A DNA stretch of 54,969 bases from Thermoplasmata archaeon (GCA_022750415.1 JAKIVT010000004.1:1-54969); one strand, 5' to 3'; shown: positions 1 through 54,969, counted from the stretch's first letter. Numbers and translations are program-made. Notes: generated from the sequence alone by a model not told the origin.

Positions 1-1
1 G

Positions 2-121
2 GGCCTCCGGTCCGACGGGGAGGGCGTCGGCCTCCACTTTGCACTCCCGAAGGGGAGCTACGCCACGGTGGTGCTCCGGGAACTCCTGAAGTCCGGCGCA
101 ACTCCGGCGACCGCCCGATAG
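2..121 (+). CDS. truD: tRNA pseudouridine(13) synthase TruD, C-terminal fragment (gene begins before window)
   Basis: Frame 2 reads ...LHFALPKGSYATVVLRELLK..., the conserved TruD C-terminal F-x-LP-x-GSYAT-x-x-LRE motif; stop TAG at 119-121. Confidence 0.85.
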   Translation, partial: GLRSDGEGVGLHFALPKGSYATVVLRELLKSGATPATAR

Positions 122-172
122 AGCGGACGATTCTAATACTGGTCGACCGGCTCGACGCCCCGAGCACGAAGG

Positions 173-1096
173 ATGGCTGTGGAGTCTCCGCGCGCGTGGT
201 CGGTACCGACCGGGACCGTCGGCTCGGAAGGGTTTGCGCCCTCGCCGAAGTCCGAGCCCACCCCGGACCGGATGCCTACCGGCGTGGCGGACTTCGACTA
301 CCTGAGCGGGGGAATGCCCGTCGGTTCGGTCGTCCTGCTCGCGGGCGATGCGGGGGCCGGCCACGTCGAGTTCGCGCTCACGTCCGCCGTGCACTTGATG
401 ATGTACTACGACGACCCGGACCTCCACCGGTTCTTCCTCGGGAATGCGAAGGGTCCCTTCCTCTACCCGAAGGGGGTGTCCTACGTCAGTCTCACCCGCT
501 CCCGGGACCAGGTCATGCAGGAGATCGCCGGCTCGTTCGACCCGACGTACCATGACGGGCTCGACCGCCACCTTTCGTTTCACGACCTCTCCCCGTCCTA
601 CTTTGCCGACTCCGTTGTCCCCCCCACATGGGCGACCGTCGGGGGCAGCCTGTTTGCGAGAGACCGCGGGCCGTCCAGTTCCGACGACCCGCTCTCGGCC
701 CTCGCCGCGGCCGTGGAACGCGACGGGGTCTCGAATCTCGTGATCGTCGACTCGCTGACCGACCTTCTGGTCCGGAAGTCGATCGACCCCGAATCGCTCC
801 TGACCTTGGTGAAGGGGCTTCGACGCCGGGCGAAATCGTGGGGCGGGGTCGTCTACCTGCTCCTCTCCCGGGGCGTCGCGCCACCGGCGACGGAACAAGC
901 GCTGTACGACTCCGTCGACGGGGTGTTGAACTTCAGCTGGACCACGAGCGCCCATTCCTCGCACCGCCAGCGGACGATGCTCGTCGAGCGATTCATGCCG
1001 ATCCTCGCCCGGATGCCCCACGAACAGCAGAGCCGTTTCGTGATCCGGGTGAGTTCCCTGAATGGGTTGGTGACGACGCAGTATGAGCGAGTCTGA
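173..1096 (+). CDS. KaiC/RAD55-like RecA-fold protein with degenerate Walker A
   Basis: MPTGVADFDYLSGGMPVGSVVLLAG start typical of KaiC-like proteins; P-loop reads GDAGAGHVEF with no Lys; Walker B-like LVIVDSLT. Confidence 0.8.
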   Translation: MAVESPRAWSVPTGTVGSEGFAPSPKSEPTPDRMPTGVADFDYLSGGMPVGSVVLLAGDAGAGHVEFALTSAVHLMMYYDDPDLHRFFLGNAKGPFLYPKGVSYVSLTRSRDQVMQEIAGSFDPTYHDGLDRHLSFHDLSPSYFADSVVPPTWATVGGSLFARDRGPSSSDDPLSALAAAVERDGVSNLVIVDSLTDLLVRKSIDPESLLTLVKGLRRRAKSWGGVVYLLLSRGVAPPATEQALYDSVDGVLNFSWTTSAHSSHRQRTMLVERFMPILARMPHEQQSRFVIRVSSLNGLVTTQYERV

Positions 1097-1805
1097 ACTC
1101 CCCCGCGTGTCGACCGGGGTCGTCGGCCTCGACGAGATGCTCGGCGGCGGTCTTCCCGCGGGCCACGTCGTGCTCGTTACCGGGCTTCCGGGGACGGGCA
1201 AGACCTGCTTCGGCCTCCAATTCCTATTCGCCGGCGCGGCCCACGGAGAGCCCGGCGTCTACCTGTCCCTCGAAGAGGAAGAGTCGGCGCTGCTGGCGAG
1301 CGCCCGGCAATTCGGCTGGCCCGTCGACGCGGCGGTGAAGGCGGGCACGGTGAAGGTGATCCGGCTCGACCCGAAGCAAACGCACCAGAACCTCCAGCGG
1401 ATCCAGAGCGAGCTCGGCAAAGAGCTGAAGCAGCTCGGCGCCAAGCGGATCGTCGTCGATTCCGTCAGCCTCCTCAACATGCTCAGCGACGACGAGCCCG
1501 CGCGCCGCACCATCCTCTTCGGACTGGCGGGGGTGTGCCGCGACGCCGGCGCCACGACGGTCCTGACGGCGGAAGCGGACCCGCTCCACCCCTCGGTCAG
1601 TCGCGACGGCCTCTCGGAGTACATCGCCGACGGCGTGATCCTCCTGGGGTACTCCTCCGCCGACGACGGCCACCGAATCGGGCTGTCGCTCCGTGTCCTG
1701 AAGATGCGGCGAACCCCGCACGCCCGGACGGTCCAACCGTACCAGATCGGTCCCGGCGGGATCACGGTCGACGCCAAGGCGATCGACTTCAGCCGGGGCC
1801 TGTAA
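1083..1805 (+). CDS. KaiC/RAD55-family ATPase (single domain)
   Basis: STGVVGLDEMLGGG, Walker A GLPGTGKT, SLEE, IVVDSVS, ADGVILL, VLKMRR; overlaps the upstream gene. Confidence 0.92.
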   Translation: MSESELPRVSTGVVGLDEMLGGGLPAGHVVLVTGLPGTGKTCFGLQFLFAGAAHGEPGVYLSLEEEESALLASARQFGWPVDAAVKAGTVKVIRLDPKQTHQNLQRIQSELGKELKQLGAKRIVVDSVSLLNMLSDDEPARRTILFGLAGVCRDAGATTVLTAEADPLHPSVSRDGLSEYIADGVILLGYSSADDGHRIGLSLRVLKMRRTPHARTVQPYQIGPGGITVDAKAIDFSRGL

Positions 1806-1853
1806 CCGTTCCAGCCGCATTCCGGACCCGGTCTCGGGGAAGAGGGCACGGCC

Positions 1854-2960
1854 GTGGTCCGCTGGGTGCTGTACATCGACATCGACGCGTTCTACGTCTC
1901 GTGCGAATTGCGGGACCGACCCGACCTGGCAGGGCGGCCGGTCATCGTGGGTCCCGACCCGTCGAAGGGGCCGACGCGGGGCGTCGTCCTGTCCGCGAGC
2001 TACGAAGCCCGGGCGTTCGGCGTCCGGAGCGCGATGCCGGTCGGGGAGGCGGGACGCCGATGCCCGGACGCCATCTGGATCTCGGCCGATTTCCCGAAGT
2101 ATGGTCGCGCGGCCGAGGAGGTCCGGGCCCGCCTCGCCCTCCGGTTCGGGGACGTGGTCCCGCTGAGCATCGATGAAGCCGCGGTCCGCGTCGAGGCGGC
2201 CGAGGCCGATGACGCAGGTCGAGTCGCCCGTGAGGTCCAGGCCGACCTGAAGGCAGAGGTCCACCTTCCCTCATCGATTGGAGTGGCGACCTCGCGGACG
2301 GTCGCCAAGATCGCCAGCGACCGGGCCAAGCCCGGCGGGGTCGTGGTCGTTCGTCCCGAGTCCGTGGCCTCTTTCCTCGCCCCGCTCCCAGCCCGATCCA
2401 TCCCCGGTGTCGGGCCGAAGACCGAGGCGCGCCTCGCCACCTACGGAATTGCGACGATCGGAGACTTGGCCAAAGGGCTCCCGCTCGCTGCCCGGAGGGA
2501 GTTCGGCGACACGGGACGGTTCTTCGTCCGTCTCGCCCGGGGCGAGGAGATCATCGAGGGGCCGGACGTCCTCGGCCCCCGGTCCCGGTCCTCGGACCGG
2601 ACGTTCGAGGCGGACGTCTCCGACCCCCGGGAGGTCGAGGTCGCCGTCGACCGGCTGGCGCGGGAGCTCGCCGAGAGCTTGGCGAAAGAACGGCTGCGGT
2701 TCCAGACGGTGGCCGTCGGCGTCCGGTGGGAGGATTTCTCCCGGACGACCCGGTCCCGGACCCTTGCGGCCGCGGCCGACGGGGCCGAGCGAGTGGCCAC
2801 CACCGCACGGCGGCTGTTCGAGGAGCTCTGGGCGGCCGAGGCGGCGGGGCGCCAGCGGAAGGTCCGTACCGTTTCCGTGCACACCGAGCGGTTCCGTCCG
2901 GCGACCGACCGGCAGCGGACGCTCGACGGCTTCGACGGCGCCGGGCCACCCGTTAAGTAA
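1854..2960 (+). CDS. dinB: Y-family DNA polymerase IV (DinB/Dpo4)
   Basis: YIDIDAFYVS, SASYEARAFGVRSAMP, SIDEA, AKIASDRAKPGG, IPGVGPKT. Confidence 0.95.
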   Translation: MVRWVLYIDIDAFYVSCELRDRPDLAGRPVIVGPDPSKGPTRGVVLSASYEARAFGVRSAMPVGEAGRRCPDAIWISADFPKYGRAAEEVRARLALRFGDVVPLSIDEAAVRVEAAEADDAGRVAREVQADLKAEVHLPSSIGVATSRTVAKIASDRAKPGGVVVVRPESVASFLAPLPARSIPGVGPKTEARLATYGIATIGDLAKGLPLAARREFGDTGRFFVRLARGEEIIEGPDVLGPRSRSSDRTFEADVSDPREVEVAVDRLARELAESLAKERLRFQTVAVGVRWEDFSRTTRSRTLAAAADGAERVATTARRLFEELWAAEAAGRQRKVRTVSVHTERFRPATDRQRTLDGFDGAGPPVK

Positions 2961-2990
2961 CGCATCCCGGCTTACGAGGCGGGGCGCTCG

Positions 2991-3875
2991 GTGGGGTTCG
3001 TCGTCGTCACCCTCGGTGGGCTCGACCCGCTCCTCGCCCTCCTGGTCCTGGTCGTCATCGCGTTCGCCGCCGGGACGGTGGGGGCGGCCCTCGGTGTGGG
3101 GGGCGGTCTGTTCCTCGTCCCCGCGCTCGTCCTCCTCTTCGGGATCGATATCCACATTGCGATCGCCGCGAGCATCGTCAGCGTCATCGCGACCTCCTCC
3201 GCGGCCGCCTCGAACGACGTCCAATCGGGGCTGACGAACGTCCGCCTCGCCATGTTCCTCGAGACGGCGACGGCGCTCGGAGGCCTGGCCGGCGCCATCG
3301 TCGCCGTGACGGTGCTGGCGAACCAGTCGAACATCCTGGTCTTCGCCTTCGTTCCCGTCGTCCTGATCGCCGCCGCGCTGATGGCGTCCAGTCGGGACCG
3401 GGACACCGTCGTCGACCCGCCGCCCGACCTCCTCGCCCGGCGGCTTCGTCTGGACGGCGAATATGTCGGGCCGGTCACCGGCATTCGCCGACGGTACCGG
3501 GTGACGCGGAGCGGCGTCGGACTCGGCTTCGCGGGGTTGGCCGGGGTCGCGTCCGGATTGTTTGGGATCGGCGGCGGGATCTTCAAAGTCCCGGCGATGA
3601 ACACCCTCATGAACGTCCCGCTCCGGGTCGCCACGGCGACCTCGACGTTCATGATCGGCGTGACCGCCGCGGCCGGGGCGCTCGTCTACCTGTTCGCCGG
3701 CGACGTCGTCCTCGCGGTCGTCGCGCCCGTGGTACTCGCGGTGTTCTTCGGTACGATTCTCGGACGGCGCTACGGACACACGGCCCCGGTGGCCCGCCTC
3801 AAGGTCCTCTTCGTCGGTCTTCTCGTGGTTGCGGCGGTGCTCATGGTCGCCCGGGGGGTCGGCGCCCTCCCGTGA
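2991..3875 (+). CDS. TauE/SafE-family (sulfite exporter-like) membrane protein
   Basis: Duplicated GxGGG motifs (LGVGGGLFLVP; FGIGGGIFKVP), multiple TM helices, ATATSTFMIGVT. Confidence 0.88.
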   Translation: MGFVVVTLGGLDPLLALLVLVVIAFAAGTVGAALGVGGGLFLVPALVLLFGIDIHIAIAASIVSVIATSSAAASNDVQSGLTNVRLAMFLETATALGGLAGAIVAVTVLANQSNILVFAFVPVVLIAAALMASSRDRDTVVDPPPDLLARRLRLDGEYVGPVTGIRRRYRVTRSGVGLGFAGLAGVASGLFGIGGGIFKVPAMNTLMNVPLRVATATSTFMIGVTAAAGALVYLFAGDVVLAVVAPVVLAVFFGTILGRRYGHTAPVARLKVLFVGLLVVAAVLMVARGVGALP

Positions 3876-4261
3876 GCGGTCCCCCCTCGCCGGAACTCCC
3901 GGCCTTGGCCGCCGACCCTCCGGGACTCCGGGACGCCTTCGGCCACGTCCTCCGCTACGGAGTGCTGGTCTCCGGGCTGTTCCTCGTCGTCGGGTTCCTG
4001 CTCGCCGCGGCCCGAGGCTCCACCGGCCTCGCCGGGAGTACCGGCCGCCTGCCCCTCGATCGGCTGTCCGGCGCCCTGGGAGCCGGGGACCCGTGGGCGT
4101 ACCTGTTCGTGGGCGTCGTCGTCCTCGCTGCGACTCCCGTCGTACGCGTGACCTTCGCCCTTGGAGGGTTCGCCGCGGTCCGCGACCGGGCGTACGTGCT
4201 GATCACCGGGTTCGTCCTTGCCGTCCTGCTCACGAGCCTCGCCATCGGAGTGGTCGGATGA
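3872..4261 (+). CDS. DUF1634-like small membrane protein
   Basis: LRYGVLVS...GVVVLAATPVVRV...RDRAY pattern; 3 TM; typical TauE partner; GTGA overlap with the upstream gene. Confidence 0.8.
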   Translation: MSGPPSPELPALAADPPGLRDAFGHVLRYGVLVSGLFLVVGFLLAAARGSTGLAGSTGRLPLDRLSGALGAGDPWAYLFVGVVVLAATPVVRVTFALGGFAAVRDRAYVLITGFVLAVLLTSLAIGVVG

Positions 4262-5580
4262 GCGTCCCGCCGGCGTTCGCCCCACCGGAGGATTCGGCGG
4301 GACGGCGAATCTGGAAGGTCGACCCTGCCACCGGTCTTCCGGTTCCCCGCTACGATGGTCGATCCATCGTCAACCTCGCCGTCTCCCTCCCTGCTGGCCC
4401 TCGACGCCTCCGGGGGCCGCCGCTCGCGCCACCTCTCGCCGACGACCTCGGGGGTTTCCCGGGTTCGGGCGACGGTCCGGTCGTGATGTTCCTGGTCGAC
4501 GCTCTCGGCTGGTCCGGATTCCTCGACTGGACCCGGAACGGAGGGGAGGCGGGCAGGGTGTGGGGCCGGTCGGCCGCCCCGATCACCACCGTGTTCCCCT
4601 CCACGACGACCGCGGCCCTGGTGTCCCTCTCGACCGGCGTCCTGCCCGGTCGCCACGGACTCGTCGGGTACCGGCAGTACCTCCCGCGCTTCGGCGTCGT
4701 CGCCGACATGCTGAACATGGCCCCGGTCGGCTCGTCGACCCGCGACGCCCTCATCGGGCCGTCGTGGACCCCATCGATGCTCACCGGGGCGCCGACGCTC
4801 TTCCGACGGGGGATGCGGGCGACCGTCCTCTCGCGGGACCTCTTTCAGGGGAGCGGGTTGACCCGGCTCCTCTACGACGGCGCCGAGTTCGTCGGGTATG
4901 CGACCGCCTCGCACCTCGTCCACCAGTTGTCGGGAATCCTCTCGAGACCCCGTCCGCCGAAGGTCGTCTTCCTCTACTGGGCGGAGCTCGACACGGTCCA
5001 GCATCTCGTCGGACCGGACCGACGTTGGTTTGCGATGGAGATGGACCGTATCGTCGACCTCCTCGCGAGGACGGCGCAGACGCTTCCGCGTCGTCTTGCC
5101 CGGAGCGTGCAGGTCGCGGTCACCGGCGACCACGGCCAGGTCCCAGCGACCCTCGCGCGCCGGATCTCGGTCGACCAGGAGCCGGCCCTCCTCCGGGAGA
5201 TCGTGCGCCCCCTCGCCGGCGACCGACGGGCGGGGTTCTTCGCGGCGAGGACCGGGGGAATCGAGGCGCTCGAGCGGGCGCTCCGCCAGCGGCTCGCCCC
5301 CGGTTCTCCGGTCCTCGGTCGCGAGGCCGTCTTGGGGGCCGGACTGTTCGGACCTCCGCCCTTCCACCCGGAGATCCGGGAGCGGATTGGCGACGTGATC
5401 GCGTTCCCCCGGAGCCCGGAGTGCTTCACGTACCTGTTGCCAGGCGCGGCCGCTCCGACGCGATTTCTGACGGGGGCCCATGGAGGGCTCGAGGCGGACG
5501 AGCTCCTCGTCCCGCTGGTGGCCGGGTCGCTCGCCAACTTGACGGACGCGAGTGCGACGGTCGCTCGCTCGAAACGGTAA
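4258..5580 (+). CDS. Alkaline phosphatase superfamily / nucleotide pyrophosphatase-like protein
   Basis: FLVDALGW, TTVFPSTTTAA, HGLVGY, LDTVQH, TGDHGQ, GAHGGL; ATG at 4258 overlaps the upstream stop. Confidence 0.88.
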   Translation: MSVPPAFAPPEDSAGRRIWKVDPATGLPVPRYDGRSIVNLAVSLPAGPRRLRGPPLAPPLADDLGGFPGSGDGPVVMFLVDALGWSGFLDWTRNGGEAGRVWGRSAAPITTVFPSTTTAALVSLSTGVLPGRHGLVGYRQYLPRFGVVADMLNMAPVGSSTRDALIGPSWTPSMLTGAPTLFRRGMRATVLSRDLFQGSGLTRLLYDGAEFVGYATASHLVHQLSGILSRPRPPKVVFLYWAELDTVQHLVGPDRRWFAMEMDRIVDLLARTAQTLPRRLARSVQVAVTGDHGQVPATLARRISVDQEPALLREIVRPLAGDRRAGFFAARTGGIEALERALRQRLAPGSPVLGREAVLGAGLFGPPPFHPEIRERIGDVIAFPRSPECFTYLLPGAAAPTRFLTGAHGGLEADELLVPLVAGSLANLTDASATVARSKR

Positions 5581-5605
5581 AGGCCCACGAGCCGTCGACG
5601 GCGCC

Positions 5606-7372
5606 GTGCCGCCCTCCCTCCGCCCTCCGATCGTCTCCCTCCTCGGTCATGTCGACCACGGAAAGACGACGCTCCTCGACCGGATCGCCGGGTCGATCCG
5701 GGCCGCCCGCGAGGCCGGCGGGATCACCCAACACATCGGGGCCATCGAGGTTCCCCTCTCGACCGTCAGCGTGCTCTCCCACGGGATCGTCTCCACGGAA
5801 GGGTTCCAGGTCCCCGGACTCCTGTTCATCGACACGCCCGGCCACCGGTCGTTCGAGACCATGCGGCGGCGGGGGGGTGCGCTCGCCGACCTCGCGGTCT
5901 TGGTCGTCGACATCAAGGAGGGGTTCAAGCCCCAGACCCGCGAATCGATCCAGATCCTGCGCCACGAGAAGACCCCCTTCGTCGTCGCACTCACCAAGAT
6001 CGACCTGGTACCCGGATGGCGCAAGCCGACCGGACCAATCTCGCTCGCCGACCAGATCCAACACTCCGGGCCGGAGTACTCGAAACACCTCGACGAGCGG
6101 ACCTACAGTGTCGCCGAGCAGCTCGACCAGATGGGATTCTCGGCCGACCGGTACGACCGGGTGAGCGACTTCTCCCGCAACATCGGCCTCTCGCCGGTCT
6201 CGGCGAAGACCGGGGTCGGGGTGGCCGAGCTCCTTGCCCTCCTCGTCGGACTGTCGCAACGGTTCCTCAAGTCGGAACTGAACGTCGTCACCGGAGGCGG
6301 CGAGGCGACGATCCTGGAGCGGAGCGACCAGAAAGGGATCGGTCCCGTCGGGAACGTCATTGTCTACCGCGGCCGGCTCCGTGTCGGCGACGAGATCATC
6401 GCGAACGGCCGCCGAGAGCCGTTCGCTACCAAGATCCGCGGCCTCTACCGACCGGCGCCGCCGAAGCGGGGTCCGGCGGGCAAGACGATCCGGCTCGAAT
6501 CCCTCAACGAGGTGGAGGCGGCCGCCGGCGTGTACCTCTCCGCCCCGGGAATCGAGGAAGCGATGCCCGGCGGGATTCTCAAGGTGGTTCTGTCGGCGCA
6601 AGACCGGGAGACGGTCATCGCCGCCCTGCAATCGGAAAGTCACCCGGTCGCCGACTTGGCAGAGACCGGCGTCGCGCTCGCCGCGGACACCCTTGGTGGT
6701 CTCGAGGCGCTCGCGTTCGAGTGTCGGGAAGAGAAGATCCCGATCCACGAGGCGGAGGTCGGCCCCGTCGGACGCCCGACGGTCATGAACATCGCGACCG
6801 TGAAGGACGCTTCCCATCGGGCGGTCCTCGCGTTCAACGTCCCCGTCGCCGTCGAACTTCTCCAGGAAGCCGAGGCGTCCGGGGTCAAGGTGTTCCGGGG
6901 CGAGGTCATGTACCGGATCCTCGAGGAGTACGTCGCCTGGCGGACCGAGCGGCTCGCCTCGCTCGACTCCGACCGACGCCTGATCGTGGTGCACCCGGCG
7001 AAGGTGATGTTCCTACCGGGGTTCGTTTTCCGGGCCTCCAAGCCCGCCATCGTCGGCGTGAAGGTCTTGGCCGGAACCCTGCGGCCGGGCGTCCGACTCA
7101 TGAACTCCGCCGGGGAGGAGGTCGGCCACGTCAAGGTCCTCCAGCACGACAGCGAGACCGTGCCCCAGGCGGACGAGGGGATGGAGGTCGCCGTATCGAT
7201 CGACGGTGCGGTCGTTCATCGGAACATCGAGGAGGGGGACACGCTCTTCGTCTTGATCACCGAGGGGACCGCCCGCGCTCTGCGGGCCGCGAACCTCACC
7301 CCGAACGAGAAGGGGGTCCTGGAGGAGGTCGTCCGGATCCGCCGTCAGACGTCCCCGTTCTGGGGTCAGTAG
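5606..7372 (+). CDS. infB: Translation initiation factor aIF5B (archaeal IF-2)
   Basis: LRPPIVSLLGHVDHGKTT, GGITQHIGA, FIDTPGH, TKID, archaeal-type C-terminus FVFRASKPAIVGV...FWG; GTG 5606 chosen as start. Confidence 0.97.
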   Translation: MPPSLRPPIVSLLGHVDHGKTTLLDRIAGSIRAAREAGGITQHIGAIEVPLSTVSVLSHGIVSTEGFQVPGLLFIDTPGHRSFETMRRRGGALADLAVLVVDIKEGFKPQTRESIQILRHEKTPFVVALTKIDLVPGWRKPTGPISLADQIQHSGPEYSKHLDERTYSVAEQLDQMGFSADRYDRVSDFSRNIGLSPVSAKTGVGVAELLALLVGLSQRFLKSELNVVTGGGEATILERSDQKGIGPVGNVIVYRGRLRVGDEIIANGRREPFATKIRGLYRPAPPKRGPAGKTIRLESLNEVEAAAGVYLSAPGIEEAMPGGILKVVLSAQDRETVIAALQSESHPVADLAETGVALAADTLGGLEALAFECREEKIPIHEAEVGPVGRPTVMNIATVKDASHRAVLAFNVPVAVELLQEAEASGVKVFRGEVMYRILEEYVAWRTERLASLDSDRRLIVVHPAKVMFLPGFVFRASKPAIVGVKVLAGTLRPGVRLMNSAGEEVGHVKVLQHDSETVPQADEGMEVAVSIDGAVVHRNIEEGDTLFVLITEGTARALRAANLTPNEKGVLEEVVRIRRQTSPFWGQ

Positions 7373-7958
7373 CGCGCGCGACCTCCGCGGCGTCGTCCGC
7401 GGTCCGGGAGACCATGGGGGGCGGTCGTCGGAACCCTCCCCGGAGGAAGAGCCCGAGGAAGAGGGCGACGGCACCGACGCCCGCCAAGAGTCCGCTCGCC
7501 ACCTCGGCGATCGCGTCCGCGGCCGGCGGGGAGGATTGGACGGTCCACCGGGCGACGGCGGAGAACGTGAACGTGGCGGGCTCGCCGGCGGGGGTCGCCC
7601 ACGAGAGGACATACTCCTGGTTGAGCAACCCAGCGAAGGAGAACGAACCGGAGGCGTTCGCCGGCCAGGACGCGAGGGACGGGCCGGAGACGCACCCGAA
7701 CGTCCTCGGCGCGCAGGGTACGAGGAGATCGACCGCCACCGGGACGGTCGACGACCAGTGGAGTACGAGGGTACCGCGCGCGGCGTTCGCGGCCGGTATC
7801 GTCGCGGAGGCCGTCGAGGAAGCCGGGGTGAACTGACCGTCCAGCTGGCTCGTGGACTGTTGGGTCACCGACGGGGCGGGAGCGAGCAGGAGCGCCAGCA
7901 GGGCGCCCCCGCCGACCAGGAGGAACGCCACCCCGACGATCACGAGCCACGGGCGCAT
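7296..7958 (-). CDS. Hypothetical membrane protein (N- and C-terminal TM helices, extracellular beta-rich middle)
   Basis: MRPWLVIVGVAFLLVGGGALLALLL... and GLLAGVGAVALFLGLFL; ATG at 7958. Confidence 0.65.
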   Translation of the reverse strand: MRPWLVIVGVAFLLVGGGALLALLLAPAPSVTQQSTSQLDGQFTPASSTASATIPAANAARGTLVLHWSSTVPVAVDLLVPCAPRTFGCVSGPSLASWPANASGSFSFAGLLNQEYVLSWATPAGEPATFTFSAVARWTVQSSPPAADAIAEVASGLLAGVGAVALFLGLFLRGGFRRPPPMVSRTADDAAEVARATDPRTGTSDGGSGRPPPGPPSRSG

Positions 7959-8075
7959 CGGCTCGCAAGGCGGTGAACTGCCGAAAAACCATTCGCCTGA
8001 CGCCGGGACGGTTGATTCTCGAATTGGATTCGGTCCATGACGCTCAAATACCCCGACCCATGTCCATGATACACT

Positions 8076-9026
8076 GTGACAGGGTCCGGGGACCTGCCCA
8101 CGGTAGCCGCTGCTCCCAGCGGGCCCGCTGCCTGTTCGATGTGCGGCGCCCGGCATCGGGTGCTCGACGCCGCCCGGATGGAGGAGCACTGCGGAGAGTG
8201 CGGCCTCGTCTTCGAGGACGCGGCCATTATCGCCGCCCCGCCTCGGATCTCCGACGACCCCGGCTCCGATGGTTCCGGGCGGGGGATTGGTCCCTTTTCC
8301 ACTCCCGGCGGGAGCCGCCGGGCGCTCGGTTCGGTGTTGAGCGGCTCCCGAGACGGACAGGGCCGCCCGCTCGGGTGGCACCGCCGCTACGAGTTCCAGC
8401 ACCTCAACCGGGTATCCCGCCGGCAGACGTCCCGCGCGATCGAGGGCCCGTTGGAACGGTCCGAGGCTCGGACGGAGATCGGGCAGTGTGCAGCGCGACT
8501 CACACTGCCCCCGGTGGTCGTCCAAGAAGCCGAGCGAGTGTATCGGGAAGCCAAGGTCCGAGGTCTCTTCCGGGGCCGGAGCCTCCCTTCGAGCGTCGGC
8601 GCCACGCTCTACGCCGCATGTCGGCGCTACTCCTTGCCCCGCACCCTCGGGGAGGTCTCGAAAGCCGTTGGCGCCCGTCGGTCCGAGGTCGGACGGGCGT
8701 TCAAAGTTATCCAGCGCGGCGGCGCGGCCCCGGTCCAGGCGGTCGGCGCTCGCGCGTTCTTGGCCCGGTACGCGGAAGAGCTCGCGCTATCGGCCCAAGT
8801 TCGGCAGACCGTGGAAGAGATGCTCGAGGTCGCGCACGAGGACCCGGAGCTTTCCGGACTTTCCCCGCACGGGCTCGTGGCGGCCTTGATCTACCTGGCC
8901 GCGGAGCGGAACGGCGAGCGCCGGTCGCGAGCGCAGGTGGCGCGCGTGAGCGCCGTCACCGAAGTGACGCTCCGCTCGACCAGCCGGCTCGTCGAGCGGC
9001 TGTTGCACCGGACCGGCGCCGCGTAA
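8076..9026 (+). CDS. tfb: Transcription initiation factor IIB (TFB), divergent paralog
   Basis: Zn ribbon CSMCG...CGECGLV; cyclin repeats RGRS...LYAACR...PRTLGEV and GLSPHGLVAALIYLAA...VTEVTLR. Confidence 0.9.
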   Translation: MTGSGDLPTVAAAPSGPAACSMCGARHRVLDAARMEEHCGECGLVFEDAAIIAAPPRISDDPGSDGSGRGIGPFSTPGGSRRALGSVLSGSRDGQGRPLGWHRRYEFQHLNRVSRRQTSRAIEGPLERSEARTEIGQCAARLTLPPVVVQEAERVYREAKVRGLFRGRSLPSSVGATLYAACRRYSLPRTLGEVSKAVGARRSEVGRAFKVIQRGGAAPVQAVGARAFLARYAEELALSAQVRQTVEEMLEVAHEDPELSGLSPHGLVAALIYLAAERNGERRSRAQVARVSAVTEVTLRSTSRLVERLLHRTGAA

Positions 9027-9038
9027 GGTCGGTCGACC

Positions 9039-9263
9039 TCACTTCGTGAGGTAGTAGCCCGCGGCTTTCTCGCGGACTTTCCGACGGGCGAACCCCTTCG
9101 TCTGGAGTTCCTGCAGCGCGTTCATCACCATCGTCTTCGGGAGCTTCACCGTCATCGTCACCCGCTCGGCGGTCCCCATCTTCTCGTCGCTGAGCATCCC
9201 CATCTCCTTCAGCGACTTGTACACCTTCACCGCGTTCGGTGAAAGCTCGTCCTCGATCGCCAT
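9039..9263 (-). CDS. Small basic winged-helix-like protein
   Basis: 74 aa MAIEDELSPNAVKVYKSL...ALQELQTKGFARRK...YYLTK; Lys-rich, HTH-wing pattern. Confidence 0.75.
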   Translation of the reverse strand: MAIEDELSPNAVKVYKSLKEMGMLSDEKMGTAERVTMTVKLPKTMVMNALQELQTKGFARRKVREKAAGYYLTK

Positions 9264-9388
9264 TCTCCGTCCCCGGTCGGACCGACGGATGCGGTGAGAT
9301 AAGCGATTCCCCGTTCGGAGACTCGCCCACCGGCCCACCAACCTCCGGGCCGAAGGGGACATGACCGCGTCGCGGGTGGTCCGCCCTC

Positions 9389-10459
9389 GTGCCAAACCTC
9401 GGGCTGCTCCTCTGGGACGAACGCCTGCGGGCGTACGACTTCGGACCGGGTCACCCCTTCCAAATTCGATACCGGGCCGAGGCGGCGCGGAACTTGGGGG
9501 ACGGCGCAGCGAGCCCGGAACGGGGCGACCGACTCGCCTCCTCCGGGCCGATCGAGCCGGCGTCGCGGGAGTCCCTCAGCCGGTTCCACACCGCCGCGTA
9601 CCAGGACCAGGTGCACGAGTTTTCCGCGAGGCCCAGCGGCTCGTATCTGGACGGAGGCGACACGCCGGCCTTCCCCGGGTGTGAGGTGGCCGCCGCGCGG
9701 GTCGCGAACGCGGCCGTGAGGGGACTCGAGGCGATCTCGGAGGGGCGGTTCCGTCGGGCGTTTTCCCCCGCCGGTGGCCTCCACCACGCGCACCCGGACC
9801 GGGCGAGCGGTTTCTGCATCTACAACGACGTCGCGGTCGCCATCGCGAACGCCCTCCGGCCCGGCGGGCCGTATCGCCGCGTCGCGTACATCGACATCGA
9901 CGTCCACCACGGCGACGGGGTGATGTACGGTTTCTACGACGAGGGCCGGGTGCTCGACGTCGATTTCCATCAGGACGGACGGACGCTGTTTCCGGGAACG
10001 GGAGCGGCCTCGGAGACCGGCCGTAACGACGGATCCGGCCTCAAGGTGAATCTCCCCCTCCCCCCGGGGGCGGGCGACGGGACCCTCGTGCCCTTGTTCC
10101 GTCGTGTTGTCCCCCCGATGGTCCGGGACTTTCGGCCCGAGTGGATCGTTTTGCAACACGGGGTCGACGGCCACGCGGGCGACGGGCTCGGAGGGCTCGA
10201 GTACTCCGACGCGGGGTACGCCGCCGTCCTCGATACCGTCCTCGAGTTGGCCCAGGAGGTCTGCGGAGGGCGCCTGCTCGTCACGGGCGGAGGAGGGTAC
10301 GACCGCCACAACGTGTCCCGGGTGCTGAGCGCGGTCGGTCGGCGTCTCGCCCGGGAAGAACCGGAGACGGCCCTCGGGACGCCGGAGGAGGAGCCCTGGG
10401 TCGACACGGTTCTCCGGGACCTCGAACCCGCCCTAGGCCGTCGGTTCCCGTCCGAGTAA
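9389..10459 (+). CDS. Histone deacetylase/AcuC-family amidohydrolase
   Basis: YDFGPGHP, GGLHHA, SGFCIYND, YIDIDVHHGDG, FPGTG, GGGGY. Confidence 0.95.
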   Translation: MPNLGLLLWDERLRAYDFGPGHPFQIRYRAEAARNLGDGAASPERGDRLASSGPIEPASRESLSRFHTAAYQDQVHEFSARPSGSYLDGGDTPAFPGCEVAAARVANAAVRGLEAISEGRFRRAFSPAGGLHHAHPDRASGFCIYNDVAVAIANALRPGGPYRRVAYIDIDVHHGDGVMYGFYDEGRVLDVDFHQDGRTLFPGTGAASETGRNDGSGLKVNLPLPPGAGDGTLVPLFRRVVPPMVRDFRPEWIVLQHGVDGHAGDGLGGLEYSDAGYAAVLDTVLELAQEVCGGRLLVTGGGGYDRHNVSRVLSAVGRRLAREEPETALGTPEEEPWVDTVLRDLEPALGRRFPSE

Positions 10460-10587
10460 CGCGGAATCGAAATCCGAGTTTGTCGCACTCGACGGAAACG
10501 GCGGGTTATCTACCGGGACCTGGTCGGACCGTCGCTCGGAGTTCGCGGCGGAGGCCCCGCCATCGAACCGGGCAAGGACGGACCGGG

Positions 10588-11379
10588 ATGCAACGAATCG
10601 AACCGAGAGGCGAGAGCAAGACCGAATTTGGCACACGCAAGGGGACGCGAGTCCGCGGGGGGCTCGCCCTCGTGCCGGCGTTGGCGGCGGCGGTGGTCCT
10701 CCTTCTCGTCCTCACCCCGTTCGGCCAGGCCGCCGCGGTGTTCCATCCGTCGACGTTCGTTCCACCGTACAACGGGAAAGGGCTCGTCCAGATCACGACC
10801 TCCACCCTGGGCTGCGGCGGGAAAGCGACCGTGGCGAAGGCCCCCAAGTTCACCACCTCGACGGGCGTGGCCACGGGCGCGGGTCGGGCGAAGGATTCCT
10901 CCTGCTCCTCTCCCCTGGGCTACACCTGGGCGAAGACCTCGCTCAGCTCGGGATACTTCTCGCGGCCGATGAGCCATCTGAGCGGGCTGCACCACGTCGT
11001 GGTCCAGTGGAAGGTAAGCTGGAACTCGACCGTTTCGGCCAACCTCGGGCCGGGCTTCAAGGGCGCGGCGTCGGCCTCCTCGTTCCTCGTCGCGACGCTC
11101 TATCTCCTCGACGAAACGAACGGGACGTACCTCCTGCCGTCGAGCGGCTGGAGCTTCCTCAGCTCCACCGTGAACGGGACCGTCCACTCCAGCTCATCGG
11201 CGACCTTCTCGATGTACCTCAACCAAACGCTGGTGTCGTCCCATACCTACGTCATCACGCCGGCGATCAATTGGGCAGAGTACGCCCAGGCGGGCTCCAC
11301 GGGGCACTGCAGCGCCAGCGCCTTCCTGAGCATCTCCGGGCCCGGTGGGACCAAGTTGTTGTCGGTGACGCTCACCTGA
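10588..11379 (+). CDS. Putative secreted/surface Ser/Thr-rich protein
   Basis: Signal-like LALVPALAAAVVLLLVLTPFGQA followed by an S/T/G-rich beta-like body with N-x-S/T sequons. Confidence 0.7.
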   Translation: MQRIEPRGESKTEFGTRKGTRVRGGLALVPALAAAVVLLLVLTPFGQAAAVFHPSTFVPPYNGKGLVQITTSTLGCGGKATVAKAPKFTTSTGVATGAGRAKDSSCSSPLGYTWAKTSLSSGYFSRPMSHLSGLHHVVVQWKVSWNSTVSANLGPGFKGAASASSFLVATLYLLDETNGTYLLPSSGWSFLSSTVNGTVHSSSSATFSMYLNQTLVSSHTYVITPAINWAEYAQAGSTGHCSASAFLSISGPGGTKLLSVTLT

Positions 11380-11487
11380 GCGTCGGGACCACGATCCCGC
11401 GGCCAACCCGTTCCGGTCGTTCGCCGAGCGGCGGAGCGAAGGGCCGCGGACCGGTCGGGTCCGTGCGATTTCTCGCGGAGCAGCGAA

Positions 11488-12837
11488 CTACCAATTGGCG
11501 CGGCGTTCGCGCCGCGGTTCGGCGGCCGGTCGACTTGCGCCGCCGGACCGGCCCCGATTCGGAGGCCGCCCCCGACCCCGGTCGCGGTCGCCCCGCGGTG
11601 GGCCTCGGCGCTCCCCGCGTCGGCCCCCGCCGCCGCGGAACTGACCGGCGCCCGCCTCGGAACGGTCCGGAGCCGCCCGCTTGTAATCGAATCCCGGGAT
11701 CAGGGCCCGGCGGATCTCCACGCCGAGGCGCTGCTCGATCCGGTGCATGTCGTCCTCCTCTTCCCGGCCGACGAGGGAGAACGCATCGCCCAGGCGCTGG
11801 GCCCGGGCGGTCCGTCCGACCCGGTGGATGTACACGTCGGGTTCGCCCGGCACATCGTAGTTCACCACGTGGCTGACCCCCTCGACATCGATCCCTCGGG
11901 CCGCGATGTCGGTGGCCACGAGGACCCGGTGGTGGCCGGTCTTGAACCCGTCGAGCGCCTTGACCCGCTGCGACTGGCTGCGGTCGCCGTGGATCACGGT
12001 GGCGTTGACGCCCTTGAGCGTCAACTGGCGGGCCAGCCGGTCGGCCCGGTGCTTGGTGCGAGTGAACACCAGGACGCTCGTCATCGTCTGGTCGGTCAAC
12101 AGTTCCACGAGCAGGTCGGTCTTGAGGTGGGTCGGGACGGGAAGGGCGAGGTGCGAGACCCCAACGGCGGCGGCCGCCGTGGAGTCGACCTGGACGGTCT
12201 TCGGCTCGTTGAGGAAATCTCGCGCGAGGCGGACGACCTCGGGGGGCATCGTCGCGCTGAACAGCATCGTCTGCCTCCGCCGGGGCAACCGGGAGAGGAT
12301 CCGCCGGACGTCCGGAAGGAATCCCATGTCGAGCATCCGGTCCGCCTCGTCGAGGACGAGGATCTCGAGGTTCGTGAAATTCACGTAGCCGCGGCTCATG
12401 TGGTCGAGACGGCGACCCGGGGTCGCCACGACGATTTCCGCGCCCCCGCGGAGGGCCCGCTCCTGTTCGCCCATCCCGACGCCCCCGTACACCGCCGCGC
12501 CATGGAGGCGCGTGTGCCGGCCGAGCTTGTCGAGGAACTCGTTCGCTTGGAGGGCGAGCTCCCGGGTCGGGGTGAGCACGAGCGCCAGGATCCGGCCGGG
12601 GGGATGGTCGAGCAGGCGCTCCAGGATCGGAAGGAGGAAGGCGGCGGTCTTGCCCGTCCCGGTCTGGGCGGTACCGATGAGGTCGCGGCCCAAGACGGCG
12701 TCGGGGATCGTGCGGCTTTGGATGGGGGTCGGCTCGGTGTACCCAAGCTCCCGGACTCCCGCCCGGATCGTGGGGTGGAGGGGCATGTCCTCGAACGAGG
12801 TCGGCTGGGACGGGCGTTTCTCTGGGTCGGTCGGCAT
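11488..12837 (-). CDS. DEAD-box RNA helicase
   Basis: Q motif PTPIQ, AQTGTGKT, PTRELA, DEAD, SAT, ARGID, HRVGRTAR; Arg/Gly-rich tail. Confidence 0.97.
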   Translation of the reverse strand: MPTDPEKRPSQPTSFEDMPLHPTIRAGVRELGYTEPTPIQSRTIPDAVLGRDLIGTAQTGTGKTAAFLLPILERLLDHPPGRILALVLTPTRELALQANEFLDKLGRHTRLHGAAVYGGVGMGEQERALRGGAEIVVATPGRRLDHMSRGYVNFTNLEILVLDEADRMLDMGFLPDVRRILSRLPRRRQTMLFSATMPPEVVRLARDFLNEPKTVQVDSTAAAAVGVSHLALPVPTHLKTDLLVELLTDQTMTSVLVFTRTKHRADRLARQLTLKGVNATVIHGDRSQSQRVKALDGFKTGHHRVLVATDIAARGIDVEGVSHVVNYDVPGEPDVYIHRVGRTARAQRLGDAFSLVGREEEDDMHRIEQRLGVEIRRALIPGFDYKRAAPDRSEAGAGQFRGGGGRRGERRGPPRGDRDRGRGRPPNRGRSGGASRPAAEPRRERRANW

Positions 12838-13005
12838 CTTGGCGGTGGCACCACTGGGGGGGATTAACAGTACCCCCGGGGCCCGCGCCGCGTCCGTGCC
12901 CCGAGTTAGGTTGGGCCAAGAGACGGTTCCCGGGACCGATAATGCGCCTCGGTCGGTCGGCTCGATCGGGTCCGACTGGGAGGGTCACCAACGGCCGATT
13001 CGCCC

Positions 13006-14094
13006 CTAGAACCGACGTCCAGTGGTCGGGCGGTCGAGCCATTCAGCGTCCGTGGCGCGCACTCCTTCCCAGAGGTCCGCCGCGTCGAGCGCCCCGTCTC
13101 GCCCATCCAGACGCTGAAGGACGCTCGCCCGGGAAAGGACCGTGGCCGCGGTTCGGATGAGGTCCGCCGCGAGTCCTTCCTCCACCGACCCTTCCGGAGC
13201 CTCCTGGGCGAGCACCCCCTCCACCGCGTCGTCGCGTTCCAGAAGATAGTGGAGGTAGCCGCGGAGGAGTTGCTCCCCCTGGGTGGTCACCTCCGGGGTC
13301 GCGGTGGGGGGTGGAATCACTCCCAAAGTCCCCGGCTCGTCCCCGACCTCCGAGAGCTCGAACAGCATCCACCCGCCCGCATGGGTGGCGAAGGCGACTC
13401 GGCCATGGCCGGGGACGAAGGTGACCGGCAACCCCGCCAAGCCGTCCGACGGATCGGGCGGCTCCTCCGAAGGAAAGTCCTCGTCGACCGGCCACGGAAG
13501 CTCCCGGTGGAGACCCGCCCGGAGCGCGGCCAGGTCGTGGAGCGAGATGGACCGACCCCGACGGATCGCGTGCCGGTCGAGCTCCCGTTCCGTCCCCGAC
13601 CGGACCCATTCGGCGTCGGCGGCGTCGAGCTCGGCATCGAGGCCCCGGGGGCCAACGGGGATGGGCGGCCCCCCGCTCCACCGAAGGATACCGGCGGCGT
13701 CGATCCCCGGGCAGGAGAGCACGAGGCTCGCCTGGGCCCGGTCGGATACGTGCACCGTGATTGGAAACTGCTGGCAGGGCGTTGGGCGGGCCGCGTGGGC
13801 CCGGCAGCGGGTATCGGTCAGGAGCTCGCAGGCGCCCCCGTTCGGCCGGCTCGTCAGAAACGCCCATCCGCGCGCGCCCTCCACGAACTCGAGCTCGGGC
13901 TCGATCTGCACCAGCTGGTGGCGCTCGGCCGCGGTCACCGCCGGTTCCGCGAAGCAGCAGAGCCCGCAGCCCGGCCGGCACTGAAATCGGAAACCGCCGA
14001 GGAGGGCGAGGTCGATCCGGGGAAGCGCCAAGGGGATGTCGAGTCCCTCAGCGGCGACGGGCGGGCGGAGGGGGGAGGTCGCGGGGCGGAGCAT
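13006..14094 (-). CDS. YkgJ-like cysteine-cluster (Zn/Fe-S) protein
   Basis: FQCRPGCGLCC...GACELL...CRAHAARPTPCQQFP...SCPG. Confidence 0.82.
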   Translation of the reverse strand: MLRPATSPLRPPVAAEGLDIPLALPRIDLALLGGFRFQCRPGCGLCCFAEPAVTAAERHQLVQIEPELEFVEGARGWAFLTSRPNGGACELLTDTRCRAHAARPTPCQQFPITVHVSDRAQASLVLSCPGIDAAGILRWSGGPPIPVGPRGLDAELDAADAEWVRSGTERELDRHAIRRGRSISLHDLAALRAGLHRELPWPVDEDFPSEEPPDPSDGLAGLPVTFVPGHGRVAFATHAGGWMLFELSEVGDEPGTLGVIPPPTATPEVTTQGEQLLRGYLHYLLERDDAVEGVLAQEAPEGSVEEGLAADLIRTAATVLSRASVLQRLDGRDGALDAADLWEGVRATDAEWLDRPTTGRRF

Positions 14095-14983
14095 ACGCGC
14101 ACGACGCCGGAGGAGCCGGACACTGCGCGGCCGACGCGGGCTGGACGATCGCGTTGAGGAAGAACCCGTACTCGAAGGCCGGGGGAAAGGCGGTGGTCCC
14201 GCCGAGGAACGCGCCGACGGAGTCGAAGTACGCCCGGATCACCGTCTGGCAATTGGGGCCGCACGGGTCGCAGACCTCGGGGTTGGCGAGGTCGGCCGAT
14301 GGGTCGACGGCCATCTCGGCCATCTCGTGGCTCAACGCGAGGGCGAACGTGTCCGTCGGGTCGGGGACCGTCAGGTTCTGCCCGAGGACGTTGACGAAGA
14401 GGTACGGGACGTTGGCCTTCCCGTGGTACCCCAGGACGCCCCGACTCGCGTCGGCGTCGGTGTTCAGAGGTCCGGGAGGATTGAGGACGACCACCGCCGA
14501 GGAATCCGCGGGCAAGCCCCCGGACGCCACCAAGCCGTTCACCCATTCCTGCAGGGTCGTATCGTTGTACACGCCCTTCGGGACCGAAACCGGGAGTTCC
14601 AGGGTGACCTCGGAAACGGCGAGCGAGTTCGGCCCGTACTGGGCCGCGTACTGGGAGATCGGACCGACTGCGCTCCCGGCGAACTTCCGAGCGGTCGCCA
14701 GATCCGCCGGGGAAAGCGCGTACTGTTTGCTCCCGGCCTGGACGGTGAGGTGAGCGAACGTGAGCGATCCCTGGAACAACGGGGCGACCGCCCGAGTGCC
14801 GACGGCCGGAAGCGTGCCGGGGGCAAGCGCATCCCGGAGGACGAACCGGATCGATGGGTCGGTCCCCTCGAGGAGGTTCGCGAATCCCGAGAGCGGTTCC
14901 ACGGCGGGGACGATGTCCGGACGGGTCGACTGGAGGTGGCGAGCGACCTTGAGCGACCGCGTGGCGCAGGTCCGGTCGGGCAT
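14048..14983 (-). CDS. Hypothetical protein with SHExxExxxDP...ExCDxC motif
   Basis: GYHG, LSHEMAEMAVDP, PEVCDPCGPNC; coding-like composition. Confidence 0.7.
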   Translation of the reverse strand: MPDRTCATRSLKVARHLQSTRPDIVPAVEPLSGFANLLEGTDPSIRFVLRDALAPGTLPAVGTRAVAPLFQGSLTFAHLTVQAGSKQYALSPADLATARKFAGSAVGPISQYAAQYGPNSLAVSEVTLELPVSVPKGVYNDTTLQEWVNGLVASGGLPADSSAVVVLNPPGPLNTDADASRGVLGYHGKANVPYLFVNVLGQNLTVPDPTDTFALALSHEMAEMAVDPSADLANPEVCDPCGPNCQTVIRAYFDSVGAFLGGTTAFPPAFEYGFFLNAIVQPASAAQCPAPPASCAYAPPRDLPPPPARRR

Positions 14984-15041
14984 CGACCTTCCTCCTCTTC
15001 GTTCGCGAGTCGACTCGGGGCCGGGGGGTCGCCGGGGGCGG

Positions 15042-15386
15042 TTAGACCCGGTGCCGGCAGTGGAGCTGGATCCGGTCGGAGAGCGCCGGGAATTGCCACG
15101 GTTTCCCGAATCCCCCGACTTCCGTATGTCCGGCCTTCTTCGACCAGTAGAACCAGTCGTCGCACACTCCCTCGCTGCGCTCCACGATCATACCGGAGCT
15201 CTCGATGCGGGCCGACCGGGCGAGATGGTTGAGCGCCCGCTGGGTTTCGACGAGGATGTCCTCGCCCATGTGCTTGAGGCCGACCTGGTCGTACATCTCG
15301 TGAACGCACCACGGTTGTTCCGGGTGCTCGTTGAGGTACTTCTCGAGGTCGTTCATCAGGGGGCCGAGCGTATCGTCCTCCGCCAT
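15042..15386 (-). CDS. Hypothetical protein
   Basis: 114 aa with balanced, non-shadow composition (MAEDDTLGPLMNDLEKYL...); co-oriented with neighbours. Confidence 0.7.
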   Translation of the reverse strand: MAEDDTLGPLMNDLEKYLNEHPEQPWCVHEMYDQVGLKHMGEDILVETQRALNHLARSARIESSGMIVERSEGVCDDWFYWSKKAGHTEVGGFGKPWQFPALSDRIQLHCRHRV

Positions 15387-15468
15387 GGCGAGGGCGAGCG
15401 GGTTCGCGGTACATGAACGCTCCGGCGACGACGAAGGGTCGGGATTCGCGGGGCACCCCGAGGGCCGT

Positions 15469-16671
15469 TCATTCGGTCGAGGACGAGGGGGCGGGGGATT
15501 CGCCCGCCCGCCACCCGTACCGGAGGAAGTACGGACGCAGGAACGTCATCACGATGGTGAAGGCGCCGACCAGAGGGAGGACGACCGCGGTGGTGGCGCC
15601 GACGTCCAAACCGCCCTTCGCGACGACCAGGGAAAGTTCGCCCCCGGCCGCCGAGAGACCCCAGGCCGTTCGCGTGCTCGTGGTCCGGGGCAGGTCCGTC
15701 GCCCGGGCGGCGAGGTAGGTCGTCAGCCACTTCGAGACGAACGCCGTGGCAATCAGGACGAGCAGCAGGAAGAGAATCGACGGCAGCAGCTCGATGTCCA
15801 TGAGCGCGCCCATCGAGACGAAGAAGATCGCGGCGAACAGGTCCTTGAGCGGCGCGAACCGGCTCCGGGCCAGGTCCTGGTGGCGCGATTCCGCCACCAA
15901 CACGCCCCCGAGGAACGCGCCGGTGGCGACCGAGATTCCAATCAGGTTCGACAAGATCGATAGGCCGAACGCGACTCCGAGGGTCGCCACGAGCAGGAGG
16001 TCGGTTCGGCCGGTGGCGGCGACCAGGTCGATGAGACGTGGCACGGTCCGGGACCCAAGGACGATGGCGCCAACGAGGAACGCGATGACCAGTCCGAGGG
16101 AGATGAGAATCCCCAGGACCGAGAGGTGCCCGGTCGAGGCGACCGATTGGAGGATGGCGAGGGCGGAGACCACAATGACGTCCTCCACGACCGTGATGCC
16201 CAGGATCACCCCCGCGTCCGATCCCCGGACCACCCCCATCTCCTCGAGGGCCTGCGAGAGGAGGATGGTGCTGGTCACCGAGACGGCCAGCCCGACGAAG
16301 AGGCTGTTGAACTCCGAAAGCCCCAGCCCGAGCGCGACGATCGTACCGGCCGCGAACGTGCCGAGCGACTCGGCGAGGGCGATCACGATCGCGCGCCGGC
16401 CCACGGATCGCAGCCGGGCGATGGGGTACTCGAGCCCGACGGCGAACAGCAGGAACACGATGCCAATCTCGGCGAACAGGTTGAGGATGTCCGGATGGCT
16501 AAGGAGATTCACCGGTGGGGTGTACGGCCCGACAATCATTCCGGCGACGACGTACCCGAGGATGAGCGGCTGGCGAAGTTTGTAGGAGAGCAGAGCCATC
16601 GCGAGCGCGACAATCATGACGATGGCGAGGTCCTGGATCACCTGGACCGCTTCGAGCGTCACGGCGGACAC
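15469..16671 (-). CDS. CPA2/Kef-type cation:proton antiporter
   Basis: LRQPLILGYVVAG, GIVFLLFAVGLE, VVED, GAFLGG, FFVSMG; about 12 TM. Confidence 0.92.
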   Translation of the reverse strand: MSAVTLEAVQVIQDLAIVMIVALAMALLSYKLRQPLILGYVVAGMIVGPYTPPVNLLSHPDILNLFAEIGIVFLLFAVGLEYPIARLRSVGRRAIVIALAESLGTFAAGTIVALGLGLSEFNSLFVGLAVSVTSTILLSQALEEMGVVRGSDAGVILGITVVEDVIVVSALAILQSVASTGHLSVLGILISLGLVIAFLVGAIVLGSRTVPRLIDLVAATGRTDLLLVATLGVAFGLSILSNLIGISVATGAFLGGVLVAESRHQDLARSRFAPLKDLFAAIFFVSMGALMDIELLPSILFLLLVLIATAFVSKWLTTYLAARATDLPRTTSTRTAWGLSAAGGELSLVVAKGGLDVGATTAVVLPLVGAFTIVMTFLRPYFLRYGWRAGESPAPSSSTE

Positions 16672-16743
16672 TCGATGGCCCCCTTGGGCTATCTACCCGC
16701 AGGGCGGGCGGACGTCGGGCGCACCCGAGCGCGGTCGAGTTGG

Positions 16744-17334
16744 CTAGCGGGGGCGGGCGAGAAGAAATCCCCGAGACTCGAGATGCGTGAGGATCAGGGA
16801 CGCCGCGGACTCCGGGGTCCCGGTGGCGGTGTCGACGACGAGGTCGGGGTTCAACGGCTCCTCGAACGGGTCGTCGACGCCCGTGAACTTCTTGAGCGAC
16901 CCCTCGCCGGCCCGCTTGTACAGACCCTTGTTGTCCCGGGCCTTGCAGACCTCCGTCGGGCACTGGAGCCAGATCTCGGCGAAGTGATCGCTCGCGACCG
17001 CGCGGGCGGCCTGCCGCGAGGTCTCGTACGGCGTGATCATCGCGACAACGACCCCGACCCCATTGCGGGCGAGCATCCGCGCTACGTAGCTCACCCGACG
17101 GGCGTGGAACTCCCGGTCCTTCCGCGTGTAGCCGAGCTCCGGGGAGAACATCGCGCGCACCTCGTCCCCATCGAGGACCTCGACGCGGAATCCCGACGAC
17201 TTCAACTTCTGCGCCACGAGTCGGGAGAGGGTCGACTTGCCCGATCCCGGGATTCCCTCGATCCACGCGACGAACCCGTGTCCGCCCGGGCCAGGGGCCT
17301 CTGCCACGAGACCGGTCTTCCCCCGCGCGCCCAA
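16744..17334 (-). CDS. cysC: Adenylyl-sulfate (APS) kinase
   Basis: WIEGIPGSGKST, LDGDEVR, RDNKGLYKRA, FTGVDDPFEEP; exact start uncertain. Confidence 0.92.
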   Translation of the reverse strand: MGARGKTGLVAEAPGPGGHGFVAWIEGIPGSGKSTLSRLVAQKLKSSGFRVEVLDGDEVRAMFSPELGYTRKDREFHARRVSYVARMLARNGVGVVVAMITPYETSRQAARAVASDHFAEIWLQCPTEVCKARDNKGLYKRAGEGSLKKFTGVDDPFEEPLNPDLVVDTATGTPESAASLILTHLESRGFLLARPR

Positions 17335-17486
17335 ATAGTTTCGCCCCGCGGACGCTCGGAAGGTCCAACGCGGCGCTCTCGGGCAGAGGGGGCGAGCGTC
17401 CCGACTCCGCTCTCATTGCGCATTTCAAGCTGAAAAAAGCGCCAATCCCGCGCCCATACCGACCCGAATGCATCCGTATTAGCATC

Positions 17487-17492
17487 TTTATA
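17487..17492 (+). promoter_or_regulatory. TATA box candidate for the pst operon
   Basis: TTTATA about 26 bp upstream of the pstS ATG in otherwise GC-rich DNA; spacing fits a leaderless archaeal transcript. Confidence 0.6.
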
Positions 17493-17517
17493 CCCCCCCA
17501 TTCTGGGCCGCGCCGAC

Positions 17518-18726
17518 ATGAGCGCACCCGCGTCCCCGGAGCCGCCGACCGAGACGATCGTCCGCCGAAAATCGAGCCGAACACCCCTCTACGCGGCCGT
17601 GGCCGTGGTCGTCGTCATCGCCATCGTGGTCCTCGTCGGGTTCGGGGCGGGTTGGTACGGGAAGCCCAAGAGCACCGCCCCGCCCGGGGCTTGCCCGACG
17701 GGAGTCACGCTCCTTGCCGCGGGCGCGAGCTTCATCACCCCCATCATGAGCAAGTGGCAGACGGACTACAACGGCGCCACCGGCAACACCATCTCCTACA
17801 GTCCGAGCGGCGCGGGCGCCGGGATCAGCTCCCTGCAGAACGCGCAGGTGGACATCGCGACGACCGACAACCCGATCAACGCGACGACCCAGCAGGCGAT
17901 GAAGGGACCGATCCTGACCATGCCGATCACGGCCGGCGCGCTCGCGATCGTGTACAACCTGCCGGGCGTCACCGCGCCGGTCAAGCTGTCCGGGCCCACG
18001 ATCGCCGACATCTACCTCGGCCTGATCACGAACTGGAACGACTCGCGCATCACCGCGAACAACTCCGGGTTCCAGCCGGGCAACCAGGCGATCTACCCCG
18101 TGATCCGGGCCGACTCGGCGGGAACGACGTTCGTCCTCTCTAACTTCCTCAGCGAGGACAGCCCCAAGTGGAACACGACCGTCGGGCAGGGGATTTCCAT
18201 CGCCTTCCCGCACCTCTCGGGCGAGGTCGGGGAGACGGGGAACTCGGGCGTGTACAAGCACGTCCTCGCCACTCCCTACACCTTCGGCTACGTGGACCTG
18301 ACCGACGTGCTGAACAAGCAGGTCCAGTACGCCTCGATCCTGAATCCCGCGGGCCTCTACATCACGCCCAACCTGGAGAACTCTGCGAGCGCGGTCTCGA
18401 ACATGTCGGCGAAGATCACCTTCCCCGCCGTGGCTGGCGGGAACTGGAACAACGTCAGCCTGGTGAACTCGAAGGGGACCGGCGATTACCCCCTCGTGAC
18501 GTTCTCCTACGCGTTCGTCTACCAGCAGGTCCAGCTCGGCTACCAGTCCAGCATGGCGAAGGCGCAGGCGATCTCCCAGTTCCTGACCTGGGTCATCGGC
18601 ACGGCGGGCCAGGCGGTTTCCGTGCCCCTCTACTACGTGAACTTGCCGGCGGCGGTCCTCGCGCTCGACTCCGCGGGGCTCGGAACGTTGACCTTTAATG
18701 GGGCGGCCATCCCCGCCTGCGGCTGA
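17518..18726 (+). CDS. pstS: Phosphate ABC transporter substrate-binding protein
   Basis: N-terminal TM anchor; GASFITP, SGAGAG, ITNWND, RADSAGTT, GYVD, YPLVTFSY. Confidence 0.95.
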   Translation: MSAPASPEPPTETIVRRKSSRTPLYAAVAVVVVIAIVVLVGFGAGWYGKPKSTAPPGACPTGVTLLAAGASFITPIMSKWQTDYNGATGNTISYSPSGAGAGISSLQNAQVDIATTDNPINATTQQAMKGPILTMPITAGALAIVYNLPGVTAPVKLSGPTIADIYLGLITNWNDSRITANNSGFQPGNQAIYPVIRADSAGTTFVLSNFLSEDSPKWNTTVGQGISIAFPHLSGEVGETGNSGVYKHVLATPYTFGYVDLTDVLNKQVQYASILNPAGLYITPNLENSASAVSNMSAKITFPAVAGGNWNNVSLVNSKGTGDYPLVTFSYAFVYQQVQLGYQSSMAKAQAISQFLTWVIGTAGQAVSVPLYYVNLPAAVLALDSAGLGTLTFNGAAIPACG

Positions 18727-18740
18727 GGGGGGGGCCCGAG

Positions 18741-20708
18741 ATACCCACGACACCGCCCAGGGTCCCGCGCTCCGTCCTCGCACGGCGCGGGACCCTCCTG
18801 CTCCGGCTGAGCCACGCGTTCCACGGGCTCACCGGAGCGCTCGCCATCGGCCTCCTCGCCCTGTTCTTCGGCATCGTCGGGGTCCTAACCCAAGCGTCCT
18901 GGAGTTCGATCGTCCGCTTCGGGCCGAGCTACCTCGGCGGACAGGTCTGGGACCCGGTCCACGGCGTCTACGGCGCGCTTCCGTTCGTTTCGGGAACCCT
19001 GGTCACCAGCGCCATCGCCCTCGCGCTGGCGGTGCCGGTGGCCCTGGCCGTGGCCGTGTTCCTGTCCGAGCTGGCCCCGACCCGGGCCCGGTTCGGACTC
19101 ACCACCGTCGTCGACCTGCTCGCCGCGATCCCGTCGGTGGTCTACGGGTTCTGGGCCGTCCTGATCCTCGTCCCCCTGATGGCCCACACGGTCGAGCCGG
19201 GGATCCAGCATGCGACCGGCGCGGTCGGCCCGTTCTCCGGTCACGCCGGGGGACTGGACGTACTGACGGCCGGCATTGTCCTCGCCGTCATGATACTCCC
19301 CACGATTTCCGCCGTCTCCCGGGAAGCCCTCTCGGCCGTGTCCCGCCAACAACGCGAGGCGGCCATGAGCCTCGGCGCCACCCGATGGGAGGCCACGCGG
19401 CTCGCGGTGCTCGGCCCCGCGATGTCCGGGATCCTTGGGGCGATCCTGCTCGGCCTGGGGCGCGCCCTCGGGGAGACGATCGCCGTCACGCTTGTCGTCG
19501 GCAACAACAATCAGGTTCCGACCTCGCTCTTCTCGCCCGGCCAGACGATTTCGAGCCTGATCGCGAGCGACCTCAACTCCGCCGTCGCCCAGGGGCCCCT
19601 CGAATTCAGCGCCCTCGTCGAGCTCGGACTCGTCCTCCTCCTGCTGACCATCGCGGTCAATGTCGTCGCCCGACTGATGATCTGGCGGATTCGGAGCGGC
19701 GAGGCCGGCGGGGCGCGGCACCGGCGCAAGCACTCGCGGGCCAGCCTCCTCCGATTCGCTCCGGCCCTGGACTCCGGGGTGGCGAACCCCCGGGGCGTCG
19801 AACCCGAGTGGCGTCGGGCGGCGCTCGCCCGGCTCCCGGAGCGCATCCGGCGGCGCCACTCGGTGTTCCTCCTCATCGCCGGGCTGTGCTTCCTCGCGAC
19901 CGTCCTTGCCATCGTCCCGCTCGCGAGCATCCTCTACACCGCGGTGGACCTCGGCGGCGGGGCCGTCGTCCGACCGACGTTCTATACCGAGACCCAGCCG
20001 TCGGCCTGCAACCCCGGGGCCCTCGTCACCTGTCCCATCGGCGGGGTGGGTCCCCAGATCGAGGGGACCTTGATCCTCCTCGGCCTGGCCGCCGCCATCG
20101 CGCTTCCCGTGGGGATCCTCATCGGGATCTACCTCGCGGAGTACGGACGGAACCGTCTCGGGCCGGGCGTCAGCTTCGTGACCGACGTCATGACGGGGAT
20201 CCCCTCGATCCTCCTCGGCACCTTCGTCCTCGTCGTCTTCCTGCGGTACTACTCCGATGCGGCGAGCAGCGCGCTCGCCGGCGGCGTGGCCCTCTCGGTC
20301 CTGATGCTTCCGCTCATCGTCCGAACGACCGAGGAGGCGCTGAAGACGGTCCCCGTCGCCGTTCGCGAGTCCGCCCTCGCGCTCGGGTTCCCTCGCCATC
20401 GGGTCACCCTCCGAGTGGCGGTTGGAACCGCGCGCAACGCCATCGTCACGGGAGCGCTCCTCGCGGCCGCTCGGGCCGGGGGGGAGACGGCGGCGCTCCT
20501 CCTGACGACGGGGGGCTTCCAGTATTGGCCCCTCGGCCTGACCCACCCGATCGGAGCGCTTCCGCTGGTGATCTTCGAGGCCGGTCTTTCCGGCTACGCG
20601 AACTGGGAGACCGATGCGTGGGGCGCGACGCTCCTCCTCCTTGGCATCATGCTCATCATCAGCCTCAGCACCCGACTTTTGTTGCGGAGGGCTCCGTCGA
20701 ATGAGTAG
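18741..20708 (+). CDS. pstC: Fused phosphate ABC permease PstC-PstA (probable non-canonical start)
   Basis: PstC half ([36 protein letters not shown]), then linker, then PstA half ([20 protein letters not shown]) in one frame. Homologous sequence runs upstream of the GTG at 19032 to an in-frame ATA at 18741. Confidence 0.88.
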
Positions 20709-21468
20709 CGGGCCGTCGGTGGGCAAGCTCTCGGTCCACGGCCTCGACGCGTGGTACGGGAAGCGCCAGGTCCTCTACGACATCGACCTCGACATCCCGG
20801 ACAAAGGGGTCACGGCCATCATCGGGCCGTCCGGCTGCGGCAAGTCGACGTTCCTTCGCTGCCTCAATCGTCTCCACGAGGAGACCCCCGGCGGCCGCGT
20901 CGCCGGCTCGATCCAGCTCGACGGGGAGGAGATCCGGGACCAGAACGAAGTCCTTGTCCGGTGTCGGGTGGGGATGGTCTTCCAGCGACCAAGTCCGTTC
21001 CCGAACCTTTCCATCTACGAGAACGTCGCCGCCGGGCTTCGGTTGCTCGGGATCCGCAAGCGGGACGAGCTCGACGCGGGCGTTCTCGACAGCTTGCGAA
21101 AGGCCGGCCTCTGGGAGGAGGTCAAGGACGACGTCGACGCCCCCGCGACCGGCCTGTCCGGCGGCCAGCAGCAGCGACTCTGCATCGCCCGGGCGCTCGC
21201 CGTCGGACCGGAGGTCCTCCTGCTGGACGAACCATGCTCCGCGCTCGACCCAATCGCGACGACGAAGGTCGAGCATCTGATCCACGAGCTGAAGGAGAAC
21301 TACACGGTCGTCATCGTCACGCACAACCTCGCCCAGGCGACGCGGGTCGCCGACCACACGGCGTTCTTCTACCTCGGCAAGCTCGTAGAATTCGGGACGA
21401 CCGAGACGATCTTCCACCACCCGGCCGAGAAGCTGACCGAGAACTACGTGACCGGCCTGTTCGGTTAG
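20701..21468 (+). CDS. pstB: Phosphate ABC transporter ATPase
   Basis: [49 protein letters not shown]. Confidence 0.97.
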
Positions 21469-21983
21469 GCCCCTCGCGACGGCACCGCCCGGCGATGCGC
21501 CGGCGGGTGGCCGTGGGGGTGGTGGTGGCCGCTCCGACCCCCGGCCGTGCCGGGAGAGGCCACGAGGAAGTCCCCCTGGCTGACGCCCTTCACGCCGCGG
21601 AGGTCTTCGGCGGCCCGCTCGACTTCTCGACGCTGGCCGGCCAGGATCATCACCTCGAGGCAGACGTCGCCTTCGAGGTGGACGTGGCTCGAGGAGCGGA
21701 TGTGATCGCCCCAGCGGTGTTGGGCGGCCGTGAGCCGGCGCTGGACGTACGGGGACCGGTGGTCGTAGAGCACCATCACGGTCCCGACCGCGTCCGCATC
21801 CGGGTCCCCCAACGACGCCGCCGAGGTCGCGCCGCGGACGAGAAACCGGATGGCGTCCGACCGGCTCCGGGAGTTGCGCTGCTCCACCCACCGGTCGAGC
21901 GCCGCGAGGACCTCGGGTTCCAACGAGATCGCGGTCCGAACCACTCCGCCCGTCCCGGGTGCCTTGCGGCGGCGCGCCGTCAC
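21465..21983 (-). CDS. nikR: Nickel-responsive regulator NikR with His-rich tail
   Basis: RHH N-terminus (RTAISL...SRSDAIR), YDH, QH, HVHL...CLEV; GTG start overlaps the NiCoT stop. Confidence 0.92.
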
Positions 21984-23086
21984 GGGGAGGGAACCGTCGG
22001 AGGCCCGGGACCAAAGGCGATCTGTTCGTACCCGTTGTACCGGTAGATCCCCATCGCGATGAGCCAAGACCCGAGGAAGACGACGACGATGGCGAGACCG
22101 AGGACCGTGAAGTTGAGACCCCCGATTTGGGACCAGAACCAACCGTGCAACCCGAGCTCGGCGCCGACGACCCCGAGGACCTCGATACCGCCGACCACGA
22201 AGGCGACGAGGACCGAGATCACCGTCAGCGTGAGGTTGTAGTAGATTTTCCGGATCGGCTTGAGGAACGCCCACCCGTAGGCGTACCGCATGGCGAACCC
22301 ATCGGCCGTGTCGGCGAGGACCATCCCGCAGGTGAACAGGAGGGGGAGGAGGAGGACCGCCCAGAACGGAACGCTCGTCGTCGTCGCGAACACGACGCTG
22401 ACCGTGATCAACAGCACCTCGGTGGCGGTGTCAAAGCCGAGCCCGAACAGGACCCCGATGGGGTAGATCTGCCACGGCTCCCGGATCATCTTGAACAGGC
22501 GCCCGAAGTATCGGTAGAGGAATCCGCGCTTGTCCATCTCGGCGTCGAGCGCCGCCTGGTCGAGCTCGCGGTCGCGCAACCCGCGAAAGATCCGGTACAC
22601 GTCGAGGGCGATGAGCACGTTGACCAGGCCGATCAGGAACAGAAAGACCCCGGAGACGAGCGCCCCCACGATCGCCCCGAACTGCGCAAAAGCCGCGACG
22701 TGGGAGCGGACGTACTCGGTCACGACGACGAGGGCCGCGATCAGCGCGAAGACGATGGTCGAGTGACCGAGCGAGAACCACGTCCCGACCGTCAGCGGGC
22801 GCTTGCCGTCGTTGAGGAGCTTCCGGGTCGTGTTGTCGATCGCGGCGATGTGGTCCGCGTCGAAGCCGTGGCGAAGCCCGAGGATGTACGCCGTGATGGC
22901 CAGGCCGGAGAAGATCAGGGCCCCGGGCGTCGCCTCCTGGGAATAGTGGTGCGGAAGGTAGGCGAACGCAGCGAGGAACGCGAGGACGGTCACGACCCCG
23001 ATGCCGCTGAACAGGGCGACCATCCGGAGCCGCTCCCCCCGGGTCAGCCCGAGTGCCGGGGCGGAGGAGTCCGCGGCGGGCTGCAT
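21980..23086 (-). CDS. HoxN/NixA (NiCoT) nickel/cobalt permease
   Basis: GLRHGFDADHIAAID, FSLGHSTIV, LFGLGFDTATE. Confidence 0.95.
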   Translation of the reverse strand: MQPAADSSAPALGLTRGERLRMVALFSGIGVVTVLAFLAAFAYLPHHYSQEATPGALIFSGLAITAYILGLRHGFDADHIAAIDNTTRKLLNDGKRPLTVGTWFSLGHSTIVFALIAALVVVTEYVRSHVAAFAQFGAIVGALVSGVFLFLIGLVNVLIALDVYRIFRGLRDRELDQAALDAEMDKRGFLYRYFGRLFKMIREPWQIYPIGVLFGLGFDTATEVLLITVSVVFATTTSVPFWAVLLLPLLFTCGMVLADTADGFAMRYAYGWAFLKPIRKIYYNLTLTVISVLVAFVVGGIEVLGVVGAELGLHGWFWSQIGGLNFTVLGLAIVVVFLGSWLIAMGIYRYNGYEQIAFGPGPPTVPSP

Positions 23087-23110
23087 CGACGGGCCGGAGC
23101 CCGGATGGCA

Positions 23111-23144
23111 GATAAAGGTGTGTTGTTTTTGCGATTCGTAGTAC
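23111..23144 (-). promoter_or_regulatory. TATA candidate and possible NikR operator for the NiCoT-nikR operon
   Basis: Minus-strand TTTATC 25 bp before the ATG; adjacent weak dyad GTGTTG-N13-TAGTAC at 23120-23144. Confidence 0.4.
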
Positions 23145-23205
23145 GCCCCGGCTCCGCGTTATGGCCCGCGGAAGTGGGGACCTCGACGGCGGGAACGGGG
23201 GCCGA

Positions 23206-23883
23206 TCAACCGGTCGGAGTGAGGGGAACGTTGCCGCCCAGGAGGGCAATGAGCGTCTCGTCGAGCGAGATCACGTCGATGTACGACGGTCCGAGGAATC
23301 CCGCCTCGGGAGGCACGATCGCGGCATCGACGAGGCGGAGCAGGGCCCCTTGCGAGAGGTTGCTGAAGTGGGCCACCCGCGGGATCTGCACGAGCGCGGC
23401 CTCCGGGGTGATGTCGGGGTCGAGACCGCTCGCCGACGGGCTCACGAGGTTCAGGGGGACGGAGACGTTCGCGAGGCCGTACTCCTGGATGTACACCCGA
23501 GTCTGATTGTAGAGGGCCGGGTCCACGGGCCCGTACGGGACCTCGTTGCCCGCGCCGGAGTACGGCTGGAAATCGATGAGCGAGGGCCGGAGCCAGAAGA
23601 GGCTCGGGTTCGTGATGTTCTCCCCGAGGGAGATGTTCCCTCCCGTCGCGGTCGAGGGCGTGAACGTCTCGGCGACGAGCGAAAACGCGAACGGATAAGC
23701 CACTCCCGAAACGAGGATCAGGAGCGCGAGGCCCGCGAACAGGGCCCGGCCGCTCGGCCACCGGAACGGTGGGTCAACGGCGAGACCGGTCCCGGGTTTC
23801 TCCTCCCCGCCGAGCTCCGGAGAGAGTTCCCGGGGCTCCCGCTGCGCCCTCGCCCCCCGCCTCGGCGTCGGAGGAGCGCTCAC
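23206..23883 (-). CDS. kdpC: K+-transporting ATPase subunit C
   Basis: GVAYP, LFWLRPS, SASGLDPDIT...QIPRVA, GFLGPSYIDV. Confidence 0.92.
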   Translation of the reverse strand: MSAPPTPRRGARAQREPRELSPELGGEEKPGTGLAVDPPFRWPSGRALFAGLALLILVSGVAYPFAFSLVAETFTPSTATGGNISLGENITNPSLFWLRPSLIDFQPYSGAGNEVPYGPVDPALYNQTRVYIQEYGLANVSVPLNLVSPSASGLDPDITPEAALVQIPRVAHFSNLSQGALLRLVDAAIVPPEAGFLGPSYIDVISLDETLIALLGGNVPLTPTG

Positions 23884-25964
23884 GAGTACCCCAGCATGGT
23901 CATCACGACGTAGATCACCTTGATCCCGACGAACGCGCTCACGAGGCCACCGAGGCCGTAGAGCAAGAGGTTGCGGCGCAGCAGGTCGACGGCCGGCATG
24001 GGCCGGAACGACGCGCCGATCAGGGCGAGGGGGATCAGGAGCGGGATCATCAGCGCGTTGAACAACAGCGTCGCCAGCACCGCGGTGCTCGGGTCGGAGA
24101 GTTGCAAGACGTTGAGGAACCCGAGCGTTTGCACTCCGATGAAGATCGCCGGAATCACGGCGAAGTACTTCGCCACGTCGTTGGTGATGGAGAACGTCGT
24201 CAGCGCGCCCCGAGTGATGAGAAGCTGCTTACCGATCGAGATCACGTCGATGATCTTCGTTGGGTCGCTGTCCAGGTCGACCATGTTGCCCGCTTCTTTC
24301 GCGGCCGACGTGCCGCTGTTCATCGCGAAGCCGACGTCGGCCCGGGCGAGCGCGGGCGCGTCGTTCGTGCCGTCCCCGGTCATCGCGACCAGCCTTCCGT
24401 GGCTCTTCTCGAGGGCCACGAGCTTCAGCTTCGTCTCCGGCTTCGCCTCGGCGACGTACTCGTCGACGCCGCTCTCGCGGGCGATCGTGAGCGCGGTCAG
24501 ACGGTTGTCCCCGGTGCACATGATCGTCCGGATCCCCATCGTCCGGAGCTCCTGGATCCGCTGGCTGATGCCGGGCTTGACGACGTCCTTGAGCAGGACG
24601 AGCCCCATCACCTGCTTGCCCCGAGCGATTCCGAGCGGGGTCATCCCCCGGCGACTCGCATCGTCCGCAACGAGCTGGAGTTCCGCGGGAAAGGTCCCGG
24701 CGTAATCGGTGATCGCCCCGACCGACCCTTTCATCGCCTCGGACCCGTCGGGCAGGACCAATCCGGACATCCGGCGAGCGGTCGAGAACGGGATCGCCTT
24801 CACGTCGGTCGTCTTCAGTTTCTCAAGGCGGACGCCCCGCAGCGTCGCCAACCGGGTGATCGAGCGTCCCTCCGGGGTCTCGTCGAGCAGGGAGGCCAGG
24901 AGCGCGGTCCGCTGGCAGTCGATGGGGTCGACGCCCGGGGCCGCGACAAACTGGACGGCGAGCCGCGCCCCCACGGTGATCGTGCCGGTCTTGTCGAGGA
25001 TCAGGACGTCGAGGTCGCCCGCGGCCTCGATGGCCTTTCCCGACTTGCAGACGACGTTCGACTTGGCGACCCGCGTCACGCCCGAGATCCCGACGGCGGA
25101 CAGGAGTCCGCCGATGGTCGTCGGGACGAGGCAGACGAACAGGGCGACGAGGGTGGCGAGATTCACCGTCCCGAGCCCGAGCGAGGTGAAGTCGAGCAGG
25201 TAGGCGAACGTCACGATCACCACGAGGAGGGCGAGGGTCAGGGCGTTCAGGACGAGCGTGAGGGCGATCTCGTTCGGGCTTTTGTCGCGGCTCGTCGCCT
25301 CGACAAGCTGGATCATCCGGTCCAGGAAGCTCGTTCCGGGCTCGGAGGTGATCCGCAGTTCGATGGTGCCGTCGAGGATTCGGCTCCCGCCCAAGACGCT
25401 GGTCCGGTCCCCTCCGCTCTCCCGGACGACCGCGGCCGATTCGCCGGTCATCATCGATTCGTCGATCATGGCCCCCCCTTTCGCCACGTCGCCGTCGAGC
25501 GGGACGGTCTCTCCCGGGCGGACCTCGACGAGGTCGCCTCGATGGAGCTGCGTGGCGGCGATCCAGCGTTGCCTCCCGTCCGGCAAGATCTGGCGGGCCC
25601 GCAGCCCAGCGCGAACCTCCCGAAGACTGTCGGCCTGCGCCTTCGCCTGGGCTTCGGCGACGGCCTCGGCGATGTTCGCGAACCAGACGGTCAGGAGCAG
25701 GATCGCCGTGACCGCGAGGTAGAAGGAGCGCGAGAAAGACGACGTGCCGACGATGTCGGGGAACAACCACGGGAACGCCCAGACGGCCGCGGTGAAGAAC
25801 GTGAACGCATAGACGACGAAGATCACCGGGTTCCGGACCTGCTTCCGGGGGTCGAACTTGGCGAGCGAGCGGCTGAGGACGACGCCGACGCTCGTGTGGG
25901 CATCGCGGCGCACGCTGACGGTGGCGCCCACGGCCTGTGTTTGGGTCGGGCGGGCCGCGGTCAC
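23880..25964 (-). CDS. kdpB: K+-transporting ATPase subunit B
   Basis: RNPVIF, TGES, PTTIGGLL, DKTGT, TGDGTNDAPAL, TRGALTTFS. Confidence 0.98.
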   Translation of the reverse strand: MTAARPTQTQAVGATVSVRRDAHTSVGVVLSRSLAKFDPRKQVRNPVIFVVYAFTFFTAAVWAFPWLFPDIVGTSSFSRSFYLAVTAILLLTVWFANIAEAVAEAQAKAQADSLREVRAGLRARQILPDGRQRWIAATQLHRGDLVEVRPGETVPLDGDVAKGGAMIDESMMTGESAAVVRESGGDRTSVLGGSRILDGTIELRITSEPGTSFLDRMIQLVEATSRDKSPNEIALTLVLNALTLALLVVIVTFAYLLDFTSLGLGTVNLATLVALFVCLVPTTIGGLLSAVGISGVTRVAKSNVVCKSGKAIEAAGDLDVLILDKTGTITVGARLAVQFVAAPGVDPIDCQRTALLASLLDETPEGRSITRLATLRGVRLEKLKTTDVKAIPFSTARRMSGLVLPDGSEAMKGSVGAITDYAGTFPAELQLVADDASRRGMTPLGIARGKQVMGLVLLKDVVKPGISQRIQELRTMGIRTIMCTGDNRLTALTIARESGVDEYVAEAKPETKLKLVALEKSHGRLVAMTGDGTNDAPALARADVGFAMNSGTSAAKEAGNMVDLDSDPTKIIDVISIGKQLLITRGALTTFSITNDVAKYFAVIPAIFIGVQTLGFLNVLQLSDPSTAVLATLLFNALMIPLLIPLALIGASFRPMPAVDLLRRNLLLYGLGGLVSAFVGIKVIYVVMTMLGYS

Positions 25965-27649
25965 GGCCAGTTGACCCCCTGGGCGAACGGGCCCATGGCG
26001 AGGACCGGGAGGAACAGGAGTCCCGTGACGATGAGCAGGAACCCCACGAGGTAGAGCGTGAACGTCACGGAAGAGGTCTTCAAGGTCCCCGCTCCGACGG
26101 GAATGTCCGGTTGCCGGGCGAGCGCCCCGCCGATCGCCAGCATGGCCACCATGGGGACGAAGCGGCCGAACAGCATGATCAGCCCGCCGGCGACGTTGAA
26201 GAACGGCGTCGCGTCGCCGATCGGTCCCATCCCGCTCCCGTTGTTCGCCGACTCGCTGGTGAACTCGTAGAGGACGATCGTGAACGCGTGCGACCCGGGT
26301 CCGGCCGCGACCTGGCTAAATCCGGCGACCGAGGCGACGGCGAGGGGGATGAAGATCGCGAGCGGGTGGGCGAGGAGCGTGACGATGGCCCACCGGATCT
26401 GGGCCGGCCCGATCTTCTTGCCCAGGTATTCGGGGGTCCGCCCGACCATCAGCCCGCCGACGAAGATCGCGAGCAAGGCGTTGATGAGAAGCGTCCCGAA
26501 TCCGGTGCCTTCCCCCCCGGGGGCGCACTGCAGGAACATCCCCCACAGGAGCACCGACTGCGCCCCGGGCGTCAGGGATCCGAGCGACATCGACGTGGCG
26601 CCGACGTTGCCGTAGACGCTGATCCCCTGGAAGAGGACGGATTCCGAGATCGAGAACCGGGACTCGGCCCCGACGAAGTACCCTCCGTTCTGGCTCACGC
26701 CCGTGGCGGCCAGGAACGGGTTGGAGGCCTCGAAGTAGAACAAGAGCAGGAGCGCGACGACGAAGATGATCAGGATCGCGCCGAGGTGGGGGTACGTCTC
26801 GTTCGGTCGCTTGACCATCCGCCCGAACAGGAACGGCGGGGCGAAGGTGAGGAGCATCATCATGACGATCTCGACGAGGTTCGTGAACGCCGTCGGATTC
26901 TGGAGCGGGTCGCCGGCGTTCGACGCGAAGTAGCCGCCCCCGTTCGTCCCGATCATCTCGATCGAGTCCCACGAGGCGACCGGTCCGGTGGGAACGACCT
27001 CGAAGCCGCCGCCGAGCAGGGTGTGGTGCACCGATTGGGCCAGGGTCTCGGGGACTCCCGCGAAGATCAGGATGAGGGCTCCGACGGCAGCGAGCGGGAA
27101 CAGGACCCGGGTCAGGCACCGAACCAGGTCGGACCAGTAGTTCCCGATCCGACCGTCCTTCCGGACGAACCCACGGACGAAGGCGACCAGGACCGCGAGC
27201 CCGCTCGCCGCGGAGAGGAACATCAGCATCTGCAGGCCGACCGAGGCGCTCAGGAGGGACGCCCCGGACTCGGGCGCGTAGTGTTGGTAGTCGGTGTTGG
27301 TGGTGAATGCGCTCGTGGTATGGAACGCGAGGTCCCAGGTCATCCCTTGGACGTGGAAGGCGTTCCACGGGAGGCCGCCCTGGAAGAACAGCAGGAGGAA
27401 GACGAAGACGAGGGCGACGGCGTTCGAGACGATCAGCGCCCCGGCGTACTCCTTCCAACCCATCGCGCGTCGGGGGTCGACCCCGAGGACCCCGTAGACG
27501 ACCCGGTCGACCGGGTCAAAGAAGCCGTCGAGGACCGTGGGACGGCCCTGGAAGACTTTCGCCATGTAGATGCCGAGCCAGCGGGCCAGGAGCAGGCCGA
27601 GGCCCAGGGTGAACAGGACGTCGGCAAGCGAGGAGGAGGATGCCAGCAT
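25961..27649 (-). CDS. kdpA: K+-transporting ATPase subunit A
   Basis: FTTNTDYQHY, GTNGGGYF, GLMVGRTPEYLGKKI, SANNGSG; ATG at 27649. Confidence 0.97.
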   Translation of the reverse strand: MLASSSSLADVLFTLGLGLLLARWLGIYMAKVFQGRPTVLDGFFDPVDRVVYGVLGVDPRRAMGWKEYAGALIVSNAVALVFVFLLLFFQGGLPWNAFHVQGMTWDLAFHTTSAFTTNTDYQHYAPESGASLLSASVGLQMLMFLSAASGLAVLVAFVRGFVRKDGRIGNYWSDLVRCLTRVLFPLAAVGALILIFAGVPETLAQSVHHTLLGGGFEVVPTGPVASWDSIEMIGTNGGGYFASNAGDPLQNPTAFTNLVEIVMMMLLTFAPPFLFGRMVKRPNETYPHLGAILIIFVVALLLLFYFEASNPFLAATGVSQNGGYFVGAESRFSISESVLFQGISVYGNVGATSMSLGSLTPGAQSVLLWGMFLQCAPGGEGTGFGTLLINALLAIFVGGLMVGRTPEYLGKKIGPAQIRWAIVTLLAHPLAIFIPLAVASVAGFSQVAAGPGSHAFTIVLYEFTSESANNGSGMGPIGDATPFFNVAGGLIMLFGRFVPMVAMLAIGGALARQPDIPVGAGTLKTSSVTFTLYLVGFLLIVTGLLFLPVLAMGPFAQGVNWP

Positions 27650-28208
27650 GGTTGCGCTCCGCGGCCGGGAACGCCCTAACGGGCGCTCCCCGCAGACGCG
27701 GATGCGCGGCGGAGGTTCTCCGTCGCGACGACATGCTGCAGGCGGAGGTCGAGGCCCCTCCCGATTCCGCGGGCGAAGATGGGAGCGGTCGTAGGTCCTC
27801 CGCCGCCGAGCCAAACGGCGTGCCATAAACCCATCGGTCGAGGTGGCCGGCTCCCCGCTGCACCCTGCCCAGGCCACCCCGCGGACGGTCGGTGGCAGGG
27901 GTACGCCCGACACCGCCGGCCTCTCGGGCGACGGGATATGCCGAGGGGGGGACGTGCCGGGGCCAGTCCGGCCCAATGCCGACCCAGAGAGGGCGGGTCG
28001 GACCGCGAGTCGTCTCCCCCGGACGACGGTCGAGTGCCGCGATAGAACCTTAACCCACTCGAACGCTAATTTTCCGAACGAAGCTCGACAACGGCCGGCC
28101 GCGAATTCGCGTTTCCGCCGCGGGACGACCGAGGCGGTGGTTCCCGGGAACTCCGGCCGCGGGGGCCCCCAGGCGAGCGGCGTGCCACGCCCCGATCCGG
28201 GCCGACCC

Positions 28209-28991
28209 ATGAATCCGTGGTTGTTCGCCGGTGGGGTGACCAACCTCGCCGTGACGCCGATCTACGCGTACGTGGGCGCCCGCCTCTACGAGCGGTCGGT
28301 ATCGTCCCGGGCGCGGATCCCGTCGGCCCAATTCGCAATCTGGTGGTGGGGGCTCGGTGGGACGGGCGTGATCGCCGGCCTCACGGCGATCCTCTACTCG
28401 GTCGGGTGGCTGACGTTCGCTCTGGGATTCACCCTCTACCTGCTCACCGTCCTGGGCGACTGCCTGATCCTCTGGGGCCTCGTGGGGTATCTCCTCTACA
28501 TCTACACCGGAACGTACCACCTCCTCGAGATCTCGGCGTTCTACGCCGCGTTCTACACCATCGCGCTCTACTGGGTGGTCTCGAGCGGCCCGAACGGGGT
28601 CGCGCTGAACGCCGCAGGCCCCATCATGACCTATGCGCACCCGCTCGGGGGTCCGGTCTTCGCCGCGGTGATCCTAGGCCTCGTGTTTCCCGAGGTGATC
28701 GCGGGCATCCTGTACTTCTCCCTGATCCGCCGAACCCAGGATCGAACGCTCCGGTACCGGATCGCGATGGTCAGCGCCGCCCTCTTCGTGTTCTTCGGCG
28801 CCGCGTCGTACACCCCGCCCGCGGGCGTTGGGTTTCAGGTCTGGAGTCTCGTGAAGGCCCTGCTGGACGCGGGCTCCGCGCTCCTGGCCCTGTTCGCGTA
28901 CTTCCCTCCGGAAGCCCTGCGGCGCACCTTCCGAGTCTCCGCCGTCCCCCGAGAAGAACCGCGGGGAGAGGCCGTCGTGGCGAGCCCATGA
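28209..28991 (+). CDS. Stand-alone ~7-TM membrane protein, putative sensor
   Basis: About seven hydrophobic segments in 260 aa with no cytoplasmic output domain; directly upstream of a histidine kinase. Confidence 0.8.
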   Translation: MNPWLFAGGVTNLAVTPIYAYVGARLYERSVSSRARIPSAQFAIWWWGLGGTGVIAGLTAILYSVGWLTFALGFTLYLLTVLGDCLILWGLVGYLLYIYTGTYHLLEISAFYAAFYTIALYWVVSSGPNGVALNAAGPIMTYAHPLGGPVFAAVILGLVFPEVIAGILYFSLIRRTQDRTLRYRIAMVSAALFVFFGAASYTPPAGVGFQVWSLVKALLDAGSALLALFAYFPPEALRRTFRVSAVPREEPRGEAVVASP

Positions 28992-29191
28992 CGGGCGCGC
29001 CCGGTTCGGAACTTCCTCGGAAGCTCCGTTCGGTCCGGAGGCCCTTCGCGAGGGATTCCCGTCCCGTCGGTGGGATCGGGCTCCGTCGTCCCGAAACCCC
29101 GCGCGTTCGGGAGCGGGCCGGTTCCCTTCCCCCAACGGATGCGAGCGACCCTCCCCATCGAAGGCACGGTCCACCCCGGGGGCCGCGACCC

Positions 29192-30442
29192 GTGGTGCGA
29201 TTCCCGGTCCTCCTGCTCGGGGCGTTCGGCCTCTCCTTGTTCCGCCGCCCGGAGCCGGATCTCGCCGTCGCCCCACCGTACCCCCTGCTCGTCGACATGG
29301 TTCCCGGGGTCCTCCTCGTTCTCGACGAGAAACGGATGGTCCGGTATGCCAACGGCGCCGTCGTGCCGGTCCTCGGTTACGAAGTGTCGGAAGTCCTCGG
29401 CCGGCCCCTCTCCGCGTTCTTCGTGGCGGAGTCGCGGGCCGCCCTCGCGAACCTCCTCGATGGGCTCCAGTCGGGGGAACCGCGACGGAGGCTCGAGCTT
29501 CCCGCGAAGAGCCGCATGGGCGCAACGGTGCCGGTCGAGGTGACCGCCGAACCGGTCGGTCGCTCGAAGTCCGGCCCGGTCGCGGTGTTTCTTCGCAATC
29601 TCACGGAGCGGGACGCCTTGACGGAGGCCCTCGCCCTCCGGGCCGCGGAGCTCGCCCGGTCCAACAAAGACCTCGAGCAGTTCGCGTACGTCGCCTCGCA
29701 CGACCTCCAGGAGCCGCTCCGGATGGTCGGCAGCTACACGCAGCTTCTCGGCGAGAAGTACGCCGGAAAGCTCGACAGCGATGCGGAGGAGTACCTCCGA
29801 TTCACCCACGACGGGGTCGTCCGGATGCGGCAGCTCATCGACGACCTGCTCGCCTTCGCCCGCGTCGGAACCCGGGGAAAGCCGTTCGAACCGGTCGCGG
29901 TCGAGGAGGTGTTCGACCAGGCGGTCGGCAACCTCGAGGCGGCCATCGCGGCGAAGGGCGCCGTGGTGACGCACGGCCCGCTCCCGAAGGTCGAGGGCGA
30001 CCGGGGGCAGTTGGTCCAGCTCCTCCAAAACCTGATCGGAAATGGGCTGAAGTTCCACGGTTCCGGCCCCCCCCACATCCGGGTCGAGGCCGTACGCGAG
30101 GGCGCGGTCTGGCGAATCTCCGTCCAGGACGACGGGATCGGCATCGCCCCCGAGTACCAGGCGAAGATCTTCCTGATGTTCCAGCGGCTCCACACCCGGG
30201 AGGAGTACCCGGGCTCGGGGATTGGCCTCGCGATCTGCAAGCGGGTGGTGGAGCGCCACGGAGGTCAGATCGGCGTCGAGAGCACGGGCCGGCCCGGACA
30301 CGGTACGCGCTTCTGGTTTACCCTCTCGACCGGTGGGGGCCATCCGACCCTGTCCACGGCTCCGGCCGTGGCCGAGCACGACGTCTCGATGGCCGAGCGG
30401 GCGCAGTCGCTCATCCAGGAACGGCTGCAGGAGCTGATCTGA
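29192..30442 (+). CDS. PAS-domain sensor histidine kinase (Cph1-like HisKA/HATPase)
   Basis: PAS (LLVDMVPGVLLVLD...YAN...LGY), H box FAYVASHDLQEPLR, QNLIGNGLKF, DDGIGI, FQRLH, GSGIGLAICK; start uncertain (28988 or 29192). Confidence 0.93.
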   Translation: MVRFPVLLLGAFGLSLFRRPEPDLAVAPPYPLLVDMVPGVLLVLDEKRMVRYANGAVVPVLGYEVSEVLGRPLSAFFVAESRAALANLLDGLQSGEPRRRLELPAKSRMGATVPVEVTAEPVGRSKSGPVAVFLRNLTERDALTEALALRAAELARSNKDLEQFAYVASHDLQEPLRMVGSYTQLLGEKYAGKLDSDAEEYLRFTHDGVVRMRQLIDDLLAFARVGTRGKPFEPVAVEEVFDQAVGNLEAAIAAKGAVVTHGPLPKVEGDRGQLVQLLQNLIGNGLKFHGSGPPHIRVEAVREGAVWRISVQDDGIGIAPEYQAKIFLMFQRLHTREEYPGSGIGLAICKRVVERHGGQIGVESTGRPGHGTRFWFTLSTGGGHPTLSTAPAVAEHDVSMAERAQSLIQERLQELI

Positions 30443-30512
30443 GGCGTTCGAGGGGCTCGGGACCGATGCGGATTCGCGCCACAACGTTCTTGAAAGGCGG
30501 GACCGTTCTCCG

Positions 30513-30974
30513 ATGTTGACGATGACCCGTACCGGGAGCCCCGAGGCGGGGACCGTCCACATCCTGGTCGCCGAGGACAGCGTTGCCGACGCCGGTCTGA
30601 TCCGCGAGGCGATGCGGACCAGTCGGATCTCGAACGAGCTGCATGTCGTTCCCGACGGCGTCGAGGCCCTCGCGTACCTTCGGAGGACGGGCAAATATTC
30701 GGGATCCCCGCGACCGAGCATGATCTTCCTCGACCTCAACATGCCCCGGAAGGACGGGCGGGAAGTCCTCCGGGAGATCAAGGCGGACGCCGACCTGCGG
30801 CGGATCCCGGTGATCATCCTCTCCTCATCGGGCGCGGAGGAAGACGTGGTCGGCGCGTACGACCACCACGCGAACGTCTACATCCGCAAACCCGTCGACT
30901 TCGAGGCGTTCCGCGGGATCGTCCGCCAGATCGAGAGCTTCTGGTTCTCGGCCGCCGAGCTTCCGGGCGCCTGA
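30513..30974 (+). CDS. Single-domain response regulator (Rcp1-like)
   Basis: LVAED, NELHVVPDGVEAL, FLDLNMPRKDGREVL, IPVIILSSS, KP, FW. Confidence 0.93.
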   Translation: MLTMTRTGSPEAGTVHILVAEDSVADAGLIREAMRTSRISNELHVVPDGVEALAYLRRTGKYSGSPRPSMIFLDLNMPRKDGREVLREIKADADLRRIPVIILSSSGAEEDVVGAYDHHANVYIRKPVDFEAFRGIVRQIESFWFSAAELPGA

Positions 30975-30992
30975 CCCGAACGGAGGCGCGCG

Positions 30993-32195
30993 ATGCCTCC
31001 CCGCCCCCTCGAGGTCCTCCTCGTCGAGGACCAATCCGGCGATGCCCGTCTCGTCGAACTCGCCTTGGCGAGCGAGCCAGCGGGGGAGTTCGTTCTCCGC
31101 CGCGCCACCCGAATCTCCGAGGCGCTGGCCCTCCTGGGCGAACGGCACGCCGACGTCCTCCTCCTCGACCTCGGCCTCCCCGACAGCCAGGGGTTCGAGG
31201 GGCTCCACGCGATCCGGGCCGCCGACCCGCGGACGGCAGTGGTCGTCCTCTCCGGGACCGAGGACCCCGAACTCGTCGGCAGGGCCGTCGGGGAGGGGGC
31301 CGAGGAATACGAGGTGAAGGGGCTGACCGCGCGCGGGTACCTGGGGGGCGTGGTGCGTGCCGCCGTCGTCCTCCGAGCGTCCCGGGCACGACTGGCCGAC
31401 CCGAGACCGGTCGAGCCCGAGGAGCTTTCGGAGCTCGACACCCTCTCCGAGGCGGTCGCGGTCCTCGAGGCCGATCGCCTCCGACGCGTCAATCGCACGT
31501 GGCGGCGGCTGTTCGATTGGTCGGAGAAGGTTCCCGTCGACCTCCCGTCGCTCGTTCGCGACGCCGTGACCCGCGTGGGGCGAGTGGGCGGCCGCCCGGC
31601 GACCGGACCCGGCCCGATCACCGCCTGGGGGGAAGGGGTGGTCCAACGGGCCGACGGCCGAAAGACGAGCGTGCGCTACATCGTCGAGACGTGGCCGGTA
31701 CCTTCCGGACCGCGCGTCCTCCTTCGAATTCGACCCCGCGCAGCAACTGGAACCGGGTCCGGCTCCGGGCGGGACCCTGCCTGGGTTGCTCCCTCTGGGG
31801 GGGCCGACCCCACGCCGCTCGGTCCCCTCCCAAACCGTGGGGACCGCGGAGCGGTGCTGGACTCGGATGCGTGGGTGGCGATTCGGGAGATCGCGGGGGG
31901 GGATCCGACGTTCGTCCCGCAGCTCCTCGAATCGTTCCGAACCTACGGAGCCGAGCTCGTGACGGCCCTCGTCGCGGCCGACGACCGGCGCGACCTCGAC
32001 GAAGTGCAAAGGTCGGCGCACACCCTGAAGTCGACGAGCGCGCAGGTCGGGGCGACCCGACTCGCCGAGATCTCCCGCGACATCGAGAATGCGTGTCGGG
32101 CGGGGCGATCGGACCGCGCCAGGGAACTGGTCGCTCAGGTCGAGCCCGAATTCCGAGAGGTGTTGAAGGCCCTACGGAGCCCACCGGGGGCGTGA
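30993..32195 (+). CDS. REC - degenerate PAS-like - Hpt phosphorelay protein
   Basis: N-terminal REC (LLVED, LLDLGLPDSQG); C-terminal Hpt (AHTLKSTSAQVGA). Confidence 0.85.
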   Translation: MPPRPLEVLLVEDQSGDARLVELALASEPAGEFVLRRATRISEALALLGERHADVLLLDLGLPDSQGFEGLHAIRAADPRTAVVVLSGTEDPELVGRAVGEGAEEYEVKGLTARGYLGGVVRAAVVLRASRARLADPRPVEPEELSELDTLSEAVAVLEADRLRRVNRTWRRLFDWSEKVPVDLPSLVRDAVTRVGRVGGRPATGPGPITAWGEGVVQRADGRKTSVRYIVETWPVPSGPRVLLRIRPRAATGTGSGSGRDPAWVAPSGGADPTPLGPLPNRGDRGAVLDSDAWVAIREIAGGDPTFVPQLLESFRTYGAELVTALVAADDRRDLDEVQRSAHTLKSTSAQVGATRLAEISRDIENACRAGRSDRARELVAQVEPEFREVLKALRSPPGA

Positions 32196-32229
32196 GTCTC
32201 GACGACGCGTGGGGGCCGGACCGCCCGAG

Positions 32230-32676
32230 CTAGGTTTCGTCCCGGAGGCGAGCGAGGAGTTTGCGAAGCTCCGAGGGTTGGAGCGGCTTCGTGAGGACGT
32301 GGTACGCGCCCGCTTTGACGAGCTCCCGGACCCTCGGGTCGTCCGGCGGGTTGCCGCTGCACACGATGAGCTTCAACTGCGGCTTCCGCGCCATCATGTA
32401 CCGGGCCGCCTCGAGCCCTCCGTCGAGGGGGGAGGGCGAGGCCGCCAGGAACCCGAAGAATCCGTCGCCCGCGCTCCGCACCGGTGTGCCGAGGGGGAGC
32501 GTGATGTCCGCGAAGACGACGTCCGGGTGGTCCTGCTCAAACCGCTCGATCGCCTTGCTCGCGGTCTCCGCCTCCGCAATCGCCTCGTCGGCGACCCCGC
32601 CGGACTTCAGGGTCTGGCGAATCGCCAGACGGACCACCGGCGAGTCTTCGACAATCAGGAACCGGGGTGTCGGCAT
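32230..32676 (-). CDS. Single-domain response regulator with loop insertion
   Basis: LIVEDS, VVFADITLP, IVCSG, LTKP. Confidence 0.88.
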   Translation of the reverse strand: MPTPRFLIVEDSPVVRLAIRQTLKSGGVADEAIAEAETASKAIERFEQDHPDVVFADITLPLGTPVRSAGDGFFGFLAASPSPLDGGLEAARYMMARKPQLKLIVCSGNPPDDPRVRELVKAGAYHVLTKPLQPSELRKLLARLRDET

Positions 32677-32820
32677 CCACTCTGGACGGCGACCCTCCCC
32701 GTGGTCGTCGTCGGATTCGAATGCTCGGCCGGGCGGATAAACCCTTTCGGGTGGCCGGTGGGGTACCGCGCGATCCCGGCAGGCCCCGGGCGGGGGTGGG
32801 TCCGTGCCCGGGACCCTCGC

Positions 32821-34350
32821 TCAGACGATTCGCAACAGGTCGTAGGGTCCCCCGTCGGACGCCTCGGTCAACACGAAGCCGGGGGTCCACGGCTTGGAAC
32901 CGTAGAGGAAGACCCGTCCGAGGCGGGTGTGGAGCCGGATGCGGAGGGCGGCGAGCGACCGAATCGGCTTGGCGAGCGGAGTGTCCGGTCGGGCGATCGC
33001 AATGAGGTGCAAGTTCGCCCCGCCAAGGGTCGCCTGGAGGCCGCCCAGGAAGGTGGCGGCGATGTCCGGCGTGATCGCGACCCGGAGGGAGGCTGCCAAC
33101 GACTCGAGCCCGGAGACGTAGAGCACGACGAGGCTCGGGAACGACCCGGAACCGTCTCCCTTGAGCCAGCTCGTCAATTCGGCGTCCCGCGCTTCCGGGT
33201 TGGAGGCCGAGGGGATCAACGTGCTCGGCGCCACGACCGAGCCCGCGAGCTCCGGTCGGGTCGCCGCGACCCGGGGGCCGAGGTCCCGGGTGACGTCGAC
33301 GACCCGGAAGGCCCGAGCGAGCTGTTCCGCGGGCACGACTCCGTCGATGCCGGCCCAGATCTCTTCCGCCGAAAGCGAAGCGGCGGGAACGAGAAGAACG
33401 TGCCCGCCCCGGCGCATGGTGTGCCCGATTACCGGGCGCAGCAAGTGCTGGAGGACCGAGTCGGGGAGGTCTTCGTCCGCTTCCAGGAGGCTCATCTTCC
33501 CGAGGGGAAGTCGGCCGAAGTTCTCCGCGAAGCTCTTCGACCCCGGCCAGAGCTGATGCGGAATCGGGTCGGGCTCGGGGTCGATCTCGCCGCCCCGAAG
33601 GTCGACGTTCGCTCGGACCGGCTCGATGCATTGGAACTTCGCCCCTTCGACGGTGTACGGATACGACGAGTTCGCCACTCGGATTCCGCGGAGCTTCGGA
33701 AGGAGGAGCCACCGTTCCAGCCGGTCGTCCGTCAACTCGCGCCGGGTGACGACGACGCCGTTGACGAGGTAGTCCAACTGGGACTGTTCCTCCCGTTCGA
33801 GCACGAGAATGAGGTGGGAGCGGGACCGACCCATCCGACGGAGCAGCATCCGCTCGACCTCGGCCCGGTCGAGCGAGTCCGGTCCCTGGTGGCTCCGCAT
33901 CCCGAGATACTGCTCGACGAGGGCGTCCCAAGAGTCGATGACGACGACCGAGGGCCGGTCGTTCGGAAGCCGACTCCAAGCATCCTGCACCGGCGACGGG
34001 AGCATCAGGAACTCCGCGAGCGCCTGGCGCTCGGTCGGCTCTCCGTCCTCCAGGATCGCGGTCCCCGTTGCGGTCGCGAACCCCCCGCGGTACGGCGGGT
34101 CGGTCGCGCTCGCGTCGACCAAATGGATCGCGGCCGCCCCAACCTCGCCGATCCACGGGAACTCCCGGCGGAGCTCCCCTTGGGACACGCGGCTGGTGAC
34201 GAGGACGCGTTCTCCCGCGAACGCTTCGAGGAGCGCAAGGCACAGCGTCGATTTTCCGGACCCTGGCGGGCCCCGGACGAGGAGGGTCTGCGGGCCGGGC
34301 AAGGCGAGGAACTCGCGAAGTTCGGCCGGGAGGCGGACTGCAGAACTCAT
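32821..34350 (-). CDS. GvpD-like/KaiC-related P-loop ATPase (active N-domain, degenerate C-domain)
   Basis: LLVRGPPGSGKST, VVIDSWDA, LDYLVNGVV, KLRG; second half has no P-loop. Confidence 0.8.
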   Translation of the reverse strand: MSSAVRLPAELREFLALPGPQTLLVRGPPGSGKSTLCLALLEAFAGERVLVTSRVSQGELRREFPWIGEVGAAAIHLVDASATDPPYRGGFATATGTAILEDGEPTERQALAEFLMLPSPVQDAWSRLPNDRPSVVVIDSWDALVEQYLGMRSHQGPDSLDRAEVERMLLRRMGRSRSHLILVLEREEQSQLDYLVNGVVVTRRELTDDRLERWLLLPKLRGIRVANSSYPYTVEGAKFQCIEPVRANVDLRGGEIDPEPDPIPHQLWPGSKSFAENFGRLPLGKMSLLEADEDLPDSVLQHLLRPVIGHTMRRGGHVLLVPAASLSAEEIWAGIDGVVPAEQLARAFRVVDVTRDLGPRVAATRPELAGSVVAPSTLIPSASNPEARDAELTSWLKGDGSGSFPSLVVLYVSGLESLAASLRVAITPDIAATFLGGLQATLGGANLHLIAIARPDTPLAKPIRSLAALRIRLHTRLGRVFLYGSKPWTPGFVLTEASDGGPYDLLRIV

Positions 34351-34503
34351 GGCCCGAAACGTCGGGGGCTGATCCGAGCCCTCTGGGTGAAATTGGGGGT
34401 CCCTAGGGTATTAGGGTGTCGTTTGGAGGGTGCGACGCACCCGTCGGCAGCTAGGGTCTGAAACCGGCGTGCCTCGGGCGGGATTCCTGGGGGAGCGCCC
34501 GCC

Positions 34504-34926
34504 CTACGGGCGGGCCCGCATCCGGTTGCCCTTCGGGTTGTGTTCGACCTCGGCGAGGCCGAGCTTTTCGAGGACCGGAGGGACGTAGTTTCCAAATCGG
34601 CCACGGAGGCCTTTCTTGAGGCCGTACCAGCCACCGACGGGGTTCTTCGGGGACCGACCCCAGGCTTCCACGGTCCCGTCGGCCGCGGGTTTCTGTTCGT
34701 CGGCGCTCCCGAGGGGCATCCAGTCGCCGTGCCTCTTCAACGCGGCGGCGAGGTCGTCGATGCAGCGCAGCTGGTACCGGAGCTCGGTATTGCCGACTTG
34801 GACGACGAGGGCGGGCGGGTCGAGGCTCGGATCCCGGAAGGCGACGAATTCGGAGGCACCGCTCGGGGTCTTGAGGGTCCAGGGGTGCTCGCGGGTCCCT
34901 TCGCTGGCCGGCTTTCCCTCTCCCAT
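34504..34926 (-). CDS. Conserved hypothetical protein (DUF6855-like, from memory)
   Basis: GTREHPWTLKTP...GDWMPLGSADEQK...TVEAWGRS...GGWYGL...RGRFG...NRMRA. Confidence 0.7.
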   Translation of the reverse strand: MGEGKPASEGTREHPWTLKTPSGASEFVAFRDPSLDPPALVVQVGNTELRYQLRCIDDLAAALKRHGDWMPLGSADEQKPAADGTVEAWGRSPKNPVGGWYGLKKGLRGRFGNYVPPVLEKLGLAEVEHNPKGNRMRARP

Positions 34927-35158
34927 GTTCGTGACTGTCGAACGGAGGGTTCCCCCTGGTTCAACAGGCGCAGGAATGGCCCTCAGGGCTTAGACGTTCC
35001 GGTTTCTCTCTTGACAGCCGACCGCCGATTCGCCCGCCGGCCGACACCCCGGATCGGAACGCAAGGGCCGGGCCCGATCTTCGAGCGCCCGCTTGCGCTC
35101 GATGCGGTGTCGGGGGAGACCTCCTCGTAATCTGGCTCCCCGAGCCTGAACGGATTGG

Positions 35159-35413
35159 ATGGCCCCAGAGCCCTCGCCAACGGCACTGCCGAGGGTCCAT
35201 CCGGGCGTCGCGCCCGGCCTGCTTGCGCCCGTGCTCACGATTCTCCGGGCCACCCCGACGCCGATCCGCCGGCGGAAACTTCTCGAGGAACTCGAACGCC
35301 GAGGGCATCGAATCTCGCTGGCGGGATTGAACCGAATCCTCCAGCAATGCCGGGACGACGGGCTCACGCAGGAATCGCCGGACGGAATCCGGCTCGCCCC
35401 TCGGACGCCGTGA
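35159..35413 (+). CDS. Small winged-helix-like hypothetical protein
   Basis: 84 aa, VLTILR...RRKLLEELERRG...SLAGLNRILQQCRDDGL. Confidence 0.55.
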   Translation: MAPEPSPTALPRVHPGVAPGLLAPVLTILRATPTPIRRRKLLEELERRGHRISLAGLNRILQQCRDDGLTQESPDGIRLAPRTP

Positions 35414-35692
35414 TCCGAGTTCCATTCGGCGTTTCCGGGGCCGGTCGGAGCGGCGACACGCGGCCCGCTTCGAGGGGGCCTACGGACGGGGTGACCCGCT
35501 TACACCAGAACTTCGGTCCCAGCGCACCGGTCGGATTGACCTCGGCCGAAATGGCGACCATTAAGTAGGCGCTCGCTTCGAGCGAATGCGTATGCATCCG
35601 TCTTGCGCCAGCGCCCCCATCGACGACCTCGCCAGCCCCGGGTCCGACGAGATGCGAGGAACCCACCCGGGAACGTAGTCGAAGGTCGGACC

Positions 35693-37597
35693 ATGCTGAA
35701 TTGGGATCAGTGGCCCTGGGGTCTCGCCGGCCTCCTGGTCCTCATTGGAGTTCTTCTGGCCTGGGCCATCGCCCGGCTCCGGCGGTCGCTCGACGGCGGC
35801 CACCGACTTGCCCCCTTGACCGGCGAAACGTACTCCGTGTTTACGGGGGTCCGGTCGGAGGCGCCTCCCGCGTTCCGTGGGTTTGCCTGGAAGTTCACCG
35901 TTACGTTCGCCCTCCTCGGTGGGGCGCTCCTCCTCCTGAGCCCGTGGCTGTTCGGGGGGTTCGGGCTCCTCGAGCAGTGGCTCGCGACGATCGGGATGTG
36001 GCCTCGACCCGTCCGCTTCGAGGTCTCGACGGACTTCGTGTTCCTTCTCTTCCTCTCGCTGTTCGGGACCCTCAGCATGGTGGCCGGCCTCGAATTCGAT
36101 GCGGTGCGCTGCTCGGTGCAAGAGCGGACTCGGCCGCTCGTTTACATGGGGCTCTACATCCTCGCCGCGGCCTCGCTCGACGTCGCCCTCGCGTCCTGGC
36201 ACTGGTCGCTCGCGTACAGCCTGATTCCCCGGTCCTTGTTGGGGGGTGCGTTCTACACCGTCGCCCTGTTCCGCCTCGCGAGCCGACCGCGCCCCCTCCT
36301 CGTGACGCCGGAGCGGCACGACCGGTCGACGCGGGTCTCGTTCGCGGTCTGCTTGGGGGCGAGCGTCGTCACCGCCATTGGCGTCGTGTTTCTTCTCTAC
36401 CCGATCTGGCTCACGGCGACCGACACCGTCATTCGCGTCGCGTTCCTGCTCCTGATCCCATCCCTCGGCGTCGTGTTCTTCGGGGTCTACGGGCTCTTCC
36501 TCTATCTCCGGACCGAGCAGAAGGAGGCGCGGACCCGCCCCACCTTGGAAGCATTCCATCCTCCCGTCTCGATCATCATCCCGGCGTACAACGAAGCCGC
36601 GACCATCGCGGAAACGCTGGCCCGCGTCGACGCGGCGGCCGCCGAGTACCCGGGCCCGGTCGAGGTTATCGTCGGCAATGACGGGTCCACCGACCGGACT
36701 GCGGAGGTCGCCCGAACGGCGATGCAATCGTTCCGCCACGCGACCGGTCGGTGCCTCGACCTCGTCCACGGCGGGAAGTCGAGTGCGCTGAACGGGGCGC
36801 TCCTCGAAGCGACCGGCGACGTGGTCCTCCGGATCGACGCCGACACGCCGGTGGTCCGGTTCGCCTCGATCATCCCGTACTTTTCCGACCCGGACATGGG
36901 GGAGGTCCAGGGACGAATTCTCCCGATCCGCCGGACCGGATGGATCGCCCGGTTCCGGCTCATGGAGGTGATGTGGAACCACGCGTTCTTCCGCCGCGCG
37001 CTTCTCGTCACCGGCACCCTCCAGGTCCTTTCCGGGAACTTCTGCGCCTTCCGACGGGACCGGCTCCTCGCCGCGGGCGGATGGGTCCCTTGGAACGGGG
37101 AGGACGCGGAAATCTCGATTCGATTCCTCCGGCTCGGATACAAGATGCGCCTCGAGCTCACCTCCCTCGCCTACGAGGACACACCGAGCACCCTCCCGAG
37201 TTTGCTCAAGCAACGGATCCGCTGGAATCGGGGCGGCTTCTTCTCGCACGCTTACCACTACGGAGCGGTCTTCGGCGCCCTGGAGTGCGGCGCGGCCAGC
37301 CTCTACTGGTGGCTCTGGCTCGCGGTCCGCAGCGCCCGGAAGTACCTCGTTCTCGTCTTCGCCATCGCGCTTTCCCTGACCGTCCTACCGTTCGACCTCG
37401 TCCGGGTTCTGGTGCTGATGAGCCTCCTCTTCGTCCCCCGGGTCCTCGTCATCGCGGCGTTCCTGATCCGCTGGGGATTCCTCAAGCAGATCGGTTGGGC
37501 GTTGGCCTGGCCCGTCCTCTGGGTGTTCAAGTCGTACTTTTACCTCGAGTCGCTGGGCACCATCCTCCCCGGAAACGCCCCGGAGTTCTCCGACTGA
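35693..37597 (+). CDS. Processive family-2 glycosyltransferase (polysaccharide synthase-like) with N-terminal multi-TM extension
   Basis: IIIPAYNE, NDGSTD, GGKSSALN, DAD, ED, QRIRW (D,D,D,QxxRW set); TM helices on both sides. Confidence 0.9.
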   Translation: MLNWDQWPWGLAGLLVLIGVLLAWAIARLRRSLDGGHRLAPLTGETYSVFTGVRSEAPPAFRGFAWKFTVTFALLGGALLLLSPWLFGGFGLLEQWLATIGMWPRPVRFEVSTDFVFLLFLSLFGTLSMVAGLEFDAVRCSVQERTRPLVYMGLYILAAASLDVALASWHWSLAYSLIPRSLLGGAFYTVALFRLASRPRPLLVTPERHDRSTRVSFAVCLGASVVTAIGVVFLLYPIWLTATDTVIRVAFLLLIPSLGVVFFGVYGLFLYLRTEQKEARTRPTLEAFHPPVSIIIPAYNEAATIAETLARVDAAAAEYPGPVEVIVGNDGSTDRTAEVARTAMQSFRHATGRCLDLVHGGKSSALNGALLEATGDVVLRIDADTPVVRFASIIPYFSDPDMGEVQGRILPIRRTGWIARFRLMEVMWNHAFFRRALLVTGTLQVLSGNFCAFRRDRLLAAGGWVPWNGEDAEISIRFLRLGYKMRLELTSLAYEDTPSTLPSLLKQRIRWNRGGFFSHAYHYGAVFGALECGAASLYWWLWLAVRSARKYLVLVFAIALSLTVLPFDLVRVLVLMSLLFVPRVLVIAAFLIRWGFLKQIGWALAWPVLWVFKSYFYLESLGTILPGNAPEFSD

Positions 37598-37719
37598 TGA
37601 CCGCGGGAGTCGACCTTCCGGGCGGGGAGTCGGTCCGAGGTGGACCAGCCGACCTCCATCGGCCAACTGGCCGCGCTCGGGTACCCGCCTCCCCGTGCAC
37701 CAAGCTCCACCCGAGCGAG

Positions 37720-40143
37720 ATGCGGACCGGTCGCCGGTTCGGGGTTGCCCCGGCTCGCTTGCTCCTCCTGGCCGCCACGATCGGGATCGCCCTCCTCCTC
37801 TCCGTCCCGCCGCTTTCCAGTTCCGCCGCGGGATCTCCAGCGGTTCCCCGAGCGGTCCACCCCTCGGCATCCTTCCCGCTGTCCGCCGTCGTACCCGCCG
37901 TTTCGACATCGGGGACCCCGGTGAACTTCTCCCTCTCCGGACCGGCCGCGCCCCTCCCTTCCGACTTCTTCGGCTCCACGGTTACGGTGGACTCCGGAAT
38001 CGTGACGAACGAGTCCGATTTCATCCGGGCGACGCCGGCCCGCCTCCTCGTCTGGCCCGGGGGTGGATTCGGAGATCGGTACGACCCGATCGCGGGGCTG
38101 ATGCACGGCCACCTGACGCTCCCCGGCCCGGCCCCGTCGAACGAAACCGCGTTCATCGCCCTCTGCCGGTCGGTCGGTTGCCACGCGATCTTCCAAGTCC
38201 CCGGCGAGATCAATTCCTCCGCTTTCGCCGCGGAGCTTGTGACCTACACCGAGCAGACCCTCGGATTCCACCCCGAATATTGGGAGATCGGGAACGAACC
38301 GGCGCTCTGGCACCACTTCGGCCTTCCGTGGGCGTCCTGGAACCGCACCCAGTTGCCCGCCCCGACGCCGCAAGCGTACGCCGAGGAAGTCCTCGCCTAC
38401 GGCCAGGCGATGCGGGCCGTGGACCCCGCCATCCGCATCATCGGACTTCCCGGCGTCGGGCTGGGCGGGAAGGTCGAGAGCTCGTGGATGACGGCGGTCG
38501 CTTCGCTGGACGGCCCGTGGATCGCCGGACTGGCCATCCACACCTATCCGGCCGGGATCGGGCCCCGCAACGCGTCCCTTCCGGGCTTCCTCGCCACGTT
38601 GAACGGGACCAACTCGCTCACGAGCCGGATCCCCGTGGACCGGGCGGCGATGAACGCGTCGTGCGGCCGTTGCAGCACGCTTCCCCTCTTCGTCACCGAG
38701 CTGGGCTCGGCGGTCCTGTCCGGAACCTACACTCCGTACGTGGAAGGGTTCCCGGACGCCGTCTTCCTCGGAGCGGAGGTTGTCCAGGCCCTCGAGCTGA
38801 ACGTCTCCAACATCGACACGTTCGCGGTCCGATTCACCAACCCGGGGTCCTGGGAGAACGCGACGTCCGACGTTCGGCCGTCCTACACGTTGTTCAGCGG
38901 ACTCCTCTCCCGCCTCCACGGGACGATGCAGTCTCTCCAACCCTCGGGCGGGGTCGGCGGGGTGTACGCGATGGAGGCGACCCAGTCCGGAACTTCCGGG
39001 GGAACGGACCTCTTTGTGGTCAATGCCAACAGCTCCACAGCGATTCAGATCGCCCCCGGATCGATTCCGGGATACCCGGCCGGGACCGCCGAGTCGTGGG
39101 CTTGGAACGGGACGACCTCGGAGCCGGTGGCCAGCTACTGGCCGTCCGGACTCCCAGTGGCATGGTCGGTTCCAGCCGTAGGCTTGCTCCTCATCGAGAG
39201 TCGCTCGGCTCCCTCGGTGCCGGTGACGGTCACCGAAACGGGGCTGGCCCCGGGGGCGCGATGGTTCGTGTCGGTCGCCGACGAGTTCGAGACCAGCGGA
39301 ACTCCCGAGATGACGTTCTTCCTCCCGGCCGGCGGCTACCCGGTCGTTGCGAGCCCGGCCAAGGGCCTCCCGGGCGGAGGACGGGAAGTCGTCTTCGCCC
39401 CCGCCACCGTCGCGGTGGGTTCCGCTCCGGTCGGTTTGGCGGTCGACTACCGGGTCCAGTACCTCCTGCTGGTCGAGGCAACGCCTTCCGGGGCCGGACT
39501 GACCCTACCCGAATCCGGGTGGTACAACGCGAGCGACCCCGTTCCGATCGCCGCGGTCGCCCGGACCGGGTTCGCGTTCCTGGGGTGGTCGCACTCGGGT
39601 CCGACCGGGTACTCTGGGTCGCTCGCGAACACCTCCGTTTCCCTCGCCGGGAAGACGGTGGAGGTCGCGAACTTCACGGCGGCTGCCGCGGTCCCCGATC
39701 CCCCTCCAGTCGGGGGGAACGGGGACCCGCCCGGCCCAATCGCTCACGCGAACCTGGCGCTCCCGGTGGCCGGGGGCTTCGTCCTCGCGGCCATCGTGCT
39801 TAACTTTCACCGACGACGGGAGCGCCCTTCCGCGGTGGCTGCCCCGGAGAGCAAATCGATGGCCATGTCGGCCCAAGGACCTGCGCGGGCGGGCGAACCT
39901 CCGAAGACCGCGGGGGCACCGGGTGCGGGCCGACTCGAGACGGAGGATACCCGCCGCCGGGCCGTCTTGGACCGAGCGCATCGACTCACGAGCCGCATTG
40001 GAGACCTCCCAGCGAATTCGCCCGTGGAACCGGTGGTCGTTGAGGGGCTCCGACGCTCCCTTGCGCTCCTCCGTTCCGCTCAGGTCGAGCAGGCGGACCG
40101 CGTCCTCTCCGAGACCGAACGAGCGCTCGACTCGGGCTCGTGA
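37720..40143 (+). CDS. Secreted, membrane-anchored clan GH-A glycoside hydrolase with surface repeat domains
   Basis: Signal peptide; WPGG, YWEIGNEP (acid/base), IHTYP, FVTELG (nucleophile); ETGL-x-x-G-x-x-W beta domain; GFAFLGWS repeat; C-terminal TM plus tail. Alternative ATG at 37597. Confidence 0.82.
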   Translation: MRTGRRFGVAPARLLLLAATIGIALLLSVPPLSSSAAGSPAVPRAVHPSASFPLSAVVPAVSTSGTPVNFSLSGPAAPLPSDFFGSTVTVDSGIVTNESDFIRATPARLLVWPGGGFGDRYDPIAGLMHGHLTLPGPAPSNETAFIALCRSVGCHAIFQVPGEINSSAFAAELVTYTEQTLGFHPEYWEIGNEPALWHHFGLPWASWNRTQLPAPTPQAYAEEVLAYGQAMRAVDPAIRIIGLPGVGLGGKVESSWMTAVASLDGPWIAGLAIHTYPAGIGPRNASLPGFLATLNGTNSLTSRIPVDRAAMNASCGRCSTLPLFVTELGSAVLSGTYTPYVEGFPDAVFLGAEVVQALELNVSNIDTFAVRFTNPGSWENATSDVRPSYTLFSGLLSRLHGTMQSLQPSGGVGGVYAMEATQSGTSGGTDLFVVNANSSTAIQIAPGSIPGYPAGTAESWAWNGTTSEPVASYWPSGLPVAWSVPAVGLLLIESRSAPSVPVTVTETGLAPGARWFVSVADEFETSGTPEMTFFLPAGGYPVVASPAKGLPGGGREVVFAPATVAVGSAPVGLAVDYRVQYLLLVEATPSGAGLTLPESGWYNASDPVPIAAVARTGFAFLGWSHSGPTGYSGSLANTSVSLAGKTVEVANFTAAAAVPDPPPVGGNGDPPGPIAHANLALPVAGGFVLAAIVLNFHRRRERPSAVAAPESKSMAMSAQGPARAGEPPKTAGAPGAGRLETEDTRRRAVLDRAHRLTSRIGDLPANSPVEPVVVEGLRRSLALLRSAQVEQADRVLSETERALDSGS

Positions 40144-40261
40144 ATTCGGGGATGGCGGACGCCCCGTAGGGGCGAGTCTCGGGTCCCCAGGAAGGGGGTG
40201 GCCCCGCCTCGAGGATTGCCCATGCGGTTGGGAGCGGAGTCGCCCCTCCTCTACCGGACTT

Positions 40262-40738
40262 ATGGCAAGTGCCGAGATATCGACCCGCGGGGGAGAGCAC
40301 CACACGGCAGCCGTTCGACGACGCGGGAGACGGGTTATCGGAATCGGAGGAATCTTTCTCCGGTCCCGCCGACCGGAGAAGCTGGCCGACTGGTATCGGG
40401 ACCATCTCGGGCTCTCGGTCGAGCAGCAGGTCGCCGTGTTCCGGTGGGTCAGCCCCCGGAGCGGGAAGCGCGTGGGGAACACGCTCTGGGCGGTCATGGC
40501 GAAGGGCGACCGCAACTGGGGACCCGGGAAGCCGACCGCGCAGGTGAACTATCGCGTCGCGGACCTCGAGCGGCTTCTCCGCCAGCTCCGGGAGGAGGGC
40601 GTGCCCGTCTCTCCGAAAATTGAGGAGTCGAGCTACGGGAAATTCGGGTGGGCGGAGGACCCTGAGGGGAATCGAATGGAACTCTGGCAGCCTCCCCGCC
40701 GCTATCGATCCTCCGACCGGCATGTTTCGATGGAGTGA
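40262..40738 (+). CDS. VOC/glyoxalase-family protein
   Basis: VIGIGGIFLRS...WYRDHLG...NYRVADL...YGKFGW...DPEGNRMELW. Confidence 0.9.
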   Translation: MASAEISTRGGEHHTAAVRRRGRRVIGIGGIFLRSRRPEKLADWYRDHLGLSVEQQVAVFRWVSPRSGKRVGNTLWAVMAKGDRNWGPGKPTAQVNYRVADLERLLRQLREEGVPVSPKIEESSYGKFGWAEDPEGNRMELWQPPRRYRSSDRHVSME

Positions 40739-40833
40739 AGGCGCGACCCGGTAGAGTCGGGGGCCCCCCTCCGCGGAAGGTACCTCAATTCCTCCCGTTC
40801 TCTCCGGAGACTTCCGCCCGGGGGGAGGATCCG

Positions 40834-41310
40834 ATGTCGAAGCGCGTACCCGTCGCCCGCTACCAGGTTCGAGCGACGTTCCGAGCCCCTCTCGAATTCG
40901 CGTATCGATGGTGCACCGACTACACCTCGAAGGATTCCCGCTACTCCGGCGAGGGGTACCGTCGACGGATTCTCCGTCGCTCGACCCGGTCCGTCGTCCT
41001 CGAGGATCTGTATGACACCGGGACGGGCTGGATCTGGCTGCGGCGGGTCATCCGGCTCGATCCTCCCAACGGTTGGCATGCCGAGTCGGTAGGGAGCGAT
41101 CGCGCCATCTCGGTCGACTATCGGCTTTCGAAACTTCCGGGGGATCGGACCCTACTGACGATTCGGGCACGACGGCGCCCGGACGGCGTCGGCATCCGGA
41201 ACCCGGCCAAGTCCGCCTGGGAGCGATCCGTGGCGGCGAACTGGGCAAGGTTCGGGCGGGCCCTCGAGCGGGAGTACGCGCGGGGACGACCTCGCCGGGA
41301 CCCGAACTAG
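40834..41310 (+). CDS. Hypothetical protein, possibly SRPBCC/START-like
   Basis: GGAGG upstream of ATG; APLEFAYRWCTDY...VDYRL...TLLTI. Confidence 0.65.
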   Translation: MSKRVPVARYQVRATFRAPLEFAYRWCTDYTSKDSRYSGEGYRRRILRRSTRSVVLEDLYDTGTGWIWLRRVIRLDPPNGWHAESVGSDRAISVDYRLSKLPGDRTLLTIRARRRPDGVGIRNPAKSAWERSVAANWARFGRALEREYARGRPRRDPN

Positions 41311-41488
41311 CGCGAGCGAAAGTCCTCCACGGATCAACCGAGGTCCCACGGCGACCGCCTCCGTGGTCCCCGCCCGAACACCTCGCTCGGATGGTCGATC
41401 TCGGCGGGTCAAAGCCCCGAAGACATCAACCAACGCGAAGGAAGCCGACCGGAATGGTCTCGCGGTCCTCGAATCCCGACTGCGGCCC

Positions 41489-42022
41489 TCACTTCGGGGG
41501 ACGATCCTGGATTCGGCCGGCATCGTGCGCCCATCGGATCCAATCGTACACCGGCGCGTCGACATCGATCTGCCAGAGGAGGGCGTTGCACTCACCGAGG
41601 TGCTGGAGTTCCTCCTCAACCAGATGCCAGAGGACCTCCCGAATCGGGATCGAGCAATCATGGTCCGACCCGTGCCCCTCGGGCCTCGCGATCGTGCGAC
41701 CGAGGTCGGCCTCGTGCAGCCCGACCATGAACCGCTGGACGTGGACCTGGAGGTACGTCTCGAACTCCTTCAACTGGGCGACGGTGGGCGGCTCTCCCGT
41801 GTCGGGCTCCGGGGGGGGGAAGGCTTCCGGAGAGCAGTTCCGTATCCAGAAGTACAGCGCCCCCTGGGAGTGCGCCAGGATGTCGAGGAGCGAGGGGTAC
41901 GACGCTCCTCGGTCGCGGGAGAGCTCCGCAGTCGGAAGCTTCGCGAACGTATCGAAGTATCCACGGCGGGCGACGGAAAGATAGGTGAACCAACGCTGCA
42001 GGGTTTCCAGCTCAGCGACCAT
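41489..42022 (-). CDS. DinB/YfiT-family metal-binding protein
   Basis: SLLDILAH...YFWI; LWHLVEEELQHLGE. Confidence 0.85.
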   Translation of the reverse strand: MVAELETLQRWFTYLSVARRGYFDTFAKLPTAELSRDRGASYPSLLDILAHSQGALYFWIRNCSPEAFPPPEPDTGEPPTVAQLKEFETYLQVHVQRFMVGLHEADLGRTIARPEGHGSDHDCSIPIREVLWHLVEEELQHLGECNALLWQIDVDAPVYDWIRWAHDAGRIQDRPPK

Positions 42023-42627
42023 GAGAGTCCACTGTCCGATGCGGGTCGCACCGTACTCCCGCCTAAAGGGGAATTTGTACGAACTTGAGGCCCTGACCAG
42101 CCCCCACGAGTAGGGCGCCCGCCCACCCGGGAACCACTTCGGTTACCCGGCCCGCAGGCACCCTCACGGCGTAGCCCCTCCTCGGGGCTTGGATACCGGC
42201 CGCGGAGCGGGTTCGCGGGCCGCCGTCCACCGGCGCGGGCTAACGCCGAGGCCGGCGCGGGCAGAACCTCGTAGCGGAGCGCCGCCATTCAGGACTGGAA
42301 CATCCGACACGCTTTCAACGCCAACGTTCTTCACATCGCGTACCGTCAGGGCGTAGGCGTTCCCGTGGTCAAGCATGGCTGCCGGCAAGGCGGCTGAAAC
42401 AAGGATTCTGGCTCCGAGGGCGGAATCACCCCCGGAATGTTCGCGAGGGTGACCGTGGACGGGCGACATTCACGAAGGCCGCGCGCGGTCGATGACCGAC
42501 CGCGAGTGGCCTGCGGGTCGCGCGAGATGACGCCCACCGCCACCTTAGGAAACCCACCCCTTGCTGAACGGCTGCTCCGGCGCGGAACTCCATCCCAAGC
42601 GGCTGCAGACGGGCAGGCAATCGGAGC

Positions 42628-42639
42628 TAGCCCCGGGCG
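42628..42639 (-). repeat. Degenerate tRNA-Gln 3'-end copy
   Basis: + strand TAGCCCCGGGCG, 11/12 to TAGCCCCGAGCG at 52205. Confidence 0.45.
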
Positions 42640-42654
42640 AAGCTGGAAGGAGAG

Positions 42655-42676
42655 CATGAGTCATATATGGGACATG
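42655..42676 (+). promoter_or_regulatory. Imperfect palindrome over TATA-like element upstream of the MNT gene
   Basis: CATGAGTCATATATGGGACATG, 16/22 self-complementary, centred on CATATATG about 30 bp before ATG 42699. Confidence 0.5.
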
Positions 42677-42698
42677 ATGTCTGTAAGTGATACAATCA

Positions 42699-43286
42699 AT
42701 GCGTTTCCATCGTTCGCTCGACCTGGTGCTCTCAGGCCCGACCCACCTGCGGGTCCTCCGCGCGCTCTGGAAGAATTCTACCCGACGGTTGACCGGACGC
42801 GAAGTTGCACGGGAGGCAAACGTCTCGACCGCTCAGACCGCCCGGGTGCTGAATGACCTGCAAGATTCAGGCATCGCACGTTCGGAAGCCGCCGGCAAGG
42901 CGTTCACCTGGCGATGGAACCAGGACCATGTCTGGGCAGCCCCGATTCAGCGCCTGTTCGAGGAGGAGGCTCGAATTCCCTCCGACCTATTCCGGGAACT
43001 CGCCCAAATGCTCCACGGGTTGCCGGTCAAGCAGGCGGCCTTGTTCGGGTCAATCCCACGGAGTCAAGAGCGTGGCGACAGCGACATCGATCTATTCATC
43101 GAAACTCGAACCGCCGAGTCGGCCGAAATCGTGCGCGACCAGCTCGCCCACCTACGAACAGGCCTGTGGCGGAAGTACGGGAACCCTCTCTCGCCCATCG
43201 TCATGACCACCTCGGAAGTCCGACGGAGTGCGAACACCGAACTTCTCAAGGCAATCCAACGAGAGGGAATTCTCATCGAAATCTAG
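42699..43286 (+). CDS. wHTH - minimal nucleotidyltransferase (MNT) antitoxin-like protein
   Basis: HTH LTGREVAREANVS...LNDLQDSGI; MNT motif LFGSIPR...DSDIDLFI. Confidence 0.88.
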   Translation: MRFHRSLDLVLSGPTHLRVLRALWKNSTRRLTGREVAREANVSTAQTARVLNDLQDSGIARSEAAGKAFTWRWNQDHVWAAPIQRLFEEEARIPSDLFRELAQMLHGLPVKQAALFGSIPRSQERGDSDIDLFIETRTAESAEIVRDQLAHLRTGLWRKYGNPLSPIVMTTSEVRRSANTELLKAIQREGILIEI

Positions 43287-43294
43287 GTGCATCG

Positions 43295-43717
43295 ATGGCT
43301 CGAGTCAGAAATCTCCCGAAGAGTCGATCCGCCGTTTACCTGAGCCGAGCTCGGCAGCAGGAGCGGCAGATGGCCGTGGCGCTCGAGCATCATCGATGGG
43401 AGGCGGTCGGTCTCTGCGCGGTCCATCTCACCATTGCGTCGGTCGATGCCGTCACTTGCGCAAAACTCGGCCAAGTTTGGAGCGGGGAGGATCACGGGGG
43501 CGTTGTAGACCTTCTCCGAGAAACCGGCGTGGCAGGCGTCGAAGTGACGTCTCGTCAGGTCGCCTCAATCATGGAGTCGAAAACTCGGGTGGAGTATGGC
43601 GCCGAGCCAGCGTCCGGCCCACGGGCCACCGACATGGGAAAGCGGGCGAAACGCGTCTTCGAGTGGGCGGTCGCCACCCTCGGGTCCGAGGATACAGACC
43701 GATCCGACAGGCATTGA
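43295..43717 (+). CDS. HEPN-domain protein (MNT partner)
   Basis: YLSRA...AVH...DA...G...DH...LL...KTRVEY...AKRVFEWA helical HEPN-like pattern; 8 bp after MNT. Confidence 0.78.
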   Translation: MARVRNLPKSRSAVYLSRARQQERQMAVALEHHRWEAVGLCAVHLTIASVDAVTCAKLGQVWSGEDHGGVVDLLRETGVAGVEVTSRQVASIMESKTRVEYGAEPASGPRATDMGKRAKRVFEWAVATLGSEDTDRSDRH

Positions 43718-43794
43718 TCGTGAAGGGCGAGCGACCGGCGGCTCGTCGTGGGTCGACGCGCGGCGTCGGGGCCTCGTCGCACGCTGTTGAGATC

Positions 43795-43813
43795 TAGTCC
43801 CGATCGGATTCAA
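43795..43813 (-). repeat. tRNA-Gln 3'-end copy
   Basis: TAGTCCCGATCGGATTCAA, 16/19 to 52205-52223. Confidence 0.7.
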
Positions 43814-44005
43814 GTCGTGGCGGGGGATGCCCCGCGATGGTCCGGGTCGGGACCTCCCTCCGAACGGTCCTTCGGTGGGGGATCACCGGGTCGAACTACC
43901 TCGGCTGGAAGGAGGCGAAACCGGCGCTCCGCCACCTCATGACAGGGCGCGGTCGAACACGCGGCGGGCGCAGACGTCGCCCCCGCTCGGCGGCTGGACG
44001 CTGTG

Positions 44006-44836
44006 CTAGCTGGAGCGTTGCGGCGAAGTCCAGACGACATCGTCGAACGACCGTCGGAATCCAATCCGATGGTAGAGGGGGAGCCCCATCGGGCTCGCCT
44101 GAAGGCAGGATTCCCGACACCCTACCGAGACGGCATCGGTGAGCGAGGCCACGGTCAGGGCGCGGGCTTGTCCCTGTCGTCGATGGGAGGGCAAGGTCGC
44201 CACGGCATAGATTCCGCCGAAGTAGGCTCCGGGAAGGAGCATGGAACAGGCCACGGGTGTCTGCCCCTCCCACGCGATGTAGCATCGCAGTGGCGCGAGA
44301 CGATGGAAGGGCACCTCGAAGAGCTCCGGGGGCGGAAGAAACTCCGATCCCCGGGCGAGGACGTCCGCGAACTGTTTCGACTCCTCGGGAGACGTTACCG
44401 CTCTCACGAGATGCCGGGCACCCACGTCCGCGCCACCGACCAGGGGAATCGGAACGGTCAGCGCCGGGCGGGACTCGACCTCGGTGAGGCCGGCTTCCTC
44501 TGCGGCGCCGGCCAAGGTCGGCAGGAGCGACTGGTCCCCTTCCAGCCTCCAGCGCTGCGGCCGCTCTCGAAAGAACTCCGCCGCCCGCTCCACGGTCCGG
44601 CGGGGGTCGCTGGGAGGGGTCGTGACGAAGGCCACATTGAGTTCGGTGAGGGCGCTCCCCGAGTCGATGAGCAAGAGTTCGCGGTCCTCCCGTGTGCGGC
44701 CGTGAGGAAAACCCTCGGCGAACCGCCGATAGGCCGCCCGGATGTTGCCGAGCGCCTCCATCGACCCAAGGCCCGGCCGGAGCACCCCTCGGTCCCTCTC
44801 TCGGCTTCCGATTGGGTCTCGCGTGCCCAGGGCCAA
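44006..44836 (-). CDS. GNAT-family acetyltransferase
   Basis: GIYAVATLPSHRRQGQA, LQASPMGLPLYHRIGF; start TTG 44836 or ATG 44761. Confidence 0.9.
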   Translation of the reverse strand: MALGTRDPIGSRERDRGVLRPGLGSMEALGNIRAAYRRFAEGFPHGRTREDRELLLIDSGSALTELNVAFVTTPPSDPRRTVERAAEFFRERPQRWRLEGDQSLLPTLAGAAEEAGLTEVESRPALTVPIPLVGGADVGARHLVRAVTSPEESKQFADVLARGSEFLPPPELFEVPFHRLAPLRCYIAWEGQTPVACSMLLPGAYFGGIYAVATLPSHRRQGQARALTVASLTDAVSVGCRESCLQASPMGLPLYHRIGFRRSFDDVVWTSPQRSS

Positions 44837-44985
44837 GCCCCGGCAGGTAGAAAGTATGTCGTGAAATAAATCAAGTCGACCCGACGCTCCGGTCCCCCGG
44901 TCGGTTCCCTCCCCTTCGGGGGGACGCCCTCCTCCTCACCGAGGGTTTTACGGTTCGGACACTGTCCAGGGACCGGGTTTCTCGG

Positions 44986-46533
44986 ATGAGCCTCTCGCTG
45001 GATGTGCCCCAAGAGCTCTTGGATTTCCTCGTACGCCCGGGCCCCGCGAGCCTGCTGATCCGGGGCGATTCGGGAACCGGGAAGTCCCTGCTTTCGCTCT
45101 CCCTCCTCAACCTCTTCAACGGCCATCGGACCCTCCTGACCGCGCGCCCCGCGGACGCCGACGTCATGGCCCGCCATTCCGGGGCGACCTCGAGATACGG
45201 AGCGGTCGAAGTGATTTCCTCCGACCGTCCCAACCCTCCGGTCCCGACCGGAATTCGCTCCGACAATGGATTGACCGCCGGGAATCTGTCCGCGTCCGTC
45301 GCGTATCCCCGGTTCTTCGACCTGGCTCTCCGGGCGCTCAGCTCCGCTCCTCCCGCTCTCGTTGTCTTCGACTCGTGGGAGGCCCTCGCGAGTGACCCCG
45401 ACGGGATACCGAACAGGGACACCGGAACGGTTCCGTCGCGGGTCGAGCTCGAGCGCAAACTTTTCTCGGCCTGGACCAAGTCGTCGGCCCACCTGGTCCT
45501 CGTCTCGACCGATCGCGCTCGAAGCCAACTCGACTATCTGGCGGATGCCACCTGCACTCTCGAGCTTTCGGAGCTCGATGAGCGCCCGTTGCGCCTTCTG
45601 AGGTTCTCGAAACTACGCGGACGGTCGGGCCGGTCGATGGAGTACCCATTCACGGTATCGGAGGGGCACTTCCGCTGCTTCGCGATCGCCCCTCACGGGT
45701 ACCCCCTACAAAGCCACCGAACCGACCCCGACCCCGAGCCGACATCCTCGACGATGTGGCCGGGCTCGGCGGAATTCGCGGCGGTCTTCGGCCGACTCCC
45801 CCTCGGGGGTCTCACGCTGATCGAGGCGGACCGGGCGGTGCCGCTCGATGTCGTCCGGATGCTCACCGTGCCGATGATCGCCTCCGCGATCACTTCGCAC
45901 GCGGTCGTCATCATCGCTCCCCCCCCGAGTCTGACCGCCGAGGAACTCTGGAAACCGTTCTCCGATTCGATCTCTCCTGAGGCGTTTGCGGAACAAGTGT
46001 TCGCAGTCGTCACGACGGGGCCGAAAGAGGCCGGACCACCCTGGACCGGCGCGATCCACTCGGCGGAGGCCCCCGGGCCGATGGGGTTCCGGTTCGTGCC
46101 TCCCCGGGAACTGAGCCCCTCCGGACCCGTACATCGCGCCGGTCCGGAAGAATTCGCCGCCCAGCTTCCCGACCTCGAGGCGTTCATCGGTCGCTCCCGG
46201 CAGGATCACGCTCGGTCGCTTTCGATCGGGTACGCCGAGGGGAACCTCGCGATCGGGCGGGCGACGGGATTCCCGATGGACCCGGATTCGTACGCTTCCA
46301 CCCTCCGGGCTTACCTCGTGGGCGCGGGGGCGCACGGGGTGGCGATCGGGCGCCCGGAAGAGCCGCTGTTCGATACGATCCGGAGCTACGCCGGGTTGCA
46401 CCTCAACTTGCGTGCCTACAAGGGTCGGTACATCCTTCACGCGTCCCGGCCGTGGTCTCCGTCCTACGTCCTCGCGATTGCCGAGGACGAGGCGCCGGGG
46501 ATGGGTCCCTACCACTTGATCCCGCTGACGTGA
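44986..46533 (+). CDS. GvpD-like/KaiC-related P-loop ATPase, paralog of 32821-34350
   Basis: LLIRGDSGTGKS, VVFDSWEA, QLDYLAD, KLRG, WPGS...FGRLPLG. Confidence 0.8.
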   Translation: MSLSLDVPQELLDFLVRPGPASLLIRGDSGTGKSLLSLSLLNLFNGHRTLLTARPADADVMARHSGATSRYGAVEVISSDRPNPPVPTGIRSDNGLTAGNLSASVAYPRFFDLALRALSSAPPALVVFDSWEALASDPDGIPNRDTGTVPSRVELERKLFSAWTKSSAHLVLVSTDRARSQLDYLADATCTLELSELDERPLRLLRFSKLRGRSGRSMEYPFTVSEGHFRCFAIAPHGYPLQSHRTDPDPEPTSSTMWPGSAEFAAVFGRLPLGGLTLIEADRAVPLDVVRMLTVPMIASAITSHAVVIIAPPPSLTAEELWKPFSDSISPEAFAEQVFAVVTTGPKEAGPPWTGAIHSAEAPGPMGFRFVPPRELSPSGPVHRAGPEEFAAQLPDLEAFIGRSRQDHARSLSIGYAEGNLAIGRATGFPMDPDSYASTLRAYLVGAGAHGVAIGRPEEPLFDTIRSYAGLHLNLRAYKGRYILHASRPWSPSYVLAIAEDEAPGMGPYHLIPLT

Positions 46534-46994
46534 CTGGGGAGCGGAAAGCGCCCCGGGCGACAGCTCTTCCCAAAGCGACTTCCGACCTGCGCGGGCCCGG
46601 GAGGTAGGGCTCGACGCCATCGTCCTCGCGGGCCGGGCGAGGCGAACGCCGCGTTCCCAGCAGGACGAGGGGCGGGCCGGTCTTTCCCGAAACCGAGAGG
46701 GAATTCGGTCGCAATCACCGGCCCCGGATGCCGAATCTTGGGGCAACCGCGCCCCCAGACGAACCATGGTGCCGGGTGGATTCGTCTGCACCTTCACGAC
46801 AATCCGGATACACGACGAACGGTAGGACCCAATCGAATTCTCGGGAGAGGATCGGGCCGCCCGCCCTCGGCCAAAATCCAAATCGCGAATGGTTTTGCGC
46901 CAGGACCCTTGCCGCCCCGGCTGGAGTCGGAAGGGGTGAAGGGATAGCCGCAATGGAGTTCGAACCCTGACGGGGCGATGCCCCCAGGCGTCCG

Positions 46995-47019
46995 TAGCCC
47001 CGAGCGGGTTCGCCGGCTC
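46995..47019 (-). repeat. tRNA-Gln 3'-end copy with internal deletion
   Basis: TAGCCCCGAGCGGGTTCG (17/18) continuing CCGGCTC, which matches the tRNA after an 11-nt gap. Confidence 0.8.
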
Positions 47020-47258
47020 TTGCCGAGTGACTGGGAACCACTCCTGGCAGGGAGGTCCCTCTTGGACCGCACGCTCCCAGACGGCGTGGTTCTGCCCCCT
47101 CCGAGCCAGTTAGCCAGCCCGGCCCTCCCGAATCGGCCCGGTTGCCGACGGAGAACCATCCGTCCGACCAGCCTCTGCTTCTCCATGCCTCGCTCAATTC
47201 GAATTCAGCGGTGCCTTAATCTCAACTCGAGGCTGGGTACCAGGTTGAGGTGGGTTCG

Positions 47259-47495
47259 ATGGGGTACGGTGAGTACGAGTGGGGCGGCCTGATGAAGGTG
47301 CTCGGAGGGTTCGTCATCCTCGTCGGGATCGGGTTGGCGGGCTACGTGCTGTACCTGAACCGGAACTCCTGGTTGATTGCGTTAGTTCTGTTCGTTGTAT
47401 TCTTGATCCTCGGGGCCATGTTGGTCTCTAAGGGCAGCTACACGCGGAAGCAGAACACTCCGGTGGGGCGCGTCGAGGGCACGACCGACAAGTAG
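47259..47495 (+). CDS. Small two-TM membrane protein
   Basis: KVLGGFVILVGIGLAGYVLYL / WLIALVLFVVFLILGAMLV; GAGGTG upstream; start 47259 or 47292. Confidence 0.72.
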   Translation: MGYGEYEWGGLMKVLGGFVILVGIGLAGYVLYLNRNSWLIALVLFVVFLILGAMLVSKGSYTRKQNTPVGRVEGTTDK

Positions 47496-47673
47496 GGTCC
47501 GGCGTCCAATTTCACCTCCTGGAGCTCCTCAAACTCAACACCTCGGGGGAGGGCCCAACTGGAGACACTGGCGGTCCCGATAGCCAACCTAGTCAAACCG
47601 GCTGACTTTCCAATTTCGGTGTCCCGGTAGGACGGAGGGCGGTGATGGGTTCGCCCCTGTCGGATTCGAACGT

Positions 47674-47691
47674 TAGCCCCGAGCGGATTCG
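47674..47691 (-). repeat. tRNA-Gln 3'-end copy (exact 18 bp)
   Basis: TAGCCCCGAGCGGATTCG identical to 52205-52222; preceded by a second degenerate copy at 47651-47671 (17/21). Confidence 0.9.
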
Positions 47692-48173
47692 TTTGCGGTT
47701 CCCTCCAAAAGGGATACACCACCGCCCGGGGGACGGAACACCAAGGCACCGGCGGGACGACCTGCTTCGCTCAATCCTGAAGGGGCGCAGAACCATCACC
47801 GGCAGCCCGAGCGGGGCGGGCAGCAAGCCGATTCCTGCCCCATCCGGATTCCGGCGCAAGTTGCTGCGCAATCCTATCGTAGAAGTTCGCCGATCCGCCG
47901 GAATCGGAGGTCTCCGGACCCCTGCGCAGCTTTGAGAGGGGGACCCAACTCTCCCCCTCTGCAAGACGAAAAGTTGTCTGACCCGACCGTCGCCCGGTGA
48001 CGGAACGGCTCGTGTCGAGCGCGGACCCGACCCGGTCGCCAGTAACGGACCGGTGGACCTTCTCCCACCGCATGAATCGCCAGTCCGGGGCGAACGCACG
48101 GCGAACGCCACCACTCCGGGGGTCCGAGTTCGATATGGACTCGGACGCCCACTGCGGTGGGTGGACTCCGTGG

Positions 48174-49193
48174 CTATCCTGCGTCGCGGACCCGCTTCAT
48201 CGCTCGGAGGGCCTTTAGCGTGATCCACTTGCTTGGCTTTCCGGGCTCCTCGATTCTGAGCGGGGTAACGCCCTTCCGATACTGGGCGGCCTGTGGCCCG
48301 GAAACGTCCGGATGCAACCGGTCGATTTGCCAGGTTCCATCTGGTCGTCTCTTCTCCGTAAGGAGCTTCAGGGCGGGCTGGAGTCGCCGGTCCCCTGCGA
48401 ACCCGAGTTGAGTAAGTACGTCGAGTCCGACCAGGATATCGTAGTAGTAGTGATTCGGATAGTGCAGTCGGAGCCAAGGGGGGTAAGGTGGCCCTTCGTT
48501 GAAGAGCCGGCGCCGGAGATAGAACTCCGCCCCCTTCGAGATTGCGGCCTCCATCTCGGATGTACGCTTCGACATGGGGAGCGACGCGAATGCAGCGAGT
48601 GGCTCCCAGACGTCCAGTGTTCCGGGCGTCCCGTGGGAACAGTTCCAGCCTCCGTCCTTGCGCTGGTCCTCGAGGAGCCAGTCGTACAACTTGCGAATTC
48701 GGAAGTCGTCGGCGTAGCCGAACTGGGTCATCATTCGGGCCGTGTTCCCGACTACGCAAGCCTCCTCGTGAAAGAAGTTGAACGGGGAGCTGAGCCGGAG
48801 CTTGAACTCGAACAGGAGTTCGGCAATCCGCTTGATCCGCGGGTCCGAGGCGTCGAGGCCGAAGTCGGCGAGGACCAATGCTCTCCAATTCGTGGAGAGG
48901 TACTTCGGGTAGTAGAGGAAGTCAATCCACCCCTTGAGACTCTTCGGCTCACGCAGTTCCCAGAACCCCTTCGGGCCTTGCGTACGGAGCTGGTCGCGGG
49001 CCCATCCGACTCGGGTGACTCTGGCGCGGGTCGCCCGAAGGTCTGGGTCGGATTCCTCGCGTCCGAGCAAGTCGACCAGGGTCGCGGCACGCACGACCGG
49101 CTGACCCTCCTCCAACAGCCACTGGACGACCTTCGCATCGCGATCGCGGTTCGTGGGCCCGAGCTCGACTTTCACTTTGGCGCCCGAATTCAC
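48174..49193 (-). CDS. Prenyltransferase/squalene-cyclase repeat (alpha/alpha barrel) protein
   Basis: QW-like repeats QGPKGFW, QRKDGGWNC, KRRPDGTW; YPKY, YYYDIL, GKPSKWIT; start uncertain. Confidence 0.8.
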   Translation of the reverse strand: MNSGAKVKVELGPTNRDRDAKVVQWLLEEGQPVVRAATLVDLLGREESDPDLRATRARVTRVGWARDQLRTQGPKGFWELREPKSLKGWIDFLYYPKYLSTNWRALVLADFGLDASDPRIKRIAELLFEFKLRLSSPFNFFHEEACVVGNTARMMTQFGYADDFRIRKLYDWLLEDQRKDGGWNCSHGTPGTLDVWEPLAAFASLPMSKRTSEMEAAISKGAEFYLRRRLFNEGPPYPPWLRLHYPNHYYYDILVGLDVLTQLGFAGDRRLQPALKLLTEKRRPDGTWQIDRLHPDVSGPQAAQYRKGVTPLRIEEPGKPSKWITLKALRAMKRVRDAG

Positions 49194-49403
49194 CCCAGTG
49201 TTTCAACTTTCCCCGCGGATCGAGGGTACGGCCAACCTTGCAACACCGGAAGCAGTGTCGGCCCAACGCCGGGTCGTTCTGGAGGCAGACGCGGCGTCCG
49301 ACCTCGATTGTTGACCACGGAGGAGCTTGGGCACGCGCCCAGGGGGCCACTCCCCCGATTTGTCGAGCCCATTCTCCGGGCTTACCTGAGCTCCGCCGAG
49401 GGA

Positions 49404-49420
49404 TAGCCCCGAGCGGATTC
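49404..49420 (-). repeat. tRNA-Gln 3'-end copy (exact 17 bp)
   Basis: TAGCCCCGAGCGGATTC identical to 52205-52221. Confidence 0.9.
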
Positions 49421-49531
49421 ACGGACAAATTCAGGCTGAAGCGGATGGATCCAAGAACCATCTGGCTCGGGGTCGTCTCGGAGAGTCTGGTCGCAAAGCG
49501 TTAAGAAAGTCGCCACCATTGACGCCATGGG

Positions 49532-49741
49532 ATGGTATCGTCGGCAACCACCGTACCCGTCCGCCCGGACACTCTGCGGAAGCTGAAGTCGTACAAGGTA
49601 GGCGATGCCACGTACGACGATGTGCTGAACGAATTGATGGAGGAGGTCCCACCACCCCAGTTTTGGCGGGAACACTATCGGCGTCTTCACGAGGATACCA
49701 GTGTCCCGCTGGCCGAAGTCAGACGCCGCCTGAAACTCTGA
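49532..49741 (+). CDS. RHH-like antitoxin
   Basis: TTVPVRPDTLRKLKSYK...TYDDVLNELM...VPLAEVRRRLKL; TTAAGA about 26 bp upstream; precedes RelE-like gene. Confidence 0.8.
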   Translation: MVSSATTVPVRPDTLRKLKSYKVGDATYDDVLNELMEEVPPPQFWREHYRRLHEDTSVPLAEVRRRLKL

Positions 49742-49744
49742 TCG

Positions 49745-50008
49745 TTGACCGAAGTCTTTCTCCAGGCAAGCGCGGAACGTGAGCTCGCTCGGCTGCCTCG
49801 CCAAATTCAGATCCGCTTCGTCCACACCTTCGTCCTGCTTCTGGACGACCCCCGGCGGCGCCGACCTGGCCTCGACATTCGTCCCCTGAAAGGGGGAAAG
49901 TCGGCCTGGAGGGTGCGGGTAGGGGACTATCGGGGAATCTTCGAGTTGGACGAAGGTCGGGTAACTTTTACCCGGTTCGCGCATCGGTCGAAGGTCTACG
50001 ACCTGTAG
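49745..50008 (+). CDS. RelE/ParE-family toxin
   Basis: SAERELARLP...DIRPLKG...WRVRVGDYRGIF...HRSKVY. Confidence 0.9.
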   Translation: MTEVFLQASAERELARLPRQIQIRFVHTFVLLLDDPRRRRPGLDIRPLKGGKSAWRVRVGDYRGIFELDEGRVTFTRFAHRSKVYDL

Positions 50009-50058
50009 GCTGGGGGCCGCGCGCACGGCTCAGGGACGCGGGCCGCGATTGCGATTAC

Positions 50059-50430
50059 TCAGGGGGTGCCGATGAGGGCGACAAGGACCACCATCCACCT
50101 CGTGCCACGCTTCTGCCAGAGGCGGACGCTCCGCATGGCGAAGGCTCTCTCCCCGATGGCGTAGTCGGTTCTGCAGGCAACGGCGACCGCCGAGCCGAGG
50201 TCCCGGACTACTACCTCGCTGAGCCGAACCGAAGAGAAGGTCTTCCTCCTGGGCGGACGGTGTGCGGCCACGACGGAAGCCTTGAGGCTCACGCTCTGGC
50301 TCTCCGACTGGACGAAGAGGACGTCATCCGCGAGCAGTTCTTCGAAGATATCGCCAGTATCCGGATCCGCGCTGGCGTCGCCTAGACGGAGCTTCTCCTC
50401 TAGGGCAAGCACCTCTTCCTCGATGTTCAT
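50059..50430 (-). CDS. NTF2/SnoaL-like (DUF4440-type) protein
   Basis: EVLALEE...ELLADDVLFV...VRDLGSAVAV...RLWQKRGTRW. Confidence 0.78.
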   Translation of the reverse strand: MNIEEEVLALEEKLRLGDASADPDTGDIFEELLADDVLFVQSESQSVSLKASVVAAHRPPRRKTFSSVRLSEVVVRDLGSAVAVACRTDYAIGERAFAMRSVRLWQKRGTRWMVVLVALIGTP

Positions 50431-50527
50431 TTTGGATCCCCTTCCCCACGGTCGGCCGGACGGGACTCGCAGGGTTCGCGTGGTCATGACTAATTCGGGC
50501 TCGAAGGGAACCCCTGCCGAGCCGGGG

Positions 50528-50543
50528 AGCCCCGAGCGGGACT
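50528..50543 (-). repeat. tRNA-Gln 3'-end copy
   Basis: AGCCCCGAGCGG exact 12 bp; 16 bp identical to the copy at 51390-51405. Confidence 0.75.
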
Positions 50544-50801
50544 ACCCCATCTTTACGACAGAATGGGTATCAATCCCGACGATGGTGCCTTTGTGCGCGG
50601 AACAAGCCACAGAGAAGGGCCGCTCTACTTCGAGTCCGACGCCGGTTGCTTCGTTATCCCGGGCCGGATTCGGCAGCGAATGCCGGCGAACAGCTGGGCG
50701 CCGCCTGAGGCGCGTGAATCCTCATCGGACTGGACCTCGGATTGACTCTCAGATAGACCGCCGGATCGGGGGCGGCCCCGGGCTCAGCAGAGCGACAGGA
50801 G

Positions 50802-51077
50802 CTACTTTGGGAGCCGCCGATACACGCACGACCGAGGTCCAAACCGAATGAATCGCGCTTCCGATCCATCCCAGCGGAAGATGCCCCGGTACGCGCCGAC
50901 CTTCAGGGTCCAGAGTCCACGGCCCCCTTCGAGGGGGTGCGTGTCAAACTCCCCGGGCAGGCGCAGGATGGTCGACCCCTGGAACCGAAGCAGCAGCTGA
51001 TCGAACCTCGTACGGGGCAGGGTCGGAAGTCGGCGGAGCGACGCAAACCCCTCCGGGCTGAGAGTTACCGGGACCAT
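50802..51077 (-). CDS. RelE/ParE-family toxin
   Basis: LRRLP...DTHPLEG...LWTLKVGAYRGIF...FGPRSCVY. Confidence 0.85.
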   Translation of the reverse strand: MVPVTLSPEGFASLRRLPTLPRTRFDQLLLRFQGSTILRLPGEFDTHPLEGGRGLWTLKVGAYRGIFRWDGSEARFIRFGPRSCVYRRLPK

Positions 51078-51296
51078 CTATCGAGCCGGGAGCCCGAGCC
51101 GCCGGCGGGCGGTCCCGTACGAGATCGCGGGACGCGTCAGCTCATGTTCGGCCCACGCGAGAAAGTCTCTCGGCGGGACAGCGTCCATGAACTCTTCCAA
51201 GATTTCAGCGTAAGTCCGACCCCCGGTCTTGTACAACTTGAGGCGACGGGCTGTGGACGTCGGGACCGTGATCGTCGTGGGCGGGTCCGCGAGCAT
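51078..51296 (-). CDS. RHH-like antitoxin
   Basis: TTITVPTSTARRLKLYK.GG.TYAEILEEFMDAVPP...ARRRLGL; homologous to 49532-49741. Confidence 0.8.
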   Translation of the reverse strand: MLADPPTTITVPTSTARRLKLYKTGGRTYAEILEEFMDAVPPRDFLAWAEHELTRPAISYGTARRRLGLPAR

Positions 51297-51303
51297 GCCA
51301 CCT

Positions 51304-51318
51304 CAATTGGTCCAATTG
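51304..51318. promoter_or_regulatory. Perfect inverted repeat upstream of TA pair (candidate operator)
   Basis: CAATTGG-T-CCAATTG between a minus-strand TTATT element and the antitoxin ATG. Confidence 0.6.
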
Positions 51319-51388
51319 GAATAAGGATTTCTGCAAGTCGCCCTCTGCCAGGAGAGGGCACTGCCCGGGCGGACTGAGCCAGGGAACG

Positions 51389-51406
51389 TAGCCCCGAGCG
51401 GGACTC
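51389..51406 (-). repeat. tRNA-Gln 3'-end copy
   Basis: TAGCCCCGAGCGG exact 13 bp, then GACTC versus ATTC. Confidence 0.8.
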
Positions 51407-51507
51407 ATGCGAATCACGACAGCGTGGGTGCCGTTCCACCTTTCCGGGACGGGCGGTCTATGCTGGTGCGCCCCGTGGCGGAGGGACGAAGGGTTGAAAC
51501 ACTTAAG

Positions 51508-51524
51508 TCTATGGAGCCCATAGA
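51508..51524. promoter_or_regulatory. Perfect inverted repeat upstream of TA pair (candidate operator)
   Basis: TCTATGG-AGC-CCATAGA between TTAAG (51503) and GTG 51532. Confidence 0.6.
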
Positions 51525-51531
51525 TTTCGGC

Positions 51532-51747
51532 GTGCCGACAGACACGATTACGAGCATCCAGGTCCACGAATCCACGAGGCGGCTCCTCGAGAGTCGGAAG
51601 CGAGGTGGAGAGAGCTACGACGACGTGATCCTCGACCTCATCGACCAGGAGCCTACGGAGGCGGAGATTCGAGAGTTCGATCGGAGGATGCGGAAGGGAG
51701 GTCCGGGCATCCCCCTCGAAGAGACACGCAAGCGGCTCGGACTGTAG
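51532..51747 (+). CDS. RHH-like antitoxin
   Basis: TSIQVHESTRRLLESRK.GGESYDDVILDLI...IPLEETRKRLGL; start GTG 51532 (or ATG 51511). Confidence 0.8.
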   Translation: MPTDTITSIQVHESTRRLLESRKRGGESYDDVILDLIDQEPTEAEIREFDRRMRKGGPGIPLEETRKRLGL

Positions 51748-52041
51748 GTGCCCCCGGCGTACAGAGTCGAGCATCGCCCGGCGGCCGAGCGCGAGCTCGA
51801 TCTGCTCCCGCGGGAAACGCAGCTCCGCGTGATCGCGGCCCTCGTGCGACTATTATTTCGACCGATGGGTGGAGACCCGATGCTCGACATCCGACAAGTA
51901 CGAGATGCAGCGGGGATTTGGCGGCTGTCCGTCGCGGGTTGGAGGGTGTTCTACCGCGTGGACGGCCGGGTGGTATCGATTGTAGGCTATCGGCCCCGAA
52001 GTTCCTCCACGTACTCCGACCTCCGAAAGCCTCCCCGATAG
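51748..52041 (+). CDS. RelE/ParE-family toxin
   Basis: YRVEHRPAAERELDLLP...IWRLSVAGWRVFYRV...RPRSSSTY; abuts the antitoxin stop. Confidence 0.85.
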   Translation: MPPAYRVEHRPAAERELDLLPRETQLRVIAALVRLLFRPMGGDPMLDIRQVRDAAGIWRLSVAGWRVFYRVDGRVVSIVGYRPRSSSTYSDLRKPPR

Positions 52042-52204
52042 ACTCGCCCTGCCTGTCAGGGGTACGATGGTCCCGGACATCGATCGGTCGATGGGAGTCT
52101 AACCCGGCACCGTGCCGGTCCGGACAGGCCCTCAAAGGGTTCGAGGTAGGAGAAATGGGGGGCGGGCCTCGAATCTTGCCGACTCGGGCAGATGCGTAGA
52201 CGGG

Positions 52205-52277
52205 TAGCCCCGAGCGGATTCGAACCGCTGTCGCCGGCTCCAAAGGCCAGCATGCTTGGCCACTACACCACGGGGCT
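52205..52277 (-). tRNA. tRNA-Gln(TTG)
   Basis: AGCCCCGTGGTGTAGTGGCCAAGCATGCTGGCCTTTGGAGCCGGCGACAGCGGTTCGAATCCGCTCGGGGCTA: cloverleaf, anticodon loop CTTTGGA, GTTCGAATC T-loop, A1-U72 pair; CCA not encoded. Confidence 0.97.
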
Positions 52278-52367
52278 GCGGCCCGCGACCTCGCCCCAGT
52301 TACTAAAGGAATCTCCCGCCGGTCCGCCGAGCCCACGTTCCAAATACGCCGGGGAGATTCAACTGCT

Positions 52368-53834
52368 GTGCGCCGAACGAAACTCTTCATCACCGTCGGG
52401 CCAGCGAGCGCAACCCCGGCCGTCATCGACCGGATGCTCGGCCTGGGGGTCGACGCGTTCCGCGTCAATTTCTCGCACGGCACCGATGAGGAACATCGGG
52501 CCACCTTGCGGTGGCTCCGGTCCGCGGGCGAACGTTCCGGGCGGGACATCGCAACAGTGGGGGACCTCCAGGGTCCGAAAATTCGAATCGGAGAGATCGC
52601 GGGGGGTGCCGTGCACTTGGACGACGGACAACACTGGACGCTCGACGACTCGAGTCTTCCGGGGGACGCTCGTCGGGTTTCGGTCCCCCACCTGAACCTG
52701 AGGACCGCGGTCCGTGCCGGCGACCCGCTTCTGTTGGGCGACGGCTCCATCGAAATGACGGCGGTCCGGTCGGAAAAGGGCTCGGTACTCGTCGAGGTCC
52801 AGCACGGTGGCGTGGTCTCCTCCCGCGCGGGACTCTTCCTCCCAAGGGCGCACCTCCGGACCGATCTGCTCGAAGGGAAGGACCTCCACGATCTCGAGAT
52901 TGCCCTCTCCGAGGGCGTCGACTTCCTCGCCCTTTCCTTCGTTCGAGCGGCTTCGGAGATCCGGAGCATCCGGACTCGCCTGCAGCGCCTCGGAAAAGGC
53001 GAGGTCGGGCTCATCGCGAAGATCGAGCGGGCCGAAGCGCTCGCGCACATCGACGGCATTCTCGACGCGGCCGACGGGATCATGATCGCGCGGGGGGACC
53101 TCGGCATCGAGGTGCCCCTGGAGCGGATGGCCGTGGAACAGAAGCGCCTAGTCGCCGCCGCGAATGCGGCCCACAAGCCGGTGGTCGTGGCGACGCAGAT
53201 GCTCCTCAGCATGGTCGATTCCCCCCGACCGACTCGGGCGGAAGCGACCGACGTCGCGAACGCGGTGCTGGATGGGGCAGATGCGGTGATGTTGAGCGAG
53301 GAAAGCGCGGTGGGCCGATTCCCCGTCGAATCGGTGGCGTGGCTCGACCGAATCTGTCGGTCCACCGAGGAGGCGGTCAACGCCGGGACGTTGCAAATCC
53401 CTCGGCGACCGGACGGGACGCGCTCCCAGGATTACGCCGTCGCGGATGCGGCGGTCCGGCTCTCGAACGAGGTGGGAGCCTTGGCCATCGTCACGCCGAC
53501 TCGGTCGGGTCGAACGGCGCGCCTCGTGGCCGCCCGGCGCCCCGCGGCCCCCATCCTGGCCGTCTCCGCCGAGCTCGCGACACGGCGCCGGCTCGCCCTC
53601 TCGTGGGGCGTGGAGGCCCGGGCCTGCCCGTCCGACCTCTCGCTGGATCAGATGCGCGCGCTGGCCGAACAGCTCGTGGCGCAACGGGAGGGAGGGAAAG
53701 GCGGGGGCCAGATCGTCCTCACGGCTGGGTATCCGTTGGAGGGCCGCCCGACGAACCTCGTGACAGTCCTCTCGATGGGGCGGAGCCGCGGTTCGACGCG
53801 ACGAGGACGATCCCCGGAAGCAGTGCCAGACTGA
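52368..53834 (+). CDS. pyk: Pyruvate kinase
   Basis: RRTKLFITVGPAS, RVNFSHG, DLQGPKIR, IAKIER, IMIARGDLG, ATQML, PTRAE, DAVMLSEE. Confidence 0.97.
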   Translation: MRRTKLFITVGPASATPAVIDRMLGLGVDAFRVNFSHGTDEEHRATLRWLRSAGERSGRDIATVGDLQGPKIRIGEIAGGAVHLDDGQHWTLDDSSLPGDARRVSVPHLNLRTAVRAGDPLLLGDGSIEMTAVRSEKGSVLVEVQHGGVVSSRAGLFLPRAHLRTDLLEGKDLHDLEIALSEGVDFLALSFVRAASEIRSIRTRLQRLGKGEVGLIAKIERAEALAHIDGILDAADGIMIARGDLGIEVPLERMAVEQKRLVAAANAAHKPVVVATQMLLSMVDSPRPTRAEATDVANAVLDGADAVMLSEESAVGRFPVESVAWLDRICRSTEEAVNAGTLQIPRRPDGTRSQDYAVADAAVRLSNEVGALAIVTPTRSGRTARLVAARRPAAPILAVSAELATRRRLALSWGVEARACPSDLSLDQMRALAEQLVAQREGGKGGGQIVLTAGYPLEGRPTNLVTVLSMGRSRGSTRRGRSPEAVPD

Positions 53835-54969
53835 GGGCGCCGGCGTAGAGCCAAGCATCCGTCCAACCGAACTTCTCCACGGCCACGCCGAACAGGACGA
53901 CGAATCCGCTGCCCAACAATACCTGGATCGAATTGACGAACCCAACCCCGAGAGCGAGGCCCTCGCCCTGCGTCTCCGGTAAGTACGTGGGGATCAGGTA
54001 GAGGATCGCGTAGACGACCCCGTCGAGGAATCCGAGCGCCAGGAACAACGGCCCGATCGTCCAGATGGTCGCGAACGGGACGAGGAGGACGAGGAGGCTC
54101 ACCAGAACGCCGAAACCCCCCAGAAGGACGCGCCGGTCCGCGCCCCGCTCGGCGATCCAGCCCCCAAACGGTCCGCCCGGGAACGAGGAGACGACGACGA
54201 GGGCCGTCAGGGTGGCGGCCACGCCTACCCCCCACTCGGGGTGGACCGTGTGGGCAAACTCGACGAAGTCCTGGGCCACGAGGTAGATGGCGGTCCAGAA
54301 CCCCGTTAGGGCGAGCGCGAGCCCCCACATCGACCGACTCCGGAACACCCGGCGTCCGGCCGCGTACACCGCCGAGATCTCCTGGACGGAGCCCTCGGCA
54401 GGCCGCTTGGGCAGGACGAAGTAGGCCGCGGCAGTAGTAGCGAGGAGAGCCGCGCCCCCGAAGCCGAGCGCGGCCGGCCAACCGAACATGAGCCCGAGGC
54501 CCGCGCCGCCGACGAGTCCGATGGCGCCGCCGATGGAGAAGCCGCCGTTGTAGAACCCGATGACCGGGCCCCGCTCGCCCTCCGGGAAGTACGACGCGAT
54601 GAGGCTGAGGGCGGGCGAGAAAAAGAACGCCGCCCCGACTCCGCCGGCGAACCGGACGAGCGCGAGCGCCGGCCAGGAGGGGGCGAAGGCGGTCGCGACC
54701 CCGGCGAGGCCGAAGACCGTGACCCCGACCAGGGAAACCCGCCGGGACCCCCATCGGACCGCGACGAGCCCGGCGGGGACCTGGAAGACCCCGACCCCAA
54801 GGAGGAAGGCGCCCAGGACGACGGCGAGTTGGGTGGGGGACGCGGAAAGGGAGGTCGCGATGAGCGGGAGGACCGCCCCGATGTTGTACCAGTTGAACGC
54901 GTAGACGATCCGGACGACGAACAGAGCGCCCGAGGGAACGGCCCGTCGGCCGGGCGGGAGCTCGGTCAC
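53719..54969 (-). CDS. MFS transporter (start at window edge, may extend)
   Basis: About 12 TM; GLVAVRWGSRRV motif A; YFPEGERG; GGWIAERG. Confidence 0.9.
   Translation of the reverse strand: MTELPPGRRAVPSGALFVVRIVYAFNWYNIGAVLPLIATSLSASPTQLAVVLGAFLLGVGVFQVPAGLVAVRWGSRRVSLVGVTVFGLAGVATAFAPSWPALALVRFAGGVGAAFFFSPALSLIASYFPEGERGPVIGFYNGGFSIGGAIGLVGGAGLGLMFGWPAALGFGGAALLATTAAAYFVLPKRPAEGSVQEISAVYAAGRRVFRSRSMWGLALALTGFWTAIYLVAQDFVEFAHTVHPEWGVGVAATLTALVVVSSFPGGPFGGWIAERGADRRVLLGGFGVLVSLLVLLVPFATIWTIGPLFLALGFLDGVVYAILYLIPTYLPETQGEGLALGVGFVNSIQVLLGSGFVVLFGVAVEKFGWTDAWLYAGALSLALLPGIVLVASNRGSAPSRGLSRGSSGGPPTDTQP

What the first reader, a model, noticed from the sequence alone, without database searches (positions are those of the whole stretch)
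42628..52277. Integrase-less cassette array punctuated by tRNA-Gln 3'-end repeats
Seen: the last 12-19 nt of tRNA-Gln (+ strand TAGCCCCGAGCGGATTCG) recur in the same orientation at 51389, 50528, 49404 (17/17), 47674 (18/18), 46995 (17/18), 43795 (16/19) and 42628 (11/12). All copies are intergenic, and they fall about 0.8, 0.9, 1.1, 1.7, 0.7, 3.2 and 1.2 kb apart. Each interval holds a self-contained unit in either orientation: antitoxin-RelE; RelE-antitoxin; antitoxin-RelE plus NTF2-like; prenyltransferase-fold; 2-TM protein; GNAT plus GvpD-like ATPase; MNT-HEPN. Known: tyrosine integrases duplicate tRNA 3' ends (T-arm plus acceptor strand) as att sites, but such elements usually carry their own integrase and are larger. 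TA pairs, GNATs and NTF2-like genes are typical integron cassette cargo. Inference: this is an integron-like gene-capture platform that uses the tRNA as the insertion site, with non-autonomous mini-cassettes moved by a recombinase encoded elsewhere.
Basis: partly seen in the sequence, partly recalled or inferred. Interest (0 to 1): 0.88.

Follow-up and report, generated by a model that had tools for sequence, protein, structure and literature searches.

The report
Integrase-less cassette array behind archaeal tRNA-Gln
Seven small gene modules, mostly toxin-antitoxin pairs, lie in a row behind a glutamine tRNA gene of an uncultured soil archaeon, each bounded by a copy of the tRNA's end, and related genomes hold the same modules in a different order, so they behave as shuffled cassettes that must borrow their recombinase from elsewhere.

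Summary
The 12-nt core of the tRNA-Gln(UUG) 3' end occurs 8 times in the 2.0-Mb genome, and 6 of these lie in one orientation within 5.2 kb of the tRNA. A 15/18 copy and a weak eighth copy extend the array to 42.6 kb. The intervals hold self-contained cargo and no integrase.

It is a tandem array of att-bounded modules made by site-specific recombination at a tRNA gene. That kind is known: accretion of cis-mobilizable elements (CIMEs), Dehalococcoides ssrA islands, tycheposon arrays.

Three results go beyond ordinary decayed islands:
- Modules A and C recur in a sister genome at 78-80% identity. Homology starts at an att core in both and also ends at one for C. Their rank is swapped.
- Non-tRNA att copies across Thermoplasmata assemblies carry conserved flanking arms next to unrelated cargo.
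- An integrase clade in 7 relatives abuts a tRNA-Gln att copy with a different arm. This genome has no homologue.

I read the modules as non-autonomous cassettes recombined in trans. It is not an integron: there is no IntI, no attC folding, and gene orientation is mixed. Mobility today is not shown.

The parts
52203..52277 (-). Intact tRNA-Gln(UUG). Its 3' end is the anchor (attB-like end) of the array.
   Evidence: ARAGORN; Rfam tRNA 60.4 bits.
52205..52222 (+). att core inside the tRNA (discriminator, 3' acceptor strand, start of the T arm), written on the + strand.
51389..51402 (+). att copy 1: 14 nt identical, followed by a 'class 2' right arm.
   Evidence: The same arm type precedes the homologous unit A in L033 and L151.
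50528..50539 (+). att copy 2: the 12-nt core, followed by a class 2 right arm.
49404..49421 (+). att copy 3: 17/18.
   Evidence: Homology with G023 unit C begins here.
47674..47691 (+). att copy 4: 18/18, followed by a class 1 right arm.
47651..47668 (+). Degenerate extra att copy (14/18) exactly 23 nt upstream of copy 4. The same doublet stands before the tRNA in G023.
46995..47012 (+). att copy 5: 17/18.
43795..43812 (+). att copy 6: 15/18. It is preceded by the GAGATC left-arm motif that stands before att copies in other assemblies.
42628..42645 (+). Possible eroded att copy 7: 13/18. Its next bases, AGCTG, resemble the 'class 4' arm. Weak.
51424..52041 (+). Unit A: VapB-like antitoxin (51424-51747) and ParE/RelE toxin (51748-52041).
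   Evidence: Pfam. Homologues are 83% and 78% identical in G023. DNA is 89.7% identical in L151.
50802..51296 (-). Unit B: 72-aa antitoxin (51078-51296) and 91-aa RelE/ParE-like protein (50802-51077).
   Evidence: Weak DUF7557 hit. 37% identical to the toxin of unit C.
49532..50487 (.). Unit C: antitoxin (49532-49741, +), ParE toxin (49745-50008, +) and DUF4440/NTF2-like protein (50059-50487, -).
   Evidence: The whole unit is 78.4% identical to G023 over 1144 nt.
48174..49193 (-). Unit D: 339-aa protein with squalene-hopene-cyclase-like hits below the cut-off.
   Evidence: Four partial paralogues on other contigs.
47250..47495 (+).
   Evidence: 72% identical to an ORF in G023.
44006..46533 (.). 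Unit F: GNAT acetyltransferase (44006-44836, -) and GvpD/KaiC-like P-loop ATPase (44986-46533, +).
42687..43717 (+). Unit G: wHTH-nucleotidyltransferase (42687-43286) and a 140-aa partner (43295-43717) with no family hit.
   Evidence: (PADLOC candidate PDC-M05A).
52368..53834 (+). Pyruvate kinase, the conserved chromosomal flank on the 5' side of the tRNA.
   Evidence: synteny in relatives.

Best explanation
What it is: the region 42.6-52.2 kb is an array of seven small modules, each bounded by attachment-site (att) copies. Repeated tyrosine-recombinase site-specific recombination at the 3' end of tRNA-Gln(UUG) built it.

How the array forms: each insertion restores the tRNA and leaves a 12-18 nt copy of its 3' end at the far side. 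The copies therefore stand as direct repeats between modules.

What the modules are: they carry no recombinase. They look like discrete cassettes made of an att core, conserved flanking arms and one to three genes. The cargo is mostly toxin-antitoxin pairs.

How they move (inferred): an integrase supplied in trans inserts, excises and reorders them. The likely source is autonomous tRNA-Gln-targeting elements such as those seen in other species of the genus. The assembled part of this genome has no cognate integrase, so the array may be at rest now. The toxin-antitoxin cargo would help retain the array.

Shown: the repeats and their enrichment; the cargo; the absence of an integrase; module boundaries at att cores across genomes (start only for A); different module order and neighbours; the conserved arms; the integrase clade next to tRNA-Gln att copies in relatives.

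Inferred: mobilisation in trans; which integrase acts; present-day activity.
For: (1) Enrichment. 6 of the 8 genomic copies of the 12-mer lie here in one orientation. The 18-mer gives 5 matches against 0.29 expected.

(2) No integrase here.
- PF00589 hits only contigs C143 and C39 of this genome, and PF16795 gives none.
- tblastn of three integrases against the window gives a best E of 0.11.

(3) The locus varies among relatives. 8 of 17 relatives' tRNA-Gln loci have 1-4 further copies downstream. 9 have none, and 3 of those were read for about 19 kb.

(4) Shared modules with swapped order.
- Only G023 of the 17 shares cargo.
- Unit C matches from 49401 to 50539 and unit A starts at 51390. C's block begins and ends within 4 nt of att cores; A's begins at one and ends at the toxin's stop, 164 nt (window) and 31 nt (G023) before the next core.
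- The order is tRNA-A-B-C here and tRNA-X-C-A in G023.

(5) Different neighbours elsewhere.
- Unit A is 89.7% identical in L151, starts at an att core there, and has a different left neighbour.
- 3 cassette pairs have both ends within 5 nt of att cores in both genomes. The count is 5 pairs at a tolerance of 35 nt.

(6) Conserved arms. 93 unique non-tRNA copies fall into arm classes next to unrelated cargo. Of these, 39 share core plus ATTCGC and 10 share core plus GRCTA.

(7) Candidate integrase.
- An integrase clade is found in 33 of 121 genus genomes and in 0 contigs of G000.
- In 7 of the 18 loci with 46% identity or more, an att copy with a third arm type lies within about 100 nt of the gene's 3' end; in one of the seven it is the tRNA itself.
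- In 29 held loci (231 kb), integrase homologues occur only next to that arm type.

(8) An independent arrangement. Logan contigs from 2 runs of one study join unit C to the tRNA and skip A and B.

(9) Other tRNAs. Similar integrase-less units lie behind tRNA-Met, Ala, Leu and Val of this genome.
Against: - No circular form, empty site or excision product of this strain was seen. The runs are contigs with small shares, and the C-to-tRNA joint comes from a relative, not from this genome.
- The genome is 90% complete in 219 contigs, so a cognate integrase could be unassembled.
- The identity of shared modules (78-80%) is close to that of the host genomes. Old vertical inheritance with a few rearrangements could give the same picture.
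- The arms of the cassettes differ from the arm next to the integrases, so recognition by that integrase is unproven.
- The held loci around other assemblies' copies are only 8 kb, so integrases further away would be missed.
- The seventh copy is weak.
- The tallies include unpublished genomes (G088 and G110; also G019). No specific claim rests on them.
Confidence: 0.68

Rival explanations
1. Ordinary decayed islands (CIMEs in the strict sense). Each unit is the stump of a larger integrase-bearing element that integrated at tRNA-Gln and then lost everything except addictive or useful genes. The array is now fixed and nothing moves as a mini-unit.
For: - Integrase loss after integration and tandem integration are both described for archaeal elements (passages in PMC8371274) and for bacterial CIMEs (PMC5704250).
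- The identity of shared units is similar to that of the genomes.
- No cognate integrase was found in this genome.
Against: - No integrase remnant was found in any unit.
- The same small units recur starting at the same att core (C also ending at one) but with different rank and neighbours in three assemblies.
- Cassette arms are conserved next to unrelated cargo and differ from the arm next to the integrases. Simple deletion derivatives of those elements should keep that arm.
Confidence: 0.2
2. The modules are moved by the housekeeping XerA recombinase, in the manner of Xer-dependent elements and plasmid dif modules (recalled knowledge). No mobile-element integrase is involved.
For: - Every genome examined has one strong XerA-like PF00589 hit.
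- Most arrays lack any other integrase nearby.
Against: - The sites are copies of a tRNA 3' end in direct orientation, the usual target of mobile-element integrases.
- A dedicated integrase clade abuts exactly this site in 7 relatives.
- No dif site of these archaea was identified or compared here.
Confidence: 0.05
3. A true integron-like platform with a dedicated resident integrase and folded attC-type sites.
For: - The array consists of small cassettes with toxin-antitoxin and single-gene cargo.
- In G014 an integrase gene lies 60 nt from the tRNA itself.
Against: - No integrase lies in or beside this array.
- No consistent hairpin forms at the sites: z-scores run from -2.17 to +0.79 for 7 sites.
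- Genes face both ways.
Confidence: 0.03
4. Chance repeats or misassembly.
For: The genome is a metagenome-assembled genome in 219 contigs.
Against: - 0 of 100 shuffles reach the observed count.
- The same architecture occurs in many independent assemblies.
- A 12-18 nt repeat is shorter than the usual assembly k-mers (my knowledge).
- An independent contig bridges the E/D junction at 47605-47882.
Confidence: 0.01

Closest known systems
Dehalococcoides ssrA genomic islands (McMurdie et al. 2011, PMC3146451; passages read)
   Same: - Several tandem islands lie downstream of one small-RNA gene.
- Each is bounded by a roughly 20-bp direct repeat of its 3' end.
- There is extra conserved sequence beside the repeats.
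- Some islands lack the integration module, and the authors suggested these are cis-mobilizable.
   Different: - Those are bacterial, use a serine recombinase, and are multi-kilobase islands.
- Sixteen of them carry a six-gene integration module.
- Here the host is an archaeon and the likely enzyme is a tyrosine integrase.
- The units are 0.7-3.2 kb and none has an integrase.
CIMEs and accretion in streptococcal ICE/IME tandems (review PMC5704250, passages read; Pavlovic 2004 seen only in its reference list)
   Same: Elements that keep attL and attR but have no integration genes sit in tandem at the 3' end of a tRNA or other gene. They can move with, or through, a neighbour's integrase.
   Different: - CIMEs are defined as decayed ICEs or IMEs.
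- Here the units are the size of one to three genes, have their own conserved arm types, and show no trace of decay from the integrase-bearing elements seen.
Tycheposon arrays in Prochlorococcus islands (preprint 10.1101/2020.12.28.424599; passages read)
   Same: - Insertion is tRNA-targeted and elements are separated only by partial tRNA copies.
- Newer insertions push older ones inwards.
- Degenerate remnants and further partial tRNAs are scattered through the islands.
   Different: Tycheposons carry their own tyrosine recombinase and replication genes. No such genes are found here.
Integrons, including those reported in archaeal assemblies (PMC9668308; search listing only)
   Same: Arrays of small cassettes occur, often holding toxin-antitoxin or single genes. 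Each has its own recombination site, and cassette order varies between genomes.
   Different: - There is no IntI, no attI, no Pc promoter logic and no folded attC.
- The sites are tRNA-derived and genes face both ways.
Tandem and integrase-less integrated elements of archaea (PMC8371274 and PMC6563490; passages read)
   Same: tRNA genes serve as targets, integration at one site can be tandem, and some integrated elements lack an integrase.
   Different: The passages read describe multigene elements (proviruses, plasmids, cryptic elements). They do not describe arrays of cassettes of 1 kb or so with shared arms.
Acinetobacter plasmid dif modules (recalled, from no call)
   Same: Small modules without a recombinase, often toxin-antitoxin pairs, are bounded by recombination sites and found in different contexts.
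   Different: Those sites are XerC/D sites in inverted orientation on plasmids. The sites here are direct tRNA-end repeats on a chromosome.

Membership tests
Tandem array of tRNA-targeting integrative elements (accretion) | An intact tRNA gene at one end, and direct repeats of its 3' part in the same orientation downstream. | tested here: met
Tandem array of tRNA-targeting integrative elements (accretion) | Presence or absence of units varies between related genomes, with breakpoints at the repeats. | tested here: met
Tandem array of tRNA-targeting integrative elements (accretion) | A site-specific integrase for this att site exists. | tested here: inconclusive
   None in the window or in G000. 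A clade abuts tRNA-Gln att copies in 7 of 18 close-homologue loci from relatives. Its activity on these sites is untested.
Cis-mobilizable element (CIME) | Flanked by attL and attR but lacking integration and transfer genes. | tested here: met
Cis-mobilizable element (CIME) | Derived by decay from an ICE or IME. | tested here: not met
   No integrase remnants. The cassette arms differ from the arm next to the integrases. This argues against origin from those elements but does not exclude other ancestors.
Integron | An IntI-type tyrosine recombinase with attI beside the array. | tested here: not met
Integron | attC sites that fold as imperfect hairpins. | tested here: not met
   z-scores of -0.11, -0.12, -2.17, -0.31, -0.41, -1.59 and +0.79 for 7 sites. 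The sites are tRNA-derived.
Integron | Mostly promoterless cassettes in one orientation. | tested here: not met
   Genes lie on both strands and include two-gene toxin-antitoxin pairs.
SSV-type (self-partitioning) archaeal integrase elements | The integrase gene is split by integration, so int fragments overlap the att sites. | tested here: not met
   PF16795 gives no hit in the genome. No integrase similarity at the repeats.
Xer-dependent modules | Bounded by dif-like XerA sites. | not tested
   No dif site of this lineage was identified.
Tycheposon | Own tyrosine recombinase plus replication module. | tested here: not met
   Neither was found in the units.

The most novel reading that the evidence does not exclude
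Soil Thermoplasmata hold a family of minimal, non-autonomous gene cassettes. Each has one to three genes plus a tRNA-Gln-derived recombination site of roughly 45 nt (my estimate) with its own conserved arms. An integrase supplied by unrelated autonomous elements captures, excises and shuffles them at a tRNA gene. This would be a functional archaeal counterpart of the integron that evolved from tRNA-targeting integration. It would extend to other tRNAs of the same genomes.
Probability: 0.4. Interest if true: 0.8.

Novelty: new variant of a known kind. Interest (0 to 1): 0.62.

Why it matters
Little has been described about gene exchange in uncultured soil Thermoplasmata (my impression; no call searched for it). 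If one- to three-gene cassettes with their own conserved att sites are swapped at tRNA genes by borrowed integrases, this would be a simple route for gene capture in archaea. It would also be a natural case of a minimal integrative unit.

It would explain why toxin-antitoxin pairs cluster behind tRNA genes in this genome. It would also give a defined pair of short DNA sites and a candidate integrase that can be tested directly.

If the units prove to be fixed stumps, the locus is still a clear example of a tRNA integration hotspot, but an ordinary one.

Tried and rejected
- **Rfam scan** of 42000-52400 at E up to 1 found only the tRNA and no partial tRNA.
- **First all-tRNA 12-mer scan** was too noisy in this GC-rich genome and timed out. 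It was replaced by the 13-mer same-contig scan.
- **tblastx** of the flank against relatives gave only compositional noise. It was replaced by tblastn of chosen ORFs.
- **Viral contigs:** one exact hit of the 18-mer, inside a long ORF of a 4.5-kb contig. I judged it chance.
- **Own contig C39,** which holds the only non-Xer integrase, shares no stretch of 13 nt or more with any of the 32 tRNAs.
- **PHROGs** on the 9.5-kb integrase-bearing element of G018 named only the two integrases, so its nature (virus or plasmid) stays open.
- **PADLOC** named only the nucleotidyltransferase of unit G.
- **The frame 43228-43797** listed as an ORF is an off-frame read, and the PDB search with it found nothing.
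- **Sequencing runs:** only 4 runs of one study, all kept as contigs with shares of 0.05-0.13. Parts of the array without cover mean nothing. No circular junction could be sought.
- **Supplementary files** of the papers were not opened. They may hold maps of arrays that bear on the novelty claim.

Full report
**Observation**

The window holds one tRNA, tRNA-Gln(UUG), at 52203-52277 on the minus strand (Rfam 60.4 bits). Written on the + strand, its 3' end begins at 52205.

The 18-mer of the finding, with up to 3 mismatches, occurs 5 times in the window against 0.29 expected. 0 of 100 shuffles reach 5. Two further copies, at 51389 and 50528, keep only the first 14 and 12 nt.

In the whole genome (2,000,810 nt, 219 contigs, 68.7% G+C) the exact 12-nt core occurs 8 times.
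- 6 of these lie at 46996-52206 of this contig, all in one orientation.
- The other 2 are one near-identical stretch at two contig ends that reads like coding sequence (read by eye).

Outside this contig only 6 hits with up to 3 mismatches exist in 1.95 Mb on both strands. The 15/18 copy at 43795 is therefore probably real. The copy at 42628 (13/18) is not significant alone.

The spacings are 816, 861, 1124, 1730, 679, 3200 and 1167 nt.

**Cargo**

Pfam, tblastn and PADLOC give the following.

| Unit | Content |
|---|---|
| A | VapB-like antitoxin plus ParE/RelE |
| B | DUF7557-like antitoxin plus a 91-aa protein 37% identical to C's toxin |
| C | antitoxin (49532-49741), ParE and a DUF4440 protein |
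| D | 339-aa protein with cyclase-like hits below the cut-off only |
| E | 81-aa small protein (2-TM claim not tested) |
| F | GNAT plus a GvpD/KaiC-like ATPase |
| G | wHTH-nucleotidyltransferase plus a 140-aa partner with no family hit |

The HEPN call for G's partner is therefore unverified.

No integrase is present.
- PF00589 hits only contigs C143 (XerA-like, E 1.9e-40) and C39 (E 3.8e-17). PF16795 gives nothing.
- tblastn of three integrases against the window gives a best E of 0.11.

**Organism**

Loci from public records that hold the same att sequence are titled Thermoplasmata archaeon assemblies, and one is titled Candidatus Lutacidiplasmatales. Of the 80 rows listed from 94 stretches, 27 are Thermoplasmata or Thermoplasmatota. 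The rest are single hits in unrelated bacteria. Several of these loci share the tRNA and its flank with the window's relatives.

**Relatives**

I read the DNA downstream of tRNA-Gln in 17 genomes of the genus.
- 8 have further same-orientation copies: G023 has 4, G008 has 3, G007, G015 and G020 have 2 each, and G010, G013 and G018 have 1 each.
- 9 have none. For G003, G002 and G012 about 19 kb was read. For the other six only 1-11 kb was available.

Cargo differs almost completely between genomes. tblastn of 17 window proteins found homologues only in G023.

G023 holds unit A (antitoxin 83% and toxin 78% identical), unit C (toxin 80% and DUF4440 77%) and the protein of unit E (72%). At the DNA level:
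- Unit C aligns from 49401 to 50539 (78.4% over 1144 nt).
- Unit A aligns from 51390 to 52042 (79.6%).
- C's block begins and ends within 4 nt of att cores in both genomes. A's block begins at one and ends at the toxin's stop codon, 164 nt (window) and 31 nt (G023) before the next core.
- The order differs: tRNA-A-B-C-D-E-F-G here, and tRNA-X-C-A-Y-(E) in G023.

Unit A recurs again at 89.7% identity in locus L151. It starts at an att core there too and follows a PIN-protein cassette.

An all-against-all comparison of 29 loci found:
- 3 cassette pairs with both ends within 5 nt of att cores in both genomes: unit C; a methyltransferase cassette at 96.4% identity between L118 and L124; a PIN cassette between L151 and L158.
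- 5 such pairs at a tolerance of 35 nt.

**Reads**

Only four runs of one study held parts of the stretch, all as contigs with small shares. Laid on 42000-52400, contigs in two runs join 50421 to 52201 with 101 other letters between.
- This fits unit C standing directly against the tRNA without B and A, in a related population.
- It is a third arrangement, but it is not evidence of excision in this strain.
- One contig bridges the E/D junction at 47605-47882.

**The sites are more than a core**

Across all held Thermoplasmata loci I found 120 unique segments around the core. 27 are the tRNA itself and 93 are not. The non-tRNA copies fall into classes by what follows the core.

| Class | Bases after the core | Notes |
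|---|---|---|
| 1 | ATTCGC..., with a GGGATAC-like motif about 25-30 nt further on | 39 unique copies with exact ATTCGC; window copies 47674 and 46995 resemble it |
| 2 | GRCTA..., with a TGGGTAYC-like motif | 10 unique copies; window copies 51389 and 50527 |
| 3 | Continues as the tRNA for 23-25 nt | |
| 4 | AGCT... | Small class; 3 copies by eye |

- The class 1 consensus aligns with the tRNA beyond the 18-nt identity as far as the anticodon-loop bases. It looks like a diverged copy of the tRNA's 3' half.
- These arms stand next to unrelated cargo in different assemblies.
- The left sides are also patterned. Many copies are preceded by GAGATC-like bases, as the window's 43795 copy is. Others are preceded by a degenerate 23-nt copy of the att site, as at window 47651 and before the tRNA in G023. 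I have no explanation for the 23-nt doublets.
- None of 7 window sites folds better than shuffles in a consistent way.

**A candidate enzyme**

Among five relatives with arrays, only G018 has integrases inside its tRNA-Gln element. One gene ends 43 nt from the distal att copy.

Homologues of this 410-aa protein occur in 33 of 121 genus genomes at E up to 1e-10. That tally includes two unpublished genomes. None occurs in G000.
- Of the 18 returned loci with 46% identity or more, 7 have a tRNA-Gln att copy within about 100 nt of the gene's 3' end. In G014 it is the tRNA itself.
- Those copies carry the class 3 arm.
- 3 of the 7 loci show a further att copy 0.8-1.25 kb beyond.
- The 12 loci with weaker homologues have no such copy, and three of them abut tRNA-Ile.
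- In the 29 array loci (231 kb), integrase homologues appear only in L047 and L152, both next to class 3 arms.

The cassette arms are therefore not simply those of the integrase-bearing elements seen.

**Other tRNAs**

In this genome four other tRNAs have a same-orientation copy of their own 3' end 0.8-3.9 kb downstream. Their units hold the following:
- tRNA-Met: an antitoxin-led pair.
- tRNA-Ala: a ParE pair plus a methyltransferase.
- tRNA-Leu: an NHL/PKD surface protein.
- tRNA-Val: an epimerase-like protein and a hydrolase-AAA protein.

In other assemblies, 28 units of 300-1400 nt were found in 25 loci. Of 20 ORFs tested, 3 are PIN proteins, 3 are RHH antitoxins, 2 are methyltransferases and 12 have no hit.

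**Interpretation**

The array is the product of site-specific recombination at a tRNA gene. That part is secure and is a known kind. I read passages describing:
- tandem ssrA islands with 20-bp repeats in Dehalococcoides (PMC3146451);
- the CIME and accretion concept (PMC5704250);
- tandem tycheposons separated by partial tRNAs (preprint);
- tandem and integrase-less elements in archaea (PMC8371274 and PMC6563490).

What is unusual here:
- the small size of the units;
- the absence of any integrase trace;
- the conserved arm classes;
- the repeated finding that the same cassette has different neighbours, with breakpoints at the cores.

This fits cassettes that are recombined as units by an integrase acting in trans. 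It fits stumps of larger elements less well.

It is not an integron by any defining feature tested.

My searches for a prior description used these terms: cryptic integrated elements; non-autonomous integrative element with tRNA and attachment site; integrons in Archaea; Lutacidiplasmatales. Their listings showed no paper on such cassette arrays in archaea; of the papers listed I read passages only of PMC6563490, PMC8371274, PMC3718332 and PMC5704250. Supplements were not read, and subscription journals are not in the library.

**Limits**

- Activity is not shown.
- The cognate integrase is inferred from relatives.
- The genome is incomplete.
- The divergence of shared cassettes is similar to that of the host genomes.
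- The left edge of the array is uncertain.
- The variable region may reach further left. Window 28261-34507 is absent from G023, whereas the genes on either side are 85-89% identical.

Noticed in passing
window 47651-47691; L033 (oriented) 18128-18168: A degenerate copy of the att site stands exactly 23 nt before a good copy, both here and directly before the tRNA in G023. Similar doublets occur in several other assemblies. The origin is unexplained.
   Followed up: partly
window 28261-34507: A 6.2-kb segment is absent from the sister genome G023, although the genes on both sides are 85-89% identical. It holds a paralogue (32833-34350, minus strand, 33% identical) of the unit F ATPase. This is a second variable patch near the array.
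   Followed up: partly
window 52368-53834: Pyruvate kinase is only 64% identical to that of G023, while genes left of the array are 85-89% identical. The tRNA-proximal flank may itself have been exchanged.
   Followed up: no
G000 contigs C157:2043-2809, C142:3227-4745, C112:31697-35376, C165:23187-27024: Integrase-less units bounded by a copy of the local tRNA's 3' end lie behind tRNA-Met, Ala(CGC), Leu(CAG) and Val(CAC). Two of them hold toxin-antitoxin-type pairs.
   Followed up: partly
L118:2009-2774 and L134:1-766: Two contigs of one public assembly share a 99.7% identical cassette with different left neighbours. This may reflect two array variants in one population.
   Followed up: no
G000 contigs C31:1-400 and C143:56400-56731: Two contig ends overlap in near-identical sequence that reads like coding sequence. 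This is probably an assembly break inside a duplicated or strain-variable gene.
   Followed up: no
L061 (G014:C67): An integrase gene ends 60 nt from the tRNA-Gln gene itself and points towards it. In six other relatives the integrase abuts a non-tRNA att copy (the distal copy of the element in G018, where the tRNA is on the same contig). The clade thus shows two arrangements.
   Followed up: no
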